From Candidatus Falkowbacteria bacterium (GTDB lineage: Bacteria > Patescibacteriota > Patescibacteriia > Patescibacteriales > GWE2-39-37): 64,000 bases of DNA. Every line of letters begins with the position of its first letter. Within the stretch, counting starts at the first letter, position 1. The notes under the pieces were generated by a model that saw only the letters and a program-made list of their open reading frames with translations, was not told where the DNA came from and did not search any database. The position numbers and the translations under genes are program-made. Shown in pieces: positions 1 through 64,000 of this stretch. The stretch covers positions 78,167-142,166 of the forward strand of contig JAAXUA010000001.1 in the NCBI GenBank assembly GCA_013336275.1, read 5' to 3'.

Positions 1-164
1 ATATGAGGAACGCGACAGCCGTCCAGCTGCTGCCTGAGATATTGTCCTGGGCCGACGGCGACGTTGACATCATGCCCGTGTTTTTTGAATTCTTTAGCCA
101 GATTCAAAACCACGTTCTGTGCGCCTCCGACATCGCCTTTGGTTATGACTAGTAATATCTTCAT
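1..164 (-). CDS. Glycosyltransferase, N-terminal fragment (gene continues past the left edge)
   Basis: A reverse-strand ATG at 164-162 gives MKILLVITKGDVGGAQNVVLNLAKEFKKHGHDV..., a typical GT-B (family 4-like) glycosyltransferase N-terminus. It starts 5 nt after the stop of the sugar transferase upstream on the same strand. It is absent from the ORF track because the window edge cuts it. Confidence 0.6.
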   Translation of the reverse strand, partial: MKILLVITKGDVGGAQNVVLNLAKEFKKHGHDVNVAVGPGQYLRQQLDGCRVPH

Positions 165-169
165 ATCGT

Positions 170-1540
170 TCAGATGCCGGCGCGGCTCAGTATGGTGTAA
201 ATGGTCTTCAAGATGATCGAGAGATCGAGATAGATTGAGCGGTTCTTGATGTAAAAGAGGTCGTATTGGAGCTTTTTCATGGTGTCTTCGTAGGAAGGTG
301 AGTGATACTCCCCGGAAATCTGGTCCCAGCCGGTAACGCCTGGCTTGACCAGCATGCGTTCACGGTAGAAAGGGACGATCTTTTCCAGATCGACGACCAA
401 TTCCGGGCGTTCAGGCCTCGGGCCGACGAAACTCATTTCGCCCTTGATTATATTCAAAAGCTGTGGCAGCTCGTCAAGCCTGGTGGTCCGCAGGAAAGCG
501 CCTAGGCTGGTGACACGCTTGTCATTTTTGGCCGTCGGGGAAAAATCATTGCCGGTAACGGTCATGGTGCGGAATTTGTAAATCTGGAATGGCTCGCCGT
601 TCTGGCTGAGACGCGTCTGGATGAAGAAAACCGGCCCCTTGCTGCTAAGCTTGATCAGCAGGCCGATCAGCAGCCACAACGGCAAAGTGATGACGAATAG
701 GATGACGCTTAAGATGAAGTCATAAGTCCTTTTGAAGGAGTCGAAGCCGGATTTTCCGCCTTCGCTAAGATTTTCTAAAAACCAAGTGCGATTGATGGCC
801 GTAATCGGGACTTTGCCGGTCACGGTCTCATAAAAGCTTGAGAGGCTGATGAAATTTATCTTCAAAGGAATCAGGGAAAAAAGCGAGTCGCTCAATTCGG
901 TCGATTCATGAGGGTTGGCAGTGAAGATGAGGGTATTGATGTGATATTGCTCGACCATGCTTTTAAGATCGGACGAACTCGGGATGATGGGCGTATCCGT
1001 AGCGGCGATGGCTGTCTGTTCCTGATCGTTGACAATGAAGGCGGCGCGATAGCCTAGATGCGGGCTGCGCTTGAGCTCGGCGATCAATTCTTTGACCTGG
1101 TCGTTATAACCGATGATGCCGATCTGGTATTTAGGCAGATAGGATTTAAGCGACCAATTATAAAATTGCCGCCAGAGCGAGAACAGGACGACAAATACCA
1201 AGCTGTAGATAGCCAGATTGGTCTTAGGGGCGATACTGTTCGGCGGCAGGGTATAAAAGAAAGCGATGGCGATGGCGATTGAAATGGCCAGACTGCGGGT
1301 GAGGAGCTGCCAAAAACGGGCGTTATTAACGGCTAGGCGCAGGTCATAAAGGTTCGAGATATAGAAAATCAAAATCCAGCCGGCGAAGACCAGAGTGAAG
1401 GGCGGGAAATGATCCTGCCAGAGCTGGGTATTGGGGTTGGCCTGATAGCGGATCAGCAAGGTCAGCCACAGGGTGGCGTAAAGCAAGAAGAGGTCACCCG
1501 CAATCAGGATGAATCGTTTGAGATTATTAGTGGGTTTCAT
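170..1540 (-). CDS. Polyprenyl-phosphate sugar phosphotransferase (bacterial sugar transferase family, WbaP/EpsB-like)
   Basis: 456 aa with N-terminal TM helices. The C-terminal block [26 protein letters not shown]...[27 protein letters not shown] is characteristic of initiating sugar-phosphate transferases. Confidence 0.9.
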
Positions 1541-1632
1541 GGCTAAACTATACTAATTTTAGAGAGAAATGGCAAGAGCGGACTTGCCTTGATCAGGTTT
1601 GATTTTTGGCCCGATTAATGTATAATATATGT

Positions 1633-2691
1633 ATGAATAAATCAGCCAATATTGAATTAAATTGGCCTCTTTTGGGCAATGACCACGTGGTCAGCTTCCT
1701 GAGCCGAACCTTAGCCACTGACCAGGTTTCTGGCAGCTATATTTTTGTCGGGCCTGACGACTTGGGCAAGACCACGGTGGCCAGCTATTTTGCCTATAGC
1801 CTCCTCTGTCAGAATCGCGGTAAGGGCGGACCTTTGCCCTGCGGCACCTGTCCATCTTGCCGCCAGCACAAGCTTGGCCTGAGCCCTGGAGAAGAAGATT
1901 CTTTGGCTAGCATCCACGCCGATCTTCATGTGGTCAAGCGGGAAAAAGACAAGAAGAATCTTTCGATAGATCAGATACGCGAGTTGATAGCTGAGCTGAG
2001 CCTGAGTTCTTTTCTGAACTCATACAAGATCGGCATCATCAAGCACGCCGATAGCCTGAGCGAGGAGGCGGGAAACTCGCTTCTCAAAACCTTGGAGGAG
2101 CCGCGAGACAAGGTGGTTGTGATTCTGATTGCAACGGAGCTGGCTAACCTGCCGCAGACTATCGTTTCCCGAAGCCAAGTCCTGCGTTTCCGCTCGGTAC
2201 CCAATGATACGATTTACCAATATCTGATAAAGGAACATAATGCCAGCCGCAGCCAAGCCAAGAATTTGGCCCGCCTCTCTCTCGGCCGCCCGGCCCTAGC
2301 CGTCAAATTCTTTGAAGACAAGGAGTTTTATGATTCATATGTCGAGCGCACTCAAGCGCTTCTCGGTTTCTGGCGCTCCGATCTGAACGGCCGCTTTGCT
2401 GCCATCGGCGACCTCCTTGGTGCCAAAGCTACGGGGCAGGAGGCAGTCACGCTGTCGCGGCGCATCTTGGAGACCTGGCAGGGTCTGGCTCGCGACCTCA
2501 TCCTATTTCATGCCGGACAAAAGGACCTGGTCCAGCACGAGATCGTCATGCCCGAGCTTGAAGCGGTCAGCCGCAGCCTGTCTCTGCCGGATATTTTCAA
2601 GCTTTTCCAATCGATCAGGAAGGCCGAGGAGTATCTCAAGGCCAATGTCAGCCCCAAGTCGGTCCTGGAGTCAGTCGCCATGGCTGTTTGA
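1633..2691 (+). CDS. holB: DNA polymerase III delta-prime subunit
   Basis: Contains the P-loop-like GPDDLGKTTVA, the Zn module CGTCPSCRQ and the IVSRSQVLRF sensor motif, at about 350 aa. I chose the ATG at 1633 (MNKSANIE...) over the track's TTG at 1606, because a TATAAT box at 1621-1626 sits 6 nt upstream of that ATG. Confidence 0.75.
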   Translation: MNKSANIELNWPLLGNDHVVSFLSRTLATDQVSGSYIFVGPDDLGKTTVASYFAYSLLCQNRGKGGPLPCGTCPSCRQHKLGLSPGEEDSLASIHADLHVVKREKDKKNLSIDQIRELIAELSLSSFLNSYKIGIIKHADSLSEEAGNSLLKTLEEPRDKVVVILIATELANLPQTIVSRSQVLRFRSVPNDTIYQYLIKEHNASRSQAKNLARLSLGRPALAVKFFEDKEFYDSYVERTQALLGFWRSDLNGRFAAIGDLLGAKATGQEAVTLSRRILETWQGLARDLILFHAGQKDLVQHEIVMPELEAVSRSLSLPDIFKLFQSIRKAEEYLKANVSPKSVLESVAMAV

Positions 2692-2765
2692 GCTGCAACC
2701 TCGAAGAATCCATCATTAGATTTTATAAATAAGAAATCAAAATCAACTCAAAATTATCCAACCTT

Positions 2766-3839
2766 ATGAAAAGGCAAACTCGATCAATGATTCTGGGTCT
2801 CGCGTTAGTCTTCGTCCTGTCAGGTTGCGGCATCTCTGTCCAGAGCAACAACTCGAACACCGCCTCCGGCATCGATGGAGGCATCTTTCGTACCGACAAC
2901 AAGGGTGCCAACTGGGTCTCGAAAAGCCTGATGCCGACGATCAGCGGGCGGGCGGGCAGCTTTGCCAGCGTCGATGGCAACATGATCTATTTTGACCCGA
3001 CCGATCCTAAGACGGTCTATTTCGGCACGGTCGGCGAGGGGCTGCTTTACTCGTATGACCGGGGAGACACTTGGCAGCGCTCGGCCGCCTTAGGCCGCGT
3101 TACGGTCAGGGGACTAGTGGTTGATCCGCAGTTCCGTTGCACGATTTATGCCGCAGTGGATAACAAGATACTGAAGACGGTCGATTGCGGCCGCGCCTGG
3201 GCGCAGGTTTATTATGACAATGACGTCAGTTTGAAGATATCGGCTCTGGTGATGAATCCGAGTGACAATTCGCTGGTTGCCGGAACTTCTCGCGGCGAGA
3301 TCATGAAGAGTCTGGATCGCGGCGACAGCTGGCAGGTCATCACCCGCCTCAAGGACAAGGTGGCGGAAATCAAGATCAGTCCTTTCGACAGCAAAGTAAT
3401 GCTGGTTGCCGGGGAAAAGACCGGCCTGCACCGTTCGATCGTCGGCAGCAGCTCATTGGAGAGCTTGGCCAACAATATGAAGACTTTCGTCAAGGCTAAT
3501 ACTTTCAAGGACCTGACCTTTTCCGGCTCCACTTCTGGTCTGGTCTTTCTGGCCAACGGTTACGGCATCCTGCAATCACCGGACAACGGCACGACTTGGT
3601 CGAAGATCAACTTGCTAACTCCTGACGCCAATGCTACTATCAATGCGCTAGCGGTCAGCCCGAAGAATGACAGTGAGATCTATTACGTGACCAATACCAC
3701 CTTTTATCGCTCGCTTGACGGCGGCAAGAATTGGACCTCGAAAAAGCTGCCGTCTAACCGTGCCGGTGCCGTACTGATGATCGCTCCGGACTTGCCCGCT
3801 ACTGTCTATATGGCAGTCAAACAGCTGCAGAAAAAGTAA
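2766..3839 (+). CDS. Lipoprotein with BNR/Asp-box repeats (beta-propeller, Ycf48/sialidase-like fold)
   Basis: Signal peptide with lipobox LSGCG. Six SxDxGxxW-type Asp-boxes: TDNKGANW, SYDRGDTW, TVDCGRAW, SLDRGDSW, SPDNGTTW, SLDGGKNW. Confidence 0.7.
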   Translation: MKRQTRSMILGLALVFVLSGCGISVQSNNSNTASGIDGGIFRTDNKGANWVSKSLMPTISGRAGSFASVDGNMIYFDPTDPKTVYFGTVGEGLLYSYDRGDTWQRSAALGRVTVRGLVVDPQFRCTIYAAVDNKILKTVDCGRAWAQVYYDNDVSLKISALVMNPSDNSLVAGTSRGEIMKSLDRGDSWQVITRLKDKVAEIKISPFDSKVMLVAGEKTGLHRSIVGSSSLESLANNMKTFVKANTFKDLTFSGSTSGLVFLANGYGILQSPDNGTTWSKINLLTPDANATINALAVSPKNDSEIYYVTNTTFYRSLDGGKNWTSKKLPSNRAGAVLMIAPDLPATVYMAVKQLQKK

Positions 3840-3845
3840 AATCGC

Positions 3846-3923
3846 GTTGCCGTTCCAGCGCATGCTGGAATCTTATAAGGGTTATGACAGGATTCTGGAT
3901 CCTGGCATGCGCCGGAACGGCAC
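3846..3923. other. Extended imperfect hairpin (about 22 bp in three helical segments, 18-nt loop) between the lipoprotein gene and frr
   Basis: Bases 3849-3856 pair with 3914-3921 and 3858-3865 pair with 3905-3912 (gcgcatgc/gcatgcgc). Bases 3867-3872 pair with 3891-3896. No U-tract follows. Confidence 0.5.
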
Positions 3924-3948
3924 CTTCGATAATAATTAAATCACTACC

Positions 3949-4503
3949 ATGAACACCTACATCCAAGAAAAACAAGGAGAATTCATCAAGGCCGTTGATT
4001 ATTTCAAAAAGGAAATCGCTGTGTTGCGCACCGGCCGTGCCAACCCAGGCTTGCTTGATGGCATCATTGCCGAAGCTTACGGCGCCAAAACCCCATTGAA
4101 CGGCTTGGCCTCGATCAGCGTTTCCGACTCAAGGAGCATGATAGTCTCGCCATGGGACAAGGCCGTGCTGAAAGAAATCGAGAAGGCGATCGTTGAAGCC
4201 GACCTAGGGTTGGGCGTAGTCAACGAAGGCGACAAGATCCGCCTGACCGTACCGTCCATGACCGAAGAGAACCGCAAGCACTTGGTCAAGAAGCTGAATG
4301 ACCAGATGGAAGAAGCTCGCATCGCTCTGCGCAAGATCCGCGAAGAGGCCAAGCAGACCATCGAAGCGGCCGAAGACGCCAAAGACATTTCCGAAGACGA
4401 TAAATACCGCTTCGTCAGGGAGTTGGACGAGGAAGTGCATCGCCGCAACGAGGAGGTCAAGCAGATCCGCGACAAGAAAGAAGAGGAAATAATGACTATC
4501 TAA
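3949..4503 (+). CDS. frr: Ribosome recycling factor
   Basis: 184 aa containing LRTGRANPGLLDGI...IRLTVPSMTEENRKHLVK...IRKIREE, a canonical RRF sequence. Confidence 0.95.
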   Translation: MNTYIQEKQGEFIKAVDYFKKEIAVLRTGRANPGLLDGIIAEAYGAKTPLNGLASISVSDSRSMIVSPWDKAVLKEIEKAIVEADLGLGVVNEGDKIRLTVPSMTEENRKHLVKKLNDQMEEARIALRKIREEAKQTIEAAEDAKDISEDDKYRFVRELDEEVHRRNEEVKQIRDKKEEEIMTI

Positions 4504-4520
4504 AGTATAGTTCGAAGCGT

Positions 4521-4553
4521 AAAGCGCAAATGTTCTTTGCGCTTTTAGCTTTT
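4521..4553 (+). terminator. Rho-independent terminator after frr
   Basis: Hairpin aaagcgcaaa-tgttc-tttgcgcttt followed by a T-rich tail. Confidence 0.7.
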
Positions 4554-4570
4554 AATTTTACATTCAACTT

Positions 4571-5734
4571 ATGTTTTTAACCGTAGTGACTTTCATATTG
4601 GTTTTGTCTGTTCTCGTTTTCGTCCATGAATTGGGCCATTTCTGGACAGCCAGGAAATTCGGCGTCAAGGCCGAGGAGTTCGGGTTCGGCTTTCCGCCGC
4701 GTGCCTTCGGCATCTATAAATCGGTTTCGGGAAAGTGGAAGAAAGTCCGGGGCAGCAAGGAAGTCGATGACGCAGCTGATACCATCTATTCCGTGAACTG
4801 GATCCCGCTCGGCGGCTTCGTGAAGCTTAACGAAGACGACTCCGAGAGCGACGATCCGAATCATTTCATAAATATGCCGATCTGGAAGCGGGCAGTCGTC
4901 TTGTCTGCCGGCGTTTCGATGAATATGCTTCTGGCTATCGTGCTGATTTCCATCGGGTTGATGGTCGGCATGCCGCAGTCGCTCGATGCGCTCGACAAGA
5001 ACGCCATCATCTCTGATCGCAAGATCCAGATCATGCAGATAATGGATCCGTCACCGGCCAAGAATGCCGGGTTGGCGGTCGGCGACATCATCTTGGGTAT
5101 CGATGGGAAGAAATTTGCCGATTATCCGGCCATTCAGAAATATGTCGACGAGAACAAGGACAAAGAGCTGACTTATCAGATCAAACACGCGGACGAAATC
5201 AAAGATTTCAAGATCAAGCCGGAAATCAGGCAAGAGACCGGCAAGGGCGGCATCGGAGTCGCCTTGACCGAGACCGGCCTGGTCAAATATCCATGGTACC
5301 AGGCGATCTGGCAGGGCATCAGGCAGACTTTCGTCCTGGCCTGGGTGATTCTTGTCGCTTTTTATGACCTGATCAGCGGGCTTGTTACTGGAGGCGGAGT
5401 TTCGGGCGAGGTGGCCGGACCGGTCGGCATCGCTTCTTTGACCGGCCAAGTCGCGCGCATGGGCTTCGTTTACCTGATGCAGTTCACGGCACTGCTTTCG
5501 ATCAACCTGGCAATCATCAATTTTTTACCTTTCCCAGCGCTTGATGGCGGCAGGGTCCTCTTCCTCATAATCGAGAAAATCAAACGCAAACCGGTCCGCC
5601 GCGAGCTGGAAGCCATTATCCATAATTTCGGCTTCATGCTCCTGATGCTCTTGGTCTTGCTGGTGACGTTCAACGATATCGTCAATATCGGACCGGTGCG
5701 GCAGTTCTTGTCGATGGTCAAAGGGTGGTTTTAA
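4571..5734 (+). CDS. rseP: RIP metalloprotease RseP (site-2 protease, M50)
   Basis: HELGH zinc motif at the N-terminus, an internal PDZ segment (GLAVGDIILGIDG) and the C-terminal NLLPFPALDGG motif. Confidence 0.9.
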   Translation: MFLTVVTFILVLSVLVFVHELGHFWTARKFGVKAEEFGFGFPPRAFGIYKSVSGKWKKVRGSKEVDDAADTIYSVNWIPLGGFVKLNEDDSESDDPNHFINMPIWKRAVVLSAGVSMNMLLAIVLISIGLMVGMPQSLDALDKNAIISDRKIQIMQIMDPSPAKNAGLAVGDIILGIDGKKFADYPAIQKYVDENKDKELTYQIKHADEIKDFKIKPEIRQETGKGGIGVALTETGLVKYPWYQAIWQGIRQTFVLAWVILVAFYDLISGLVTGGGVSGEVAGPVGIASLTGQVARMGFVYLMQFTALLSINLAIINFLPFPALDGGRVLFLIIEKIKRKPVRRELEAIIHNFGFMLLMLLVLLVTFNDIVNIGPVRQFLSMVKGWF

Positions 5735-5740
5735 CAAGGT

Positions 5741-6721
5741 ATGCCAAAAGAAAACACACATCTATATTTCGCCCACGAACTCCTGGGACAGATCAACCAG
5801 GAGCAGATCAGCAAGATCATCGAAGAGCATTCGAAGCCTTATTATTTTGGCAGCGTCGCGCCAGATTCGTTCTACTACTCCGCCAAATCCGATGTCCGCA
5901 AGATTTCGGAAATCCTTCATGGCCGCGATGGCGGGCTGACTAACGAGATCATCTTCAAGCTCTTGGACAAGGCGCGCGAACAGAAGAGCGAAGCAGACCT
6001 GGCTTTCGTTTTCGGATATATCACGCACTGCGCCTTGGACATCATCTTCCATCCGATGATCTATTATCTTTCGGGAAATTACTATGATCCTGACCCGAAA
6101 AAGGCGAATGAAGCCGTCTACTTGCACCGGCACCTCGAGACCTATCTGGATGCCCAGGTCAACCAAACCTATTATTTCAATGATTACGTCAACTTCAAGG
6201 TCTTGAGGTCGCTTTATTTCCCGCATTACATCAGCAAGCTATATCATACGACCCCGCGCGAGATCGAGCGCACCCTCAAGCGCAAGTCCATGGTTTACGG
6301 GCTTTTGCGCAACAATTTCGTCTTGGATATCCTCTATCTCTTCTATCGTTTCATCAAGCACTCGAGCTGGTCGAAGTTCAAGATGTTTTTGGGCATCTTT
6401 TATGGCAACCTGCAGCGCGATAACCGCATCATCCCGAAGACCATCAATTATCGCGACATAGTCACCGGCGAGCCGAAAATCACCACTATCTATGATCTGT
6501 TCAATGAAGCTGGCGCTTACGCTGTCGAGATGGTGGCAGTGGCGCACAATTATTACTCCGGCAAAATCACGAGAGCTGAGGCGGCCGAAATCATTCGCGG
6601 CGAAAGCCTCAATACCGGCAAGGTAGGGATGCCGGTCGCCGATATCCGCTATTTCTTCGATTCCAAGTATGAGCACCATCATTTATCCTCGCTGCCGAAA
6701 AGTCAGAAGGTGGCGCAATAG
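5741..6721 (+). CDS. Zinc-dependent phospholipase C-like / P1-nuclease-fold family protein (putative)
   Basis: NTHLYFAHELL, GSVAPDSFYY and GYITHCALDIIFHP resemble the His/Asp metal ligands of the Zn-dependent PLC family. This is recognised from memory and needs an HMM check. Confidence 0.45.
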   Translation: MPKENTHLYFAHELLGQINQEQISKIIEEHSKPYYFGSVAPDSFYYSAKSDVRKISEILHGRDGGLTNEIIFKLLDKAREQKSEADLAFVFGYITHCALDIIFHPMIYYLSGNYYDPDPKKANEAVYLHRHLETYLDAQVNQTYYFNDYVNFKVLRSLYFPHYISKLYHTTPREIERTLKRKSMVYGLLRNNFVLDILYLFYRFIKHSSWSKFKMFLGIFYGNLQRDNRIIPKTINYRDIVTGEPKITTIYDLFNEAGAYAVEMVAVAHNYYSGKITRAEAAEIIRGESLNTGKVGMPVADIRYFFDSKYEHHHLSSLPKSQKVAQ

Positions 6722-6724
6722 ACT

Positions 6725-7477
6725 ATGAAAAAAATCATCGCAATCGGCGGAGGCGAGATCGGGCGCCAAGGCTTCAAGCCGGAAACTACGGCTATCGACC
6801 GAGAGATCATCCGTTTGAGCGGTAAAGCCAAGCCCAGGGCGCTCTTCGTGCCGACGGCATCGGGCGACGCCCCTGGATATGTCGAGAATTTCAATAAGCA
6901 TTATGGCGGCCGCCTCGGCTGCCTGACCGACTCGCTCCAGCTGGTGGCTGGCACGCTGACCCGAAAACAGATCAGGGAGAAGATAGAATCAGCTGACATT
7001 ATCTATGTCGGCGGAGGCAATACGCTGAAAATGGTGACGTTATGGCGCAGGCTGGGCGTAGACAAGCTGCTTTTCAGGGCTTATCGTGACGGCAAGGTTA
7101 TGTCGGGCCTCTCGGCCGGCTGCAATTGCTGGTTCAGGCAAGGGAATAGCGACGCTCGCCGCTTTGCTGATAAGCACGATAGCACATTAATCAAGGTGAC
7201 GGGGCTGAATCTGATCGATGCATTGGCCTGTCCTCATTACGATATCGAGAAGCCGCGGCAGCAATCGCTCAAACGGATGATGCGCAATACGCCAGGCGTC
7301 GCGATCGCGCTGGATAACTGCGCCGCCCTTGAAGTGATCGACGACGGATACAGGGTGATTACCTCTAAAAAAACCGCCTGTGCTAGAAAAATATATTGGC
7401 AAAAGGGAAAATATCACAATCAGATAATACCGCAGCTCAAGGAATTCCAGCCGATTTCCAGTTTGCTATCGAAATAG
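6725..7477 (+). CDS. Peptidase S51 family (dipeptidase E / cyanophycinase-like)
   Basis: Contains FVPTASGD, IYVGGGNT and the nucleophile elbow SGLSAG, typical of S51 peptidases. Confidence 0.75.
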   Translation: MKKIIAIGGGEIGRQGFKPETTAIDREIIRLSGKAKPRALFVPTASGDAPGYVENFNKHYGGRLGCLTDSLQLVAGTLTRKQIREKIESADIIYVGGGNTLKMVTLWRRLGVDKLLFRAYRDGKVMSGLSAGCNCWFRQGNSDARRFADKHDSTLIKVTGLNLIDALACPHYDIEKPRQQSLKRMMRNTPGVAIALDNCAALEVIDDGYRVITSKKTACARKIYWQKGKYHNQIIPQLKEFQPISSLLSK

Positions 7478-7495
7478 GGGTTCAAAAATAAAAAC

Positions 7496-7520
7496 GCGCC
7501 GGAGACGGCGCATTTTTTAT
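7496..7520 (+). terminator. Rho-independent terminator
   Basis: Hairpin gcgccg-gaga-cggcgc followed by attttttat. Confidence 0.75.
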
Positions 7521-7585
7521 ATCTCAAGTTTGCCACTCGAGGCAGTTTTGGGGTATAATATAATCATCAATATTAACAACTCGTT

Positions 7586-8341
7586 ATGAAGAAGTATTCT
7601 ACCGAAGAAGTTAAATTCTGGGGCGAAGAATATGGCAAGGTCTATCCTCAGTTAGAAGTCGCTCGTCCTTACAAAAAGCTGATCAAAGATATGAATGAGG
7701 CCATCGGCCAAAGCGTATCCGGCAAGTGGCTCGATGTCGGTTGCGGCTCCGGTGCTATGGTAGAGATTATTTGGCAGGCTTCAGCAGGCAAGGCAGAAGA
7801 GATTACGGCTTTCGACCTGACTGAGACCATGCTTAAGTATACTCAGGACAAAGTGGATAAGCTGTTAGCGCCGGGCGACCGGGGCAAGATCAAGCTCTTG
7901 CAGCACGACTTGTCATATAAGCTGCCATTTGCTGACGGTTACTTCGACGGCATTGTTGCCAATCTGGTTTTGCCATATGTCATCAACCACGAGGGAGCGG
8001 AGGGCAAGGCGGCCCTGCGAGCCGTCTTGAGGGAAATGTATCGAGTCCTTAAGCCTGGCGGCAAGTTTGTGTGGTCGTCTCCGGTCAAGAATGTCAACTT
8101 TTGGATGGTATTCTTTTCCTCCTGGAGGGAAATACTCGACCCTAGGGAAATCAAGAATCTTTACTACGGTCCAGCCATTCTCTCTCATGCCTTGAAAATC
8201 CAGAAAAAAGGCAAGGATTCGGTTTACAGTTTCCTGGATAAAGCGGAGCTGGCCGAGCTGCTAGAGTCGCTTGATTTCAAAGATATCGAGATAAAACGTT
8301 CGTTCGCCGGTCAAGCGCTGGTCTTGAAGTCATCAAAATAA
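7586..8341 (+). CDS. Class I SAM-dependent methyltransferase
   Basis: Motif I LDVGCGSGAM, followed by the downstream blocks FDGIVANLVLPYV and LKPGGKFVW. Confidence 0.8.
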   Translation: MKKYSTEEVKFWGEEYGKVYPQLEVARPYKKLIKDMNEAIGQSVSGKWLDVGCGSGAMVEIIWQASAGKAEEITAFDLTETMLKYTQDKVDKLLAPGDRGKIKLLQHDLSYKLPFADGYFDGIVANLVLPYVINHEGAEGKAALRAVLREMYRVLKPGGKFVWSSPVKNVNFWMVFFSSWREILDPREIKNLYYGPAILSHALKIQKKGKDSVYSFLDKAELAELLESLDFKDIEIKRSFAGQALVLKSSK

Positions 8342-8347
8342 ACATAA

Positions 8348-10492
8348 ATGCAATACCTGTTTTCAATATCAGGGCTGATCAATGGGATTGTCACTTTGAT
8401 AATTTCCATTTTTGTCATTTCCAGCAACCGGAAACGCCCCGTGAACAGGGTATTCTTCCTGATGACCTTGGTTAATTCCATCTGGTCGTTGGCCTATTGG
8501 CGATGGTTGTCCGTCTATGACGACGCCACGCTGGCTTTGTTCTGGGTCAGAGTGCTTTCGATCGGCTCGATGCTGACGTCCATTTTCTATCTTCATTGGG
8601 TGCTGGTGCTGTTAGAGCTCAAACGGAACAAGACCCTGATTTTTTACTATCTGATTTCGATATACTATTTCCTGTTTTCCTTTTCCGATTATTTTGTCAG
8701 CGGTGTCCGGCCGATTATCGGTTTTTCTTTCTGGCCGACGCCAGGCCCGGTTTACAATCTTTATTTCATCACCCACTACCTGATTCTCGTACCTTACGCG
8801 ACTTATCTTTTGTATACTCATTACAGGAGTTCAGTCGGGGTGCGAAAGTCGCAGATCGGCTTCGCCTTTTGGGGTGCCTTGATCGGCTTCACCGGGGGCG
8901 GCACTAATTTCCCGCTGTGGTATGGCATAGAATTGCCGCCTTTCGGCAACTTCCTCGTCCTGATTTATGTGATCTCCTTCGCCATCGCCATACTCAAATT
9001 CCGGCTGATGGGCATCAGGACGATAATGAGCAAGATATATACTTATTTCTTGATCGCTACCTATGCTTACTCGTTTTTCTATCTGGTAATATTCATCGAG
9101 GAGGCGCTGTTCGGCAGCATCTACGAGACGCAATCGCTCATAATCGCCCCGGTTTTCACCTTGATTTTCGCGGTCCTCTTTCTTCCTTTATTTAAGAAGA
9201 TCCAGAAATCCAGCGACGTACTGTTTTTTAAAGGCTATAATTCAAGAAGCATCTTGAAGGACATGTCATTGAGATTGAACAGCGTCATCAACTTGGATCA
9301 GCTTTTGAAAGCCCTAGTTGATGAGTTCAAAAGAGTCTTAGCTACGGAGGATGTAGATGTGTTTATTTTCAAAAGCACCGACATCAGCCGGAAAGCGTGC
9401 CTCTCGATCCTGAAGAACAAGGACAAGACTTTGCCGATGGGCGGCAGCATCTGCAAGCGGCTCCTCAAAGACCGGTCAATCATTATCCGCGACGAACTTA
9501 CCGACGATAACGAATCTTTGATCAAGGATTTGGATAAACTTGGAGCGAAAATAGTCGCGCCGCTCTTGATCCATCAGAAAACTATCGGCTTGGTCGTATT
9601 GGGTGAAAAGATCGAACAAGACGCCTATACCAAAGAAGATGTGGATTTCCTGCAAATCATCAGCTCCCAAGCTGCTGTCGCCATCGAAAATGCCAGGCTT
9701 TATAAAGAGGTCGAGGATTTCAACCAGACGCTCCAAGAGAAAGTGGATAAGCAGACCAAGGAAATCAGGGAAAAAGCCGAGCATCTGAGGAAGCTCATGG
9801 ACATGCGTTCGGAATTCCTGGATATCACTTCGCATCAGCTCCGTACCCCGGTCACGGTCATCAAGGGGGTGCTCTCGATGCTGGAGGAGGGCTCGATACC
9901 GCCAGCTAAACGCAAGGAATTCCTGCGTGGCGCTTTCGAGAAGTCGATCAAGCTAGGAGAAATCATCAACGATATCTTGCGCGCTTCAGAGATGGACAGC
10001 GAGCGGTTCGAACTGAATCTCAAGCCGACCGACCTTAATGAAGTCTTAAAGAAGATAGAGGAAGATAAGTATAGGACCTCGATCCGCAAGAATATCGCCC
10101 TTAAATTCATCCTCCCTAAAAAGCCTTTGCCGCCGATCATGAGCGACGAGAAATATATCGAACAGGCCATCGTGAACCTGATAAACAATTCTTTCCAGTA
10201 TACCACCAAGGGCTCGATAATCGTCTCCGCTGAGGTCTCGGCAGCAGCCGTCGTCATCCGGGTGGCCGATACTGGAATCGGCATTCCCAAGGCCGACATC
10301 CCTAAATTGTTCAGCAAGTTCGCCAGAGCTGACAATGCGGTCCAGGCTTATACGGATGGATCAGGACTCGGATTGTTCATTATCAAGCAGATAGTCGATG
10401 CGACCCCTGGAGCTAAAATAGAGATTGAGAAGACGGAAATCGGCAAGGGAACGACTTTCGCCCTGACCTTGCCGGTCGCCAAAGTAAGTTGA
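8348..10492 (+). CDS. Sensor histidine kinase (multi-TM N-terminal domain, GAF, HisKA, HATPase_c)
   Basis: About 8 TM helices in the first 290 aa. GAF-like block (IVAPLLIHQKTIGLVVLGEK...AVAIENARLY). H-box SHQLRTPVTVIKG, N-box NLINNSFQYT, G1 DTGIGI and G2 GSGLGL. Confidence 0.9.
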   Translation: MQYLFSISGLINGIVTLIISIFVISSNRKRPVNRVFFLMTLVNSIWSLAYWRWLSVYDDATLALFWVRVLSIGSMLTSIFYLHWVLVLLELKRNKTLIFYYLISIYYFLFSFSDYFVSGVRPIIGFSFWPTPGPVYNLYFITHYLILVPYATYLLYTHYRSSVGVRKSQIGFAFWGALIGFTGGGTNFPLWYGIELPPFGNFLVLIYVISFAIAILKFRLMGIRTIMSKIYTYFLIATYAYSFFYLVIFIEEALFGSIYETQSLIIAPVFTLIFAVLFLPLFKKIQKSSDVLFFKGYNSRSILKDMSLRLNSVINLDQLLKALVDEFKRVLATEDVDVFIFKSTDISRKACLSILKNKDKTLPMGGSICKRLLKDRSIIIRDELTDDNESLIKDLDKLGAKIVAPLLIHQKTIGLVVLGEKIEQDAYTKEDVDFLQIISSQAAVAIENARLYKEVEDFNQTLQEKVDKQTKEIREKAEHLRKLMDMRSEFLDITSHQLRTPVTVIKGVLSMLEEGSIPPAKRKEFLRGAFEKSIKLGEIINDILRASEMDSERFELNLKPTDLNEVLKKIEEDKYRTSIRKNIALKFILPKKPLPPIMSDEKYIEQAIVNLINNSFQYTTKGSIIVSAEVSAAAVVIRVADTGIGIPKADIPKLFSKFARADNAVQAYTDGSGLGLFIIKQIVDATPGAKIEIEKTEIGKGTTFALTLPVAKVS

Positions 10493-10521
10493 TTCTTTAA
10501 TTTTCAAGGAGTAGAATATAC

Positions 10522-10908
10522 TTGTATATGGCCACAACTAAACCCAAAATCCTGCTTATTGAAGACGACGATGACCAGCTCATGATGTATGAAGTGTCGC
10601 TGGCAAAAGCCGGGTTCAGCGTATCCAAGGCTCATAATGGCAAGCAAGGAATAATCATGGCTCTCAAGAACAAGCCTGACCTGATAATGCTTGATTTGGT
10701 CTTGCCCGACATGCCTGGCCAGGAAATACTGTCCGAATTGAAGAAATTGCAGGCCGCCAAGGACATCAAAGTCGTGGTTCTGAGCAATCTGAACAAGAAA
10801 GAGGTTATTGAAGAATGCTTCCGCTTGGGAGCGGCTGATTTTCTAATCAAGATGCAGTTCCTACCCCGCGAAGTGGCCGCCAAGGCCCTAGGGTATCTTA
10901 AAAACTAA
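10522..10908 (+). CDS. Single-domain response regulator (REC only, CheY-like)
   Basis: Contains ILLIEDDDD, the phospho-acceptor context LIMLDLVLPD and a conserved K in ADFLIKM. There is no output domain. The start could be TTG 10522 or ATG 10528. Confidence 0.9.
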   Translation: MYMATTKPKILLIEDDDDQLMMYEVSLAKAGFSVSKAHNGKQGIIMALKNKPDLIMLDLVLPDMPGQEILSELKKLQAAKDIKVVVLSNLNKKEVIEECFRLGAADFLIKMQFLPREVAAKALGYLKN

Positions 10909-10932
10909 TCGTTCGTCGGCCCGGAGGGAGCC

Positions 10933-11274
10933 ATGAACAAAAAACATATGAAATACACAATCAAAGCAACGAAAATCAAGTTGACCCCGGAAATCAAGGA
11001 ATATGTCGACAAGAAAATAAATATGCTCGATAAGTACTTGGGCAAGATACAGCCGGTCGCCTGCCATGTCGAAGTCGGACTGCTGGTCGGCGGACAGAAG
11101 ACCGGCGACATCTACCGCACTGAAGTCGTCTTGGAATTGCCTAACTCCATACTGGTGATCGAGAAGAGCGCAGAAGACCTGACAAAGTCGATTGACAAGG
11201 TCAAGGATCATTTGGCCCAGTCGATCACCAAGTACAAGGAAAAGCTGATCGAGCGTCGTCGCAAGACTGCATAG
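10933..11274 (+). CDS. hpf: Ribosome hibernation promoting factor / RaiA family (short form)
   Basis: 113 aa. IKATKIKLTPEIKEYVDKKI...AEDLTKSIDKVKDHLAQSITKYKEK matches the sigma-54 modulation/HPF fold pattern. A GGAGG sits upstream. Confidence 0.85.
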   Translation: MNKKHMKYTIKATKIKLTPEIKEYVDKKINMLDKYLGKIQPVACHVEVGLLVGGQKTGDIYRTEVVLELPNSILVIEKSAEDLTKSIDKVKDHLAQSITKYKEKLIERRRKTA

Positions 11275-11282
11275 AGCAAGCC

Positions 11283-12065
11283 ATGCCTCAATATCAAAAG
11301 GATCTGCCTGAATCAGAATTATATCTCAAGGGTCAGAACGGCAAAGCCGTTCTGATTATCCATGGCTTCGCCATCAACATTGAGCAGACCGACCTGCTAT
11401 TCAAATATTTCCACAAAAAAGGGTATACGGTAGCCAGGCCGATCATGCCTGGCCACACCGGAGAAATGGACGACCTTAAGCGGTATGGGCCCGATGACTG
11501 GCTCGTTGAATCCAAAAAGTGGCTCAACCGGCTCTTATCCGAGTTCGATAGCGTTTATCTGATCGGTATTTCCTTCGGCAGCAATATCGCGCTGCGTCTG
11601 GCGGTCGAGGATGGTTCGCGGGTCAAAGCTGTGGTTGCCTGGGAAATGCCGATATTCTTCAACTGGAGAATCTGGTTCATCCTTAATATCGTGCAGCCGA
11701 TCATGCAGCTCTTCGGAGTCGAGTATATACGCAAAAGCGGGCCGCTTTATCGCAAGAACAACGTTGATCGGGATGGAGCCTTCGGCTTTATTCCAGTCAA
11801 AGTCGCCGGCCAGATCAGAAATTTCATCCGGCGCAACACGGTCAAGGATTTTTTGAAAGTCAATAAACCGATGCTACTGCTGCAAGCTGAACAAAGCGAT
11901 CTCTTGGATAATGACCACGCGTTAAAGTATGTCTGCAAGCATGTCGGCCCCGAATTGCGCGAGATGGTCTGCGTGCCTATAGACAACCATGACATTAACC
12001 TCTTGGATGAGGAGGGCAAGATAATTACCATGGAAATGATCTACAATTTCATCTCTAAAGTTTAG
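11283..12065 (+). CDS. Alpha/beta hydrolase (esterase/lipase-like)
   Basis: Oxyanion region VLIIHGF and nucleophile elbow GISFG. The size and layout fit small carboxylesterases. Confidence 0.7.
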   Translation: MPQYQKDLPESELYLKGQNGKAVLIIHGFAINIEQTDLLFKYFHKKGYTVARPIMPGHTGEMDDLKRYGPDDWLVESKKWLNRLLSEFDSVYLIGISFGSNIALRLAVEDGSRVKAVVAWEMPIFFNWRIWFILNIVQPIMQLFGVEYIRKSGPLYRKNNVDRDGAFGFIPVKVAGQIRNFIRRNTVKDFLKVNKPMLLLQAEQSDLLDNDHALKYVCKHVGPELREMVCVPIDNHDINLLDEEGKIITMEMIYNFISKV

Positions 12066-12271
12066 CTTGATTTTTTAAGCCATTTTTATTATAGTGTAGG
12101 AGGAAATAACGGAATATTGGTTAATATTCAGGTCCAAGGCGCAAAATTCAAAACAAGGGGGTTGCTTAATATTTATTGTTTTAATATTAGCTAAAAACCC
12201 AGGATTATGACATTTATTTGTTTTGGGTTTTGAGCTTTTTTTATTTGGCTTAATACATATAAATTATATTT

Positions 12272-15046
12272 ATGAATCTGTTGGCTAAAATGTGGGGCGA
12301 CCCAAATGCTCGCTATATCAAAAGCCTCGAACCGATCGTGGACCAAGTCAATAAACTCGAAGAGAAGTATAAGGCTTTGTCTGACGAAGATTTGAAGAAT
12401 GCTACCCTGGATTTCAAAAAGAGAATCGGCACAGCCGAACCGGCTCTGGTTGGCGATGAAAAGGTCCTGCAGAAGCTCGACGAAATCATGCCCGAAGCCT
12501 TCGCCGCGATTCGCGAGGCGGCCCGCCGAGTCATCGGCCAGCGTCATTATGACGTGCAGCTCTTGGGCGGCATCGTCTTGCACAAAGGCCAGATCGCTGA
12601 AATGAAAACCGGCGAGGGTAAGACTTTGGTTGCCACCTTGCCGTTGTATTTGAACGCCTTGACCGGCTGGGGCGCCCAGCTCGTTACGGTCAATGATTAT
12701 CTGTCGCGCGTCGGTGCTGGCTGGATGGCCCCGGTCTTTCACGCCCTTGGTTTGACGACCGGTGTCATCATTCATGAGCGCGCTTTGGTTTACGACCCGG
12801 AATATATCGACGAGAGCCAGTTCGACGACCGCTTGAAGCACTTTCGTCCGGTAGAGCGGCGTCAGGCATATCATTGCGACATCCTTTACGGCACCAATAA
12901 TGAGTTCGGTTTTGATTACCTCAAGGACAATATGGTCAACCGTCTGGAACAGATGGTCCAGCGGCCGCATTATTTCGCTATCGTCGATGAAGTCGATTCG
13001 ATCCTGATCGATGAGGCCAGGACGCCGCTGATCATCTCCGCTCCGGCCGAAGAGTCGACCGACAAATATTTCCAGTTCGCCCAATTAGTCGAACGCCTGA
13101 CCAAGGATGAGGACTATAACGTCGACGAGAAGATGCGCGCGGTATCCCTCGGCGAGTCCGGCATCGCTAAGCTGGAAAAATGGCTCGGCGTCGAGAATAT
13201 CTACACTTCCGGCGGCGTCAGCGACGTCCACCACATCGAACAGGCTCTGAAAGCCAAAGAGCTGTTTTTGCTTGACCGTGACTACGTCGTGCGTGAGGGC
13301 GAGGTGATCATCGTCGATGAGTTCACCGGCCGCATGATGCATGGCCGACGTTACAGCGAAGGCCTGCACCAGGCCATCGAGGCTAAAGAGGGCGTCGAAG
13401 TCCAGCGAGAGAGCCAGACTTTGGCGACCGTCACCTTCCAGAATTATTTCCGCATGTACAGGAAGCTTGCCGGCATGACCGGTACGGCCATGACCGAAGC
13501 GGAGGAGTTCCATAAGATTTACAAATTAGAGACTACGGTCATCCCGACCAACAAGCCGACCGTCCGCAAAGACCTGAACGACTTGATATACCGCGTTGAG
13601 GATGGCAAATACAATGCCGTAATCGAAGAGGTCAAGCAGCGCCACGCCGCAGGCCAGCCGATTCTGATCGGCACCATCTCGATCGAGAAGAACGAGCGCT
13701 TGGTTTTGGCGATGGAGCGCGAAGGCCTCCGTCCGCAGATGCTTAACGCCAAGAACCACCAGCGCGAGGCCGAAATCATTGCCCAGGCCGGCAAGGTCGG
13801 CTCGATTACTCTGGCTACGAATATGGCCGGACGAGGCGTCGACATCATGCTTGGCGGAACTGAACCGGCCAAAGGCACCCCGGAACACGACGAATGGCAG
13901 ATCGAGCACGACAAGGTCGTCGCTTTGGGAGGCCTGCATGTCATCGGTACCGAACGGCACGAAGCTCGCCGTATCGACAACCAGCTTCGAGGTCGCGCCG
14001 GACGCCAAGGCGACCCGGGTTCGTCGCAGTTTTACGTCTCGACCGATGACGACCTGATGCGCATCTTCGGCGGCGACCGCATGAAGAAGCTGATGGTCAC
14101 CCTGAAATTGCCTGACGATATGCCGATCGAGAACAAGCTTATTTCCCGATCGATCGAATCGGCCCAAAAGAAGGTCGAGGGCAATAACTTCGACTTGCGC
14201 AAGCATATCGTGGAATATGACGATGTCATCAATAAGCACCGCGAGTCGATATATCGCCGCCGCCGCGAGATTTTAGAGCTGGTTCCGGCAGGAAATATCG
14301 AGCTCGATCAAGCGGCAACAACCGAAAAAGTTTCAAGTACGAAATTATCCAAGACCGTCCTCGAGATGGTGGAGCTGGAGATCGAGCAGGTGGTGAGCTT
14401 TCATACGGCGGCAGAGCAGGTGAGCGAGTGGAATCTCAAGGAAATCGAACAGGTAATGCTGACCATTTTTCCGGTAAAGGAGGGTCTGCCAGCAGAGCTT
14501 TCGAAAATCGCCGAAGAGGGCAGCAAGCTCGACAAGGTCAAAGGCCGGACGGCCATCATTGAGCATCTGGTCAAGATGGCTGAAGAGGCTTATGCCGAGC
14601 TGGTTTCGAACGCCCGTGGCGTCGGCATCAACTGGGAAGTCGTCGAAAAGGATGTCTTGCTGCGTTCGATTGACGCTTTGTGGATCGAGCACCTTGAAGC
14701 GATGTCATCATTGCGCCAAGGCATCGGCCTCAGGGGGTACGGTCAGCGCGATCCTCTGATCGAGTATAAGCGCGAGTCCTACCAGCTTTATAATGAATTG
14801 ACAAATCTCATCCAGAAACAGGTGGTATATAGCATCTATAAGTTGGGCGGCGTCCACCAGCCGATTGCCGGAAAGAGCTTGGCCGAACGGGCGACGCAGT
14901 ATAGCGCTCCGGTCAAGGAAGGCGAGGGCGAGAAGGTGATTGTCGCAAACAACAAGGACAAAGCACCCGACGGTTCGCATATCGGGCGCAACGACCCTTG
15001 CTGGTGCGGCTCGGGTTTGAAATATAAGAAATGTCACGGCAAATAG
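12272..15046 (+). CDS. secA: Preprotein translocase ATPase SecA
   Basis: 924 aa with Walker A MKTGEGKT, the DEVDSILIDEARTPLIIS block, TNMAGRGVDI and the C-terminal zinc motif CWCGSGLKYKKCHG. Confidence 0.98.
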   Translation: MNLLAKMWGDPNARYIKSLEPIVDQVNKLEEKYKALSDEDLKNATLDFKKRIGTAEPALVGDEKVLQKLDEIMPEAFAAIREAARRVIGQRHYDVQLLGGIVLHKGQIAEMKTGEGKTLVATLPLYLNALTGWGAQLVTVNDYLSRVGAGWMAPVFHALGLTTGVIIHERALVYDPEYIDESQFDDRLKHFRPVERRQAYHCDILYGTNNEFGFDYLKDNMVNRLEQMVQRPHYFAIVDEVDSILIDEARTPLIISAPAEESTDKYFQFAQLVERLTKDEDYNVDEKMRAVSLGESGIAKLEKWLGVENIYTSGGVSDVHHIEQALKAKELFLLDRDYVVREGEVIIVDEFTGRMMHGRRYSEGLHQAIEAKEGVEVQRESQTLATVTFQNYFRMYRKLAGMTGTAMTEAEEFHKIYKLETTVIPTNKPTVRKDLNDLIYRVEDGKYNAVIEEVKQRHAAGQPILIGTISIEKNERLVLAMEREGLRPQMLNAKNHQREAEIIAQAGKVGSITLATNMAGRGVDIMLGGTEPAKGTPEHDEWQIEHDKVVALGGLHVIGTERHEARRIDNQLRGRAGRQGDPGSSQFYVSTDDDLMRIFGGDRMKKLMVTLKLPDDMPIENKLISRSIESAQKKVEGNNFDLRKHIVEYDDVINKHRESIYRRRREILELVPAGNIELDQAATTEKVSSTKLSKTVLEMVELEIEQVVSFHTAAEQVSEWNLKEIEQVMLTIFPVKEGLPAELSKIAEEGSKLDKVKGRTAIIEHLVKMAEEAYAELVSNARGVGINWEVVEKDVLLRSIDALWIEHLEAMSSLRQGIGLRGYGQRDPLIEYKRESYQLYNELTNLIQKQVVYSIYKLGGVHQPIAGKSLAERATQYSAPVKEGEGEKVIVANNKDKAPDGSHIGRNDPCWCGSGLKYKKCHGK

Positions 15047-15565
15047 ATGGAATGGCAAAGAATCGATGAGAAATCGGTCAAAGACGGCTGGCGCAAGGTC
15101 ATATCCCGCAGGTATCTTCTGCCGAACGGCAAGGAGTATGATTTTGAGATAAAGCAAGAGGGGGTCGCTGTCTGCGTTTTACCCATCACCCGCGAGGGCA
15201 AGGTCGTTCTAGCCAAGCAGTTCCGTGTCGGCCCGGAAAAGGTGCTTTTGGAACTGCCAGGCGGCGGCCTTGAAAAGGACGAGACGCCCGAGCAAGCGAT
15301 AGTCAGGGAGTTACGAGAGGAAACCGGCTATTCGGGTAAGGTGCAGCTGGTGCAGGAGATTCTTGATGATGCATATAGCACCAGGACTCGCTACGCCTTC
15401 GTGGCGACCGATTGTGTCAAGGTCGGTGAGCCGGAATCCGACGAGACGGAGTTCATCGAAGCTGTAGAAATGACGATCAGCGAATTCAGAAATCATCTGC
15501 GCGCAGGCCAGCTGACCGATCTCGAAACCGGCTATCTCGGCCTCGATTATCTGAAACTTTTGTAA
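15047..15565 (+). CDS. NUDIX hydrolase
   Basis: Nudix box GGGLEKDETPEQAIVRELREETGY. The ATG directly abuts the secA stop. Confidence 0.85.
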   Translation: MEWQRIDEKSVKDGWRKVISRRYLLPNGKEYDFEIKQEGVAVCVLPITREGKVVLAKQFRVGPEKVLLELPGGGLEKDETPEQAIVRELREETGYSGKVQLVQEILDDAYSTRTRYAFVATDCVKVGEPESDETEFIEAVEMTISEFRNHLRAGQLTDLETGYLGLDYLKLL

Positions 15566-15571
15566 TAACAT

Positions 15572-16627
15572 ATGAAGCCAATAATCAATAGCCCATCATT
15601 CTTTATCGGCAAAGGAGGAGGTAACCTGATCTCTTTCGGTTCGGGTCAGCCTGATTTGCCGCCACCGGCCGAAGCATTCGCCGCGATGAACGGTTATCAC
15701 GAATTCAAATACGGCCTGATTCCCGGCCAGCTCGCCTTGCGCGAGGCTCTGGTGCCGGTTTATGAAAATTCCAACCCGAGCCAGTTCGTCATCACCAATG
15801 GCGGATCGGAGGCGATCGACTTGGCCTTGCGCGCCATCGCCGTGCCTGGCGGGAAAGTCCTCTTGCCACGGCCGTATTACTACTCCTATCCGCACAATGT
15901 GGTTTTCGCCGGCATGACGCCGGAATATTATGACCTGGCCGACGGTAAAGTCGTGCTTGAGGAGTTAGAAGAGAAGATGCGGGGCATGCGGGCGATCATG
16001 GTCAACTCGCCATCGAACCCGACCGGGACTTTGCAGACGCCGGAAGTGCTTAAGGCGATCGAGGAGATGGCCCATCGCTTAGGCGTCTATATCATCGCCG
16101 ATAACGTCTATCGGGATTTGGTTTACGTCGGCGAGTTCTACCAGCTCAAGAGCGAGAAGGTCATTACCGTCGATTCATTTTCCAAGACCTATTCGATGTG
16201 CGGCTACCGGGTCGGTTATGTCCACGCCTATGACCAGGGCATCATTGACCGCATCGTCGAAATGAAGACCCACACGTCGATGAATACCAATATTTTGGCT
16301 CAAGAAATGGCTCTGGCAGCCTTGAAAAGCCCGCAGTCCTATATCGATGAGCACTTGGAAATCTGGCGCGAGCGCCGCGACCGCATCTATGGCGGCATGA
16401 AGGATTTGGGACTCGACTTGTGGCAGCCCGAGGGCGCCTTCTATGTCTTTCCGAGGTTCGATGACCCGAACAAGGTTGTCAACGAGCTGTATTATGAATA
16501 CAATATAATAACCTATGACGGAACCTGGTTCGGGGCGCCAGACAGGGTGAGATTCAGCTATGCCCTGGATGTGGACAAGATCGATGAAGGACTGAAACGG
16601 CTCGGGGAATATATCGCTAGGAAATAA
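15572..16627 (+). CDS. Class I/II PLP-dependent aminotransferase
   Basis: Contains NSPSNPTG and the PLP-lysine block SFSKTYSMCGYRVGY. Confidence 0.85.
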   Translation: MKPIINSPSFFIGKGGGNLISFGSGQPDLPPPAEAFAAMNGYHEFKYGLIPGQLALREALVPVYENSNPSQFVITNGGSEAIDLALRAIAVPGGKVLLPRPYYYSYPHNVVFAGMTPEYYDLADGKVVLEELEEKMRGMRAIMVNSPSNPTGTLQTPEVLKAIEEMAHRLGVYIIADNVYRDLVYVGEFYQLKSEKVITVDSFSKTYSMCGYRVGYVHAYDQGIIDRIVEMKTHTSMNTNILAQEMALAALKSPQSYIDEHLEIWRERRDRIYGGMKDLGLDLWQPEGAFYVFPRFDDPNKVVNELYYEYNIITYDGTWFGAPDRVRFSYALDVDKIDEGLKRLGEYIARK

Positions 16628-16637
16628 ACATAAAAAT

Positions 16638-17711
16638 ATGCCGGAGAAAAACTGGCAGTGGTATCTGAATTCGGAAACCGCTTGGGAGGCGATGCTGGCT
16701 GATTGCCAGAAGGCCGCGCGCAGCATCGATTTCGAGCAGTTCATCCTCTTGAATGACGAGATTGGCCGCCAATTTTTCGAGGTGTTCATTGAAAAGGCTA
16801 GGGCGGGGTTAAAGGTCAGGCTGATTTGCGATGCCGCAGGCAGCTATGGCTTTTTCAACTCTTCTTATCCAGCCACGCTGCGCAAAGAGGGAATCGAGGT
16901 GCGTTTTTTCAATCCGATCGGTCCTTGGCGCTTACACAATATCACCTCCTGGTTCTTCCGGGATCACCGCAAGATCTTGGTCGTCGACAATGAAGTGTGC
17001 TACACCGGCGGCGTCGGCGTCGAAAAGAAGCTTACGGGCTGGAAAGATGCCCAAGTCAGGCTGACCGGACCAGTGGTCAAGGAAATGGGTTATGCCTTCG
17101 ATAAGATGTGGCAGATGATCGGCGAAGGCCGCTTCATCAAATCGCGATTCGGCCAATTCGCACCCGGCGATTTTCATCTCTTCACCAATGCCCCGCATTT
17201 CCGCCAGCGCTTCTATTACCGCCGCCTGATCAGTGCCATCCGTTCAGCTAAGGAATACATCTATCTGACAACCCCCTACTTCGTGCCCAGCCAGCATTTC
17301 ATGCTGATACTGAAGCAGGCGGCCCGGCGGGGCGTCGATGTCAGGCTGTTGGTGCCGAAAAAGTCCGACCATAACCTGGTCGACACGGCGGCGCAGACCC
17401 ATTTTGCCGGCGCCATGCGCGCAGGCATCAAGATCTACCAGTTTCGCAACGGCATGAACCACGCCAAGACGACGATTGTCGATGATCGCTGGGCGGCAGT
17501 CGGTTCGAGCAATCTTGATAATTTGAGTCTGCTTTTGAATTATGAGGCCAATCTGGTTTCCGAAAATCGCCTGTTCATCGGCGAGCTGAAAGACTTTTTC
17601 GTCAACGACCTCTTGAGTTCTGATAAGCTTGAATATGAGGAGTGGCAGAAGCGTTCAGCATATCAGCGTTTCTGGGAATGGCTAAGCCTGCCTTTCCATG
17701 GGCTGTTATAA
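16638..17711 (+). CDS. Phospholipase D family protein / cardiolipin synthase-like (no N-terminal TM)
   Basis: Two HKD motifs: HRKILVVDNEVCYTGG and HAKTTIVDDRWAAVGSSNLD. Confidence 0.85.
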   Translation: MPEKNWQWYLNSETAWEAMLADCQKAARSIDFEQFILLNDEIGRQFFEVFIEKARAGLKVRLICDAAGSYGFFNSSYPATLRKEGIEVRFFNPIGPWRLHNITSWFFRDHRKILVVDNEVCYTGGVGVEKKLTGWKDAQVRLTGPVVKEMGYAFDKMWQMIGEGRFIKSRFGQFAPGDFHLFTNAPHFRQRFYYRRLISAIRSAKEYIYLTTPYFVPSQHFMLILKQAARRGVDVRLLVPKKSDHNLVDTAAQTHFAGAMRAGIKIYQFRNGMNHAKTTIVDDRWAAVGSSNLDNLSLLLNYEANLVSENRLFIGELKDFFVNDLLSSDKLEYEEWQKRSAYQRFWEWLSLPFHGLL

Positions 17712-17714
17712 TCG

Positions 17715-17785
17715 GGGCCTATAGTATAGTGGTAGAACAGAGCATTCGCATTGCTCGGGCGGCAGTTCGATTCTGCCTAGGTCCA
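17715..17785 (+). tRNA. tRNA-Ala (anticodon CGC)
   Basis: Manual cloverleaf. Acceptor GGGCCTA/TAGGTCC includes the G3:U70 Ala identity pair. Anticodon arm GAGCA-TTCGCAT-TGCTC, T arm GGCAG-TTCGATT-CTGCC. No CCA is encoded. Confidence 0.9.
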
Positions 17786-17790
17786 CATAC

Positions 17791-17862
17791 GCATCCATCG
17801 TTCAACGGATAGGACGCAAGTTTCCGGAACTTGTAATTGAGGTTCGATTCCTCATGGGTGCA
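17791..17862 (+). tRNA. tRNA-Arg (anticodon CCG)
   Basis: Acceptor GCATCCA/TGGGTGC, anticodon arm CAAGT-TTCCGGA-ACTTG, T arm TGAGG-TTCGATT-CCTCA. No CCA is encoded. Confidence 0.9.
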
Positions 17863-17898
17863 CATAATAAGTGCTAGTTTCCGAGAATAAAATATTTT

Positions 17899-19023
17899 AT
17901 GTTGTCTTACATCGAAATTTCCCAGAAAAACCTATTGCACAATGCCAAACAGTTCCGCAAATTAGCCCATCCCGACACGAGGGTTGTCGGAGTTATCAAG
18001 GCTAATGCTTATGGGCATGGCCAGAACGAAGTGGCGCAAATTCTCGAACCGGCCGTCGATTATTTCCAGGTCGACGATCTTCTGGAATTGAGGCTCTTGC
18101 GGCGAGTCACCCATCTGCCTATCCTGGTTCTTGGCTATGTGGCCAAAGATGAACTGGAGGCGGCGATCAAGCTTAACGGCACGTTGGCGGTCTATGACCT
18201 GGAGCGCCTTTCGCTGATCGAGAAGATCGGCAAGCGCCGCCGCAAGAAAGTGCCGATTCACGTCAAGATCGACGCCGAGCTCGGACGCCAAGGTTTGGTC
18301 AAAACGGAGTGGCCGGCGTTCATTGCGGCCTTGAAACGCTGCCGCTGGATCAAGCTTGATGCGCTTTATTCCCATTTTGCAAATATCGAAGACACTTCCG
18401 ATTTTAGCCATGCACAGAAACAGATAGACTGCTTCAGCAAGGCAGTCGAGCAGTTCCAGCGCGCCGGCTTCACCGACTTCGCCACCCACCAGTCCGCCTC
18501 TTCCGGCGTGATGGTTTATGAGAAGGGGGAGGGCATCAATAAGATCATCCGCCCAGGACTTTCCATTTACGGCATGTGGCCATCCGAGGAGCTGCGTGAG
18601 CGATTTGAGGGGCAGGAACTGACTTTGCGTCCGGTGATGCGTTGGGTCAGCCACGTGGCGCAGGTCAAGAAGCTGCCCAAGGGCCACTCCATCGGCTATG
18701 GACTGACTTTCGTCACTCCCAGGGCGATGAAGGTCGCCGTCATACCGCAGGGCTACAGCGACGGCTACGATCGCGGCTTGTCGAGTAAGGGCGAGGTGCT
18801 GATCAGCGGCAAGCGCTGCCGTGTTCTGGGACGCGTCGCCATGAATATGTTCGTCGTCGACGTGACGAAGCTGCCCAAAGTCAAAGCCGAAGACGAGGTC
18901 GTGCTCTTGGGAGAGCAGGGCAAAGAGCGCATCACGGCCGAGGAGTTGGCGGAAAAGATCGGCACGATAAATTACGAAATCACGACCCGCATCACTTCCT
19001 TGCTGCCACGGATCATAAAATAA
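17899..19023 (+). CDS. alr: Alanine racemase
   Basis: PLP-lysine motif VIKANAYGHG, the C-terminal Tyr region and a 374-aa length. Confidence 0.9.
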   Translation: MLSYIEISQKNLLHNAKQFRKLAHPDTRVVGVIKANAYGHGQNEVAQILEPAVDYFQVDDLLELRLLRRVTHLPILVLGYVAKDELEAAIKLNGTLAVYDLERLSLIEKIGKRRRKKVPIHVKIDAELGRQGLVKTEWPAFIAALKRCRWIKLDALYSHFANIEDTSDFSHAQKQIDCFSKAVEQFQRAGFTDFATHQSASSGVMVYEKGEGINKIIRPGLSIYGMWPSEELRERFEGQELTLRPVMRWVSHVAQVKKLPKGHSIGYGLTFVTPRAMKVAVIPQGYSDGYDRGLSSKGEVLISGKRCRVLGRVAMNMFVVDVTKLPKVKAEDEVVLLGEQGKERITAEELAEKIGTINYEITTRITSLLPRIIK

Positions 19024-19033
19024 AGATTACCAT

Positions 19034-19954
19034 ATGCTCAAGTACTACTATCGCGAGTCGCTGACCAAGGATTTGGAGACTATCAAAGACTTCCGTCCGG
19101 GAGCCTGGATGGATGCCCGCGCGTTATCAGATGAGGAAATCGAAGGCTTGGCTGAGAAGTTCGACCTTGAGCCTGGACACATCCAGGATGCGCAAGACCC
19201 CTTCGAGGTTCCGCGTTTGGAAATAGAAGAGAACGCAATTTATGTTTTTATGCGCGTTCCGGAAAAGGCAGCCGATGGCATCATCACGGTTCCGTTCATG
19301 GTCGCCTTGGGCGAGCAATTTGTCCTGACGGTCAGCCGCCAGGATCTCAAATTCATGCACCGCTTCCTGTCAGGCAGCCATAAGACTTACACTACCCAGA
19401 AGGTAGAATTTCTGGCCCAGCTCATCTCTGCCATCAACGCGTCGTACAGCCGCCACATCATGGACATTAGCCGCCAGGTTCGCGGCATCCGCGTCCGTCT
19501 GGAAAATATCGAGAACCGCGACATCATCAAATTCGTCGATTATGAGCAGGTGCTGAACGACTTCATTTCAGCCTTGATTCCGCTCTCCGGCATCTTGCGC
19601 GGTCTGCTGCGCAACGACGCCATCAAGCATAACGAAGATAATCATGACCTGTTCGAAGACTTGCTCCTATCGAACGAGCAGCTGATCGAGTCGACCAAAG
19701 CCACCTTAAAAACTATCGTCAATATCCGTGACGCCTATTCGACTATCATGGGGCAGGATTTGAACAGGGTGATCAAGGTCCTGACATCGCTGACTATCAT
19801 AGTCACCGTCCCGACCATGATTTCCAGCTTTTACGGCATGAATGTACAATTGCCTTTCGACAAGTCGCCGTCGGCCTTTTACGGCATCGCGGTCGCGACT
19901 GTCGCAACTGTCGCCACCCTCTGGGTCATTTTCAAAAAGAATCGTTGGCTTTAA
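19034..19954 (+). CDS. corA: CorA-family magnesium/cobalt transporter
   Basis: Two C-terminal TM helices with the YGMN signature (FYGMNVQLPF). Confidence 0.85.
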   Translation: MLKYYYRESLTKDLETIKDFRPGAWMDARALSDEEIEGLAEKFDLEPGHIQDAQDPFEVPRLEIEENAIYVFMRVPEKAADGIITVPFMVALGEQFVLTVSRQDLKFMHRFLSGSHKTYTTQKVEFLAQLISAINASYSRHIMDISRQVRGIRVRLENIENRDIIKFVDYEQVLNDFISALIPLSGILRGLLRNDAIKHNEDNHDLFEDLLLSNEQLIESTKATLKTIVNIRDAYSTIMGQDLNRVIKVLTSLTIIVTVPTMISSFYGMNVQLPFDKSPSAFYGIAVATVATVATLWVIFKKNRWL

Positions 19955-19976
19955 AACTGACCGTCAATATAATAAT

Positions 19977-20005
19977 AAAACCGCCCTTGAGGCGGTTTTA
20001 TTATT
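19977..20005. terminator. Bidirectional hairpin terminator between convergent corA and the HD-domain gene
   Basis: Hairpin aaaaccgcc-cttga-ggcggtttt, with A-runs on the left and T-runs on the right. Confidence 0.7.
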
Positions 20006-20015
20006 ATATTAGAAA

Positions 20016-21230
20016 CTAGCAATTTTCTGAAAACTTCTGGTGGTCAGCCCAGTGCCTGATCATCTGTTTTTCTGCGGCAGTGGGCAATTCTCCTGTTGCG
20101 GCAGCTTCTGCTGATGCGTTTATCCTGTCAGCTTCATCGAGTTCGAATTCAAGCCATAGGGCAGCTAGGTAGGGAATGATTTTTCCTGCCTCAACCTGCG
20201 TCCTGATTTCGTTGAATTTTTTTGCAAAGGTGCTAGGACCGCCGCGGTAGCTGCGTCCTCGGCTCTTCATGGCCTGTTTGATGTCGGCCAGCTTAATGAC
20301 TTGGGCCATAACGGCGAAGCGGTTGCTCAGGACTAGCGATGTGGTCGAAGCAGGATATTGTTTCACGAGCTCACTGATGCCGCTGTGATGACTTTCGGCC
20401 AGTCGAGCTGCGAGCTCGTACTCGGGGTCATTCTTACCGATGGCGCGGATAATGTTTCCGGTACGCTGCTCGTGGGCGGCCATGGTTTCGGCAAAAGATT
20501 TTTCAGGCGGAAAGCCTTTGGCAGACAGTTCCTTGACCTGTTCAGGGGAGAGGATGAGCTTAACAGGCACAAGATCATTATATTTTCTCTTATCATCCTT
20601 GGCTATGCTATCTTCGACGTACCGGAGCATGGACGGCTGTTCAAGGAAGACTTCGGTTGGGATGTCTAGGTTGTGCCGGTCGGCGTAGAGTCCCAGCATG
20701 CGCTGCTGCTCAGGGAAGGGCATGTTCTTAAAGGCGACTTCCCAGCCTTGCTCATCCAGTCTGTTGTCGGTAACGAAGTTGGGAATTTCCAGTTTGCCCA
20801 AGTCGTGCATGACGGCACCCTTGTCGAGGGGGCGCAGATTGTGATTAGGCAATTCTTCAAGAATCAGATCGATCAGACGGCGCCCGTCGGGCAGAGTTAT
20901 GGCATTTATGGCACGCCGCAATTCTTCGTGGGTATGGATCGAATGATCGAAAGACTCGGGATGAAGCAGCTTGAGTAGGGCAAGCGCTTCATAATCTTTT
21001 TCGTCCAGGAATTCGGCGAGATGCTGCTCTTTATCATAAGCGGCCTTGATCTTTTCGACTTCGTATTGAACCAGGACGTTCAGGCGCAGGTTATTGCCCA
21101 AGACTTCGGCCATGTGGTTGTAGTCGCCTGAGCGTACTAGCTGGTCCAGCTCCTCTCGGTCGCTGAAGCTGGCATTGTTGACTCCGGCGCTGTTTTGATT
21201 GAGTGTGTATGGTTCTTCAGGATTGTGCAT
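20016..21230 (-). CDS. HD-domain phosphohydrolase, HD-GYP-like but with an altered GYP loop
   Basis: HSIHTHE...MHDLGK...AAHEQRTG...SHHSGISELVKQYP...LADIKQAMKSRGRSYRG lines up with the H..HDxGK..H..HHE..GYP..ADxxDAxxSxRxY signature. The N-terminal roughly 130 aa is unrecognised. No obvious SD. Confidence 0.6.
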   Translation of the reverse strand: MHNPEEPYTLNQNSAGVNNASFSDREELDQLVRSGDYNHMAEVLGNNLRLNVLVQYEVEKIKAAYDKEQHLAEFLDEKDYEALALLKLLHPESFDHSIHTHEELRRAINAITLPDGRRLIDLILEELPNHNLRPLDKGAVMHDLGKLEIPNFVTDNRLDEQGWEVAFKNMPFPEQQRMLGLYADRHNLDIPTEVFLEQPSMLRYVEDSIAKDDKRKYNDLVPVKLILSPEQVKELSAKGFPPEKSFAETMAAHEQRTGNIIRAIGKNDPEYELAARLAESHHSGISELVKQYPASTTSLVLSNRFAVMAQVIKLADIKQAMKSRGRSYRGGPSTFAKKFNEIRTQVEAGKIIPYLAALWLEFELDEADRINASAEAAATGELPTAAEKQMIRHWADHQKFSENC

Positions 21231-21262
21231 GTGGGTTTATTTAAGCTAATTGTAGCACAGTT

Positions 21263-21301
21263 CGTAAAAGAATAAAGCCCTTGCAAAAGATGCAAGGGCT
21301 T
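21263..21301 (-). terminator. Rho-independent terminator after the 87-aa gene
   Basis: 11-bp stem aagcccttgca/tgcaagggctt (21275-21301), followed on the minus strand by ttattctttt. Confidence 0.6.
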
Positions 21302-21325
21302 AGCCGGGTGCAGCGCTCAGGCTGC

Positions 21326-21589
21326 CTAAGGAAAGAAATCTTGGTGGAGCTGTTCGATGCCAGCAATGGTTTTGGCAGGGTCTGCCAAGTGGACTTCGAT
21401 CTGTTCAAGCAGTTTCTCGATAATTTCCTGGTCTTGCCGCAGGGAAGCGGCAGCGATGATTTTGGAAATATCATGAGAGGGGTCGTGGGGCAGTTGTGTC
21501 CGCAGGTCATAGCCGTCGGTTACCGCTTTGGCGATGCGAGCTTTAAGCTCTTTGGGTAGCTGATTCAAAAAATCGCTTCCAAGATTCAT
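21326..21589 (-). CDS. Hypothetical 87-aa protein
   Basis: GGGAGG lies 8 nt upstream of the ATG, and the gene has its own promoter and terminator. I recognise no motif. Confidence 0.6.
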   Translation of the reverse strand: MNLGSDFLNQLPKELKARIAKAVTDGYDLRTQLPHDPSHDISKIIAAASLRQDQEIIEKLLEQIEVHLADPAKTIAGIEQLHQDFFP

Positions 21590-21670
21590 GTTATTTACCT
21601 CCCGTATCGAAAGTATTGAGTAATGTGCGGTTTTTTTTGTTTAAACTTATTCGGTACAGGAGGATTAATC

Positions 21671-21699
21671 AAGTTAACATGATATGCCATTTTTGTCAA
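21671..21699 (-). promoter_or_regulatory. Putative sigma70 promoter for the 87-aa gene
   Basis: On the minus strand: TTGACA (21699-21694), 17 nt, TAACTT (21676-21671). The -35 lies inside the 12-mer ATTGACAAAAAT. Confidence 0.45.
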
Positions 21700-21755
21700 T
21701 CACTAGATATCATTTTGCTATTATTAGTTAAAATATAGCAAAGTGAAATAATATA

Positions 21756-21784
21756 TTGACAAAAATATGAAAATGTGCTATTTT
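21756..21784 (+). promoter_or_regulatory. Putative sigma70 promoter for the GGDEF gene
   Basis: TTGACA (21756-21761), 17 nt, TATTTT (21779-21784) with an upstream TGc (extended -10). The -35 lies inside ATTGACAAAAAT. The small palindrome TGCAT-tagt-ATGCA sits just downstream. Confidence 0.55.
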
Positions 21785-21867
21785 ATAAGTTATTGCATTA
21801 GTATGCACGTCCATTATCAACTCTAATCTTAGAGAAAAAACACATTCTACATAGAAAGGGAGACGCC

Positions 21868-22542
21868 ATGGAAAGAGAACGCCAAGTTTCGCAAGAAGAT
21901 GAAGTCAAACTCTTAAGACGTAAAGCCTACAAGCTTGAAGGCGAATTGGCCCAAATGGCCCGCTTCCTCGAAGAGGAACAAGAAAGGTTCAGGCAGCTGA
22001 AGCGCGAAAACTTGAGGTTGGCCGAACTCTCCATGTTCAGCCCGATTTGTCCCAACCTCTACAACAAGCGTTTTTTCGATCAGGAAGCACCTAGGCTGCT
22101 TGAGATGGAACGGCGCTTCGGTAACGGCAAGGGCTGTTATTATGGCGTTGTCTATGCCGACCTTAACCACCTCGCGCGGGTCAATGCCGAATACGGCCAT
22201 GATGGCGGTAATCGGGCGATCTGTTCGATCGGTAAAACTCTGATGCAGACCGTGCGTCGCAGCGATTTGGCTATCCACATCCACGGAGATGAGTTCGTCG
22301 TCCTGTTTTTCGCTTCCAGCTGGCGCGAGTGTTACAAGACTTATGCCCGCATTTCGCGCGCGCTCAGAAGAGTGCCCGTCACCTTCCATGACGGGTTGAT
22401 CGATCACGTCAGTGCCATGACCGCCTTAGCGATGCAGAAAATCGACGACGATATCAGCTTGGCTGATGTGTGCCACAAGGCCGATATGCGTATGTTGCGC
22501 AAGAAGGAGGTTCGCGACAAGGGTGAGGAAAAAAAGCCTTAA
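21868..22542 (+). CDS. Coiled-coil + GGDEF-fold nucleotide cyclase with variant active site (HGDEF)
   Basis: The N-terminal 55 aa are heptad-like and charged. YADLNHLARVNAEYGHDGGNRAI...RRSDLAIHIHGDEFVVLF...ADMRMLRKKE aligns with DxDxFKxxNDxxGHxxGD...RxxD-x5-GGDEF...ADxAxYxAK. GGGAG lies upstream. Confidence 0.75.
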   Translation: MERERQVSQEDEVKLLRRKAYKLEGELAQMARFLEEEQERFRQLKRENLRLAELSMFSPICPNLYNKRFFDQEAPRLLEMERRFGNGKGCYYGVVYADLNHLARVNAEYGHDGGNRAICSIGKTLMQTVRRSDLAIHIHGDEFVVLFFASSWRECYKTYARISRALRRVPVTFHDGLIDHVSAMTALAMQKIDDDISLADVCHKADMRMLRKKEVRDKGEEKKP

Positions 22543-22563
22543 ACTATGTAGTTTGGTGAAATC

Positions 22564-22597
22564 GGGGCCCATCTTAAGTGATGGGCCCCTTTAATTT
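22564..22597 (+). terminator. Rho-independent terminator after the GGDEF gene
   Basis: Hairpin ggggcccatc-ttaagt-gatgggcccc followed by tttaattt. Confidence 0.7.
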
Positions 22598-22775
22598 ACC
22601 TAATATTAAGGTGATTTTTTGTTTAGTTGTCAATAAACCCCATTATTTCGGGCTTTGTGCATAAGTTGCCTTGCTTTTTTCATTAATAGCCCTTAAAATA
22701 TATGTAAGTTTTGTTAATTTTTCGAACCCCTTAGGCGCTGATGAAAATAGGTGAGTAAGGAGTTTAATTTTTTTT

Positions 22776-24857
22776 ATGCCAAACATCTTCCAATCCATGT
22801 TCCTGTCTGGCGGACGGGCCAAGGTCTGGCGAATTTTTTCGCTGGTCATTCTGCTCCTGATCGTCGGTCTCCTGATCGTCGGCGGCGGTTATTACAACCG
22901 CGGTGCCGATTGGATCGCTTCCAAAACCGGCCAAGCCGTCAAACTGCCAACTGTCAAAGAAACTCCTTTCCGTCTCGGATTGGACCTTTTGGGCGGCACC
23001 CAGCTGATCTATCAAGCTGACGTCTCGGCAGTTCCGGGCAAGGATCAGCCATCAGCCGTCGAAGGCGTCCGCGACGTCATCGAGCGCCGCGTCAATGTTT
23101 TCGGCGTCGCCGAACCGAACGTCCAGACCAATCTCTCTGCCGGAAAATATTACGTCATGGTGGAACTGGCCGGCATCAAAGACACCGCCCAGGCGATCAA
23201 GATGATCGGCGAGACCCCGCTCCTCGAGTTCAAGGAGCAGAATACGGAAAAGCGCCAATTGACAGCCGAAGAGAAGAAAGGCATGGACGCTTTCAATAAG
23301 TCAGCTAGCAAGAAGGCTGAAGAAGTTTTGGGCAAGGTCCTGTCGAACGGCGATTTCGCCGCTTTGGCCAACCAATACAGCGACGACCCGGCCAATGTCG
23401 ATTCTTCCGGGAACAAGAAGGGCGGAGAGCTTGGCTGGATCAGCGAACAGGATAATCCTGAGCTGTTCAAGCTGGCCCAGAAGGTGCCGGTCGGCAAGAC
23501 CTCGACCGAGCTGTCCAAGACCAGCATCGGTTATCAGCTGATCAAGAACGAGGAGAAGCGCACCAAGACTGACCCGTTCAATAACCAGCCGCAAATGGAG
23601 GTCAAGGCATCGCATTTATTGATCTGCTATAAGGATGTTTCAGGCTGCGAAAGCGGTTTGGATAAGGAAGCGGCCAAGGCCAAGATCGAACAGCTCAAGT
23701 CCAAGGCCAATAAAGATAATTTTGCCCAGTTGGTCAAAGAGAATTCGACCGAACCGGGCGCACGTGACCGGGCTGGCGACTTAGGCTGGTTCGGACGCGG
23801 CAAGATGGTCAAGGTTTTTGAAGATGCCGCTTTCTCCCAGAAGGTCGGAACCATAGAAGGTCCGATCGAATCCGAGTTCGGCTATCATCTTATATATAAG
23901 CAAGCGGAGAGGAAAATCGACGAGTATCGCATCCGCAATATCTTGATCAAGACCCAGAGCGAGTCCGATATCGTCGGAGACCAGAGCGACTGGAAGAATA
24001 CCGAGCTGACCGGCAAGTACATGAAGCGCGCTTCGGTTGAATTCGACCCGAATGATAATTCGCCCACCGTTGCGCTGGAATTCGACCAGCAAGGCGGAGA
24101 ACTGTTCGCCGCTATCACCAAGCGCAATGTCGGCAAACGGGTCGCCATTTTCTTGGACGGCCTCTCGATCAGCGAGCCGACCGTCAATGAAGAGATCACC
24201 GGCGGCAAAGCCGTCATCAGCGGCAAATTCGACATCAAGGAAGCCAAGCTTTTGTCCCAGCGCTTGAACGCCGGCGCGTTGCCGGTGCCGATCACTTTGG
24301 TCAATCAGCAGTCGGTCGGCGCCACCTTGGGTCAGCAGTCGGTTAACGCCAGCTTTCGTGCAGGCTTGATTGGCTTCGCCCTCGTCGCTTTGTTCATGAT
24401 TTTGTTTTATCGTTTTCCAGGCGTGCTGGCTGTCGGCGCCCTGGCTATCTATAGCGTTCTAGTATTGGCCATCTTCAAGCTTTGGCCGGTCACAGTCACC
24501 TTGTCCGGCATTGCCGGCTTCATCATGTCGATCGGTATGGCCGTCGACGCCAATGTTTTGATCTTCGCCCGCTTGAAAGAAGAATTGGCATTCGGCAAGC
24601 CTTTCGGCGCCGCCTTGGAAGAAGCCTTCCGCCGGGCCTGGCCGTCGATCCGCGACTCTAACGCCTCGACCCTAATCACCTGCTTCATCCTGATCCAATT
24701 CTCGACTAGCGTGGTCAAGGGCTTCGCCATTACCCTGGCAATCGGTGTCCTAGTGTCGATGTTCACGGCCATCTTCATCACTCGAAATTTCTTAAAGCTC
24801 ATTCCCGAATCTTGGCTTGAAAAGCGGCCGTGGTTAGTGGGCGTAAATAAGCATTAA
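22776..24857 (+). CDS. secD: Protein translocase subunit SecD with two inserted parvulin-type PPIase domains
   Basis: The SecD N-terminal TM and P1 head (GLDLLGGTQLIY...GETPLLEFKE) and the P1 base plus 6 TM (VAIFLDGLSISEPTV...GALPVPITLV...MAVDANVLIFARLKEE) are present. They are interrupted at aa 156-395 by parvulin-like sequence (FAALANQYSDDP...GGELGWI...IGYQLIK, then KASHLLI...AGDLGWFGRG...EFGYHLIYK). Confidence 0.9.
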   Translation: MPNIFQSMFLSGGRAKVWRIFSLVILLLIVGLLIVGGGYYNRGADWIASKTGQAVKLPTVKETPFRLGLDLLGGTQLIYQADVSAVPGKDQPSAVEGVRDVIERRVNVFGVAEPNVQTNLSAGKYYVMVELAGIKDTAQAIKMIGETPLLEFKEQNTEKRQLTAEEKKGMDAFNKSASKKAEEVLGKVLSNGDFAALANQYSDDPANVDSSGNKKGGELGWISEQDNPELFKLAQKVPVGKTSTELSKTSIGYQLIKNEEKRTKTDPFNNQPQMEVKASHLLICYKDVSGCESGLDKEAAKAKIEQLKSKANKDNFAQLVKENSTEPGARDRAGDLGWFGRGKMVKVFEDAAFSQKVGTIEGPIESEFGYHLIYKQAERKIDEYRIRNILIKTQSESDIVGDQSDWKNTELTGKYMKRASVEFDPNDNSPTVALEFDQQGGELFAAITKRNVGKRVAIFLDGLSISEPTVNEEITGGKAVISGKFDIKEAKLLSQRLNAGALPVPITLVNQQSVGATLGQQSVNASFRAGLIGFALVALFMILFYRFPGVLAVGALAIYSVLVLAIFKLWPVTVTLSGIAGFIMSIGMAVDANVLIFARLKEELAFGKPFGAALEEAFRRAWPSIRDSNASTLITCFILIQFSTSVVKGFAITLAIGVLVSMFTAIFITRNFLKLIPESWLEKRPWLVGVNKH

Positions 24858-24867
24858 TTTCCTACCT

Positions 24868-25800
24868 ATGACCAATTACAACATTATCGGAAAACGCGGC
24901 ATCTGGCTCTGGATTTCGGGCATCCTGTTCGTCGTCTTCGGCCTGGCGCTAATCCTTTGGCGTTTCAAGTTCGGTATCGATTTCACTGGCGGCAGCTTGC
25001 TTGAAGTCAAGTTCGCCAAGGAGCGCCCGGGAGTAAGCGAAGTGCAGACCGCCTTGGCCGACGACAAGTCTGTCGGCAATCTGGGCAGTTTGATCGTCCA
25101 GCCGGTCGGCAATCAGGACATGATCATCCGTTTCCAGGAATCGAGCGAGGAGAAGCATCTCGCGGTCGTAAACAGCCTGACCAAGCTGGCCCAGTCCAAG
25201 ACCAAAGACAACACTGTAGAGGAGCTGCGTTTCGATTCGGTCGGTCCTTCGATCGGCCAGGAACTGAAGCAGAAATCGGTCAATGCCATCTTTTTCGTAC
25301 TCTTAGCGATCCTATTCTATATCAGCTACGCTTTCCGCAAAGTCTCGAAGCCGATTGCTTCCTGGAAATACGGCATGGCCGCTTTGATCGCTCTATTTCA
25401 TGACGCGATTATCACTATGGGCGTCTTCTCGGTTCTGGGGAAGTTCTATGGCATGGAGATAAACACGACCTTCGTTGCCGCCATCCTCACGGTCATCGGC
25501 TATTCGGTCCATGATACCATCGTCGTTTTTGATCGCATCCGTGAAAACCTGCCCAAGAGCCACCTCGATTTCGAGGGTACCGTCAACATGAGCCTCAATC
25601 AGACATTAGTCCGCTCGATCAACACTTCTTTGACCGTATTGCTGACCCTGGTGGCTATCACCGTCTTCGGCGGCGCTTCGATCAGGGCCTTCGCTCTGGC
25701 ACTGACCATCGGCATCGCAATCGGAACCTATTCCTCGATCTTCGTCGCCTCGCCGATGCTGGTCGTTTGGGAGAAGTGGAGACAGAAAAAGGCACATTAA
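24868..25800 (+). CDS. secF: Protein translocase subunit SecF
   Basis: 310 aa containing GIDFTGGSLLEV and the TM bundle IGYSVHDTIVVFDRIRENL. Confidence 0.95.
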   Translation: MTNYNIIGKRGIWLWISGILFVVFGLALILWRFKFGIDFTGGSLLEVKFAKERPGVSEVQTALADDKSVGNLGSLIVQPVGNQDMIIRFQESSEEKHLAVVNSLTKLAQSKTKDNTVEELRFDSVGPSIGQELKQKSVNAIFFVLLAILFYISYAFRKVSKPIASWKYGMAALIALFHDAIITMGVFSVLGKFYGMEINTTFVAAILTVIGYSVHDTIVVFDRIRENLPKSHLDFEGTVNMSLNQTLVRSINTSLTVLLTLVAITVFGGASIRAFALALTIGIAIGTYSSIFVASPMLVVWEKWRQKKAH

Positions 25801-25822
25801 TATAAGGCAAAGGAGGTTTCAG

Positions 25823-26053
25823 GTGAGCCCATTCTTCCAGAAGAAGCACAAGATGCACCCCAGCACCAAGAAGAGCGTGCTGATCAACTCCTTGCAGGGT
25901 CTTGCAAGCCTGCGGCTTGATCGGCAGCACTACACCCACTACACTATTCAGGAGCTCGCTCGAGAGCTCGAACGCGCAAGGGAGTCGCAAATCAACGGAG
26001 TGGAATACGATTTTGTCTACCGGAAGGAAAAACCGCCGAAAAATACGATTTAG
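25823..26053 (+). CDS. Hypothetical small basic protein (76 aa, GTG start)
   Basis: AAAGGAGG lies 6-8 nt upstream of GTG 25823. The stop is embedded in a strong terminator hairpin, so it appears to be the last cistron of the secDF transcript. Confidence 0.45.
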   Translation: MSPFFQKKHKMHPSTKKSVLINSLQGLASLRLDRQHYTHYTIQELARELERARESQINGVEYDFVYRKEKPPKNTI

Positions 26054-26081
26054 AGGGAGATTTTCTCCCTCTATTTTTTTT
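26051..26081 (+). terminator. Rho-independent terminator of the secDF unit
   Basis: Hairpin tagagggag-atttt-ctccctcta followed by T8. Confidence 0.8.
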
Positions 26082-26211
26082 GACAACAAGGCCCTGAATA
26101 AGCTAAGATATATCCATCAAACAAGCTTGAACAAGCCTTTATTTTGGTCATGGAACATGAATTCCTGACCATGCAAAAAGCCGCTGGCTTTTTTATAATT
26201 TGGTCAAATAC

Positions 26212-27450
26212 ATGCGACAATCAAAATTCTTTACTAAGGTAAGCCGAGACTTGCCTAAGGATGAGGAAAGCTACAATGCCCAGGTCCTGATCAGGGCAGG
26301 TTTCATCGACAAGGTCGGTGCAGGTATCTATACTATCCTGCCCCTGGGCTTGCGCGTTTTGTCGAAGATAAACCTGATTATCCGCGAGGAGATGGACCGG
26401 ATTGGCGGGCAAGAACTCTTGATGCCTGGACTGAATCCCAAAGAAGTCTGGCAGGCAACCGGACGCTGGGAAGGTTTTGATGCCTTGTTCAAGCTGAAAG
26501 GCTCTGATAGCAAGGAATACGCATTGGGCGCAACGCATGAAGAAATCGTCACGCCATTGGCTAAGAAACACATCTTCTCTTACAAGGAACTGCCGGTATA
26601 CCTCTATCAGATCCAGACCAAGTTCCGCAACGAGAAGCGCGCTAAGGCCGGCCTGATCCGCGGCCGTGAATTCTTGATGAAGGATCTCTACTCGTTCCAT
26701 ACCGACGAGGACGACCTGAGCCGTTTTTACAAGCTAGCGCAGAAAGCCTATTTCAAGGTCTTCGAGCGCTGCGGCCTGCTCGACGTGACTTATCTCACTT
26801 TCGCCTCCGGCGGCGCATTTTCAAAATATTCGCATGAATATCAGACAGTCACTGAAGCGGGCGAAGATACGATCCATATCTGCGACGATTGCCAGATCGC
26901 TATCAATCAGGAAATTATCGAGGAACAGCCGGGCTGCCCTAATTGCGAGCGCACTGATCTGCGCCAGGCCAAGGCGGTCGAAGTCGGCAACATCTTCAAG
27001 CTGAGGACCAAGTTCTCGAAAGCTTGCGGTCTGACTTACAAGGATGCCGAGGGCGAACAGCGCCTGGTCGAGATGGGTTGCTATGGCATCGGCCCGACCA
27101 GGGTCATGGGCACGATCGTCGAGGTCCATCATGACGACCGGGGAGTAATCTGGCCGGAGACCGTGGCACCGTTCAAGCTCCACCTCATCAGCCTGAACCA
27201 GGCCAAAGTCGCCGAAGAGATCTATGAAACTCTTTTGGAGAGAGGCGTCGAGGTATTGTTCGACGATCGCGACATTTCGGCTGGCGAGAAATTCGCCGAG
27301 GCCGACCTGATCGGCTGCCCCTTCCGCGCGGTCGTCAGCGAGAAGACCTTGGCTCAGGGAGACAAGGTCGAGGTCAAGCGCCGCAAAAACGGCACGGCCG
27401 AGCTGGTGAGCATCAGCCGCCTTTTGGACATGATGAGCGTAAAGAAATAA
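26212..27450 (+). CDS. proS: Prolyl-tRNA synthetase, compact form without INS editing domain
   Basis: Class II motifs (FRNEKRAKAGLIRGREFLMKD; GCYGIGPTRV) and a C-terminal anticodon-binding domain. CDDC...CPNC occupies the place where the INS domain normally sits. I prefer ATG 26212 over the track's TTG 26200. Confidence 0.9.
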   Translation: MRQSKFFTKVSRDLPKDEESYNAQVLIRAGFIDKVGAGIYTILPLGLRVLSKINLIIREEMDRIGGQELLMPGLNPKEVWQATGRWEGFDALFKLKGSDSKEYALGATHEEIVTPLAKKHIFSYKELPVYLYQIQTKFRNEKRAKAGLIRGREFLMKDLYSFHTDEDDLSRFYKLAQKAYFKVFERCGLLDVTYLTFASGGAFSKYSHEYQTVTEAGEDTIHICDDCQIAINQEIIEEQPGCPNCERTDLRQAKAVEVGNIFKLRTKFSKACGLTYKDAEGEQRLVEMGCYGIGPTRVMGTIVEVHHDDRGVIWPETVAPFKLHLISLNQAKVAEEIYETLLERGVEVLFDDRDISAGEKFAEADLIGCPFRAVVSEKTLAQGDKVEVKRRKNGTAELVSISRLLDMMSVKK

Positions 27451-27454
27451 TCGG

Positions 27455-27790
27455 ATGAACCAGCCGACGATCCAGGAAATCACCGACGAAATCATGGCTT
27501 TGGCCAGGGACAAGAGTTGGGGAACCGAGCCGGAAGATGTCAATCTGCCAGAAAAATTCGCTTTGCTCCACAGCGAAGTGAGCGAGGCCTATGAAGCCTT
27601 CCGCCGCGATAACTTCGACGGCAAGGACGGCGTCTCGGAAGAGTTGGCGGACATCGCCATCCGTCTGCTGCATCTGTCTGTGATATTCAAAGTTGATTTG
27701 GCTGGCGAGATCGCCAAGAAGATCGAACGGAACCGCTCGCGCGAATGGAATCATAAGAACGAAACATTATCAAACAAGAATGCTAAATAG
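27455..27790 (+). CDS. MazG-like nucleotide pyrophosphohydrolase (small all-alpha NTP-PPase)
   Basis: The pattern EVSEAYEAFR...EELADIAIRLLHL is the EExxE/D metal-binding helix pattern of MazG-like proteins. Confidence 0.7.
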   Translation: MNQPTIQEITDEIMALARDKSWGTEPEDVNLPEKFALLHSEVSEAYEAFRRDNFDGKDGVSEELADIAIRLLHLSVIFKVDLAGEIAKKIERNRSREWNHKNETLSNKNAK

Positions 27791-28823
27791 ATTTTTCGGA
27801 AAATTCAGCCACGACTTGGGCATCGATCTGGGGACCAAGAACACCCTGGTCTATGTCCAAGACAAGGGCATTGTCATAAACGAGCCGACTGTCGTCGCCG
27901 TCAACGTCCGTACCGACGAGATCTTGGCGATCGGCGAAGAGGCGAAAAAAATGATCGGCAAGACACCGGCGCACATCCAAGCGATCAAGCCGTTGGTTGA
28001 CGGCGTCATCTCGGATTTCGAGGTGACGGAAAAGATGCTCAAGTATTTCATCGATAAGGCGCACGAGGGCGGTTTCGCCCTGTCGCCGCGTCCGCGCGTG
28101 ATCATCGGTATCCCGCTGGACATCACAGAAGTGGAAAAGAAGGCGGTGGAAGACGCGGCCAAATCGGCCGGCGCCCGCAAAGTCTTCCTGATCGAGGAGT
28201 CGATGGCCTCAGCCATCGGGGCCCGCCTGCCCGTAACCGATCCTCGGGCGACCATGGTGGTCGATATCGGCGGGGGCACGACCGAAATCGCGGTCATCTC
28301 CCTGGGCGGCGTCGTCACCTACAAATCCTTGCGTTTGGCAGGCAACGAGCTCGACAACAATATCATCCAGTATATCCGGGAAGAATTCAATCTCCTGATC
28401 GGCGAGCAGGTGGCGGAGAACATCAAGATCCGCATCGGTTCGGCGATTCCGTTGCGCGAGCCGATGGATATGGATGTGCGCGGGCGCGACTTGATCAACG
28501 GATTGCCGCGCAACATCGTCATTAATGATATGCAGGTGCGCGAGACGATCGGCCGCAGCCTGCGTCAGATAATCGAAAATATCAAGATCACTTTGGAAGC
28601 CACCCCGCCGGAGCTGGTGGCGGATATCTACGAGCACGGCATCGTCCTGACGGGCGGTGGCGCCTTGCTGCGCGGGCTGGATAAGGCTATCGCCCAGGAA
28701 ACCAAAATACCGGTGCGGGTCGCCGATGATCCGCTGATCTGCCTGGTGAAGGGAACAGGCATCCTCTTGTCTGACCCGGAGCTTTTGGCCAAGGTCAGTT
28801 CACAGCCGGCCGATGAGCTGTAA
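27780..28823 (+). CDS. mreB: Rod shape-determining protein MreB
   Basis: Contains LGIDLGTKNTLVYV, VVDIGGGTTEIAV and GIVLTGGGALLRGL. I chose the start at ATG 27780. The track's 29-aa N-terminal extension overlaps the MazG-like gene and is rejected. Confidence 0.95.
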   Translation: MLNRFFGKFSHDLGIDLGTKNTLVYVQDKGIVINEPTVVAVNVRTDEILAIGEEAKKMIGKTPAHIQAIKPLVDGVISDFEVTEKMLKYFIDKAHEGGFALSPRPRVIIGIPLDITEVEKKAVEDAAKSAGARKVFLIEESMASAIGARLPVTDPRATMVVDIGGGTTEIAVISLGGVVTYKSLRLAGNELDNNIIQYIREEFNLLIGEQVAENIKIRIGSAIPLREPMDMDVRGRDLINGLPRNIVINDMQVRETIGRSLRQIIENIKITLEATPPELVADIYEHGIVLTGGGALLRGLDKAIAQETKIPVRVADDPLICLVKGTGILLSDPELLAKVSSQPADEL

Positions 28824-28831
28824 GATTACGT

Positions 28832-29635
28832 ATGAAAAAAGTCAATTGGAAAAGAGTCGGTTATTTCGGGGCAGTTATCGGGCTGCTTATTTTTTTGCAT
28901 TATCTCAAAGTCTTGGCTCCGCTCGAATCCCGCCTGCATTCAGCGCTTAATCCGGTTCTGGGGCGATTCTACGCGGCCGGGGCCAAGGTCCGCTTGCTTT
29001 ACAATTCCCAGACTGATCGGCGCGACTTGGCGAGCGCGGCAGAAGAACTGACGCACCGGGTGAATCGGTTGACCGAGGAGAACGCCCGGTTGAAGGCTTT
29101 GGAAAATGAAAATGAGACCTTGCGGGAGTTCCTGAAATTCAAGAACAACAACGGCCGCAAGACCGTCCTCGCCGCCATCATCGGCAAGAGCGATCTGGAT
29201 CAGGCCAATCAGACGGTCATGCTTGATCGCGGCAGCAAAGACGGACTCGCCCTAGGCCTGGCCGTACTGAACGAGGACGGCCACATCTTCGGCAAGGTCA
29301 TCGACACCACCGAAAACAGCGCCCAGGTCTGTCTCGTCACTTCCAGCCAATGCCAGTTCGCTGTCGCGATACAGAACAAGAGCAGGACCATCGGCATCGC
29401 CAAAGGCGACCTCGGATTGACCGTCAAGATGGAGCTGATACCGCAAAGCGAAGTGATCAAGAACGGCAACGTCGTAGTGACCTCCGGCTTGGAGCGCAAC
29501 ATCCCTGGCGGCATCGTCGTCGGCAGCGTGAGCCAGGTAATCAAGGAAAATAATGAATTATGGCAGGACGCCAGAATCGAGCCGATGATCGGCATCGATG
29601 ATACGATGATCGTTTCGGTTTTATTATCCAAATAA
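28832..29635 (+). CDS. mreC: Rod shape-determining protein MreC
   Basis: N-terminal TM, coiled coil (LTEENARLKALENENETLREF) and a C-terminal beta-barrel with VVTSGL...PGGIVVG. It sits directly after mreB. Confidence 0.85.
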   Translation: MKKVNWKRVGYFGAVIGLLIFLHYLKVLAPLESRLHSALNPVLGRFYAAGAKVRLLYNSQTDRRDLASAAEELTHRVNRLTEENARLKALENENETLREFLKFKNNNGRKTVLAAIIGKSDLDQANQTVMLDRGSKDGLALGLAVLNEDGHIFGKVIDTTENSAQVCLVTSSQCQFAVAIQNKSRTIGIAKGDLGLTVKMELIPQSEVIKNGNVVVTSGLERNIPGGIVVGSVSQVIKENNELWQDARIEPMIGIDDTMIVSVLLSK

Positions 29636-29640
29636 CCGTC

Positions 29641-30183
29641 ATGAAATACAAAGCCTACGCCCAATTCATCGGATATTTTTTAGCAGCATTGCTGCTGGTC
29701 TTCTTGCAGCTGGGTTTTGTCAGCGGTTTGCCTGACGGGGCGAGAGGTGTCGATCTGATAATGATTTTTCTCCTGATCCTCCTGGTGGTCACAGATCTCA
29801 AGACCGCATTCATCCTGACCGTGTTGTGCGGCTATTTCATGGACAGCTTTTCCTTCCAGCCGTTCGGCGTCTATCTTATAAGCTACAGCCTGACGGTCTT
29901 GGTCGCGTATTTTTTCTTGGTCAGTTTCTTCACTAACCGTTCGCAGTATTCGTTCTTGGCCCTGGTCGGCTTATCCACGCTTTTTTACGGACTTTTTCTG
30001 AGGATAAGCGACGCGGTATTTTCGCTTTCCCTCGGCCAAGCGCCGCACTATGCCATGTCTATCGAAGGCGGCTTGGGTCTGGCTGCCAGATTGGCGCTGA
30101 ATCTGCTGGTGGCGCTTCTGAGCTTCCAATTCGTCAATTTCGCCAGCCACCGCTTGAAGCCGGTATTCATTTTTAAAGGCTGA
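29641..30183 (+). CDS. mreD: Rod shape-determining protein MreD
   Basis: A 180-aa polytopic membrane protein in the canonical position between mreC and PBP2. Confidence 0.65.
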   Translation: MKYKAYAQFIGYFLAALLLVFLQLGFVSGLPDGARGVDLIMIFLLILLVVTDLKTAFILTVLCGYFMDSFSFQPFGVYLISYSLTVLVAYFFLVSFFTNRSQYSFLALVGLSTLFYGLFLRISDAVFSLSLGQAPHYAMSIEGGLGLAARLALNLLVALLSFQFVNFASHRLKPVFIFKG

Positions 30184-30192
30184 TTACCTATT

Positions 30193-32286
30193 ATGAGATT
30201 CAAGGATAAAAACAGCGACCTCGAACCATCGGCCAACGACCCCTTCATCATCAGGCAGGGGCGGATTCGCAAGGGCCGCATCAACACCTCATACCGCCTT
30301 GGCTGGACGGAAGACTCGTTCATCATGGACACTGGGGGCAAAGAGACTATCGGCCGGACCTTCAACGCCGACAAGTCGAAATATCTGATTTTCGCCCTGG
30401 TCTTCCTTTTGAGTTTCCTTCTCTCCCGCTCGGCCTGGCTTCAGGTGATCAAGGGAGATTATTACTATAAGATGGCCGAAGGCAACCGTATCCGCGTCGA
30501 GCGCATCGAGCCGCGGCGCGGCGTCATATATGACCGGCATCTCGATCCTTTGGTACGCAACCAGGCCAATTTCCTGGCTTACGTCGTGCCCGCAGATTTG
30601 CCCAAGGATGCCGAGAAGCTCAAAGCAATCGAGATGCGGATCAGCGAGATACTTTCACCGATGAATTCCAACCGCATATTCTCGACAGATATCGAATCGG
30701 ATCGTAACCTGACCGTGACTGAGCTTTTCGACGCCATCCACGGCCGCTTGGACAAGGTCAAACGCGGTTCGCTCGAGGCTTTGCGGCCGGTCTTCATCGC
30801 CGACATGATCCCGTACGAAAAAGCGCTTCTGCTCCAGCTGGAGTCGGCTAATTGGCAGGGCGTTGTCGTCTCCAGCAAGGTCAGCCGCGATTACAACTTG
30901 ACGGCGCAGTCCTTGTCGCACATCCTCGGATACACCGGCAAGATCAGCCAGAAAGAGCTGGACAAATATGGCGATGAGTACCTGCAGATCGACTATATCG
31001 GCAAATCCGGGCTTGAGAGCTTTTGGGAGAATGAACTAAGAGGAACTAATGGCAAGAAACAGATCGAAGTCGACGCCCTGGGCAGGGAGAAAAAGATTAT
31101 CAGCATCCAAAACAGCCAAGACGGCCATGATTTGGTACTGTCTTTGGATATGGATTTGCAGCAGAAGATCGAGCAGGTCACGGTTGCCGCGCTGGACAAG
31201 GCCAAATTGAAGCGGGCGGCCGTGGTGGCGATCGACCCGCGCAACGGAGAGATATTGGCCTTGGTCAACCTGCCAGCCTATGATGACAACCTTTTCGCCC
31301 ACGGCATCGGCTACGATGATTATCAGGCCTTGCTTAACAATCCTGACCGGCCGCTGTTCAATCGTGCCATCTCCGGCGAGTTTCCCTCCGGCTCTACCAT
31401 CAAGCCGGTTATGGCGATCGCCGCCTTGGAGGAGGGCATTGTCACTGAAAATACGGCTTTTTTGAGCAATGGCGGCCTGAGGATCAGCCAGTGGTATTTT
31501 CCCGACTGGAAAGCCGGCGGCCATGGCATGACCAATGTCCGCAAGGCGATCGCCGAATCGGTCAATACTTTTTTCTATATCGTCGGCGGAGGGTATCAGG
31601 ATACCAAGGGATTGGGCGTAGATCGCATCACCCGTTACGACCGGCTGTTCGGACTCGGATCGCAGACCGGCATCGATCTGCCGGGAGAAGCGACCGGTTT
31701 CGTGCCTTCTAAACAATGGAAAGAAGAGACTAAGAATGAGAGCTGGTATATCGGAGACACCTATCATCTATCGATCGGTCAAGGCGACCTGAACGTCACG
31801 CCGCTGCAAGTCGCGGCTTATACCGCGACATTCGCTAACAGCGGCAAGCTGATGCAGCCGCACCTGGTCAAAACCATCATCACTTCAAAAACCGGAGAGA
31901 AAAGAGAGGTAGCGCCCAATCCGGTACGCCAAGACTTCGTTGATCCGTATAATATGAAAATCGTCAGAGAGGGCATGCGCCAGACCGTGCTGGCCGGCAG
32001 CGCCAGAAGCTTGCAAACGGTTCCGGTGCCGGTGGCTGGCAAGACCGGCACGGCCCAGTGGTCATCAAAGAAAGACCCGCATGCCTGGTTCACCGGCTTC
32101 GCGCCCTATGATGAGCCGACCATCGCAATCACCATATTGGTTGAAGAGGGCAAGGAGGGCAGCGCTATCGCCGTACCGATCGCGCGCGAGGTCTTGTCGT
32201 GGTATTTCAGTCCTCATCTGCCCAAAGCCTCCTCGTCAACGCATCCTGCACCCGTGAAAGCTACATCAACGGCGTCCGCTAGGTGA
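30193..32286 (+). CDS. mrdA: Penicillin-binding protein 2 (elongation-specific transpeptidase)
   Basis: PBP dimerisation domain plus a transpeptidase domain with the SxxK motif (PSGSTIKP), SxN (ESVN) and KTG (AGKTGTA). Confidence 0.9.
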   Translation: MRFKDKNSDLEPSANDPFIIRQGRIRKGRINTSYRLGWTEDSFIMDTGGKETIGRTFNADKSKYLIFALVFLLSFLLSRSAWLQVIKGDYYYKMAEGNRIRVERIEPRRGVIYDRHLDPLVRNQANFLAYVVPADLPKDAEKLKAIEMRISEILSPMNSNRIFSTDIESDRNLTVTELFDAIHGRLDKVKRGSLEALRPVFIADMIPYEKALLLQLESANWQGVVVSSKVSRDYNLTAQSLSHILGYTGKISQKELDKYGDEYLQIDYIGKSGLESFWENELRGTNGKKQIEVDALGREKKIISIQNSQDGHDLVLSLDMDLQQKIEQVTVAALDKAKLKRAAVVAIDPRNGEILALVNLPAYDDNLFAHGIGYDDYQALLNNPDRPLFNRAISGEFPSGSTIKPVMAIAALEEGIVTENTAFLSNGGLRISQWYFPDWKAGGHGMTNVRKAIAESVNTFFYIVGGGYQDTKGLGVDRITRYDRLFGLGSQTGIDLPGEATGFVPSKQWKEETKNESWYIGDTYHLSIGQGDLNVTPLQVAAYTATFANSGKLMQPHLVKTIITSKTGEKREVAPNPVRQDFVDPYNMKIVREGMRQTVLAGSARSLQTVPVPVAGKTGTAQWSSKKDPHAWFTGFAPYDEPTIAITILVEEGKEGSAIAVPIAREVLSWYFSPHLPKASSSTHPAPVKATSTASAR

Positions 32287-32329
32287 TATCGCCTTTTTTT
32301 GGTATAATGTAAAAAAATAAACTTACATT

Positions 32330-34219
32330 ATGAACAGGCCACTATTCGGCTCAGCCATAGCCGTCTTCAGCTTATTCTTGTCGCTTGCGTTTTCTCCTGG
32401 CCAAGCTGCAGCCCAGACTGCCGAGGCCAAGTGCGATCCGATCAAGCTCGAGTTCGTTTTCCGCAATCCGAAAGGAGACTTCCTGCCCAACGTCAATGTC
32501 GAGCTCTGGTGCCAAACTGAAGACGCCGATCGCAACCCGGTCCAATGCGGCCGCCTAGCCGGAGGCAAGACCAGCTCGGTCAGCGGCAAAGCGACGGTGA
32601 CTTATACTCCGCCGAAGGATGCTGCCAACAAGACCATCATGTATGCCTTGAAGGTCTACGACAAGAATCCGGAGGTGGCTAATTTCTGGTATTTCAACGA
32701 ACTCAACTTATCTTGCGGCCAGGAACTGTCAGTGACCAAAGTCTTGCCTGGCATCCGTTTCGTCTTCCGTGACCAGGACGGAAACCTCAAGAAGAATGTG
32801 AAGTTTTCCCTATATACCCAACGCTACGATATCGAGAACCGTCCGATCAACGAGAAGAAAGATCTGGTCACTTCGGACCTGGATACAGGTGCCACCGGCG
32901 AGGCCTATATTTTTGTGACTGACAAGTCCCATGCCTTCAGGCAGTCTGGCGGAGACTATGTCCTTAATGCGAACCTGGGAGGCAGCGTCGGTTATATCGA
33001 GAATTATCTCCACGTCAACGACCAGATGCTGACCGAATACGAATACGTCTTCACCGATATGGTGCTGATTGCTGAGGATGCCAACGGAAAATTGATTCCG
33101 GCCGGCAAGACGCTGGAATTTTATGAACAGAAACAGGACGTCAAAGGCAAGCTGATCCTGGGAAAGAGCATTAAGCGGGTAACTATCGACAGCAAAGGGG
33201 AAGTCTTGTTCGAATACCCGGCCGGCACTTACGCCGTGGTAATGAAAGACGACCTAGGAAACACCCAGACTTTTTGGAATATCACCTTGGAGCGGTATAA
33301 GCGCGAACGGAAGAAACTGGTAACGAATGTTACCCGCTTCGACGTCAAGGATGCGGCCGGTAAAGCGGTTATCAATAAAGCAGTCCAGCTTTACGGCGTG
33401 ACTCAGGATTATAAAGGCGATTATTTCCGCGGCACGCGAATAGGCCAGATCATGCTGACTGAGAAGGGTTACGGCGAGGCCATCCTGGCTCCAGGCAAGT
33501 ATCTTTTTACCATTTCTTTGCCTCTGGATCGCAAGATCATCGAGTACGGCCGGGTCTTCACTATAGAATCAGGCAAGCTGCAGAAGCTGACCCTGAAGGC
33601 TCAAAAAGATAATGTTTTAGAGACAGGTAAGATCCTTCCAGCGCCAGGAACCGGACCGATCGCGGCAATCGCCAAGAAGCTGTCAGGCTATATCCTGCTC
33701 CAGACCGAGAGCAAGGGCGAAGCTTGGTATGTTTATGGCACCAACAGCAAGCGATATTATATGGCCGACGGCAGCGCGGCTTACCAGGCCATGCGCAAGC
33801 TCGGCCTAGGCATTACCAACAATGATTTGTCCAAGATACCGATCGGCATCAGGTCGGATATCGGCGGGTTCGACACCGACGGCGACGGTCTGGCTAACCA
33901 GCTTGAAGAGGCGATCGGTACCGATTCGGCCAATAGCGACACCGACGGCGACGGCTACCAGGACTCCAACGAATTCAATAACGGCTTCAATCCTTTGGGC
34001 AGCGGCAAGCTGAATTATGATTTGAAATTTGCCAGCCGGCTCAAGGGCAAGATATTGCTCCAGACCGAGAGCAAAGGCGAGGCTTGGTACGTCAATCCTA
34101 AAGACGGCAAGCGGTATTATCTGGCTAATGGTGACGCCGCCTACCAGATCATGCGCCTCTTGAGTCTGGGAATTTCCAATCAAGATCTCGAGCAGATCGG
34201 CGAAGCGACTATCCAGTAA
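32330..34219 (+). CDS. Secreted repeat protein (signal peptide, beta-rich N-terminal modules, two copies of a 54-aa LLQTESKGEAWYV module flanking Asp-rich Ca-binding-like repeats)
   Basis: Signal peptide ends ...GQAAA/QT. Residues 450-503 and 570-623 are about 60% identical. DTDGDGL and DTDGDGY (thrombospondin type 3-like) lie between them. Confidence 0.7.
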   Translation: MNRPLFGSAIAVFSLFLSLAFSPGQAAAQTAEAKCDPIKLEFVFRNPKGDFLPNVNVELWCQTEDADRNPVQCGRLAGGKTSSVSGKATVTYTPPKDAANKTIMYALKVYDKNPEVANFWYFNELNLSCGQELSVTKVLPGIRFVFRDQDGNLKKNVKFSLYTQRYDIENRPINEKKDLVTSDLDTGATGEAYIFVTDKSHAFRQSGGDYVLNANLGGSVGYIENYLHVNDQMLTEYEYVFTDMVLIAEDANGKLIPAGKTLEFYEQKQDVKGKLILGKSIKRVTIDSKGEVLFEYPAGTYAVVMKDDLGNTQTFWNITLERYKRERKKLVTNVTRFDVKDAAGKAVINKAVQLYGVTQDYKGDYFRGTRIGQIMLTEKGYGEAILAPGKYLFTISLPLDRKIIEYGRVFTIESGKLQKLTLKAQKDNVLETGKILPAPGTGPIAAIAKKLSGYILLQTESKGEAWYVYGTNSKRYYMADGSAAYQAMRKLGLGITNNDLSKIPIGIRSDIGGFDTDGDGLANQLEEAIGTDSANSDTDGDGYQDSNEFNNGFNPLGSGKLNYDLKFASRLKGKILLQTESKGEAWYVNPKDGKRYYLANGDAAYQIMRLLSLGISNQDLEQIGEATIQ

Positions 34220-34238
34220 TCGAAAATATAAAAAAAGA

Positions 34239-34275
34239 GGAGCAGGTCTTTGCGGACCTGCTCCGTTTTGTTGTT
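34239..34275. terminator. Bidirectional terminator between convergent genes
   Basis: Hairpin ggagcaggtc-tttgcg-gacctgctcc with an A-run upstream and gttttgttgtt downstream. Confidence 0.75.
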
Positions 34276-34283
34276 GGACAAGA

Positions 34284-34820
34284 TTAGCTCTTGACCATTC
34301 TCAGTGCTTCTACTACCAAACCATGTCTTGCGCCAAATCTTTCAGCCCGCGTTAGTCCCAATTCGCCTTTGCCCATGAACAGGTCGATTTGGTTAGGGTT
34401 TTCGATCATGTCGTCGCCCGTGTCTTCCGCAATGCCGATAAAGATCGTTTCAAGTTGCCCGTGCTTGTTTTTTTCTTTGATTTCCAGGGTAGTACCGTAT
34501 GGAAATCGTTCTTTGTTGACGGCTATGGTGCCGATCCTGGGAGCAACCCCGGATGCGGTGATAATACCTTGGCCTTGGAATCTGACCTCCTCTCGGTAAG
34601 TCCGCATTTGACCGTTAGGCTTGCGGCTATACCGTTTCTGATTCCTGAGAGGGGCGTAGTAGGCTGTTACCTTGATTCCTTTGCATCTTTTGATGACTTC
34701 GTACTTGGGCGGTTGCGGCGTTGGTGCGGTTACTGCGGGCGGGATTTTGGCGTTTGACAGGCTGGCCGGCCACCATGATAGTAACATCAGGGCAACGGCA
34801 AGGCTGGCAAAAGTCTTCAT
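34284..34820 (-). CDS. Secreted 3D-domain protein (MltA/RlpA-type double-psi beta-barrel, cell-wall lytic/binding)
   Basis: Signal peptide, then VTAYYAP...GQGIITASG...GTIAVN...PYGTTLEI...IAEDTGDDMIENPNQIDLFMG, which matches the 3D-domain pattern. Confidence 0.75.
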   Translation of the reverse strand: MKTFASLAVALMLLSWWPASLSNAKIPPAVTAPTPQPPKYEVIKRCKGIKVTAYYAPLRNQKRYSRKPNGQMRTYREEVRFQGQGIITASGVAPRIGTIAVNKERFPYGTTLEIKEKNKHGQLETIFIGIAEDTGDDMIENPNQIDLFMGKGELGLTRAERFGARHGLVVEALRMVKS

Positions 34821-34950
34821 CTCTCCTTCCTCCTTAGTTTTTATTTGCTCAAAGAGCAGTATGTAAACAAAAAAACTGCCCGCCCGACTCGGGTGAGTAG
34901 TTTTTCTGATTTTTTATATTATAATTCAATATTGCATATTTGTCAACGGT

Positions 34951-34979
34951 TTGACTTTGTTCGGGGCTAAGCTTATCAT
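34951..34979 (+). promoter_or_regulatory. Putative sigma70 promoter
   Basis: TTGACT, 17 nt, TATCAT, lying 62 nt upstream of the ATG at 35041, which has a GAGGAGG SD. Confidence 0.45.
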
Positions 34980-35040
34980 TAGATAAACGCTCATTGGTAA
35001 CAAAAATACCCAATATTAAATAAAACCGAGGAGGTGCAAG

Positions 35041-36186
35041 ATGAAGCGAAGCTGGTTGAATAGGGAGTTGGCAGGCAATTTAGCCTCCGCGGCCCAGACC
35101 GCGGCTTATCCGGAGTCGGTAAGATTCCGGCTGGCCGGCATCAAGGTCCCGGAGATGGTCAGGAGCGGCAAGAATGTCGCTTCATTGATGATGAGCAGTC
35201 CCATGGTCGCTGACGAATGGCAGCGCAATGTCGAGCCTCGGCTGGCGCAGCTCTTGGCGTCAGCGATCGCCGGACAGAAGGGGGAATTGTTGATCGACGG
35301 TCTGGCGGTCCAGAATATCGAGACGGTCTGGCCGCGCTTGCTGCTCGCTTGCGGAGCCGGCACTAGCCGCTTCTGGGCCAGTTCGATGCAGCCTGGTTTG
35401 GAGCAGTTCGCCCTTTCGGCTAAACAGTCCGGATTGTGGCATCAGGAAATCGTGTGCGGCGAAGCCTCCGGTTTCCTCCCGCAGCTGCGGATGATCAATA
35501 AGAGTTCCAAGCTGGTCGTCACGAGCTTCCCCCATTACCCGAGCGGCGCCATCATGCTTCCGGCGGCTTGGCGTGAGCTCTGCGCTTACTGCGAAGAATC
35601 CGGAACCAGGCTGGTGAATTACAACCGTTCGGCGGATCCTCAATCGAAAATCAGCCGTTTCCATAAGGTGGCGGCTGGGTTCGAGAACCTCTCCTGGCTC
35701 GAGATCTTCGATCCTTGCACCATGCTTGGGAAGAGCGAAGGCTGGTCATTGGTCTCGGTGATAGGTTCGGATGATTTCGTGGCCGACTTCAGGATGGTCG
35801 GCGGCAGCGGCAGGGAGCTGTTTTTGCCGGTCGCGGCCGGAGTCCTGGCCGCGTTCAGGGAAGGATTGGTCGAGAGTTCGGCGGTCATCCTGAGCAAACG
35901 CTCGGCTTTATCCGATCTATGCAAAGTCCTATCCCTACGAGGACTCAGGCTGCTGGTGCAGCCTAAATCCGGCTATCATGCCCTTTGGCAAGCGCCCAAG
36001 ACGCTCGATGGCGAAGATCTCGGCGGCGACGGCAAGGCATTCAATGAAGCGATGAGGCAACGCTACTCAGTCAGCGGCTTGCCGCTTGCAGGCACCATCG
36101 CCTACAGTCCGCTGGATATGCCCCATGGCAACGAGTGGCTAGGTGATCTGGCTGAAAGATTGGGCGGCTCGGTGATCGGATACTGA
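35041..36186 (+). CDS. Hypothetical protein, distantly aminotransferase-fold-like (degenerate)
   Basis: It has a strong SD and its own terminator. LVVTSFPHYPSGAIM and CTMLGKSEGWSLVS loosely mirror the PNNPTG and SFSKxxGxxGxRxG blocks of class I aminotransferases. By eye it is more GC-rich than its neighbours. Confidence 0.45.
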   Translation: MKRSWLNRELAGNLASAAQTAAYPESVRFRLAGIKVPEMVRSGKNVASLMMSSPMVADEWQRNVEPRLAQLLASAIAGQKGELLIDGLAVQNIETVWPRLLLACGAGTSRFWASSMQPGLEQFALSAKQSGLWHQEIVCGEASGFLPQLRMINKSSKLVVTSFPHYPSGAIMLPAAWRELCAYCEESGTRLVNYNRSADPQSKISRFHKVAAGFENLSWLEIFDPCTMLGKSEGWSLVSVIGSDDFVADFRMVGGSGRELFLPVAAGVLAAFREGLVESSAVILSKRSALSDLCKVLSLRGLRLLVQPKSGYHALWQAPKTLDGEDLGGDGKAFNEAMRQRYSVSGLPLAGTIAYSPLDMPHGNEWLGDLAERLGGSVIGY

Positions 36187-36192
36187 TCACGC

Positions 36193-36225
36193 GGCCGCGG
36201 TTCCCAAGGAACCGCGGCCTTTTTT
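36193..36225 (+). terminator. Rho-independent terminator
   Basis: 12-bp stem ggccgcggttcc-caa-ggaaccgcggcc followed by T6. Confidence 0.85.
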
Positions 36226-36247
36226 ATTCGCCGCTTCGGCCTGTACC

Positions 36248-36276
36248 TTGCAAAATCAGGCAAAAGAAAGTATGAT
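36248..36276 (+). promoter_or_regulatory. Putative sigma70 promoter
   Basis: TTGCAA, 17 nt, TATGAT. Confidence 0.5.
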
Positions 36277-36330
36277 TTACCTTTGTGCGAGGATCATTCG
36301 ATAACCACAACAAAACAAAGGAGGTTTTTC

Positions 36331-36729
36331 GTGAAGCGTGTAATTGAGGGCAGAGTGACGACTGCGATAAGCATCAAGGAAATCGTTTTCCGAGGCGAGC
36401 ACCTGCGGATCAACGTGGCCAATACCCGCGAGGCGGCGGCCGCATCCGCCAGGAGATCAGGTTCGAACACCTTGTTCGACAGCTTCGGCGCTCTTGGCAA
36501 GACGATCCTGATCGCCGACAATGCCCAGGCCGGACTCATCGCTGCTTTTTTCGGTCTGACATCAGAAAACATCTTGAACGACTCCGAACGCTTCGGCTTC
36601 CTGCGATCGGCCAAGACCAACCAGACCTGTTATGCCGTTCCTTCCCAAGCCGCGAACTTGTTCCATCAGGTCAGCGGCATTTCCGACACCCCGGTCGAAT
36701 TGCCCATACTTGAGGCAGTCAACCAATAA
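36331..36729 (+). CDS. Hypothetical 132-aa protein (GTG start)
   Basis: AAAGGAGG lies 7 nt upstream of GTG 36331. The track's longer ORF starts at 36283 without an SD. I recognise no motif. Confidence 0.6.
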   Translation: MKRVIEGRVTTAISIKEIVFRGEHLRINVANTREAAAASARRSGSNTLFDSFGALGKTILIADNAQAGLIAAFFGLTSENILNDSERFGFLRSAKTNQTCYAVPSQAANLFHQVSGISDTPVELPILEAVNQ

Positions 36730-36755
36730 CAGATAAGATTCCGATCCTCGCCAAA

Positions 36756-36786
36756 AAGGCCATCAATGTGATGGCCTTATTTTTTG
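36756..36786 (+). terminator. Rho-independent terminator
   Basis: Hairpin aaggccatc-aatgt-gatggcctt followed by attttttg. Confidence 0.8.
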
Positions 36787-36815
36787 TTCAATATTAGGGT
36801 ATATTATCCAATATA

Positions 36816-36844
36816 TTGACATTTTTAGCAAATAGGAGTATAAT
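36816..36844 (+). promoter_or_regulatory. Consensus sigma70 promoter
   Basis: TTGACA, exactly 17 nt, TATAAT. Both hexamers are perfect. Confidence 0.65.
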
Positions 36845-36972
36845 ATCAATATAATCAAGAATCGTTCCTTGAGAGACTAAGCACCAAAACATAGCGCCTT
36901 TTACCAAAAAAGAAATTGTGTTCTGTTGCCTAATCAGAAAAGCAGCCAACCCTGCCGAAGGAGGTGAACATC

Positions 36973-37164
36973 ATGAGACAGCTACTGATCGAAGCATTGT
37001 TCGGAATGACAGCCGTAATGGTTATCTCCTCGCTTATTCTGGATTTGCCCCCGTATCTTTGCAAGAAATTCAAAGAAGCCTGGGCAGTCAGGAAAGCAGC
37101 AGCCGTCACGGAGTCTAACCCCGCCATCCAACCCCAGCCCGTCACCATCCCAGTGAACTCCTAA
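36973..37164 (+). CDS. Hypothetical small membrane protein (63 aa)
   Basis: GAAGGAGG lies 8 nt upstream of ATG 36973. It has one TM helix (FGMTAVMVISSLILDL) followed by a Pro/Gln-rich tail, and its own terminator. Confidence 0.55.
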   Translation: MRQLLIEALFGMTAVMVISSLILDLPPYLCKKFKEAWAVRKAAAVTESNPAIQPQPVTIPVNS

Positions 37165-37180
37165 TGCCAGCCACTGCAGT

Positions 37181-37212
37181 GCCCGTCGCTTATGCGAGCG
37201 GGCGCTTTTTTT
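37181..37212 (+). terminator. Rho-independent terminator
   Basis: Hairpin gcccgtcgc-ttat-gcgagcgggc (9 bp, one bulge) followed by gcT7. Confidence 0.8.
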
Positions 37213-37230
37213 ATCCGTCAGTCCGAAGTG

Positions 37231-37259
37231 TTGACAATATCCTCGAGTTGTGATATAAA
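37231..37259 (+). promoter_or_regulatory. Putative sigma70 promoter
   Basis: TTGACA, 17 nt, TATAAA. Confidence 0.55.
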
Positions 37260-37375
37260 TAATTTTTGACTCAAACGAAAAAACGGCCATTAATGGGCGT
37301 TTTTATCGTTCGGGAACTCGAAAGAAGGGAGGTGAGTCAAGCTGTTCTTTTTTGTTTCTCTGTTCTTTAACTTCA

Positions 37376-37795
37376 ATGGAGGTGTGTGTGACGAAGGATG
37401 AATCATGGCTGTCGAGAATCAAGCGGTATAACGAAGAAGACCTGGCTCGTCGCGCAGACGAGCTGGCAAATAACCGAAGGAGGTTGCTTAACATGCAGTT
37501 TGAACATTTTTCCCAGCTGTTGCGTCTCGGAGACGCGGCTCAGCGGGAGCGTGCTATCGAGGGTCTGTTGTCTATCAAGGGAAGAAGAGTGGTTAACCTT
37601 TTGGCTGAATGGCTGCACAAAGAGACTGATGACCGCTTGCGGGAAAAGGTTCTCGATGTGATCGAGGAATGCATCGAGCTGGATCTGATCTGTGACTCGT
37701 TCACCAAGATGCGGGCCGACGAACTGCCAGTATCCGCCTTGGCGATCTATGCCACGGACATCGCGAACAACTACACACATGCCTTAGCCGCCTAG
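37376..37795 (+). CDS. Hypothetical protein with HEAT/PBS-lyase-like repeat
   Basis: ERAIEGLLSIKGRRVVNLLAEWLHKETDDRLREKVLDVIEE resembles HEAT-like repeats. The start is ambiguous: TTG 37352, ATG 37376, or GTG 37388 just after a GGAGG. Confidence 0.5.
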   Translation: MEVCVTKDESWLSRIKRYNEEDLARRADELANNRRRLLNMQFEHFSQLLRLGDAAQRERAIEGLLSIKGRRVVNLLAEWLHKETDDRLREKVLDVIEECIELDLICDSFTKMRADELPVSALAIYATDIANNYTHALAA

Positions 37796-37812
37796 ACGCG
37801 GCATGAATCTTG

Positions 37813-37844
37813 CGGAGCCGAACTATCGGCTCCGTCTTTTTTTT
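37813..37844 (+). terminator. Rho-independent terminator
   Basis: Hairpin cggagccg-aactat-cggctccg followed by tcT8. Confidence 0.8.
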
Positions 37845-37846
37845 GC

Positions 37847-37877
37847 AAAAAAAAGCCGACCAGATGGGTTGGTCGGC
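37847..37877 (-). terminator. Rho-independent terminator for the minus-strand Cys-rich gene
   Basis: Hairpin gccgacc...ggtcggc, with an A8 run on the + strand that reads as U8 on the minus transcript. Confidence 0.7.
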
Positions 37878-37891
37878 GATTAGAGGCAGGG

Positions 37892-38152
37892 TTAGGCTAG
37901 TTGGGGTTGACGTTGGGGCTTGAATTGGAGTTCACGGTAGTGGACGAAGGTGGAGCCGATTTTGGCGGCGGCAAGAGCGTGGGGAATGCAGAAGGAGCAG
38001 ATGCCGTTGGTGACCGGTAATTCGGTCTTGGTTCTCAGATTGCAGCCTGAGAAGCTGTTGCAGTAGATGCAATCGTTTGCGTTGTGGCCGTCGTGACAGC
38101 CGTAAACGCGCTTGCAATGCTGGCATTCCCTGATGAGAGTCATATCTGACAT
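37892..38152 (-). CDS. Hypothetical Cys-rich small protein (86 aa, 8 Cys, probable zinc-binding)
   Basis: AAGGAGG lies 6 nt upstream of the ATG. Cys pattern: CxxC-x4-C-x8-CxxC-x5-C-x15-CxxC. Confidence 0.6.
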   Translation of the reverse strand: MSDMTLIRECQHCKRVYGCHDGHNANDCIYCNSFSGCNLRTKTELPVTNGICSFCIPHALAAAKIGSTFVHYRELQFKPQRQPQLA

Positions 38153-38211
38153 GAAACACCTCCTTGAAGGTGATTTAGCCTAAACCCATGCAATGAGCAC
38201 TAGATAATTAT

Positions 38212-38240
38212 ATTATAGCACATTTGATAAAATTTGTAAA
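38212..38240 (-). promoter_or_regulatory. Putative sigma70 promoter for the Cys-rich gene
   Basis: On the minus strand: TTTACA, 17 nt, TATAAT with an upstream TGc (extended -10). Confidence 0.6.
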
Positions 38241-38310
38241 AGGCGGCGGCAAATTATTGAAAATATACGCATTTTTTACCTTTATTTTAGCCAAAAACAA
38301 ATATAGTACA

Positions 38311-38335
38311 TAGCACTCTTGACACTTGAGTGCTA
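38311..38335. promoter_or_regulatory. CIRCE operator (HrcA binding site)
   Basis: TAGCACTC-N9-GAGTGCTA matches the CIRCE consensus TTAGCACTC-N9-GAGTGCTAA in 16 of 18 arm positions. The 9-nt spacer contains the TTGACA -35 box. Confidence 0.85.
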
Positions 38336-38348
38336 GCTGCGGTACAAT
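38319..38348 (+). promoter_or_regulatory. Putative sigma70 promoter of hrcA-grpE, overlapped by CIRCE
   Basis: TTGACA (38319-38324), 18 nt, TACAAT (38343-38348). Confidence 0.6.
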
Positions 38349-38368
38349 CAGCAATGGAAGGATATTTT

Positions 38369-39049
38369 ATGAATAAAAGGACCGAACAAATACTCGAAAC
38401 CTTAGTCAAGGAACACATCAAGACCGGACAACCCGTGGGGTCAGAAGCTTTGGTGTCCAAGTACAAGCTCGGTGTTTCCTCGGCTACGGTCAGGAACGAG
38501 ATGGCGGAGCTGGAGAATACCGGATACATAGCGCAGCCGCACACCTCGGCCGGACGCATCCCGACGGAGAAGGCCTATCGCCATTGTTTGGAAAGTCTTC
38601 GCGAGAAGAAAGTCAGCGAGATCGAGGCGGAGATATTATCCAAGCTCTTGGAGCAGCGCGACGAGGCCGGATTGAAACAGGTGGCCAAGGCATTGGCGCA
38701 AGCCAGCAACGCTGCCGTCTTCTGGGCCTTCCACCGCAACAACCTGTTCTATACCGGCGTGGCCAACTTCCTGTCGCAGCCGGAGTTCCGCGAGTCGGGC
38801 CTGATCTACGATGTCTCGGCCATCATCGATAGCGTCGACGAGATCATCGATCATATTTTTAACGAGATCCCTTTTGAGCCGACAGTGCTTGTCGGCACCG
38901 ATAATCCCTTCAGTCCGCTGTGTTCGACTATCATCGTCAAATACCGCATCGGCGATCATGCCGGACTTTTCGGTATCTTGGGGCCGATGCGCATGAATTA
39001 TGAGCGCAACCTATCTTTGGTCAGATTTATCAAACAACATTTAGCATAA
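38369..39049 (+). CDS. hrcA: Heat-inducible transcription repressor HrcA, compact form (226 aa)
   Basis: N-terminal wHTH (PVGSEALVSKYKLGVSSATVRNEMAELENTGYIAQPHTSAGRIPT) and the C-terminal signature GILGPMRMNYERNLSLV. The start is at ATG 38369, after GGAAGGA. Confidence 0.85.
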   Translation: MNKRTEQILETLVKEHIKTGQPVGSEALVSKYKLGVSSATVRNEMAELENTGYIAQPHTSAGRIPTEKAYRHCLESLREKKVSEIEAEILSKLLEQRDEAGLKQVAKALAQASNAAVFWAFHRNNLFYTGVANFLSQPEFRESGLIYDVSAIIDSVDEIIDHIFNEIPFEPTVLVGTDNPFSPLCSTIIVKYRIGDHAGLFGILGPMRMNYERNLSLVRFIKQHLA

Positions 39050-39052
39050 CCT

Positions 39053-39568
39053 ATGGAAACGAAAAAGCACGATAAAGAGGAAACTAAGAAAAGGCACGAC
39101 CACAAACGGTGCGAGCCTTGCGAAACCGAGCTCAATGAACTGGAACATCGCTACAAGACGGCGTTAGCCGATTATCAGAATCTTCTGAAACAGACGGCCA
39201 AGGACAAGCACGAGTTCGCCAAATACGCTAACGAGCAGCTGATACATGAATTCCTGCCGGTCTATGATCACCTGAAATTATCGCTTGCCCATATCGACGC
39301 CGCCGCAGAGAAGAGCAACTGGCTGGTCGGAGTGCAGTATGTCATCAAGCAGTTCCAGGAAGTCTTGGCCAAGCACGGCGTGACCGAAATCAAGACGATT
39401 GGCGAGAAGTTCGACCATAACCTGATGGAGGCGGTCGGAACCGAGCCGGCAGAAACGGACGAGCAGGATGACGTGGTCGCCAAAGAAATCAAGGCCGGCT
39501 ACCTGCTCCATGGCAAAGTCATCACCCCGGCACGGGTCGTAATTTACGAAAAAGCCGTCCAGGAATAG
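39053..39568 (+). CDS. grpE: Nucleotide exchange factor GrpE
   Basis: Coiled-coil region followed by FDHNLMEAV...GYLLHGKVITPARV. Confidence 0.9.
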   Translation: METKKHDKEETKKRHDHKRCEPCETELNELEHRYKTALADYQNLLKQTAKDKHEFAKYANEQLIHEFLPVYDHLKLSLAHIDAAAEKSNWLVGVQYVIKQFQEVLAKHGVTEIKTIGEKFDHNLMEAVGTEPAETDEQDDVVAKEIKAGYLLHGKVITPARVVIYEKAVQE

Positions 39569-39664
39569 TTTAACCATTAGTTAATAAGCGAGTTTTAGAA
39601 TAACACCATTAATTTTTAACCGGACCGCCAACCGCCGAGCGCGGGAAACGGACCACAAAAATCT

Positions 39665-40096
39665 ATGGCAATCATCAAATGGGCTCCGATGCTCGAGCCG
39701 TTCGAGGAGATGGACAAGATGTTTAACGATTTCCTGCCTAGCACCCGTTCGATGGGCGGTGGCTTCATGCCGGCGGTCGACATGTATGAGGATAAGGACA
39801 ATATCATAGTCGAGACGCAGCTGGCCGGCATCGACCCGGATCAGGTCAGCATCTCGATCGAGAACGACATCTTGTCGATCAAGGGGGAGAGCGAGAAGAA
39901 GAGCGAGATCGACGAGAAGAATTACTACCGCAAGGAAATCCGCCGCGGCAGCTTCTACCGTTCGATTCCGCTGCCGACCCACGTTTCCGGCGAGAAGGCT
40001 TCGGCCGAAGCCGATGGCGGGGTTCTTAAAATCACCATTCCCAAGGCCCCAGAAGCCAAGCCAAGGAATATCAAGATCCAGACCAAGAAGAAATAA
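39665..40096 (+). CDS. Small heat-shock protein, Hsp20/alpha-crystallin family
   Basis: The alpha-crystallin core is present: PAVDMYEDKDNIIVETQLAGI...RRGSFYRSIPLP...A.ADGGVLKITIPK. Confidence 0.9.
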   Translation: MAIIKWAPMLEPFEEMDKMFNDFLPSTRSMGGGFMPAVDMYEDKDNIIVETQLAGIDPDQVSISIENDILSIKGESEKKSEIDEKNYYRKEIRRGSFYRSIPLPTHVSGEKASAEADGGVLKITIPKAPEAKPRNIKIQTKKK

Positions 40097-40150
40097 TCGC
40101 CGGTTTCCGTTTGGCCGGAGATGTTCCGGCCAAGAGTTAAGCCGATAATT

Positions 40151-40738
40151 ATGAACATCGAATACGAAGCGACTTTTTTTCCGGTCGAGAAGGACGAGGT
40201 GCGCGAGCGTCTGCGCCTGGCCGGAGCCGAATTGGTCAGGCCGGAGTTCATGCAAAAGCGGGTCACCTTCAAGTTTCCTGAGGGGCACGATATCTACGGC
40301 GGCTGGCTGCGCGTGCGCGACGAGGGTGATAAGGTGACGATGAGCCTTAAGGTCGTCGATGGCGATACGATAACCGACCAGAAGGAAATCTGTCTGACGG
40401 TAGACAGTTTTGGCGAAGCGGAGAAGTTCCTACTGACCGTCGGCTGCACGAAGAAGGCTTACCAGGAGACACGGCGCGAGCTTTGGCGGCTGGATGGCGT
40501 CGAGATCACTATCGATGAGTGGCCGTTCATCGAGCCTTTGGTCGAAGTCGAGGGCGAATCGGAGACGGCCGTGCGCCACGTCAGCGAGCAGCTCGGTTTC
40601 GATTACAGCAAGGCGCTGTTCTGCGCTGTCGGCTATCTGTACAAGCTGAAATACGGCGTCGCCTTGGATGAAATCAATAACCGCACGCCGAAGATAACTT
40701 TTGAAATGGAAAATCCGTTCGTCAAAAACCGTTCTTAA
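40151..40738 (+). CDS. CYTH-domain protein (triphosphate tunnel metalloenzyme / class IV adenylyl cyclase-like)
   Basis: About 195 aa with the N-terminal strand NIEYEATF (an ExExK-like motif with K replaced by T). Alternating charged beta-strands follow (LRVRDEGDKVTMSLK, EITIDEWPF...VEVE), typical of the CYTH tunnel fold. I chose ATG 40151 because the track start at 40121 lies inside a hairpin. Confidence 0.6.
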   Translation: MNIEYEATFFPVEKDEVRERLRLAGAELVRPEFMQKRVTFKFPEGHDIYGGWLRVRDEGDKVTMSLKVVDGDTITDQKEICLTVDSFGEAEKFLLTVGCTKKAYQETRRELWRLDGVEITIDEWPFIEPLVEVEGESETAVRHVSEQLGFDYSKALFCAVGYLYKLKYGVALDEINNRTPKITFEMENPFVKNRS

Positions 40739-40759
40739 TCCGAACAACCCCGCTCGACA

Positions 40760-40817
40760 TTCAGCATTATTTTTTCTGCTTAGACGAGTACGTATGCGCA
40801 GAAAAAATAATGCTGAA
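40760..40817. repeat. Perfect 20-bp inverted repeat with 18-nt spacer, 52 nt upstream of dnaK
   Basis: TTCAGCATTATTTTTTCTGC (40760-40779) and GCAGAAAAAATAATGCTGAA (40798-40817) are exact reverse complements. Confidence 0.85.
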
Positions 40818-40869
40818 CATCAAGCTAGCTCAGAGCAAAAAATAATTTTAAATAATTAGTAAAAACAAT

Positions 40870-42759
40870 ATGGCAAAGATTTTAGGAATCGATTTGGGCA
40901 CGACCAACTGTGCCATGGCCATCATCGAGGGCGGCCAACCGAAGATCCTCGAAAACGCTGAGGGCGCGCGCACGACGCCGTCGATCGTCGCCATCTCCAA
41001 GACTGGCGAACGTTTGGTTGGCTTGGCTGCTAAGCGCCAGTCGGTGACCAATCCGGCGAGCACCGTCTATGCGGTCAAGCGCCTGATCGGCCGCCGCTTC
41101 GAAGATAGCGAGGTTCAGCGCGACCTAGGCGTGATGCCTTATAAGATCGTCAAATCCGGCGAAGGCGTCAAAGTCGTCATGGGCGACAAGGAATATTCAC
41201 CGCAGGAAGTTTCCGCCATGATCCTGTCCAAGCTGAAGGCTGATGCCGAGGCCAAGATCGGAGAAAAGATCACCGAGGCGGTCATCACCGTCCCGGCTTA
41301 CTTCGACGATGCCCAGCGCCAGGCCACCAAGGATGCCGGCCAGATCGCCGGCCTGGAGGTGAAGCGCATCATCAATGAGCCGACCGCGGCTGCTTTGGCT
41401 TACGGTTTCGACAAGAAGGCCGGCCAGCAGATCGTGGTCTACGATTTGGGCGGCGGCACCTTCGACGTTTCGGTCCTGGACATCTCGGCCGATACCGTCG
41501 AGGTCAAGTCGACCAACGGCGACACTCATTTAGGCGGCGAAGACTTCGATCTGCGTATTATTAATTGGATCATTGAAGAGTTTAAGAAAGACCAAGGCAT
41601 CGATCTGAGCAAGGACACCTTGTCCTTGCAGCGGATCAAAGAGGCGGCTGAGAAGGCTAAGATCGAGCTGTCGACTGCTATGGAAACCGAAATCAACCAG
41701 CCGTTCATCACTTCCGATGCCAACGGGCCGAAACACTTGGTCATGAAGATGACTCGCGCCAAGCTCGAGTCGCTGGTTATGGACCTGGTAGAGAAGACCC
41801 TGGAACCGACTAAGAACGCCCTGAAGGATGCAGGCTTGACCGCTTCGCAGATCCAGGAGGTCGTTATGGTCGGCGGCATGACTCGCATGCCTTTGGTGCT
41901 CGCCAAGGTCAAGGAATTTTTCGGCAAGGAGCCGCATCTGGGCGTCAATCCGGACGAGGTTGTGGCTTTGGGTGCAGCCGTCCAGGCCGGCGTCTTGCAG
42001 GGCGACGTCAAAGATGTCCTGCTCTTGGATGTCACTCCATTGACCCTGGGCATCGAGACCCTGGGCGGGGTGGCCACGCCGATCATCGAGCGCAACACCA
42101 CCATCCCGACTTCCAAGTCGCAGACTTTTTCGACAGCCGCTGACAATCAGCCATCGGTCGAGATCCATGTCCTCCAGGGCGAGCGCCCGATGGCGACTGA
42201 CAATAAGTCGCTGGGTCGCTTCATCCTTGACGGCATCCCGCCGGCACCGCGCGGCATCCCGCAGGTCGAGGTCAAATTCGACATCGATGCTAACGGTATC
42301 TTGAATGTCCACGCCAAGGACAAGGCGACCGGCAAGGAACAGAAGATCACTATCACTGCTTCGTCCGGCCTCTCCAAGGACGAGGTGGAGAAGATGAAGA
42401 AGGAAGCCGAGCTGCATGCCGACGAGGACAAGAAGAAGAAGGATGAGATCGAGACCTTGAACCAGGCTGATTCTTTGATATTCACTACGGAAAAACTCTT
42501 GAAGGAATCCGGTGACAAGATGAAGCCGGAGGACAAGACTGAGCTCGAGGCCAAGCTCGAGGAGATCAAGAAGGCTAAAGAGTCCAAGAATGCCGAAGAG
42601 CTCAAGACCAAGATGGAAGAGCTTTCAAATATCGCACAGAAGATTGGCGCGGCCATGTACTCCGCCCAGGGCGGACAGGCAGCAGGTGACAGCTCCGCCC
42701 CAGGCGGGGAAGAGCCGAAGAAGGACGAAGGTCCGGTCGAAGGCGAAGTCGTGAATTAA
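40870..42759 (+). CDS. dnaK: Molecular chaperone DnaK (Hsp70)
   Basis: Contains [22 protein letters not shown] and [10 protein letters not shown], with a C-terminal lid and a Gly/Glu-rich tail. Confidence 0.98.
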
Positions 42760-42770
42760 TATTCTCATAG

Positions 42771-42796
42771 ATTGCCCGAACTCGCGTTCGGGCAAT
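42771..42796 (+). terminator. Hairpin after dnaK (possible terminator, no U-tract)
   Basis: 11-bp stem attgcccgaac-tcgc-gttcgggcaat. Confidence 0.45.
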
Positions 42797-42927
42797 CGCT
42801 TGAGAAGGTTAGTTGTTCATTCCATACCAAAAGGAGCTTCCATGAAAACGACAGCCAACAGGGCGGTAGTGGAATTCATTCTTGTTTCTGATTAAGATGT
42901 CAAACTCTCAGCCAAGGAGGTCAGCAC

Positions 42928-43230
42928 ATGGAATCACGCGCGTTCGGTGAATTCGGAAACGGAGTCTGGAACCTGTTCGCAGCCTTATTCGAGGCTTCGG
43001 CACCGGTGCTCTTGGGTCATTGGGTCATGACGACCATTGTTTCGTTAGCCACCCTGTACATGGCGGCTAACATCTGGATGATCAGGCAATCGTACGGCTC
43101 CATCGCAGGAGCTTTTAAGGAAGGTGGTCCGAAGGAAGGCCTCATGATGCTTTTTCTCGGAGTGCCGCAGACGATCTGGATCTTTTTCAAACTTCTTTCG
43201 CCCGAAGATGGCGAAGAGGATGAAGCTTAA
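42928..43230 (+). CDS. Hypothetical membrane protein (100 aa)
   Basis: AAGGAGG lies 7 nt upstream. It has two or three hydrophobic helices and an acidic C-terminus. Confidence 0.55.
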   Translation: MESRAFGEFGNGVWNLFAALFEASAPVLLGHWVMTTIVSLATLYMAANIWMIRQSYGSIAGAFKEGGPKEGLMMLFLGVPQTIWIFFKLLSPEDGEEDEA

Positions 43231-43288
43231 GCTATGGGGCATGTGTAAGCATGCCCCGACCTCGTCAATTAAATTTTAAAATATTCCC

Positions 43289-43612
43289 ATGTCAAACCAA
43301 GCGCAACCCCAGCCTCAGCCAACGCCATCCCAGCCGGGAGGCAGGCAAGAAATTCAGATCGCTGACAACATCCCTGGGGCCGAGTATGCTAATCTGATGC
43401 AGGTCAGTACGCCGAGCAAAGATGAGTTCCACTTGAATTTCATCACCATCTCCGGCACCAGCGGCCGAGTGGTTTCCAAAATTATCACCAATCCGGGACA
43501 CTTCAAGCGCATTGCCGTTTTGATGAGCAAGCTGGTTGAGGATTATGAGACCAAATTCGGCAAGATCGAGGAAGCGCCGGAGACTAATAAGGAAATCGGA
43601 TTCAAAGAATAA
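43289..43612 (+). CDS. Small conserved protein, DUF3467-like (assignment from memory)
   Basis: The core [22 protein letters not shown] resembles the DUF3467 signature. The stop is 1 nt before the dnaJ ATG. Confidence 0.5.
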
Positions 43613-43613
43613 G

Positions 43614-44711
43614 ATGAGCAAAGACTATTACAATATATTAGGCGTCGACAAGGGCGCATCACCGGACGACATCAAGAAGGCCTTCCGCAAGAAGGCGCAT
43701 GAGTTTCATCCGGATAAACCGCATGGCGATGAAGCTAAATTCAAGGAAATCAACGAGGCCTATCAGGTGTTGGGCGATGCTAACAAGCGCGCCCAGTATG
43801 ACCGCTTCGGCTCGAATTTCGAGCAGGCTCAGGGAGCTGGCGGTTTCAACGGCTTCGAGGGGTTTCGGGATTTTTCCGGTTTCGCTCAGGGCTTCAATGG
43901 CCAGAATGGAGTAGAGTTCGACCTGAATGACCTTGGCGATATGTTCGGCGGGATGTTCGGCTTCGGTGGTGGCGGGCGCAGCAAGCGCCAGAGCCGCGGT
44001 CAGGACCTGGAGATGACCCTGACTATAGAATTCGAAGAAGCGATTTTCGGCCTTGAGAGGGAATTGCAGCTCAAGCGCCTTAAGGCCTGCGATCGTTGCC
44101 ATGGCAACGGCGCCGAACCAGGAGCCAAGATCGAGACATGTTCAACCTGCCATGGCACTGGGCGCGTTACTCGAGTGCAGAGGACTATTTTGGGCAATAT
44201 CCAGACTCAGACGGCTTGCTCGGCTTGCCGCGGCGAAGGCAAGATCCCTTCGAAGAAATGCAGTAAGTGCGACGGCTTGGGCGTGACCAAGGAAGTCGAT
44301 AAGCTCAGCGTCAAGATACCGGCCGGCATCGATGACGGCCAGACGATCCGTCTGACTGGGCAAGGCGAAGCCGGGCCGCATGGCGCGCCAGCAGGCGATC
44401 TGTATCTGCGCATCCGAGTCGTCCCCTCCAAGAAGTTCACCCGTGAAGGCGATAATATCATTTCCAAGATTGAAATCACGATGGTTCAAGCCGCCTTGGG
44501 AGACAAGGTGCCGGTCCTGACGGTTGACGGGGAAGTGACACTGAAAATTCCCGATGGAACTCAGTCGGGCAAGGTTTTTATCTTGCGCGAACGGGGCGTG
44601 CCGAAGCTTAACGGCCGCGGCCGCGGAGACCATTTGGTAACGGTTGTCGTAAAGACGCCGACAGGGCTCAACCGGCAACAAAGGAAATTATTGGAAGAAT
44701 TGGGCCTGTAA
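43614..44711 (+). CDS. dnaJ: Co-chaperone DnaJ (type I: J domain, G/F region, 4x CxxCxGxG zinc finger)
   Basis: Contains DYYNILGV...HPDK, the GGFNGFEGF region, [24 protein letters not shown] and CSKCDGLG. The start is at ATG 43614, and the 26-aa Arg-rich track extension is rejected. Confidence 0.95.
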
Positions 44712-44725
44712 TAGCGATTTTAAAG

Positions 44726-44759
44726 AATCCTCGAGAAGCATATTCCTGAGGATTTTTTG
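44726..44759 (+). terminator. Rho-independent terminator after dnaJ
   Basis: Stem aatcctc/gaggatt followed by T5. Confidence 0.6.
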
Positions 44760-44786
44760 TTAAATAGGATACAAGTCTTCGTATTA

Positions 44787-44815
44787 TTGACAAAAATACA
44801 TTTTAAGGTTATATT
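44787..44815 (+). promoter_or_regulatory. Putative sigma70 promoter
   Basis: TTGACA, 17 nt, TATATT. The -35 lies inside the 12-mer ATTGACAAAAAT. Confidence 0.55.
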
Positions 44816-44905
44816 ATAAACTCGTTAATTTGAAATTTCACTGTCTGCACATAGGCAACTAAATATGCCCGTTTTTCGCAGGGTAACCCACAGGAGGAAA
44901 AGACG

Positions 44906-45439
44906 ATGGAAAATTGCGCATGCAGCCCCGGTCCTTTAATGGACCAGATCAGAGCCGTCCGGCCCGAAGACTTTATCGAGCCGCAGATGGCCGAAGGAAC
45001 GTTCGAGCCGATCGAGAAGATGAATCATTTCGAGAAGTGCGCCTTCACTGTCATGATGCGCCTCGACCAGCGGATCAAAGAGCTTCGCGAGGCCATCAAG
45101 GGCGGCCACCTCAAGTCCAACGAGGTCGGTCCGGCCGAGGCGGAAATCAGGGTGCTGGCATCGAAGCGCGATCGGGTCGAAGAGCGGATGTTCTTCTCCA
45201 TCCACGACCGTCTCGACAACTGGGACAAACCGCTTGACGTCAGTAAAGGATGGAAAGTGATCATCCCCGAGGAGCGTGGCCAGATTCATGTCATCGAAGT
45301 GCAGCTCAAATCGCCAGCCGCCCTAGCTTCGATAATCGAAGCAGTGGCCGGCGCCGCCATGAGCGCACAAGAAGTGCCCGGCGCCGCTTGCGCCAAAGGC
45401 TGCCAGATTCACCGCGAAGGCAATGAAACCATGCACTAA
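44906..45439 (+). CDS. Hypothetical 177-aa protein
   Basis: CAGGAGG lies 8 nt upstream, and the gene has its own promoter and terminator. I recognise no motif. Confidence 0.6.
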   Translation: MENCACSPGPLMDQIRAVRPEDFIEPQMAEGTFEPIEKMNHFEKCAFTVMMRLDQRIKELREAIKGGHLKSNEVGPAEAEIRVLASKRDRVEERMFFSIHDRLDNWDKPLDVSKGWKVIIPEERGQIHVIEVQLKSPAALASIIEAVAGAAMSAQEVPGAACAKGCQIHREGNETMH

Positions 45440-45463
45440 GTAACAAACCCATCTTAACGAACC

Positions 45464-45493
45464 GGGCCGCTATCAAAGCGGCCCTATTTTTTT
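45464..45493 (+). terminator. Rho-independent terminator
   Basis: Hairpin gggccgc-tatcaaa-gcggccc followed by taT7. Confidence 0.8.
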
Positions 45494-45532
45494 GCTCTGG
45501 ACGGCACGCTTAATCGGTCTTATACTGATTAT

Positions 45533-46042
45533 ATGTTTGAAGAGCAATTAGAATTATTCAATCAGCCGAAAAAGGAAAAACCGGCAGTCGAGTCTAAATT
45601 GGAGGGCAGGTTTTCACCTGCCTTTTTGGCGGCCATAAGGCTATTCTTGCAGGAAAAACTCGCTATCGCGGACAAAGACAAAAAGGATTTCGACCTGCCC
45701 CGCCTGCTGACCGAGCTGAAAAAAAGCGGCGAGGGTTTTGACGCCTATGACCAGGTCATAGCACTGGCCCATTATCGGGAGGTGGCTGGCGTCAGCGATG
45801 AGCCGGCTGCTCGGCGCAAAGCGCAAAAGGATGTTAATTATGAAATGGCCAGATTGGCACGCGAGTTCGACCTGCCGCTTTTCGCCCCCGCTTATCCGAA
45901 ACTCAAAGAACGGCCTGTCGAAACACCGGTTGAGAAGGCTGCAGAGATACGTGAGCCGGCAGATAATGGCAACCCGAAATTATTCAGGCGGGGAGGCCCC
46001 TTTATCAGCTACTCGCACAATGAAGAAGAAGAAAGGAAATAA
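45533..46042 (+). CDS. Hypothetical 169-aa protein
   Basis: An ORF with coding-like composition. TATACT ends 6 nt before the ATG, so it may be leaderless. I recognise no motif. Confidence 0.5.
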   Translation: MFEEQLELFNQPKKEKPAVESKLEGRFSPAFLAAIRLFLQEKLAIADKDKKDFDLPRLLTELKKSGEGFDAYDQVIALAHYREVAGVSDEPAARRKAQKDVNYEMARLAREFDLPLFAPAYPKLKERPVETPVEKAAEIREPADNGNPKLFRRGGPFISYSHNEEEERK

Positions 46043-46046
46043 TCAT

Positions 46047-47171
46047 ATGAAAAATTTAAGGATCAAATTGATATCAAGCGCAGCGCTATTTGTTTTCGGC
46101 CTGTCTCTGGGGTTGCTGCTGTCCGTGCCTTCGCGGCCGGCGCTTGAGGCCGATAATCTGCGGCTTGATGAGCAAGAAGCGACGGTGCGGGCGATCAAAA
46201 AGGTTTCGCCGGCCGTGGTCAATATCGATGTGTATCAGAACGTGAAAACACCGTTGATCCTCTTGGGCAGCGGTACTTCCACGACCGAAAGCAGAAAAGA
46301 AAAAGTCGGCTCCGGCACAGGCTTCCTGATCTCTTCCGACGGCCTGCTTTTGACTAATAAGCATGTCATCGAGGTCCAGGATGCGAGCAAAGCCGAGTAT
46401 AAGGTCATTATGCAGAATGGCAAACAGTATTACGCCCAGCTTATCGGCAAGGACCCGCTGAACGATCTGGCTATCCTGAAGATTTTCGATAAGAATCTGC
46501 CATTCGTCGAATTGGGCGATAGCGACAAATTGGCCCCAGGAATCTCGGTCATCGCCATCGGCAACGCGCTCGGCGTTTATCAGAATAGCGTTACCAAGGG
46601 CATCGTCAGCGGCTTGAATCGCGATATCATAGCCAGCGATCAAGCTGGTTCTCCTGAGAACCTGGGCAACGTGATCCAGACCGATGCCGAAATCAATTTC
46701 GGCAATTCCGGCGGGCCGCTGATCGACCTGGAGGGTAAGCTGGTCGGCATCAATGTCGCTGTCGACGCCTCAGGCTCATCGATCGGCTTCGCCATCGCGG
46801 TCAACGATGCCAAACCGGTCATCAAGAGCGCCCGTGAAGTCGGCCGAATAGTCAGACCGAGACTGGGTGTCCGTTATGTCATGATTACGCCGGATATCGC
46901 TAGGGAAAAGAAACTGACCTTGTCCAACGGCGCTTTGGTTGATAATGGCGGTAGTGGCCAGCCGGCAGTCGCAACAGGTTCTCCGGCCGAGAAAGGCGGA
47001 ATAAAAGCGGGGGATATCATAATCGAAGCCAATGGCACCAAGATCGAAGGCCGTAACACCCTCCTGTCCGTGACCCAGAAGTTCAAGCCGGGCAATGTAC
47101 TGAACCTTAAAATCTGGAGGAATGGCAAGACGATCAAAGCGGCCGTTACCCTGGACGAGTTCAAGCTGTAA
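46047..47171 (+). CDS. htrA: HtrA/DegP-family serine protease with one PDZ domain
   Basis: N-terminal TM, then the catalytic His (LLTNKHV), Asp (DLAILK) and Ser (GNSGGPL), and a PDZ segment (GGIKAGDIIIEANG). The start is at ATG 46047, and the 83-aa track extension overlaps the previous gene. Confidence 0.9.
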   Translation: MKNLRIKLISSAALFVFGLSLGLLLSVPSRPALEADNLRLDEQEATVRAIKKVSPAVVNIDVYQNVKTPLILLGSGTSTTESRKEKVGSGTGFLISSDGLLLTNKHVIEVQDASKAEYKVIMQNGKQYYAQLIGKDPLNDLAILKIFDKNLPFVELGDSDKLAPGISVIAIGNALGVYQNSVTKGIVSGLNRDIIASDQAGSPENLGNVIQTDAEINFGNSGGPLIDLEGKLVGINVAVDASGSSIGFAIAVNDAKPVIKSAREVGRIVRPRLGVRYVMITPDIAREKKLTLSNGALVDNGGSGQPAVATGSPAEKGGIKAGDIIIEANGTKIEGRNTLLSVTQKFKPGNVLNLKIWRNGKTIKAAVTLDEFKL

Positions 47172-47250
47172 TTTCACCCGAAGTGCAATTTTTGCTATAA
47201 TTGAATCATCTGTCCATCCGGGCTTCCGGAGGGACTATAACTAACTAAAA

Positions 47251-49005
47251 ATGAGCCAGCTCATTTTCATGCTTATGAGCAGAACTTATCTCCAGCGCAA
47301 AAGTCTGCTTGCGCTTTTCATGATTGCTATTTTCGCAATCTCTTTTAATGTGACTCAAGGCGCCGCCACGCCGCCGCCAGCTCCTCTGCTTAAGCCGACA
47401 GGCATCAGGCTCGAATATCTGGGCCGCGACAATTACGGCTATAACTACCGCGTTTATTTGATGGTCAAGAACGAGGGCGGTGCCATGACTCCTAACAACA
47501 CCACCACGACCCCGGCAATCATGCTAAATATAAATGATAGCAGCGGCTATGGAACGGTCGCAGTCAGGGAGTTCCCGATGCTGGCGGCTGGCGCTGAATA
47601 TGCCGTCGCCTACACCCCCGCCAACCCGATTACGGCTTTTACCTATTCGCCCGGCGTGGCAGCTCCGGCCCCAGACTACAGAGGGCTTGCTGGCGCCTCT
47701 TTGATTATCCCGACATCGACGCCATATTTGTATGTCCAAGCGGGTATCATGCCTAACTCCAAATGGCTGGCGGATAACAGCCTCTACAAAAAGTTCACTA
47801 AAACCTTCGAAATCAAAGATGGCCGCGCCTTGGAATCGATGCCCGACTTCGTCGTCACCGATGTCAGGGTAATCCAAAGCAATGCGGCCACCAATCAGCA
47901 GTATGCCGCAGCAGTAAAGATCAAGAATATCGGCGGCCCAGCTTATAGTATCAGCGACCTTAAGAATTATAATTCCAACTATGCCGGCCTTGATCCAAGG
48001 AATCTGTTGGTTGCTCTGAGGACCATCGACAAGAATAAGGTAAAGTCCGGTTACCGCGTGGTCGTTAAATCGGCCTCGTCGACAGGAGCGATCATGCCGA
48101 GATTCAAGAGCGGTTTTGAGACTGAGGCCATCTTGCCCTTGCCCTTGAATGCCAAAGATTTGACCGGCTTAAGCCTAAAGGCTCAGGTGAATTTCAATTA
48201 TATCTGGGCCAGGGACAACCTTAATGGCGGCGTTATCAACGGCATCGATCTGCCATTGCAGAATCCTTATAATCCACCGTATGACGGGTTTATCGAATCC
48301 AATCTGAGCAACAACAACTGGGTCGGTTATAAATCCATCGGCAAGCCGGATTTTTCAATCAGCAACCCGAGACTTCTTGGCGTCAAGGAAAACCTGCCAT
48401 TGATGCCAAAGGTCATTTCCAGCTCGACCCCATTCGCTTGCTACCCAGGGCAATTGAAGGGAGACCTTGATCATGACGGAAAAGTGACTGCGAATGACGC
48501 CACCCTGATGACTCAGGCGTACCTGGGGGTACTGAAACCGGTCAATATGTGCTGTGTCGATATTGACGGCAACAGCAAGGTCGAGATCAGCGAACAGCAG
48601 AAGGTAACGAACGCCTCACTTGGCTTGACCAAGCTCGGTTATTGCAGTCCAGCCGTTACCCAGCCTAAATATTTCGCAGTAGCTAATGTGACAAATCAGG
48701 GCGCCCCGGCCTATATCGGTTCTACTACGGTCAGGGTCGCTTTCCGTATCAGTTTCATCGCTGGCGGCAAAGCCAGCACCACTGCGGCCATCGGCTATCT
48801 TTCCTCTAAATCAGGCTGGCTCAACAAAGGCTCGCTGGGCGAGGTCAAGACCGATATGACTGAAATCTTCAAGAAATACGGCACCGGCGGTTTCAGGATT
48901 ACCAAGCACGTAGTAAAGATCGACGCCTCATCAGTCACGGACACGACGAAAGGCGTGCTTATCGAGGCGAATGATTTCAACAATACCGCTTCGTCAAAAC
49001 AGTAA
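47251..49005 (+). CDS. Secreted protein with CARDB-like and dockerin/EF-hand-like modules
   Basis: Signal/TM at the N-terminus. PDFVVTDVRV...KIKNIGGPA is CARDB-like. GDLDHDGKVTANDATLM and DIDGNSKVEISE are dockerin type I-like Ca loops. Confidence 0.6.
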   Translation: MSQLIFMLMSRTYLQRKSLLALFMIAIFAISFNVTQGAATPPPAPLLKPTGIRLEYLGRDNYGYNYRVYLMVKNEGGAMTPNNTTTTPAIMLNINDSSGYGTVAVREFPMLAAGAEYAVAYTPANPITAFTYSPGVAAPAPDYRGLAGASLIIPTSTPYLYVQAGIMPNSKWLADNSLYKKFTKTFEIKDGRALESMPDFVVTDVRVIQSNAATNQQYAAAVKIKNIGGPAYSISDLKNYNSNYAGLDPRNLLVALRTIDKNKVKSGYRVVVKSASSTGAIMPRFKSGFETEAILPLPLNAKDLTGLSLKAQVNFNYIWARDNLNGGVINGIDLPLQNPYNPPYDGFIESNLSNNNWVGYKSIGKPDFSISNPRLLGVKENLPLMPKVISSSTPFACYPGQLKGDLDHDGKVTANDATLMTQAYLGVLKPVNMCCVDIDGNSKVEISEQQKVTNASLGLTKLGYCSPAVTQPKYFAVANVTNQGAPAYIGSTTVRVAFRISFIAGGKASTTAAIGYLSSKSGWLNKGSLGEVKTDMTEIFKKYGTGGFRITKHVVKIDASSVTDTTKGVLIEANDFNNTASSKQ

Positions 49006-49101
49006 AAAGCCTAGGAAATTCTTGCGCTTCAAAACTGAATAGAGTATAATATCAAAGAAATCCACTATTTTGCGGATTTCTTTGTATAAAAGCCTAAAAC
49101 T

Positions 49102-50037
49102 ATGATTGAAATCAAAGATCTGGTAAAGAAGTTCGGCACGGCCAAAGTGCTGGACCAGGTGAGTTTTACGGTCAACAAGGGGGAAATCCTTGGCTTTTTA
49201 GGGCCAAATGGTGCCGGTAAGACCACCACCATGAAAATCATCACCTCGTTCTGGGGTGCGACCAGCGGCAGCGTTTCGATCGACGGCCTCGATGTCGCCG
49301 ACCACTCGCTTGAGACCCGCAAGAAGATTGGCTATCTGCCTGAAAACGTCCCGCTTTATGATGATATGCGGGTAGATGAATACCTCCGTTTCATCGCGGA
49401 GGTGAGACAGGTTGATTCCGATAAGATAAAATCCCGCATCAAGGAGGTAGCCGAGCTGTGCAACCTGGAGAAGGTTTTGCATCGGCCGATAGATGAGCTG
49501 TCCAAGGGGTTCCGCCAGCGTGTCGGCTTGGCCCAGGCCATCATCCATGATCCGGAAATCCTGATCCTGGACGAACCGACGACCGGGCTTGATCCGAATC
49601 AGATCGTCGAGATCCGCGACCTGATCAAGCGTCTGGGCAAAGAAAAAACAGTCATATTTTCAACACATATCTTATCGGAGGTCAGTGCGACCTGCGACCG
49701 GGTCATCATCATCAACAACGGCAAGATAGTCGGCGAGGGCAGTCCGAGCGAGCTAGTAGCCAAGTCCGGCGTCAAGGAATTCCTGACGCTATCCGTGCGC
49801 GGCGACCAATTCGACGTGGTTGAGAAGATCCGCGGAGTCGAATCAGTCGCCCGAGTCGAAGTCAAGCGCTTCGAGGACGGCATCGTGAATCTGGAAATCG
49901 AGCCGGTCGACGGCCACGATCCGCGAGAAGCCGTGATGCGCGTCGTTATCAATTCCGGCTGGGGAATCGTCGAATTCACCCAGAAGCAGCACTCTCTCGA
50001 AGACGTCTTCCGCACCTTAACCGCAATTAACCACTAA
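49102..50037 (+). CDS. ABC transporter ATP-binding protein (ABC-2/GldA-like)
   Basis: Walker A GPNGAGKTT, signature LSKGFRQR and Walker B ILILDEPT. Confidence 0.9.
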   Translation: MIEIKDLVKKFGTAKVLDQVSFTVNKGEILGFLGPNGAGKTTTMKIITSFWGATSGSVSIDGLDVADHSLETRKKIGYLPENVPLYDDMRVDEYLRFIAEVRQVDSDKIKSRIKEVAELCNLEKVLHRPIDELSKGFRQRVGLAQAIIHDPEILILDEPTTGLDPNQIVEIRDLIKRLGKEKTVIFSTHILSEVSATCDRVIIINNGKIVGEGSPSELVAKSGVKEFLTLSVRGDQFDVVEKIRGVESVARVEVKRFEDGIVNLEIEPVDGHDPREAVMRVVINSGWGIVEFTQKQHSLEDVFRTLTAINH

Positions 50038-50041
50038 GCGT

Positions 50042-50773
50042 ATGAATAAGGAATATCTAAAAACGATTTACGTCTTGGGCAAGAAGGAGCTTTGGGGCTA
50101 CTTCAATTCGCCGATCGCCTATATCTTTATCGGCGCGTACCTCATCGTCGGCAACTGGCTCTATTTCAACTCTTTCTTTCTGATCGGCCAGGCCAGCATG
50201 CGCGATTATTTCGCGATCCTGCCTTGGCTGTTCCTCTTCCTTTCTCCGGCCATAACCATGCGCCTTTGGGCCGAGGAGAAAAAATCCGGCACGATCGAAT
50301 TCCTTCTGACCTTGCCGATAACCGACTGGCAGGCTGTGCTGGCCAAGTTCTTTTCGGCCTTGGCTTTCGTTGCGGCCGCGTTGCTCCTGAGCCTGTCGCT
50401 GCCAGTGACTGTCAGCTACTTGGGCGATTTGGAAGTCGGCCCGGTTGTCGGCGGCTATCTGGGGGCCTTGCTCCTGGCTGGAGCCTATCTATCCCTCGGA
50501 CTCTTCATTTCAGCCATGACCAAGAATCAGATAATCGCCTTCGTCTTGGCACTGGCCGGCTGTTTCGGCTTCTTTGTCGTCGGAGCCGATTTCGTGCTTA
50601 TTAGCGCACCTCAATTCGCGGCTCCGATCATGAAGTTCCTCGGTCTCGGCAGCCATTTTTATAACATCGCCAAGGGCGTAATCGATACGAAGGACCTGTT
50701 GTATTATTTCTCCTTCATCTTTTTCTTCCTCTGGCTGAACGCTCGGGTCATCTCGCAGCGTAATTGGCAATAA
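50042..50773 (+). CDS. ABC-2 type transporter permease (GldF-like)
   Basis: A 243-aa protein with 6 TM helices, directly after the ATPase. Confidence 0.8.
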   Translation: MNKEYLKTIYVLGKKELWGYFNSPIAYIFIGAYLIVGNWLYFNSFFLIGQASMRDYFAILPWLFLFLSPAITMRLWAEEKKSGTIEFLLTLPITDWQAVLAKFFSALAFVAAALLLSLSLPVTVSYLGDLEVGPVVGGYLGALLLAGAYLSLGLFISAMTKNQIIAFVLALAGCFGFFVVGADFVLISAPQFAAPIMKFLGLGSHFYNIAKGVIDTKDLLYYFSFIFFFLWLNARVISQRNWQ

Positions 50774-50782
50774 GGCAAACAT

Positions 50783-52321
50783 ATGATGCAAAAGATAAAC
50801 AAAATCACCAAGTGGCAGAAGCAGGCCGGTTTCGGTTTGAACGTCTTACTGGTCCTAGGCGTCATTGCCGCCCTGAACTTCTTTTCTTATCAGCTTTTCC
50901 ACCGTTTTGACTTGACCAACAACAAGAACTACTCGCTTTCTTCGGCCAGCAAGGATTTGGCGCGGGAATTGCCGGACATCATCAATATCAAGGTCTATTT
51001 CAGCGGCAATCTTCCAAGCCAGTACATCAGCTTGAAACAGGAGGTGCTTGACCTTTTGGATGAGTATCAGAATTACTCCAAGGGCAAAATCAAGGTTCAG
51101 GTCATCGACCCCCTGAAGGATAAGGAGGTCCTCTCGGAGCTGCGTTCAAAGGGAATTCCTGAGATCCAGTTCAATGTCTTGGAAAAAGACAAATACCAAG
51201 TGGTCAATGGCTATATGGGCATGGTTCTGAGCTACGGCGACAAGTCTGAGGTCGTACCAGTTCTGCAAGATGTCAGCAACTTCGAATACCTGGTCAGCTC
51301 GGATATCAAGAAATTAACCGCCAAGGAACCGATTGTTATCGGCACTCTGGCAGGCCATGGTACGCTGGAATGGGAAAAGGAAGCGACCAAGGCCGATAAG
51401 GCATTGAAAGAGCTTTATCAGGTCCAGGTTGTCGACCTGAAGACGGAAAAGACTATTCCTTCAACCATCAAGGCTCTCGTTATCGCCGGGCCGAAGGAAA
51501 AATTCACCAAAGATGAGCTCAAGGCTATTGATAAGTTCGTCATGGGCGGCGGCAGCCTGCTTCTCTTGGTTGACGGCGTCAAGATCGATAACGGATTATC
51601 TGCCAGCAAGAATGAGTTGGGCATGGAAGAGTTGCTGTCTGGTTACGGCGTCACCTTGAACAAGGATTTGGTGCTGGATGTTTCGGCCGGCATGGCGTCA
51701 TTCAATCAGGGTTTCATGACTTTCAATATCGAATATCCATTCTGGCCCAAGGTCACGAACGGCTTGGATAAATCCAACCCGGTCGTTTCGCGCCTTCAGA
51801 GCATAGTCCTGCCGTGGGCCTCGAGCATCAGCATCAGCCAGGAGGTGGCCACTCAGAATCAGGTCGCTTATCTGGCTAAGACCACCAACCGCGCCTGGCA
51901 TGCGACCAGCAACTTCAATCTGCGTCCTGACCAGGTTCCTACGGCTGATAGCGCCGACCAATACACATTGGCCGCCGCAGTCCAGGGCAAGCTGAAGAGC
52001 CCTTATGATCAGGGATCGACAGACAAGGCGAGGCTCATCATCGTTGGCGACAGCGATTTCTTGAAGGACGGCTTACTGGACACCGGTGACAACCTGGCGT
52101 TCTTCCAGAATATGGTCGATTACCTCGGTCTCGATGAACAGCTGATCGGTATCCGCGCCAAGGCCATTTCGAGCCATCCGCTGAAGGAACAGCTTTCTGA
52201 CAGCTCCAAGATAGCCATCCGTTACGGCAACGTTTTTGGTATCACGCTTTTAGCCGTCGGCTTCGGCTTGTATCGCTATTATGCCCGTCGACGCAACAAG
52301 CGTCAGCCGGAAACCGAATAA
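50783..52321 (+). CDS. GldG-like ABC transporter auxiliary component
   Basis: N- and C-terminal TM anchors around a large periplasmic domain. The layout and blocks (IKVYFSG, LVIAGP, IIVGDSDF) are typical of the Gldg/ABC_transp_aux family. Confidence 0.7.
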   Translation: MMQKINKITKWQKQAGFGLNVLLVLGVIAALNFFSYQLFHRFDLTNNKNYSLSSASKDLARELPDIINIKVYFSGNLPSQYISLKQEVLDLLDEYQNYSKGKIKVQVIDPLKDKEVLSELRSKGIPEIQFNVLEKDKYQVVNGYMGMVLSYGDKSEVVPVLQDVSNFEYLVSSDIKKLTAKEPIVIGTLAGHGTLEWEKEATKADKALKELYQVQVVDLKTEKTIPSTIKALVIAGPKEKFTKDELKAIDKFVMGGGSLLLLVDGVKIDNGLSASKNELGMEELLSGYGVTLNKDLVLDVSAGMASFNQGFMTFNIEYPFWPKVTNGLDKSNPVVSRLQSIVLPWASSISISQEVATQNQVAYLAKTTNRAWHATSNFNLRPDQVPTADSADQYTLAAAVQGKLKSPYDQGSTDKARLIIVGDSDFLKDGLLDTGDNLAFFQNMVDYLGLDEQLIGIRAKAISSHPLKEQLSDSSKIAIRYGNVFGITLLAVGFGLYRYYARRRNKRQPETE

Positions 52322-52324
52322 CGC

Positions 52325-52594
52325 ATGATCAGAATTATCAAATTTACAGCCATGTGGTGCGCCGATTGCATCGTGATGCGTCCGATGTGGCAGGAAGTGC
52401 GCCAGCAATATCCTGATTTGGCCATTGAAGAGTACGATTTTGATGACCAGGCCGATCAAGCCAAGGCCTTCGGCATCACCACCGTCCCGACTACGATCTA
52501 CTTGTCCCAATCAGGAGAAGAAATAATGCGTCGAGTCGGTATGCAAGACAAAGCTGAACTTTTCGATGAAATCAAGAACAATCTATCTCATTAA
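52325..52594 (+). CDS. Thioredoxin-fold protein (CxxC = WCADC)
   Basis: 89 aa containing FTAMWCADC...TVPTTIYL, which carries the cis-Pro motif. Confidence 0.7.
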   Translation: MIRIIKFTAMWCADCIVMRPMWQEVRQQYPDLAIEEYDFDDQADQAKAFGITTVPTTIYLSQSGEEIMRRVGMQDKAELFDEIKNNLSH

Positions 52595-52602
52595 TTAAAT
52601 CT

Positions 52603-53505
52603 ATGAAGAAAAATAACCTGGTTTTAGCGGCTATTTTATTGGTTCTTGTCGGTCTAGGGTTCGCCTACAACGGGCCGATCAAGTCCTGGCGCGAGAAAGC
52701 TGGACAGCCGAAAAATTTCCTTTCGGATGTGGATTTCGGCAAGATTGATAAGGTTGAGATCGGCAAGGCCAAGACCGTCTTAGTAAAGCAGGGCGATGAT
52801 TGGAAAGTCGGTACTGACAAGAAAGCGGTTAACGCTAGTTCGGGTGCTATCGAACAAATGATCACTCAGCTCAAAGCCGCCCAGAAGAATCAGTTTGAAT
52901 TGGCCAGCACTAACAAGGATCGTAAATCGGAATTCCAGACCGACAGCAGCGGAATCGAAGTCTCATTCTATCAAAGGGACAACAAGACGACCGTCGTAAT
53001 CGGCAAGATGTCGAGCGATTATTCGAGCTCATATATCAGCCGTCAGGACGATGACAACACCTATCGGACCGTCCAGGCAAATCTCTGGTCAGTCTTCATG
53101 GCTGAGGATTGGCGTGACCTGGCAATCTTCAAGGGCGGCGACGCAACTAAGGCTCAGAAGGTCCGCTTGCAATTCCAGGACAAGCAGTATGTTTTGGAAA
53201 AGAAGGGTGAAGACTGGTTTGATGGCAAAAACAAGTTGAACAAGGACAAGGTCGCAAAAGTGATAGCTCGCCTGACCGAGCTGACTGCCGCCAAAATTCC
53301 GGCCCAGGATTTCAAGCCGACCGGTCTTGACAAAGCCTCTCTCATCGCCCAGGTTACTGGCGATGGACTGGATAGCACTTTGATGATCGGCAAAGAGGAC
53401 GGCCAAGGGCAATTCTACGCCAAGAGGGGGGATAATGACTTGATTTATCTCATAGCTAAAGCCGACCGCGACGAACTGAGTAAGAAACCGGACCAATTGA
53501 AATAG
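52603..53505 (+). CDS. DUF4340-like periplasmic protein (usual partner of GldG-type systems)
   Basis: N-terminal anchor followed by a beta-rich repeat architecture. The assignment rests on position after GldG and on memory. Confidence 0.55.
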   Translation: MKKNNLVLAAILLVLVGLGFAYNGPIKSWREKAGQPKNFLSDVDFGKIDKVEIGKAKTVLVKQGDDWKVGTDKKAVNASSGAIEQMITQLKAAQKNQFELASTNKDRKSEFQTDSSGIEVSFYQRDNKTTVVIGKMSSDYSSSYISRQDDDNTYRTVQANLWSVFMAEDWRDLAIFKGGDATKAQKVRLQFQDKQYVLEKKGEDWFDGKNKLNKDKVAKVIARLTELTAAKIPAQDFKPTGLDKASLIAQVTGDGLDSTLMIGKEDGQGQFYAKRGDNDLIYLIAKADRDELSKKPDQLK

Positions 53506-53513
53506 CAGCTTCT

Positions 53514-53547
53514 AAGCCAGGCACCGAACAGTGCCTGGCTTTATATT
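53514..53547 (+). terminator. Rho-independent terminator
   Basis: 11-bp stem aagccaggcac-cgaaca-gtgcctggctt followed by tatattt. Confidence 0.7.
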
Positions 53548-53595
53548 TGGCCGTATAAATGGTATAATCGGTATAATGAATTAATATAAATCATT

Positions 53596-54591
53596 ATGAA
53601 ATATGACGTGGTCACCGTCGGCGGCGCGACTGAAGACATGACATTGTTCACTCATGAAGGCGTACTGATCGACAATAAGCATGACGTTCTGCGCCAGGAA
53701 CTTCTCGGTTTCGAATACGGAGCAAAATTAGCGGTAGACAAGGTCGAATTGGCGTTCGGGGGCGGCGCAGCCAATGCAGCGGTCTCGTTTGCCAGGCTGG
53801 GACTCAAAACCGCCTCGAGAATAGCGGTCGGAAATGATGAGCGAGGATCGCAGATCGTCCGCCACCTGAAAAGCGAAAAGATAAACCATCGATTAGTACA
53901 GACGGTCAAGGGCCAGATGAGCGGCTTTTCGCCGATCATCGTCGGTCCCGACAACGAACATATCTCATTTTCCGTCCGTGGCGCCAACTCGTTTTTGGAT
54001 ATCGACCCCAGCACGGCCAAACAGCTCAAAAAATCCCAATGGGTATATCTGACTTCGCTATCCGGAGATTGGAAGCAGTTCTTGGATAAGTTATTCTCAG
54101 TCGACGGTCCTAAAATTGCCTGGAATCCAGGCCACACGCAGCTTGCTGCTGGCAAGAAGGCGTTGGCCAAGTATCTTAAGAAGACGGAGCTGGTCGTGCT
54201 TAATTTGGATGAGGCCAGGGAACTGGTCATCTCCGAACAGGCCTACAAGAGAAAACCTCTGTCATTCTTCGATGATCCGGCCAAAATGGCGGAGATCATT
54301 TCTTCGTGGGGTCCGAAGGTTGCCATCGTCACTAATGGCGGCAAGGGCGCTACTGCTTGGCGTGATGGCAAGGCGTACAAGGTCAAAGCCATCAACTTGA
54401 AAAGGAAAATCAATACCGTGGGCGTGGGTGACGCTTTCGGATCGTCAGTCGTCGCCGGCCTAATTATATATAAGGATGATCTGGCGAGAGCGATGAAACT
54501 GGCAGCTAACAATGCCGCTCGAGTGGCTTCGATCAAGGGAGCGCAGAACGGCTTGATAAGAAAGGCTGATTTAGTAAAATTATCGATATGA
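53596..54591 (+). CDS. PfkB-family carbohydrate kinase (ribokinase-like)
   Basis: Contains GGGAANAA near the N-terminus and the C-terminal DTVGVGDAFGS anion-hole motif. Confidence 0.85.
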   Translation: MKYDVVTVGGATEDMTLFTHEGVLIDNKHDVLRQELLGFEYGAKLAVDKVELAFGGGAANAAVSFARLGLKTASRIAVGNDERGSQIVRHLKSEKINHRLVQTVKGQMSGFSPIIVGPDNEHISFSVRGANSFLDIDPSTAKQLKKSQWVYLTSLSGDWKQFLDKLFSVDGPKIAWNPGHTQLAAGKKALAKYLKKTELVVLNLDEARELVISEQAYKRKPLSFFDDPAKMAEIISSWGPKVAIVTNGGKGATAWRDGKAYKVKAINLKRKINTVGVGDAFGSSVVAGLIIYKDDLARAMKLAANNAARVASIKGAQNGLIRKADLVKLSI

Positions 54592-55169
54592 AAAAAAACA
54601 ACCTGACCGTTCCGGTCGAAGTGTCGGCAAGACACATCCATCTCACTGCTGAACACCTAGCTGAACTCTTCGGTGAGGATTATGAACTGTCACCCATCAA
54701 GCCGCTTTCCCAGCCTGGAGAATTCGCCTCAAGCGCAGTCCTGGATATCCAGACCGAGAAAAACACCATGAAAGGGGTCCGGGTGCTCGGTCCCGTCAGA
54801 AGCTACAGCCAGGTTGAAGTCTCAAGGACAGATTCCTATTTTTTAGGCTTGATCCCGGTTATCCGTGAGAGCGGCGACATCAAGGGCACGCCAGGGATTA
54901 CCCTGATCGGGCCGAACGGTACCGTCAAGCTGGAAGAGGGCGTGGTTTTGGCATATCGCCATATCCATTGCTCCTCGTCACGCGCCGAAGAGCTCTCCGT
55001 CAAGCATGGCCAGTTCGTCAAAGCCAGGATTGGCGGCCCTCGAGCGGTAGTGTATGAGAATGTCATGTTCAAGGTGTCTGATAATTACGATTGGCATCTG
55101 CATCTTGACGTCGACGAAGGAAACGCTGCCGGAGCCGAACCTGGCACGACTGCTGAAATAATCTTCTAA
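54588..55169 (+). CDS. pduL: Phosphate acyltransferase PduL (Pta-type function)
   Basis: VPVEVSARHIHLT and AYRHIHCS are the two RHxH repeats of the PduL/PTAC fold. There is a 4-nt overlap with the kinase gene. Confidence 0.8.
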   Translation: MKKNNLTVPVEVSARHIHLTAEHLAELFGEDYELSPIKPLSQPGEFASSAVLDIQTEKNTMKGVRVLGPVRSYSQVEVSRTDSYFLGLIPVIRESGDIKGTPGITLIGPNGTVKLEEGVVLAYRHIHCSSSRAEELSVKHGQFVKARIGGPRAVVYENVMFKVSDNYDWHLHLDVDEGNAAGAEPGTTAEIIF

Positions 55170-55172
55170 CTT

Positions 55173-56225
55173 ATGTCCAATGTCTTAGTCCTTAATTCAG
55201 GTTCGACCTCGGTCAAATACAAGCTGTTTGCCGCCGATGAGACAGAGTTGGCGGGAGGCCAGTTCGCTGAAAAGGATTTCAAATCAAACATCAAACAGCT
55301 TCTGCGCCAGGTGGTCGCTTTTGGCGATATCGAAGCTGTCGGCCATCGCGTGGTCCATGGCGGCTGGCAATTCTCCCGGCCGACCATCGTTACCTCGGCG
55401 GTGATGAATGAACTATCAGAGCTCAATTATCTGGCTCCGCTGCATAACCCGCACAACCTGGCCGGCATCGAGGCCGTAGCGGATTTTTTGCCGCAAGCGC
55501 CTCAGATAGCGGTTTTCGATACAGGTTTTTTCAGCGAATTGCCGGATCAGGCCAAAACTTATGCCTTGCCGCGAGATATCGCCAGTAAATATCATATACG
55601 CCGCTATGGCTTCCATGGCTTGAGCCATGAGTATGCCATGGGTGAAGCATCGGCCCAGCTCGGCAAAAAGACGGACAAGATCAATCTGGTATCATGCCAC
55701 CTTGGCGGCGGCTCTTCGGTCGCGGCTATAAAGCAGGGAAGGCCGGTCGATATCTCGAATGGCTACACCCCGGCTGAAGGCTTGATGATGCAGACCCGCA
55801 CCGGAGATATCGACCCTGGGTTGGTCATCGAATTGATGTACTTGCTGCCAGGTGAGATCAACGAGGATAAGGTCGGCGAAGTTTATCGCCTAATCAACGA
55901 AGAGTCTGGCTGGAAGGGGCTGACCGGAGGCATTTGCGATTTCCGCGATCTGCTGAGAGAAGTCTCGTTGGGCCAGCCCGCAGCGCTGGCGGCATTCGAT
56001 GTGTTCACTTACCGCATTGCCAAATATATCGGAGCTTACTATGCGGTCTTGGAGGGAGCCGTAGACGCAATCGTCTTTACCGGAGCGATCGGAGCCGGCA
56101 ACCCGGCAACCCGGCAAGCAGTCATGCGCAAGCTCCGCCACCTGTCCTCCCTACCTATTCTTGCCATCAATACTAACGAAGAGCTGAATATCGCCCGCAA
56201 AGTAAAATTAACCATTGCCAGATAA
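55173..56225 (+). CDS. ackA: Acetate kinase (compact, 350 aa)
   Basis: Contains VLVLNSGSTSVKY, GHRVVHGG, RRYGFHGLSH, SCHLGGGSS and VFTGAIG. Confidence 0.9.
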   Translation: MSNVLVLNSGSTSVKYKLFAADETELAGGQFAEKDFKSNIKQLLRQVVAFGDIEAVGHRVVHGGWQFSRPTIVTSAVMNELSELNYLAPLHNPHNLAGIEAVADFLPQAPQIAVFDTGFFSELPDQAKTYALPRDIASKYHIRRYGFHGLSHEYAMGEASAQLGKKTDKINLVSCHLGGGSSVAAIKQGRPVDISNGYTPAEGLMMQTRTGDIDPGLVIELMYLLPGEINEDKVGEVYRLINEESGWKGLTGGICDFRDLLREVSLGQPAALAAFDVFTYRIAKYIGAYYAVLEGAVDAIVFTGAIGAGNPATRQAVMRKLRHLSSLPILAINTNEELNIARKVKLTIAR

Positions 56226-56226
56226 G

Positions 56227-57849
56227 ATGCTGAAAAGGATTTTTTCACACCAGACGAATAGCGTGACGACGGCAGCCATCCTGGTTGCCTTTTCTTCATT
56301 GTTTTCCCGTTTTCTCGGCGTGGTACGCGACCGCATCCTGGCTGGGCAATTCGGTGCAGGCGACACTCTTGATGTCTATTATGCCGCTTTCAGGGTGCCT
56401 GACCTGGTTTTCAATCTTCTCGTGCTGGGCGCCCTCTCAGCCGGCTTCATCCCCCTGTTTACCGATCTGCTCAAGGATGAGAACGACACACGTAAGAATA
56501 ATGAAGCCTGGCTTCTGGCTAGTAACATAATCAACATCCTCGCTCTGGGGCTTATTGCGATTTCAACGATCTGCATCATCTTCGCCCGCCCCCTGGCCGA
56601 AGCTTTCGCTCCCGGGTTTTCGCCCGAAAAACTTGACCAGACGGTCAACCTGACGAGGATTATGTTCCTTTCCCCCTTCTTTCTTGGCCTGTCGGGAGTC
56701 ATCGGCGGCGTCCTTCAGTCGTTCAAGAGATTTCTAGTCTATTCTTTTGCGCCGATCATGTATAATCTCGGTATCATTGCCGGAGCAGTCTGGCTGGTGC
56801 CTATTTGGGGAACTTATGGCTTGGCCTGGGGCGTGGTTATCGGCGCCTTCCTCCATTTTGCCATCCAGCTGCCGACTGCCATCCAGTTGGGCTTCAAATA
56901 TCGTCCGAGGCTGGGCTGGAAGGAACCATCTGTCCGGAAATTAGGACGCTTGATGGTGCCTCGAACTATGTCTTTGGCAATCTCCCAAGTCGACCTCTTG
57001 GTCAGTACGGCCATTGCAAGCACCCTGGCCTCAGGCTCGCTGACCGTTTTTAATCTAGCTAATAATATCCAGTCTTTTCCCATAGGTATCTTCGGCATCT
57101 CGTTCGCCACAGCCGTATTCCCGCTGCTCTCGTCCAAAGCCAAGGACCGCAAGGGCCTTGTCGAGATATTTTCCAACACCCAGCGGCAGATCCTTTTCTT
57201 TATCATCCCCTCGACTATGCTGGTCTGGGTCCTTCGCGCCCAGATCGTCCGTGTCCTTTACGGCTGGGGGCAGTTCAATTGGGAAGATACGGTGTTTACT
57301 ATCGAAGCTTTGACCTTCTTCAGCTTTTCTTTATTCGCTCAAGCCAGCATCCCTTTGCTGGTGCGGATGTTCTACGCCCGTCAGAACAGCAAGCACCCTT
57401 TCTATATCGGAATCACCTCGGTGCTTATGGATATAATTCTTTCTCTCTGGCTATCGAGGACCCTAGGAGTTGCCGGCATTGCGTTGGCTTTTTCTATCGC
57501 CAACGTCTTCAATTATCTGATGCTCTGGACCATCTTGAGCCGGCAGCTTGACGGCTTGGACGGCCGCAAGATCCTGCTCTCATCTTCGAAGTTCGTGGCG
57601 GCTGGCCTGACGGCCATGCTGGTAGCGCAGTATGTCAAGATTATCCTTCTGCCATTCATCGACATGCAGACTGGCCTGGGTGTCTTTACTCAAGGCTTCA
57701 CGGCCGGCATGATCGGATTGCTGGTTTACGCGGGGACGTGTGCTATACTTAAGAGCGAAGAGCTCGATTCGTTCTGGCAAGGATTAAAGAGGCGGTTGCC
57801 CTGGAAACAGCTTGAAAGCGAAGATCAGGGCGAGGCTCGAGGAATCTGA
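56227..57849 (+). CDS. murJ: Lipid II flippase MurJ
   Basis: 14-TM MOP-family profile with N-terminal SRFLGVVRDRILAGQFGAG..DVYYAAFRVP. I prefer ATG 56227 over TTG 56215. Confidence 0.85.
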   Translation: MLKRIFSHQTNSVTTAAILVAFSSLFSRFLGVVRDRILAGQFGAGDTLDVYYAAFRVPDLVFNLLVLGALSAGFIPLFTDLLKDENDTRKNNEAWLLASNIINILALGLIAISTICIIFARPLAEAFAPGFSPEKLDQTVNLTRIMFLSPFFLGLSGVIGGVLQSFKRFLVYSFAPIMYNLGIIAGAVWLVPIWGTYGLAWGVVIGAFLHFAIQLPTAIQLGFKYRPRLGWKEPSVRKLGRLMVPRTMSLAISQVDLLVSTAIASTLASGSLTVFNLANNIQSFPIGIFGISFATAVFPLLSSKAKDRKGLVEIFSNTQRQILFFIIPSTMLVWVLRAQIVRVLYGWGQFNWEDTVFTIEALTFFSFSLFAQASIPLLVRMFYARQNSKHPFYIGITSVLMDIILSLWLSRTLGVAGIALAFSIANVFNYLMLWTILSRQLDGLDGRKILLSSSKFVAAGLTAMLVAQYVKIILLPFIDMQTGLGVFTQGFTAGMIGLLVYAGTCAILKSEELDSFWQGLKRRLPWKQLESEDQGEARGI

Positions 57850-57850
57850 T

Positions 57851-58252
57851 ATGATCAATATACTTCTGTGGTACAATCGCAAGAAAGAGAAGAGACTCGC
57901 TATGCGTTTCGCAAGCGATCTGGCTTTCCATATGCACTCCGTCTATATTTATCTGGCTGAGCAGAATCGGACATTGCAACCAGGCAGCTGCGTCAAGGAG
58001 GCTGTCGGACTTTTGGATAATTGGAAAAAGATCAGCGAAAATCTTTACGAGCATAAGCCGACCGGGTTTGCCCTGGAGGTCAAGCCCGATAGCAAGCTCC
58101 TGCCCTTGACTAAAGATATCCTGGATATCGAACTCGAAGAAATCCTGACCAGCTATAAAGATCATGAAAAATTCGTGGTAATGAACGAAGCTCGAGCGCT
58201 GGTCGACGATTACTTCGATAAGAACTCATTTGTAGACAAGGTCGGTGCCTAG
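57851..58252 (+). CDS. Hypothetical 133-aa protein
   Basis: An ORF abutting the murJ stop. I recognise no motif. Confidence 0.45.
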   Translation: MINILLWYNRKKEKRLAMRFASDLAFHMHSVYIYLAEQNRTLQPGSCVKEAVGLLDNWKKISENLYEHKPTGFALEVKPDSKLLPLTKDILDIELEEILTSYKDHEKFVVMNEARALVDDYFDKNSFVDKVGA

Positions 58253-58357
58253 GGGCCATTTGACCGTTTGGCATAAAACTTGTAAGATATAGTCACTCAA
58301 ATACCAGGGGCCCAAACTGGCTCCTCTTATTTATTATTGAGGATTTCAGGTAAAAAA

Positions 58358-60139
58358 ATGGATAAAATTAGGAATTTTTGCATTATTGCTCACATAGACC
58401 ACGGCAAATCAACTCTGGCTGACCGTATGCTTGAGCTGACCGGGACAGTAGAGAAGCGCAAGATGAAGGAGCAGGTTTTGGATAAGATGGACCTGGAACG
58501 TGAACGTGGCATCACCATAAAATTAGCGCCAGTGACCATGGAGTTCCAGGGTCATCGCCTTAATCTGATTGATACCCCCGGCCACGTCGACTTCAGTTAT
58601 GAAGTTTCGAGGAGTTTGGCCGCTGTCGAAGGCGCTGTCTTGCTAGTTGATGCCACTCAGGGTATCCAAGCGCAGACTCTCGCCAATCTTTATTTGGCCA
58701 TGGAACAAGATTTGGTAATTATCCCGGTAGTCAACAAGATCGACTTGCCGGCAGCCGACGTGCCCAAGACCAAAAGGGAAATAATGAAATTGCTCGGCTG
58801 TTCCGAAGATGAGGTATTGGCAGTCTCGGGCAAGACCGGCGAGGGCGTGACCGAGTTGCTGCAATCTGTCATTGCACGGATTCCGTCTCCGGCTGGCAAG
58901 CCCGATTCTTCACTAAGGGCTTTGATTTTTGATTCTAACTACGACGAATACCGCGGAGTGGTCGCTTACGTACGCATCATCGATGGCGCTGTCCGTAACG
59001 GCGAGAAGATCACTTTGGTTGCCACTCGCGCTAAAAGCGAAGCGATCGATGTCGGTATTTTCAAGCCCGATTACATATCAACCAAGGAATTGGCCTGCGG
59101 CCAGATCGGCTATATCGTTACCGGCTTCAAGGAAGTTGCTGATTGCCGAGTCGGCGATACGGTAATCCTTTCGAAGGATGCATTGAATGCCCAGCCGTTG
59201 ACCGGCTACAAAGAGGCCAAGCCTATGGTTTTCGCTGGTATCTTTCCCAAGGAAGGGGACGAATTCCAGCTTTTGCGCGAGGCGATCTCTAAATTGAAGC
59301 TCAACGATGCCGCCCTGATTTACGAACCGGAACATTCCCAAGCCCTCGGTTTCGGCTTCCGCTGCGGCTTTCTCGGCTTGCTGCACTTGGAGATTTTCCA
59401 GGAGCGTCTTCGTCGCGAGCACAATCTTGATCTGATCGTCACGGTGCCGAGCGTTTCGTACCATGTCGAAAAGACCAATGGCGAAACCCTGATCGTGTCT
59501 AGTCCCCAGCTCCTGCCTCAGCAGAGTGAAATCAAGGAACTTGAGGAGCCATGGGTCAAGCTGGATGTGGTCACGCCCAAGGATTATTTAGGATCCATAA
59601 TGAGTTTCGCCCAGGAGAAGCGGGGTGTGTATGTGAATACCGAATATCTGGACCAGGAGCGGGCGGTGCTGCATTATCAATTGCCGATGAGCGCCATCCT
59701 GACCGATTTTTATGACAAGATAAAAAGCATCAGCTCCGGTTATGCCTCGATAAATTATGAATTTTTGGATTATCGCCCGGCTGACGTGGTCAAGCTCGAC
59801 ATCCTGGTGGCGGAAGAGATAGTCGAATCGTTATCGACCATCGTCTATCGCGATGACGCTTTCCGCCGCGGCAAAGAAGTGGTCGAGGTCCTGAAAGAGA
59901 CCCTGCCGCAGCAGATGTTCGTGATCAAGCTCCAAGCAGCGCTTGGCGGCAAGGTGATCGCGGCTGAGCGCATCTCGGCCATGCGCAAAGATGTTACGGC
60001 CAAACTGTACGGCGGTGATGTTTCCCGCAAGAGAAAGCTTTTGGAAAAGCAGAAGAAGGGCAAGAAGAAGATGATGGCCATGGGTCGCGGCAGCGTTGAC
60101 ATCCCGAGCGACACATTCGTCAAAATTCTAAAAAGATAA
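58358..60139 (+). CDS. lepA: Elongation factor 4 (LepA)
   Basis: Contains IRNFCIIAHIDHGKSTLADR, DTPGHVDF and NKID, with the LepA-specific C-terminal domain ending KLLEKQKKGKKKM. Confidence 0.97.
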   Translation: MDKIRNFCIIAHIDHGKSTLADRMLELTGTVEKRKMKEQVLDKMDLERERGITIKLAPVTMEFQGHRLNLIDTPGHVDFSYEVSRSLAAVEGAVLLVDATQGIQAQTLANLYLAMEQDLVIIPVVNKIDLPAADVPKTKREIMKLLGCSEDEVLAVSGKTGEGVTELLQSVIARIPSPAGKPDSSLRALIFDSNYDEYRGVVAYVRIIDGAVRNGEKITLVATRAKSEAIDVGIFKPDYISTKELACGQIGYIVTGFKEVADCRVGDTVILSKDALNAQPLTGYKEAKPMVFAGIFPKEGDEFQLLREAISKLKLNDAALIYEPEHSQALGFGFRCGFLGLLHLEIFQERLRREHNLDLIVTVPSVSYHVEKTNGETLIVSSPQLLPQQSEIKELEEPWVKLDVVTPKDYLGSIMSFAQEKRGVYVNTEYLDQERAVLHYQLPMSAILTDFYDKIKSISSGYASINYEFLDYRPADVVKLDILVAEEIVESLSTIVYRDDAFRRGKEVVEVLKETLPQQMFVIKLQAALGGKVIAAERISAMRKDVTAKLYGGDVSRKRKLLEKQKKGKKKMMAMGRGSVDIPSDTFVKILKR

Positions 60140-60150
60140 CATACAAACTT

Positions 60151-60261
60151 ATGTTTGACACTAAAAGAAGCAGAAAAATCAGAGTCGCCTGGGCTATCGT
60201 CAGCCTGATGGTAATTTTTTCAATGGTCATTTGGTCAGTCGGGATCGCCTTCATGCAGTAA
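60151..60261 (+). CDS. Possible 36-aa membrane micro-protein
   Basis: MFDTKRSRKIRVAWAIVSLMVIFSMVIWSVGIAFMQ has a basic N-terminus and one TM helix. There is no SD, and it is below the ORF-track cutoff. Confidence 0.3.
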   Translation: MFDTKRSRKIRVAWAIVSLMVIFSMVIWSVGIAFMQ

Positions 60262-60324
60262 TCCGCATAATTCGTTTCAGATAAGGTTGCAAATTCAGTT
60301 ATTAATTTTTTAAAATAAGCTAAA

Positions 60325-62073
60325 ATGTCAAAACGTCATTGGCAGCTCCGTGATAGCATCACCACTGCCGCAACTGACGCCTTGTCGAGTTATGACCAAA
60401 TAACCGCACAACTCCTGTTTAATCGCCACATTACCGAACCAGAGACGGCTGAGGCCTTTCTTTCGTCGGATTACCTGACGTATAAGCATGCGCCTTCGTT
60501 GTTCAGTCAGATCGAAGCCGCAGTCGAACAGATAATCGGGGCGATCAAGGCGGGCAAGAAGATTGTTATTTACGGTGATTATGACGCCGACGGCGTAACC
60601 GCCACCGCCTGTCTCTTGGAGGTGCTGTCGACGCTCAAGGCTAAGACCGACATCTATATTCCCGATCGCGTTTCCGAGGGCTATGGCTTGAACCGCCAAG
60701 CGATCGATGAGATTGCGGCCAATGGCGCTGGATTGATAATTACGGTCGATAACGGCATCCGCAATAAAGAGGAGGTTGCCTATATCAAGTCAATCGGCCT
60801 CGAAGTTATCATTACCGATCATCACGTTCCGCCGCCCGAGGACGAGGCGATGCCCGACTGCTTGGTAATCAATCCGATGGTGGCAACGGAAACCTACCCA
60901 TTCAAATATTTGGCCGGCGTCGGAGTCTCGGCCAAATTAGCTATGGCCATAATCGAGCGCTCGAAATTGGATCAGGAGATGAAGCTTCGGCTGGAAGAGC
61001 GGATACTGGACTTGGTTGCTCTCGGCACGATCGCCGACTGCGTCCCTTTGGTAGGCGAGAATCGGGTCTTGGTCAAGCGCGGTCTCGAGATATTGAACCA
61101 GACGCGTCGGATCGGTTTGAAAGAATTGATCAAGATAGCCAAGATCAACCCCGAACGCTCGATCGACAGCTGGAACGTCAGTTTCCAGCTGACACCTAGA
61201 TTGAATGCTGCCGGACGCATGGATCATGCAAATACCGCTTTCGAATTGCTAGTCACCCGCGACCAGGCTGTGGCCGAGAAATTGGCGCAAGGCCTGAATG
61301 AGCGCAACCAGGAACGGCAGAAGGTGACTGAAGATATAGTGAAGGCGATAATCGCCAACGTCGAGGCAGAGAGGACCGCTGACAAGATAATCGTTGCGGT
61401 GAGTCCTAGCGTCTACGGACAGGGCGAACCCTGGAACGAGGGCACGGTCGGATTGGTGGCTGGGCGGTTGTCGGAAAAATACTATCTTCCCGCGCTTGTC
61501 ATAACCGGAAACAATGATGAAATCAAAGGGTCAGGCCGCAGCATCGATCAGTTCAATCTGATCAAGGCAGTGGAAGCCGTCAAGGATTCGTTGCACAAGT
61601 ACGGCGGTCATGCCGCCGCTTGCGGTTTCAGCATCAAAGGCCAGGAAAATCTGGAGCGTTTCATCAAGGACATCACTGAAGCGGCCAACAAGACCCTTGG
61701 CGGCCTAGATCTGAAGCCAAGCTTGAAAATCGAGACCGAGATTGACTTGTCCTTGGTTGATGAGAGCTTTCTTAGCCAGATCGAGCGATTCGCTCCTTTC
61801 GGTGAAGGCAATCCCCGCCCGGTTTTCTTAAGTCGTCAGATCAATATCGTCGACGTCGCCAAATTGGGCTGGGACGGGCGCCACCTGCGCCTGAAACTCA
61901 GGAACTCAACCTCCAAGGTCAAGACCGCTCTCGGTTTCGGCCAGGCGGAAGAATGGCCAGATTTGAAAATCGGTGATACAATAGACCTAGCTTATTATAT
62001 GGAATTGAACGAATTCAACGGCAAAAGGGAGGTGCAGCTACGCATCATCGACTTGAAGCCATCAAACGCATGA
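60325..62073 (+). CDS. recJ: Single-stranded-DNA-specific exonuclease RecJ
   Basis: DHH motifs (YGDYDADGVT, ITVDNG, ITDHH) and the DHHA1 block GGHAAACG. Confidence 0.9.
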   Translation: MSKRHWQLRDSITTAATDALSSYDQITAQLLFNRHITEPETAEAFLSSDYLTYKHAPSLFSQIEAAVEQIIGAIKAGKKIVIYGDYDADGVTATACLLEVLSTLKAKTDIYIPDRVSEGYGLNRQAIDEIAANGAGLIITVDNGIRNKEEVAYIKSIGLEVIITDHHVPPPEDEAMPDCLVINPMVATETYPFKYLAGVGVSAKLAMAIIERSKLDQEMKLRLEERILDLVALGTIADCVPLVGENRVLVKRGLEILNQTRRIGLKELIKIAKINPERSIDSWNVSFQLTPRLNAAGRMDHANTAFELLVTRDQAVAEKLAQGLNERNQERQKVTEDIVKAIIANVEAERTADKIIVAVSPSVYGQGEPWNEGTVGLVAGRLSEKYYLPALVITGNNDEIKGSGRSIDQFNLIKAVEAVKDSLHKYGGHAAACGFSIKGQENLERFIKDITEAANKTLGGLDLKPSLKIETEIDLSLVDESFLSQIERFAPFGEGNPRPVFLSRQINIVDVAKLGWDGRHLRLKLRNSTSKVKTALGFGQAEEWPDLKIGDTIDLAYYMELNEFNGKREVQLRIIDLKPSNA

Positions 62074-62474
62074 ATGAAAAATTGATCATATTTACCGATG
62101 GGGGCGCGCGAGGCAACCCCGGACCAGCCGCTATCGGAGCCGTCATTTATGACGAGCAGCGCCAAGTCCTGTCGGAGATTTCCGAATACATCGGCGAGAC
62201 CACGAATAATCAGGCGGAGTACAAAGCCGTTGTGGCAGCCATTGCAAAGGCCAAGGAGCTGGGTGCGAAAGAAGTTGATTTTTTCCTGGATAGCCAGTTG
62301 GTAGTCGAACAGCTCAACGGCAATTATAAGGTCAAGAATAAAGACTTGGCTCCGTTGTTCGTTCAGATATACAATGCCAGTCTCGGCTTTCGCAAGGTCA
62401 GGTACACTCACGTTCGGCGAGAGCAGAATCAGGAGGCGGATAAGCTAGTGAATTTAGCCCTGGATAATAGGTAG
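62070..62474 (+). CDS. rnhA: RNase HI-like ribonuclease H
   Basis: Contains TDGGARGNPGPAAIG, NNQAEYKA and DSQLVVEQLNG..K, with a C-terminal ...NQEADKLVN. There is a 4-nt overlap with recJ. Confidence 0.8.
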   Translation: MNEKLIIFTDGGARGNPGPAAIGAVIYDEQRQVLSEISEYIGETTNNQAEYKAVVAAIAKAKELGAKEVDFFLDSQLVVEQLNGNYKVKNKDLAPLFVQIYNASLGFRKVRYTHVRREQNQEADKLVNLALDNR

Positions 62475-62480
62475 AGTTCG

Positions 62481-62554
62481 GACGATTAGCTCAGTTGGTT
62501 AGAGCGCACCGTTCACATCGGTGAGGCCACAGGTTCGAGTCCTGTATCGTCCAC
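62481..62554 (+). tRNA. tRNA-Val (anticodon CAC)
   Basis: Acceptor GGACGAT/ATCGTCC, D arm GCTC-AGTTGGTTA-GAGC, anticodon arm CACCG-TTCACAT-CGGTG, T arm ACAGG-TTCGAGT-CCTGT. No CCA is encoded. Confidence 0.92.
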
Positions 62555-62593
62555 AAACAAAACACACCCGCCAGGGTGTTTTTTGTTTGTGGC
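62552..62593 (+). terminator. Long hairpin/terminator starting inside the tRNA-Val 3' end
   Basis: CCACAAACAAAACACACCC-gcca-GGGTGTTTTTTGTTTGTGG forms a 19-bp stem with one mismatch. The T-rich 3' arm serves as the U-tract. Confidence 0.6.
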
Positions 62594-62714
62594 GGTATCA
62601 GATTGCGAAAACCTGCAAAGGAATGAGTTAAGATCCATAAAATCATTGTTGGTATCTTGTTCAGATAAATTATTTGCGGTTAAAACTTTTCATGAGAGAC
62701 GGGGCTTCCGCCCC

Positions 62715-62774
62715 TTCGAGTCCTGTATCGTCCACAAACAAATCACACCCGCCAAGGTGTTTTTTTGTTTGTGG
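62715..62774 (+). repeat. Direct repeat: second copy of the tRNA-Val 3' end (T-loop to discriminator) plus its terminator hairpin
   Basis: Bases 62715-62774 match 62535-62593 with 2 substitutions and 1 extra T, offset exactly 180 nt. No matching 5' half of a tRNA lies upstream, so it is not a functional tRNA. Confidence 0.85.
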
Positions 62775-62853
62775 TGCAGCAATTGATAATAAATTGTTTA
62801 TGCGGCATCTCTTTGCTATACTGATATGTAGACACGAGATAATTTTAAAGATC

Positions 62854-63597
62854 ATGACGAACTTGCTTTCAATAATGTTCATACTTTCGGTCGGGCCGCT
62901 GGTCGGTTCGCTTATCGGTGTGGTTAAGAAACCCGATCAAAGATATTCTTTGCTGATGCTTTCATTTTCAGCCGGAGTGATGCTTATGGTCTCTTTTTAT
63001 GAGCTGATTCCGGAAAGCCTCCAATTCGTCAATGTTCCCACCATGCTTTTCGGCGTACTGCTGGGAGGTTTGATGATTAATTTCGTAAGCCGGATCATGA
63101 GGCATGTCAAAACCGTGACGCCCTGGTATCAGCTCAAGCGCCGCAAGTTCGAGCGTGTTGTCATTCTTCTTATCGTCGGCATACTCTTCCATAATTTCCC
63201 CGAAGGCATGGCGATCGGTTTGAGCGCCCTCTCTAGCTGGGAGATGTCGTTGAGGGTTGCCTTAGCCATAGCTATCCATGACATACCTGAAGCGATAGCG
63301 ACCACGGTGCCGTATTATCAACTGACAGGGAACAAGCTCCAGTCTGTCCTGGTCACGATGTCTACCTTGGTGCCGACGGTATTCGGTTTTGTCCTAAGCT
63401 ATTATTTCTTCCATGACTTGCCTCTTGATGTAGTCGGTTTTTTCATTGCGATCACCGCCGGAATTATGATTTTTATTTCCGCTTTCGAACTGATTCCGAA
63501 CTCGGTTTTTGCCAGCCGAAATCGCTTGGCCCCTTCAGTCAGTATGGTTTTGGGGGTTATTTCGGTCGTGTTAGTCAGTTTATTAAATGCATATTAG
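62854..63597 (+). CDS. ZIP-family divalent metal (zinc) transporter, ZupT-like
   Basis: Contains HNFPEGMAIG and AIHDIPEAIAT, with 7-8 TM helices. The start is at ATG 62854. The track's 60-aa extension runs through the tRNA-derived repeat and is rejected. Confidence 0.85.
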   Translation: MTNLLSIMFILSVGPLVGSLIGVVKKPDQRYSLLMLSFSAGVMLMVSFYELIPESLQFVNVPTMLFGVLLGGLMINFVSRIMRHVKTVTPWYQLKRRKFERVVILLIVGILFHNFPEGMAIGLSALSSWEMSLRVALAIAIHDIPEAIATTVPYYQLTGNKLQSVLVTMSTLVPTVFGFVLSYYFFHDLPLDVVGFFIAITAGIMIFISAFELIPNSVFASRNRLAPSVSMVLGVISVVLVSLLNAY

Positions 63598-63675
63598 AAC
63601 ATAAAAGCCGTAATTATCAAAATTTTTAAGCCTTTTTTAGTAAAATATTATCTAACATTAGGTAATATTTTTATA

Positions 63676-63704
63676 TTGACTTTTAGCCTGTCGGGTGCTA
63701 GTAT
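63676..63704 (+). promoter_or_regulatory. Putative sigma70 promoter of rnpB
   Basis: TTGACT, 17 nt, TAGTAT. Confidence 0.5.
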
Positions 63705-63740
63705 TTAGTGGTAAACTATCTTTAAAAATCAATAATTCCA

Positions 63741-64000
63741 AGGCAAGCGGGCAATTGCTGAAATAGTAAAACGCTATTTTAGAGGAAAGTCCGGACTCCG
63801 AAAGAATGAAAATTCTTGAAAGCGATGGTGGCTAACGGCCACGGGGAGAAATCCTACGGAAAGTGCCACAGAGACGATACTAGCCGTCAAAGACGGTGAA
63901 AGGTGAAAAGTGCCAGGGTGTTTTGGTTCTAACGGCATGCCAGTGAACGAAAGCTACTTGGTTCGCACCCGTGTGAACGGGCTGCGTGGCAAACCCCATC
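63741..64000 (+). ncRNA. rnpB: RNase P RNA (bacterial type A), 5' portion, truncated by the window edge
   Basis: Universally conserved P4/CR-I GAGGAAAGTCCGGAC at 63782-63796 and ACGGAAAGTGCCACAGA at 63857-63873. GGTGAAAGGTGAAAAGTGCC and GGCAAACCCCA parallel the E. coli M1 RNA order. The 5' end is approximate. Confidence 0.9.

Follow-up and report, generated by a model that had tools for sequence, protein, structure and literature searches.

In this work, we describe a small GGDEF protein (224 aa) of Candidatus Falkowbacteria bacterium that carries Asn at the position where canonical diguanylate cyclases read the guanine base with Asp, together with an HGDEF signature. The reading that we favor, with a probability of about 0.4, is that of an active, product-inhibited cyclic-dinucleotide synthase, possibly with relaxed purine selectivity, paired with an HD-GYP-like phosphodiesterase. 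The features of its locus lie in one window, that is, the whole stretch of 64,000 nucleotides (64 kb) that was analyzed (table 1).

Table 1. Features of the GGDEF locus and their positions in the window
Feature	Position	Strand	Basis or remark
Sigma-70-type promoter of the GGDEF gene	21756..21784	+	TTGACA, 17 nt, TG-n-TATTTT; promoter scan 10/12 plus extended -10
Palindrome CTCTAAtcTTAGAG (also CTCTAAnnTTAGAG), between promoter and start codon	21821..21834	+	Invariant columns across loci
Stalk-GGDEF protein gene	21868..22542	+	224 aa; ORF list, Pfam, NCBI protein identity, AlphaFold model
N-terminal helix, predicted parallel coiled-coil stalk for dimerization	21892..22032	+	Residues 9-55 (47 residues); DSSP on model
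GGDEF (nucleotidyl cyclase palm) domain	22054..22509	+	Residues 63-214; Pfam envelope, Foldseek
R68, cross-dimer Arg position (Idiomarina R537, GacA Y304)	22069..22071	+	Second basic residue of N-K-R, aligned with TM1788 'nrr'
D98, metal-binding Asp (PleD D327)	22159..22161	+	Invariant in all alignments
A103, PleD-K332 position	22174..22176	+	Gap-free D98...N106 alignment
N106, sugar-edge base and ribose contact (PleD N335, GacA N339)	22183..22185	+	Invariant; role from PMC6456294
N115, Watson-Crick-edge base-reading position (PleD D344, GacA S348)	22210..22212	+	HMM alignment
RRSD, RxxD primary I-site for allosteric product inhibition	22255..22266	+	Aligned with TM1788 RRSD; R130, D133 invariant
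H137, replacing Arg before GG(D/E)EF (PleD R366)	22276..22278	+	Residue counts in sampled domains
HGDEF signature	22282..22296	+	H139 replaces first Gly; D141 metal ligand; E142 general base
R161, likely PleD R390 equivalent (second I-site half)	22348..22350	+	18 residues after F143; nearly invariant in alignments A2/A3
K213...R216, phosphate-binding pair (PleD K442, R446)	22504..22515	+	'ADMRMLRKKEVR', near TM1788 'ADMRMYKAKEMK'; invariant in orthologues
Intrinsic terminator downstream of the GGDEF gene	22564..22589	+	10-bp stem, 8 G-C pairs, then T-run
87-aa protein, divergently transcribed, clade-restricted	21326..21589	-	N-terminus M(I)NLG..LN.LPEE.K.RIA conserved
404-aa HD-GYP-like metal-dependent phosphohydrolase, NCBI hypothetical protein HGA34_00425	20016..21230	-	Profile comparisons

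The 224-aa protein belongs to the GGDEF superfamily, as indicated by its palm-type fold and by its match to Pfam PF00990 (E = 3e-20; 73.1 bits, cut-off 23.8); TIGR00254 scored 67 bits (cut-off 37.4) and the identical NCBI entry is named [quoted passage not shown] The AlphaFold model reached a mean pLDDT of 93.7, and its GGDEF domain matched TM1788, PleD, GacA, and others in Foldseek with E values of about 1e-11 to 1e-13. The top matches, namely SiaD, TM1788, the Idiomarina cyclase, GacA, and PleD, are active cyclases. A sensor domain is absent. Given the model and a heptad pattern with L16, L23, M30, E37, L44, and L51 at a positions and A20, L27, L34, F41, and N48 at d positions, we infer a coiled-coil stalk followed by a GGDEF domain, with dimeric parallel pairing.

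The same stalk and GGDEF layout is found in SiaD of Pseudomonas aeruginosa (7E6G) and DgcB of Caulobacter (6TTR), the best Foldseek matches, which aligned with the model over about 210 columns, stalk included. SiaD was the best NCBIfam match as well, and is likewise a small, sensor-less protein. However, the two are only 23% identical, the score of 68 bits falls far below the equivalog cut-off of 290 (NF038266), and SiaD has the canonical Asp and a GG motif; the resemblance is one of architecture only. SiaD is turned on by a small partner, SiaC, and a small conserved protein of 87 aa adjoins the gene here, with the same placement in each of the five orthologous loci. No similarity of this protein to SiaC or to anything else was detectable, and it had no significant match in Pfam or NCBIfam. 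A small ORF beside a distant relative (locus L007) proved unrelated to it.

Residues were mapped by HMM (phmmer) alignment with solved diguanylate cyclases, notably T. maritima TM1788 (4urs/4urg). The alignment has no gaps in the regions of interest, pairing 'yghdggn' with 'yghlsgd' and 'rrsdlaihihgdef' with 'rrsdvvaryggdef', and therefore places N115 at the PleD-D344 position and His at that of the first Gly. The sequence-only reading had described an HGDEF signature instead of GG(D/E)EF, a GHxxGD segment that reads GHDGGN (22195-22212), and an intact RxxD five residues before the signature. All three descriptions were borne out: the coordinates of signature and Asn are exact, the signature aligns on GG(D/E)EF, the Asn stays on the specificity position with no canonical Asp there, and L-A-I-H-I separates D133 from H139, with RRSD paired with RRSD of TM1788. 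Compared with PleD, H139-G140 replaces the GG at the first two motif positions, and the guanine-reading pair D344 and N335 is represented by Asn115, in place of the Asp, and the retained N106.

Most of the remaining active site is of the ordinary kind. The metal ligands and general base of PleD (D327, E370, and E371) are conserved as D98, D141, and E142, the role of the last, the fourth-position Glu of the motif, being taken from PMC6456294. In an alignment of 40 sequences, D98, N106, G110, H111, G114, G140, E142, and K213 were invariant, and D141 and R216 were so among orthologues. K213 and R216 lie one residue closer together than the pair in canonical KxxGR, a spacing shared with the active TM1788. 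The inhibitory site combines R130-R-S-D133 with R161, an addition to the earlier description of this site; PleD R390 stands 18 residues after F372 (PleD numbering), and R161, the likely equivalent, matches this spacing. With the RxxD, the I-site appears to be complete.

The Asp is missing from all five orthologues (55-70% identity). Four of them have Asn with HGDEF and the fifth (P0004) differs at both positions at once, with Thr and SGDEF. Asn with HGDEF was also found in four small proteins of ~30% identity, at least one of them from Patescibacteria. Since the same residues occur in orthologues from independent assemblies, neither chance nor a sequencing artifact accounts for the variant, and this pattern of conservation indicates that it is selected rather than a one-off. 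Where computable, dN/dS was about 0.11-0.15, although these are rough ratios, as most pairs are saturated at synonymous sites. Literature searches on D344N, and on GGDEF proteins of CPR bacteria or Patescibacteria, turned up nothing of relevance.

Outside this clade, Asn and HGDEF are found together again in CHASE-GGDEF proteins from Neptunomonas and Chromatiales, among them one of Neptunomonas qingdaonensis (L060 4831-6426), a cultured strain (CGMCC 1.10971). Within this family Asn and Asp switch between genera, the Amphritea orthologue having Asp with HGDEF, and Asn might be near-neutral there. At the base-reading position, Asp is present in about 90% of the GGDEF domains sampled. HGDEF proteins are common in nature, with the Asp reader in 47 and Asn in 3, and Asn is also found with GG(D/E)EF motifs, which rules out an obligate coupling of His and Asn. 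Among homologues, Asn and HGDEF occur together in four of five orthologues and four distant relatives, whereas HGDEF in general usually goes with Asp. HGDEF alone is not diagnostic.

The closest parallel for a changed base reader is offered by the Hypr GGDEFs (GacA/GSU1658, GacB, and Bd0367), which make 3',3'-cGAMP and share the same fold. In both, an uncharged residue capable of hydrogen bonding stands in for the base-reading Asp, the third motif position must be Asp, and the RxxD I-site is preserved; the orthologue P0004 itself has Thr with SGDEF. Asp rather than Glu was the third motif residue in all 14 Asn/His sequences, the locus scans having used the HGDEF pattern, in agreement with the Goldilocks rule that non-Asp readers go with Asp at this position (PMC6456294). 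Nevertheless, Asn115 is not the Ser or Thr found in Hypr enzymes at GacA position 348, the 224-aa protein lacks a Rec or GAF input domain, and the 64-kb window showed no cGAMP riboswitch. The protein also has Arg at the cross-dimer position, where the residue stacks on the partner's base and where Arg skews the product of Hypr enzymes to c-di-GMP (PMC6456294). R68 is kept throughout this clade, in place of the non-Arg residue of Hypr enzymes, and four distant Asn/HGDEF relatives (P0013, P0016, P0031, and P0057) have Asn there.

Under the favored reading, the protein probably still makes a cyclic dinucleotide, as its conserved residues suggest, perhaps with relaxed base choice. Two chains would be held parallel by the 47-residue N-terminal coiled coils. 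Judging from the conserved residues and the published mechanism, each GGDEF domain would bind one purine NTP-Mg through D98, D141, K213, and R216, and E142 of the partner chain would deprotonate the 3'-OH. The N115 amide would take the place of the base-reading carboxylate, with H139 instead of the first Gly under the base. Because an amide both donates and accepts a hydrogen bond, purine selection may be looser than in a canonical diguanylate cyclase, and Hypr-like. Retention of R68, the c-di-GMP-type I-site, and the RxxR motif of the neighboring enzyme still point to a product that contains guanine, either c-di-GMP or 3',3'-cGAMP or both. This product would occupy the I-site (R130, D133, and R161), shutting the enzyme off, and would be degraded by the HD-GYP-like protein, the two forming a minimal module for synthesis and breakdown within a reduced genome. 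Control would probably be transcriptional, through a conserved promoter and palindrome, and/or exerted by a partner protein.

It is possible, if somewhat unlikely, that the protein is an ordinary diguanylate cyclase that tolerates Asn115 and His139, uses GTP as its sole cellular substrate and makes c-di-GMP alone. The other catalytic residues and the c-di-GMP-type I-site are kept, as is R68, with its effect on Hypr products, and the neighbor has a guanine-type RxxR. Losing the Asp need not alter the product, since a D-to-S mutant of the canonical GSU3350 still acted purely as a diguanylate cyclase (PMC6456294); as this case illustrates, base selectivity is not readable from sequence. The first motif position tolerates substitution too, as seen in the active cyclases VCA0965 of Vibrio cholerae (AGDEF) and ECA3270 of Pectobacterium (SGDEF), and c-di-GMP increased about 3-fold in VCA0965 engineered to HGDEF (A284H; PMC3974145). 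However, these two enzymes keep the canonical Asp reader, and HGDEF is engineered in VCA0965 but natural and conserved here. The Asp that accompanies most natural HGDEF motifs and the Asn/Asp alternation of the CHASE-GGDEF orthologues are further points for an ordinary cyclase. Yet N-to-D would take a single base change and Asp is absent at this position throughout the CPR clade, whose branches are 25-30% identical; the sole substitute for Asn there is Thr, the Hypr residue, which comes with SGDEF. An analogy with GTPases may argue in the same direction: replacement of the guanine-reading Asp of the NKxD motif by Asn strongly weakens GTP binding.

The sequence-only reading had offered two options, altered nucleotide specificity or a receptor or inactive role still under feedback regulation. 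This fork can now be partly narrowed, as the conserved catalytic residues argue against inactivity. We consider it doubtful that the protein is an inactive GGDEF protein that serves through its I-site as a cyclic-di-GMP receptor or scaffold, or regulates the HD-GYP-like neighbor. Its I-site is fully intact and it has no sensor domain, and this copy deviates at three places in the active-site region (G-to-H139, R-to-H137, and K-to-A103). Among 214 sampled domains, 201 have Arg and 10 His at the position of H137. The position of A103 is nearly invariant, about 94% of the GGDEF domains sampled having Lys there, so that the activity of this copy could be weakened or lost. HD-GYP proteins contact GGDEF proteins, which by analogy would fit a regulatory role. 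On the other hand, A103 is unique to this protein, all five orthologues having Lys or Arg (Lys in P0002), and HGDEF is compatible with catalysis, as VCA0965 illustrates. Moreover, D98, D141, E142, N106, K213, and R216 do not vary within the clade, unlike the situation in the receptor GGDEFs PopA, PelD, FimX, and LapD, in which acidic motif residues have been lost; here the acidic catalytic residues and the I-site are present together.

Far less probable is an adenine-preferring enzyme making mainly c-di-AMP, a messenger for which the genome may have no DAC-domain cyclase: on chemical grounds the Asn amide could pair bidentately with adenine N1 and N6, Hypr GGDEFs are capable of c-di-AMP synthesis in vitro (Hallberg 2016, as quoted in PMC6456294), and no DAC-domain gene was found in the 64-kb window, but that absence covers 64 kb of the genome only, no ydaO/c-di-AMP riboswitch occurs there, and the I-site, R68, and the neighbor's RxxR all point to guanine.

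The 404-aa neighbor was studied with sequence profiles because its structure model, built from a three-sequence alignment (mean pLDDT 56), was too poor; it was discarded, and its Foldseek matches (formins and ABC transporters, E > 0.3) were set aside as meaningless. When the family profile was compared with the PDB, the top match and two of the next four were HD-GYP phosphodiesterases, namely V-cGAP3 (5Z7C, 4.2e-4), PA4781 (4R8Z, 0.05), and PmGH (4MCW, 0.32), and hhalign against the HD segment of V-cGAP3 gave a probability of 95.8% over 41 columns. Pfam found HD in five of five family members and HD_5 in two of them (about 1e-3), with the protein of the window scoring 19.5 for HD, under the gathering cut-off of 22. 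The HD-superfamily ligand series H...HD...H...HH...D is represented by H96, H142-D143, H253, H281-H282, and D316, which, like H142-D143-x-G-K146 and R326-x-Y-R329, are invariant among five orthologues of about 30% identity. An HDxGK...IP...EW segment, the H, HH, and D metal-ligand series and the R-x-Y-R substrate motif are thus common to this family and the three HD-GYPs. In contrast, GYP reads QYP or EHP after the HHE (HHSGISELVKQYP in the window protein, HHNYD...EHP in orthologues), and an insertion of ~70-100 residues separates the HD segment from the next His. The substrate motif, R326-S-Y-R329 with R, Y, and R invariant, agrees with Rxx(K/R), the guanine-recognizing form in HD-GYPs (bioRxiv 10.1101/600031). 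On the basis of these profiles, whose statistics are weak, the neighbor resembles the HD-GYP phosphodiesterases, carries an RxxR of the guanine type, and is a candidate for the cognate phosphodiesterase of the GGDEF protein. A profile search of 5.8 billion proteins returned only three orthologues, the family being confined to the clade. The 404-aa neighbor evolves fast.

The GGDEF, 87-aa, and 404-aa genes occur together in all five orthologous loci. Nonetheless, gene order is a weak functional link, since the whole CorA-to-SecDF block, housekeeping flanks included, is syntenic in these close relatives and the distant Asn/HGDEF relatives lack an HD-like neighbor; the conserved neighborhood may be due to close relatedness alone.

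Among cyclic-dinucleotide synthases, the GGDEF enzymes are the most abundant, and, to our knowledge, the only natural base-reading change known to alter their product is that from Asp to Ser or Thr in Hypr enzymes. A broader proposal, to which we attach a low probability, is that Asn/HGDEF proteins are an overlooked GGDEF subclass beside the Ser/Thr Hypr enzymes, making a purine dinucleotide other than c-di-GMP (cGAMP, c-di-AMP, or another hybrid), with Falkowbacteria having a self-contained module with a diverged HD-GYP-like enzyme in an ultra-reduced genome. The subclass would comprise small stalk-GGDEFs of Patescibacteria and the CHASE-GGDEFs of Neptunomonas and Chromatiales. Hypr surveys define the motif as [G/A/S]G[D/E]E[F/Y], and HGDEF proteins, being outside this definition, are filtered out as "inactive," for which reason published surveys would miss such a subclass. 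A second conserved natural variant, coupled to a motif that bioinformatic filters drop, would widen the sequence rules for predicting messenger identity. The module would also be among the few signaling modules described in bacteria of the Candidate Phyla Radiation, a group whose regulation is, as far as we know, almost unknown. If the protein is instead a plain diguanylate cyclase, a GGDEF protein could be called active without the first Gly and without the Asp, a result of smaller import. Because the cultured N. qingdaonensis carries the same pair, the question lends itself to direct testing.

As to control elements, searches of the 64-kb window found no PilZ, EAL, DAC, or second GGDEF domain and no riboswitch, the riboswitch families (including GEMM-Ib cGAMP and ydaO/c-di-AMP) giving none at the gathering score. 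The promoter parts TATTGACAAAA and TGCTAT show no variation across the five orthologous loci. The palindrome was seen once in the window (expected 0.09) and lies at the same place in loci L004, L005, and L006, and with one mismatch in L001; its conservation makes it a candidate operator or 5'-UTR element.

The product of the GGDEF ORF matched both Pfam PF00990 (E = 3e-20, 73 bits; cut-off 23.8) and TIGR00254 (67 bits; cut-off 37.4), and NCBI lists an identical sequence under the name 'GGDEF domain-containing protein [Candidatus Falkowbacteria bacterium]', which makes the source a Patescibacteria/CPR genome. The sequence-only reading had reported an HGDEF signature, Asn at the base-reading position and an RxxD I-site, with coordinates that proved exact (table). 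We checked the positions by aligning the protein with phmmer to TM1788 (4urs), a Thermotoga cyclase of known structure. The alignment is gap-free across the motif stretch and sets GHDGGN opposite GHLSGD and RRSDLAIHIHGDEF opposite RRSDVVARYGGDEF; this bears out the Asn at the position of PleD D344 (GacA S348), the His at the first Gly of the signature and the canonical spacing of RxxD. R161, near-invariant in our alignments, lies 18 residues past the motif Phe, the same distance as that of PleD R390 from F372 (PleD numbering), and for this reason the I-site appears to be complete. Two deviations had gone unlisted. H137 stands at a position ahead of the motif that is Arg in 201 of 214 sampled domains. 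A103 occupies the position of PleD K332, where ~94% of 452 non-redundant sampled GGDEF domains have Lys and each of the five orthologues has Lys or Arg; the window protein alone has Ala. Because of A103 the window copy may be a weakened enzyme; R104, directly after it, may or may not compensate.

Features of the GGDEF gene and its surroundings (window coordinates)
Feature	Position	Strand	Remark
Signalling module	8348-11274		GAF-HisKA-HATPase histidine kinase, stand-alone receiver domain and ribosome hibernation factor (S30AE) in a row
CorA gene	19034-19954		adjacent to the islet
Fast-evolving islet	20016-21589		inside conserved housekeeping block
HD-GYP-like gene	20016-21230	-	NCBI hypothetical protein HGA34_00425
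Terminator-like hairpin	21275-21301	-	between 87-aa gene and HD-GYP-like gene
Promoter of GGDEF gene	21756-21784		sigma-70-type, extended -10
Palindrome CTCTAAnnTTAGAG	21821-21834		intergenic, between promoter and GGDEF start codon
Ribosome-binding site of GGDEF gene	21854-21862		GAAAGGGAG
GGDEF ORF	21868-22542	+	224 residues
A103	22174-22176		PleD K332 position
N115	22210-22212		base-reading position
RRSD	22255-22266		RxxD I-site
HGDEF	22282-22296		signature
Intrinsic terminator of GGDEF gene	22564-22589		strong
SecD gene	22776-24857		with PpiC-type insertions

An exhaustive phmmer search of 1.84 billion cluster representatives gave 75,595 matches at E up to 0.001. Only the protein's own cluster fell below 1e-30 and the next match had 30% identity, so its clade is isolated. 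GH[DA]GGN with H-x-HGDEF was found in four of the five orthologues (55-70% identity to the window protein), while in the fifth, P0004, both positions are altered together (GHDGGT, H-V-SGDEF), to a residue of the Hypr (3',3'-cGAMP-making) type and a motif of known activity; Asp at the base-reading position is absent from all five. Four proteins of ~30% identity (P0013, P0016, P0031, P0057), alike in size and stalk plus GGDEF layout, also have Asn and HGDEF, as does a locus in a Patescibacteria MAG (L010). Outside the CPR the pair occurs in CHASE-GGDEF proteins of Neptunomonas qingdaonensis, Neptunomonas sp. and a Chromatiales MAG, whose relatives in Amphritea, Marinobacterium and Motiliproteus combine Asp with HGDEF, and in a small protein family at two further loci (L114, L162). 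Our survey samples, biased to the query or the search pattern, show recurrence and not frequencies: a scan of metagenomes with HGDEF as seed pattern gave 47 Asp/His against 3 Asn/His, and Asn accompanied GGDEF or GGEEF in eight cases. The Asn and His changes are separable. Pairs with unsaturated dS had dN/dS of ~0.11-0.15. The earlier observation was correct, and Asn/HGDEF is a conserved, selected variant.

All the CHASE-GGDEF proteins of Oceanospirillales and Chromatiales (L060 4831-6426, L081, L045, L054, L056, L070) carry HGDEF, with Asn or Asp at the base-reading position according to genus. The Oceanospirillales proteins have P-N-x-N in place of P-N-R-R, that is, they are without the cross-dimer Arg, and the Chromatiales protein has P-N-R-M. 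In a wider sample this Arg is kept in 5 of 19 Asp/HGDEF domains versus 216 of 276 Asp/GGDEF domains.

We give a probability of roughly 40% to the reading that the window protein is an active, stalk-dimerised, product-inhibited GGDEF cyclase, possibly with a relaxed purine choice and paired with an HD-GYP-like hydrolase. In GacA, Ser348 reads the Watson-Crick edge of the base and Asn339 its sugar edge, and restoring Asp yields a pure diguanylate cyclase; a Ser or Thr reader needs Asp at the third motif position, and the cross-dimer Arg favours guanine (PMC6456294). In the window protein, the amide reader (hydrogen-bond donor and acceptor), the Asp third in the motif and Thr as sole natural replacement of Asn are signs of looser selectivity, and the retained cross-dimer Arg (R68) and the I-site of c-di-GMP type are signs of guanine use. 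Based on these residues, we favour a less strict choice of purines and a product that contains guanine. The signs of guanine use would also suit a plain diguanylate cyclase, and GSU3350, a canonical enzyme that stayed a diguanylate cyclase after D-to-S mutation, is a counter-example to loosened selectivity (PMC6456294); set against the signs of looser selectivity, this alternative is possible, if somewhat doubtful. The protein falls outside the definition of Hypr GGDEF enzymes, being without Ser/Thr, keeping the cross-dimer Arg and having a motif outside the accepted set. Hypr surveys scored [G/A/S]G[D/E]E[F/Y] alone as active motifs, so Asn/HGDEF proteins would be left out. The question lends itself to tests in vitro and in Neptunomonas, of which a cultured strain has the identical residue pair.

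Regarding catalysis, an alignment of 40 sequences (down to ~20% identity) shows no variation at D98, N106, G110, H111, G114, G140, E142 or K213, and the orthologues show none at D141 or R216. The C-terminal phosphate-binding segment ADMRMLRKKEVR is closely similar to its counterpart in the active TM1788, ADMRMYKAKEMK. Across the dimer, the fourth residue of the motif serves as general base (PMC6456294). When the first motif residue of VCA0965 was varied by saturation mutagenesis, only Gly, Ala, Met and His kept activity, and the HGDEF variant raised c-di-GMP ~3-fold (PMC3974145). Such a residue pattern is expected of an enzyme and not of a decayed receptor domain, with A103 as the caveat, and an inactive receptor is thus unlikely. 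An adenine-preferring c-di-AMP synthase, compatible with the amide reader, is very improbable given R68 and the I-site.

The AlphaFold model from the 40-sequence alignment (mean pLDDT 93.7) consists of a single helix (residues 9-55) and a canonical GGDEF fold. The regular heptads of the helix (a = L16, L23, M30, E37, L44, L51; d = A20, L27, L34, F41, N48) fit a parallel dimeric coiled coil. The best Foldseek match was the complex of SiaD with SiaC (7E6G; ~210 aligned columns, stalk included), although the window protein is not a SiaD equivalog; next came TM1788, an Idiomarina cyclase, GacA, PleD and the coiled-coil DgcB (6TTR). Since the protein has no sensor domain, its regulation must come via transcription, product inhibition or a partner. 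The palindrome, single-copy in the window (expected 0.09) and perfectly conserved at three related loci (L004 7940-7953, L005 7931-7944, L006 3974-3987), may be an operator or 5'-UTR element.

In all five orthologous loci the GGDEF gene is flanked by CorA and a SecD-PpiC fusion, with two divergently oriented genes (~88 aa and 401-416 aa) upstream of it. The larger, HGA34_00425, gave only a sub-threshold Pfam HD match as a single sequence. A five-sequence profile of its family against the PDB placed the HD-GYP phosphodiesterase V-cGAP3 first (5z7c, 4.2e-4), with PA4781 (4r8z, 0.05), PmGH (4mcw, 0.32) and two unrelated proteins as the four lower matches, and hhalign gave 95.8% probability over the HDxGK...IP...EW segment. 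H96, H142-D143-x-G-K, H253, H281-H282, D316 and R326-x-Y-R329 are invariant across two sub-clades of just ~30% identity; Rxx(K/R) is the guanine-recognising form and Rxx(Q/N) that of cGAMP-specific enzymes (bioRxiv 10.1101/600031). Against an HD-GYP identity are the degenerate GYP motif (QYP or EHP) and a large insertion past the HD segment. A role as cognate phosphodiesterase of the GGDEF protein is plausible from these residues, although the synteny extends to housekeeping flanks and no such neighbour was found beside the distant Asn/HGDEF relatives, both of which count against a functional link. Within the 64-kb window we found no gene for PilZ, EAL, DAC or a further GGDEF protein, nor any riboswitch for cyclic dinucleotides.

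Rates of change vary strongly within the block: identity is 83-92% for CorA and 55-69% for the GGDEF protein, and 27-40% between sub-clades for the HD-GYP-like and small (87-aa) proteins, whose genes form a fast-evolving islet. Given the hairpin between them, these two genes may be transcribed separately or linked by read-through. The only further signalling module that we saw in the window is that of the histidine kinase. Several sizeable ORFs (47251-49005, 35041-36186 and others within 36283-45439; 584, 381, 235 aa and others) matched nothing in Pfam at E up to 1e-4. Two rotamase domains of PpiC (parvulin) type interrupt the periplasmic part of SecD, a fusion kept in all related loci (L001-L006). 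The gene of the distant relative P0057 also adjoins SecF (L007 1946-3950), which may be a remnant of the same ancestral neighbourhood across CPR lineages. The 772-kb contig CAYUCS010000001.1 (L001/L009), labelled 'uncultured Gammaproteobacteria bacterium', is gene-for-gene collinear with the window and its CorA is ~91% identical, so its taxonomic label looks wrong.

Follow-up and report, generated by a model that had tools for sequence, protein, structure and literature searches.

A recurrent cassette behind tRNA genes of Patescibacteria-like genomes, possibly a mimic of the acceptor/T arm

We propose that a partial tRNA-Val copy in the window (the whole stretch of DNA analysed, 64,000 nucleotides long) forms the 3′ end of an intact small cassette of the long class, and that this cassette belongs to a family recurring behind tRNA genes in ultra-small, Patescibacteria/CPR-like bacteria. 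Such cassettes would be gained and lost, and would act as a folded single strand, most likely as a read-through RNA that mimics the acceptor/T arm of a tRNA. We place the probability of this reading at roughly 45%.

All features described here lie on the plus strand. The parent gene, tRNA-Val(CAC), occupies positions 62480-62554 and has no encoded CCA; its sequence, ARAGORN and Rfam (tRNA model, 70.4 bits) agree on these limits, with the 3′ end at 62554. Its T-loop (62534-62540), T-stem 3′ strand (62541-62545), acceptor 3′ strand (62546-62552) and discriminator A (62553) belong to a block that recurs downstream. A repeat finder matched 62534-62584 with 62715-62765 at 96% identity, and gapped alignment extended the match to 62534-62592 (59 nt, starting with the T-loop and including the whole terminator hairpin) and 62715-62774 (60 nt), with two substitutions and one extra T. 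The repeat consists of the last 20 nt of tRNA-Val(CAC) and a terminator hairpin. In copy 1, this terminator-like hairpin spans 62551-62592 and is recognised as an inverted repeat (95% complementary), by a terminator scan and by RNA folding; its arms lie at 62551-62569 and 62574-62592, a T-run follows, and the stem takes in the last three nucleotides of the tRNA. Copy 2, traced by repeat finder, alignment, fold and terminator scan, runs in the order T-loop, T-stem 3′ strand, acceptor 3′ strand, discriminator plus C, and a second terminator-like hairpin. The 20-mer TTCGAGTCCTGTATCGTCCA occurs exactly twice in the window, where 0.01 occurrences are expected by chance. Outside the 59/60-nt block, similarity falls to the level of shuffled sequence, and a duplication reaching past the terminator was rejected because similarity there was no better than this.

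The initial annotation had described this duplication of a tRNA-Val 3′ end with its terminator, and the repeat finder, the alignment and an independent Logan assembly of SRR11449212 all bear it out. That assembly holds both copies and the spacer, and because it has the same structure an assembly artefact is excluded. The repeat had been placed at 62535-62774, of which the end stands and the start moves to 62534, and the gap between its copies is indeed small, at 122 nt (62593-62714) rather than 121 bp. Also as annotated, the second copy lacks a 5′ tRNA half, being called neither by ARAGORN, which finds three tRNAs in the window, nor by the Rfam tRNA model even at E<=10, and the place of its T-stem 5′ strand is taken by a GC hairpin, GGGGC-TTCC-GCCCC (P2, 62701-62714). 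This hairpin is evident in the sequence, directly abuts the T-loop copy and defines the family. The absence of a nearby integrase holds as well: there is none among the window's neighbours (acetate kinase, MurJ, LepA, RecJ, RNase H, ZIP, RNase P RNA), and the 122-nt spacer contains no credible open reading frame.

The same junction recurs behind many other tRNA genes. The 14-nt hairpin GGGGCTTCCGCCCC fused to TTCGA, as an exact 19-mer, is present on more than 120 metagenome contigs among the matches listed, nearly all of them AT-rich. At the loci listed, the hairpin sits either 48-85 nt or 123-162 nt 3′ of a same-strand tRNA, and these upstream tRNAs, all intact, represent at least 18-19 isotypes. 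It is followed by the adjacent tRNA's own sequence from T-loop to discriminator, with no mismatches in about 80% of the units listed, and in most cases the repeated block stops after 21-24 nt, where the tRNA ends. Since the exact hairpin sequence was used to collect the loci, the sampling itself accounts for part of the hairpin's conservation; a compensatory P2 variant, GCGGC..GCCGC, occurs in L176. Median unit length, from arm to discriminator, is 70 nt for a short class (fold z-score -2.4) and 142 nt for a long class (fold z-score -3.1). The distance between repeat starts ranges from 107 to 190 bp across units, and tandem arrays have a period of 172-188 nt. A terminator-like hairpin follows the copy in 42 of 98 units against 6 of 94 control windows, and in seven units the next tRNA gene takes its place. 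A metagenome search for the pattern of a tRNA end plus CAAAC returned no matches.

This recurrence bears directly on the classical interpretation, under which an integrase-borne island between the repeats was deleted down to 121 bp. Elements that integrate into tRNA genes duplicate the segment from T-loop to 3′ end, and a direct repeat of that segment is their classical signature (PMC9897764). In a passage citing Williams 2002, the same paper attributes attL/attR partial tRNA copies, or 'tRNA gene fragments', to integrase insertion into tRNA genes. The units resemble such fragments in being same-strand direct repeats located 3′ of an intact tRNA, and in delimiting a segment that some relatives have and others lack; to that extent, the att-like reading of the initial annotation survives. 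Its suggestion of a remnant of a deleted element is not supported, since the spacing of about 180 bp is one of two discrete size classes of intact unit, the same architecture and size recur at dozens of loci behind other tRNAs, and the internal arms are tRNA-specific and covarying, unlike random deletion remnants. Unlike att scars, the short interval between repeat starts includes no genes, integrase or mobile-element similarity, and the units share a non-tRNA core across their isotypes, carry tRNA-complementary arms and form tandem arrays. Nor is the hairpin/T-loop junction idiosyncratic, given the number of contigs and isotypes at which it is listed, and it is identical at the orthologous loci of relatives (L098 and L103) whose ZIP proteins are only 67-88% identical. 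A deletion scar is contradicted by this evidence and is highly improbable.

Between the tRNA and the hairpin, units contain an arm that is the complement of the tRNA 3′ strand and is capped by a GAGAA-loop hairpin. This arm and the P2 hairpin are shown to belong together as modules: among 84 tRNAs followed by the hairpin, the arm reaches at least 10 of 12 pairs in 44 cases; among 72 hairpin-free tRNAs of the same contigs, it does so in 5. Base counts in the arm show wobble-tolerant pairing, on the plus strand only. Where C is expected, T is found at 81 of 174 sites (47%), and where G is expected, A is found at only 42 of 445 (9%). The asymmetry fits plus-strand RNA and, equally, plus-strand single-stranded DNA, the latter counting against our favoured reading.

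Covariation extends this picture to the helices. At the family level, the P1 helix is 68% paired, changes on both sides occur at 10 of its 12 pairs, and the T-loop is invariant. Cells with both-side changes number 70, against 35 in shuffles (none of 500 reaching the observed value), and slid controls are lower; covariation in the H2 hairpin also exceeds its controls. The first T-stem 3′ copy within units is likewise tRNA-specific, and overall the loops and the GC hairpin are conserved family-wide while the helices are specific to the upstream tRNA. In a MAFFT alignment the arms were out of register, so that RNAalifold retrieved the GC hairpin alone; the helices were instead tested explicitly. 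A covarying helix closed by a T-loop, as expected of an acceptor/T-arm mimic, is therefore seen in the family, and in the window copy the acceptor part of the arm has decayed. In 13 cases where the copy differs from the tRNA, the arm matches the tRNA and not the copy, a point against our reading.

Within the window, the corresponding region begins with a degenerate 'module A' at 62591-62616, recognised by reading the sequence against the family anatomy and homologous to L102. It consists of an arm, GGCGGTATCAG, approximating the complement of the tRNA 3′ strand, then a loop, ATTGCGAAAA, where the family consensus is ..GAGAA, and a first T-stem 3′-strand copy (CCTGC, against CCTGT in the tRNA). 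The acceptor part of this arm now pairs poorly, which counts against the favoured reading; an upstream search without restrictions places the best arm inside the tRNA itself, with only 6 of 12 Watson-Crick pairs. An AT-rich spacer assigned to the long-class type by family comparison follows at 62617-62690. Long-class spacers have a median length of 74 nt, a GC content of 25% and no more structure than shuffled sequence. A simple scan found no promoter-like site in the window's spacer, and a promoter belonging to the unit itself, ahead of the hairpin, was indicated neither by positional enrichment of a -10 box in the family nor by a scan match in the window. The linker CATGAGAGAC (62691-62700) was delimited by position counts and by comparison with own and other tRNAs. 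Across the family, linkers have G at -5, G, A or T at -4, a purine at -2 and a pyrimidine at -1. A derivation of the linker from the tRNA variable-loop region was rejected, as it resembles its own tRNA to the same degree as random tRNAs.

From this anatomy, we suggest that a complete cassette would comprise, in order, a terminator-like hairpin, an arm complementary to the T-stem and acceptor 3′ strand with its ..GAGAA-loop hairpin cap, an unstructured AT-rich spacer of about 74 nt in the long class, the linker with GGGGCTTCCGCCCC, and a tRNA copy from T54 to the discriminator plus C. Its active form would be single-stranded and folded, most probably an RNA of the plus strand that arises by read-through of the tRNA gene. 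Because the arm lies 3′ of a terminator-like hairpin, such an RNA would depend on that read-through, and this weighs against the proposal. The complementary arm and the copy could form a 12-bp helix resembling an acceptor/T arm with a genuine T-loop at its end, that is, a mimic of a tRNA arm that might serve as a processing signal, a decoy or a sensor for tRNA-handling enzymes. Cassettes would be gained or lost as whole blocks, and unequal crossing-over at the 21-nt repeats could multiply them into tandem arrays. Arms may be kept matched to their tRNA by short-patch conversion or palindrome correction, together with wobble-mediated compensatory change. The near-identity of the 59/60-nt block in the window, terminator included, may reflect recent homogenisation, with module A of this copy partly decayed.

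Mimicry of the acceptor/T arm is known from YrlA Y RNAs, mascRNA, viral 3′ tRNA-like structures and natural minihelix-type RNase P substrates. Like these RNAs, the units combine a helix containing the acceptor/T-stem 3′ strand with a true T-loop and a discriminator plus C, have a tRNA-like size (median 70 nt for the short class) and show helix covariation. They differ in matching no Rfam tRNA-like model, in having a GC hairpin in place of the T-stem 5′ strand, and in that each copy is templated on the neighbouring tRNA.

The orthologous locus in relatives shows how variable the position behind a single tRNA can be. The window has the long form, L098 and L149 have a short form, and L103 has a short form with a diverged copy, whereas L102 retains module A and spacer only and L228 has no unit. 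In L228, a 3.9-kb gene pair is found instead, between flanks that are 96% identical to L149 upstream and 93% identical to L098 downstream; neither of the two extra genes has a Pfam domain. The initial annotation had advised aligning related genomes to find an element inserted between the repeats; the insertion in L228 replaces the whole unit. A scan of species genomes anchored on RecJ was uninformative, the nearest relatives having 49% identity and no tRNA beside RecJ. Elsewhere, in an unrelated lineage (L144), a 7.3-kb serine-recombinase island lies directly after a tRNA-Gln, with a junction (AGCCAA, just past the tRNA) unlike those of the units.

These insertions might suggest that the copy serves as a landing pad or decoy, a second attB that spares the functional tRNA from integration or lets elements recombine out. 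The L144 and L228 cases do demonstrate that tRNA 3′ ends take insertions, and prophages in other phyla use the same tRNA-Val 20-mer within their att sites. Yet the L144 insertion is at the real tRNA 3′ end, that of L228 replaces the whole unit and leaves no repeats, and the complementary arm, GAGAA hairpin and invariant GC hairpin would have no explanation. We regard a landing-pad role as quite improbable. The viral contigs that contain the tRNA-Val 20-mer are unrelated to the units: their matches are prophage att sites of the classical type, at tRNA-Val(GAC), from other organisms.

A second possibility is that units are functionless by-products of snap-back and tandem duplication at the tRNA terminator (tandem inversion duplication), followed by gene conversion with the tRNA. 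The order of tRNA 3′ end, inverted copy centred on the terminator palindrome and direct copy is the layout of a tandem inversion duplication; perfect inverted repeats of 15-17 nt in L098 and L103 suggest templated events; and the units are dispensable. What this leaves unexplained is the invariant 14-nt hairpin, GAGAA loop and linker common to units at so many unrelated tRNAs, a conserved core at the second junction (GAGAA loop, linker, GC hairpin) that is not tRNA-derived, two tight size classes, and the strand-asymmetric wobble pattern. A by-product origin is accordingly unlikely.

The main rival to our reading is that the units are mini integrative or mobile DNA cassettes, about 110 or 180 bp from T-loop to T-loop, in which the tRNA 3′ end forms the identity block. 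A trans-acting, structure-recognising recombinase would insert and excise them with a crossover at the hairpin/T-loop junction, and proteins would bind the conserved hairpin and loops on single-stranded DNA in its folded form, much as in cis-mobilisable elements or integron cassettes. Several features fit this model. The repeat block runs from the T-loop to the exact tRNA 3′ end as in classical tRNA att sites (PMC9897764), and the block by which L098 and L149 differ from L228 includes the terminator and equals one repeat period. Tandem arrays and sporadic spread over tRNAs are also as expected: only about 5-15% of other tRNAs on unit-bearing contigs carry a unit. So patchy a distribution is easier to reconcile with an element that is selfish or dispensable than with a role for the host, and counts against our favoured reading. 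Cores are homogeneous within genomes, at 21 of 24 in L111 and 15 of 24 in L108, against 7.7±2.8 between contigs, an observation that, like the arrays, also enters the case for our own reading. That the arm matches the first (tRNA) copy when copies differ would be expected if both travel together, and strand-specific wobble tolerance is a property of folded single-stranded DNA sites. Against the model, neither a recombinase nor any other protein accompanies the units, and they are absent from the viral contigs scanned. A carried tRNA 3′ end would break any other tRNA that it entered, yet all the upstream isotypes are intact. In L103, the T-stem 5′ strand of the tRNA pairs with the first copy, not with the second, which would be the original; GCCCC to the left of the T-loop is asymmetric with the T-stem 3′ strand, unlike a tyrosine-recombinase core site; and the genuine island of L144 uses another junction. 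We consider a mobile DNA cassette doubtful, although more plausible than the other alternatives.

Cis-mobilisable elements are att-flanked and lack a recombinase of their own. Like these elements and MITE or REP repeats, the units are small, non-coding, present in several copies per genome, sporadic and polymorphic for presence, with tandem amplification and terminal segments that are mutual inverted repeats. In contrast to those of MITEs, these 'terminal inverted repeats' vary with each copy and equal the 3′ end of the adjacent tRNA; and, unlike MITEs and REPs, units have no short target-site duplication and are always found on the same side and strand relative to a tRNA gene. Assignment to MITEs was rejected on the basis of the tRNA-specific terminal segments and of the L098 unit, which has no short flanking duplication relative to L228.

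Integron attC sites are recombination sites that fold as single strands, with conserved boxes and variable stems. The units similarly place unpaired conserved motifs among variable complementary stems, fall in a similar size range, occur in arrays and tolerate imperfect pairing on one strand. They differ in having no R″/R′ boxes (RYYYAAC/GTTRRRY), no nearby integron integrase and no cassette reading frames, and their stems are tRNA copies. Identity with attC was rejected: by inspection, the ..GAGAAC loop consensus and the T-loop GTTCGA share only four complementary bases, and no neighbouring protein recurs.

Searches for known families and mobile elements add to this description. The initial annotation had proposed looking for the spacer in phage and plasmid sequences, where blastn gives chance-level matches only, and a scan of viral contigs for the hairpin returned only GC-rich coding matches. 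No recombinase, reverse transcriptase, nuclease or other protein is conserved beside the units, the largest cluster of neighbouring proteins covering 8 of about 110 loci. No Rfam 15 family matches the units, and cmscan gave no tRNA match at E<=10 in the window or at E<=1 at four other loci; a literature search for the hairpin found no match. The element family is apparently undescribed. Among specific candidates, a tRNA or tRNA pseudogene (RF00005) was rejected because tRNA models recognised a cloverleaf in none of the units examined. The group I tRNA introns of Patescibacteria are unrelated, being inserted in the anticodon loop (PMC13011429). Self-cleaving ribozymes, retron RNA, bridge and omega RNAs, IS200/IS605-type and IS91-type ends, and BHB introns were also considered, and neither the Rfam scans nor the anatomy supported them.

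A covarying, tRNA-linked family that neither Rfam 15 nor the searchable literature contains could be a novel kind of tRNA-mimic RNA or, alternatively, a novel strategy for targeting tRNA genes. More speculatively, we suggest a new class of tRNA-templated elements specific to Patescibacteria-like genomes, comprising either self-propagating elements that copy the 3′ end of the target tRNA in direct and inverted orientation on landing, or RNAs that mimic the acceptor arm of particular isotypes and engage the enzymes that process or charge tRNAs in these reduced genomes; this is a tentative proposal, somewhat less probable than the family reading itself. If self-propagation by copying on landing were true, it would be a mobility mechanism without known precedent. 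There are also practical consequences, as pipelines for island finding and tRNA annotation interpret an incomplete tRNA 3′ end as either a tRNA fragment or an att site, which in genomes such as these would often mislead. In these very compact genomes, the units flag positions behind tRNA genes where the content varies, and they are short enough (70-180 nt) for folding, processing by RNase P, RNase Z and CCA-adding enzyme, and mobility to be tested directly.

Downstream of the unit, the motif AAATTGTTTAT...GCTATAAT is kept in L098, L102 and L228, ahead of an M48 peptidase-ZIP gene pair, and we infer from this sequence conservation that it may form the fixed right edge of the variable slot. A likely promoter of the ZIP gene (TTGTTT, 17 nt, TGcTATACT; 62794-62822) is suggested by sequence and alignments, although a simple consensus scan did not report it. 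The gene for the ZIP family metal transporter (Pfam Zip; 62854-63597) belongs to the flank, outside the element, and lies just downstream of copy 2, as first annotated, whether it starts at 62854 or, according to some gene callers, at 62800. Its protein is 100% identical to NTW22037.1 of Candidatus Falkowbacteria.

The tRNA-Val(CAC) gene of the window (62480-62554) is followed on the same strand by a second copy of its own 3′ end. The first copy of the repeat (62534-62592) comprises the last 20 nt of the tRNA, from the T-loop onward, and the terminator-like hairpin behind it. The second (62715-62774) has no 5′ tRNA half and directly follows a GC hairpin, GGGGC-TTCC-GCCCC (62701-62714). Two substitutions and one extra T set the copies apart, and no similarity extends past the hairpin end. 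The tRNA-Val 20-mer occurs exactly twice in the 64-kb window, against 0.01 expected, and an independent Logan assembly of SRR11449212 reproduces the structure. This confirms the duplication described in the initial annotation, with its start moved to 62534. Also borne out is the reported absence of an integrase: the neighbourhood (LepA, RecJ, an RNase HI-like gene, tRNA-Val, ZIP and RNase P RNA) includes no integrase genes near the tRNA-Val locus. The ZIP protein is identical to NTW22037.1, placing the window in the Candidatus Falkowbacteria MAG. The RecJ stop codon shares an ATGA (62070-62073) with the start codon of the RNase HI-like gene, and this gene pair also lies upstream of tRNA-Val in two comparison contigs, L228 and L149. 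The RNase P RNA (bacterial class A; 63739-64000, 105 bits, truncated by the window end) lies directly downstream of ZIP, and relatives have the same gap after that gene.

What looks like a scar is an intact cassette of the long class, in a family that recurs in linkage with tRNAs. Scanning metagenome contigs for GGGGCTTCCGCCCCTTCGA yielded at least 120 loci. Seven of them, and likewise all three matches from a scan of viral contigs, fall in GC-rich coding sequence and are attributed to chance; all other metagenome matches listed are on AT-rich contigs. We call these contigs Patescibacteria-like on the basis of the named MAG of the window, their AT-richness and their tRNA genes without encoded CCA. 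Among the matches listed, the hairpin lies 48-85 nt downstream of a same-strand tRNA in a short class (41 distinct) and 123-162 nt downstream in a long class (46 distinct), to which the window belongs at 146 nt. The tRNAs bearing units in these matches are Val, Lys, Arg, Glu, Gly, Pro, Gln, Leu, Ile, Tyr, Trp, Ala, Phe, Met, Cys, Asp, Ser, Asn and His. The 20 nt behind the hairpin repeat the adjacent tRNA's own T-loop-to-discriminator sequence, with zero mismatches in ~80% of the units listed. Because loci were collected by exact hairpin sequence, the hairpin's conservation is in part circular; L098 and L103, found via protein, provide independent support. At position +21 past the hairpin, the discriminator is followed by C in 94% of copies at the family loci listed, the next two bases being mostly A or C, then A (roughly C-A-A), so that the first C of CCA is encoded and full CCA is mostly absent. 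An Rfam 15 scan of the units (E ≤ 1-10) matched no family, tRNA model included, and the hairpin sequence was not found in open-access literature text.

Within a unit, the tRNA and its terminator-like hairpin are followed by a 12-nt arm whose sequence complements the 3′ strands of T-stem and acceptor in the tRNA, then by a loop and a first T-stem 3′ strand copy. The unit continues through a linker and the GC hairpin into the T-loop and 3′ strands. Loops and hairpin are conserved, and the helices are tRNA-specific. The arm loop ends most often in GAGAA (26 of ~60 units). The first T-stem copy is tRNA-specific, matching its own tRNA at 1.89 of 3 variable positions versus 0.86 for random pairs. 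Conserved linker positions are -5 (G), -2 (purine) and -1 (pyrimidine), and comparison with the units' own tRNAs detected no tRNA specificity in it. Arm and hairpin belong together: arms with at least 10 of 12 pairs occur at 44 of 84 tRNAs with a hairpin versus 5 of 72 hairpin-less tRNAs on the same contigs. Short units span a median of 70 nt from arm to discriminator; long ones have a spacer of ~74 nt (25% GC) with no structure beyond that of shuffled sequence. A solo His-type unit with arm and copy (L182, ~4300-4680) lies behind a protein-coding gene's terminator, with no tRNA within 4.6 kb upstream. A unit in L209 stands behind an Arg-like tRNA 3′ half, uncalled by ARAGORN, ~90-330 nt upstream of the hairpin; the sequence upstream may be an intron-containing tRNA.

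Substitutions in the arm are asymmetric. Of 174 sites at which a perfect complement needs C, the arm carries T at 81; of 445 needing G, only 42 carry A, and thus G-U/G-T wobble is tolerated on the tRNA-sense strand only. Across 22 aligned short units, the arm/copy helix of 12 bp (P1) is 68% paired, against 48-56% in slid controls, and both partners change in 10 of its 12 pairs (70 such cells versus 35 in shuffles; 0/500). An alternative small hairpin (H2) covaries above its controls, and hairpin variants beside T-loop copies include the compensatory GCGGC..GCCGC. Behind the copy, a terminator-like hairpin follows in 42 of 98 units versus 6 of 94 control windows, and the next tRNA gene in 7. 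From these sequence patterns, we tentatively suggest (probability about 45%) that the working form of the cassette is a folded plus strand, most likely RNA from read-through. Such an RNA would display a genuine T-loop on a helix like the acceptor/T arm, and the cassette's arms would be held in step with the tRNA through conversion, palindrome correction and wobble intermediates. Where copy and tRNA mismatch (13 cases), the arm agrees with the tRNA. The window's own arm is partly decayed.

Gain, loss and amplification affect each unit as a block. On unit-bearing contigs, just 4 of the 84 other tRNAs have an exact-hairpin unit behind them, and about nine more have variant units. Unit cores are far more alike at different tRNAs of one contig than between contigs in two of three pairs (21/24 in L111 and 15/24 in L108, versus 7.7±2.8 between contigs). 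The main rival to a folded RNA, in which a mini integrative cassette is mobilised in trans at the T-loop, would account for this sporadic distribution, for the exact repeat boundary and for the arm matching the first copy. We consider it unlikely: it leaves unexplained how one family sits at 18-19 tRNAs with none broken, and the units have no recombinase tracking with them, nor was a recurrent protein family found near them (largest cluster, 8 of ~110 loci). The repeat block usually stops 21-24 nt in, at the tRNA 3′ end plus C; in a subset including the window it runs through the terminator (57-63 nt). Blocks are longest in tandem arrays of 2-4 units with a period of 172-188 nt, with which the window's spacing of 181 nt agrees. 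The 59/60-nt identity in the window, which takes in the terminator, suggests recent homogenisation there. A functionless by-product of duplication, less probable than movement in trans, is improbable. The window's tRNA-Ala(CGC) and tRNA-Arg(CCG) (17715-17863, 4 nt apart) both have no unit behind them, so one of its three tRNAs carries one. In L160, the T arm of a tRNA-Arg(TCG) homologue lying ~170-240 nt upstream of the hairpin is aberrant (..GGTTGGTGGGGCTAGTCCCTCC..): it resembles linker plus half GC hairpin joined to the T-loop end, which could reflect unit/tRNA recombination or an assembly error.

A genuine integrative element in a genome of this sort has another appearance. A 7.3-kb island in L144 (640-7937), absent from L120, encodes a large serine recombinase (533 aa); it lies directly after tRNA-Gln, is flanked by AGCCAA and left the downstream unit intact. 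Prophages on viral contigs from other phyla (L002-L015) carry partial tRNA-Val(GAC) copies from the anticodon loop onward that share the window's 3′ 20-mer. Such copies represent classical att sites and contrast with the units. That the units are decoys for such attachment, a reading ranked below movement in trans, seems very unlikely. The scar of a deleted island, one of two readings offered in the initial annotation, ranks lower still and is highly improbable: the window holds an intact unit, and the spacer had no significant match among phages and plasmids.

Relatives of the tRNA-Val locus were located via the ZIP protein. The window has a long unit with the terminator duplicated too. L098/L149 (ZIP 88% identical) have a short unit with the window's 14-nt hairpin and a copy of their own tRNA's 3′ end (CCTGGTGCGACCA), which differs from the window's. 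L103 (67%) has a short unit with the same hairpin, its copy and tRNA differing at 3 positions. L102 (85%) retains the complementary arm, GAGAA hairpin and window-homologous spacer, and lacks the GC hairpin (P2) and copy. The junction hairpin is kept over deep divergence. In L228 (GCA_964443495.1; upstream flank 96% identical to L149, downstream flank 93% to L098), the order LepA-RecJ-RNase H-tRNA-Val is retained, and 3.9 kb with two genes lies behind the tRNA terminator, with no unit. This insert ends exactly where the L098 copy ends, at a conserved, likely promoter (AAATTGTTTAT...GCTATAAT). Comparison of the relatives thus shows the block between the two tRNA-end repeats to be a unit of gain and loss. 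The L228 genes (4816-8329; 781 and 387 aa) fill the slot of the L098/L149 cassette; neither has a Pfam domain, no flanking repeats surround the pair, and the 781-aa product has a signal-peptide-like N-terminus. In L098 (228-1817), L102 (196-1770) and L228 (8487-10004), the tRNA-Val region and ZIP are separated by an M48 peptidase gene that overlaps or abuts the ZIP start; the window and L103 are without it, and there the predicted conserved promoter drives ZIP directly.
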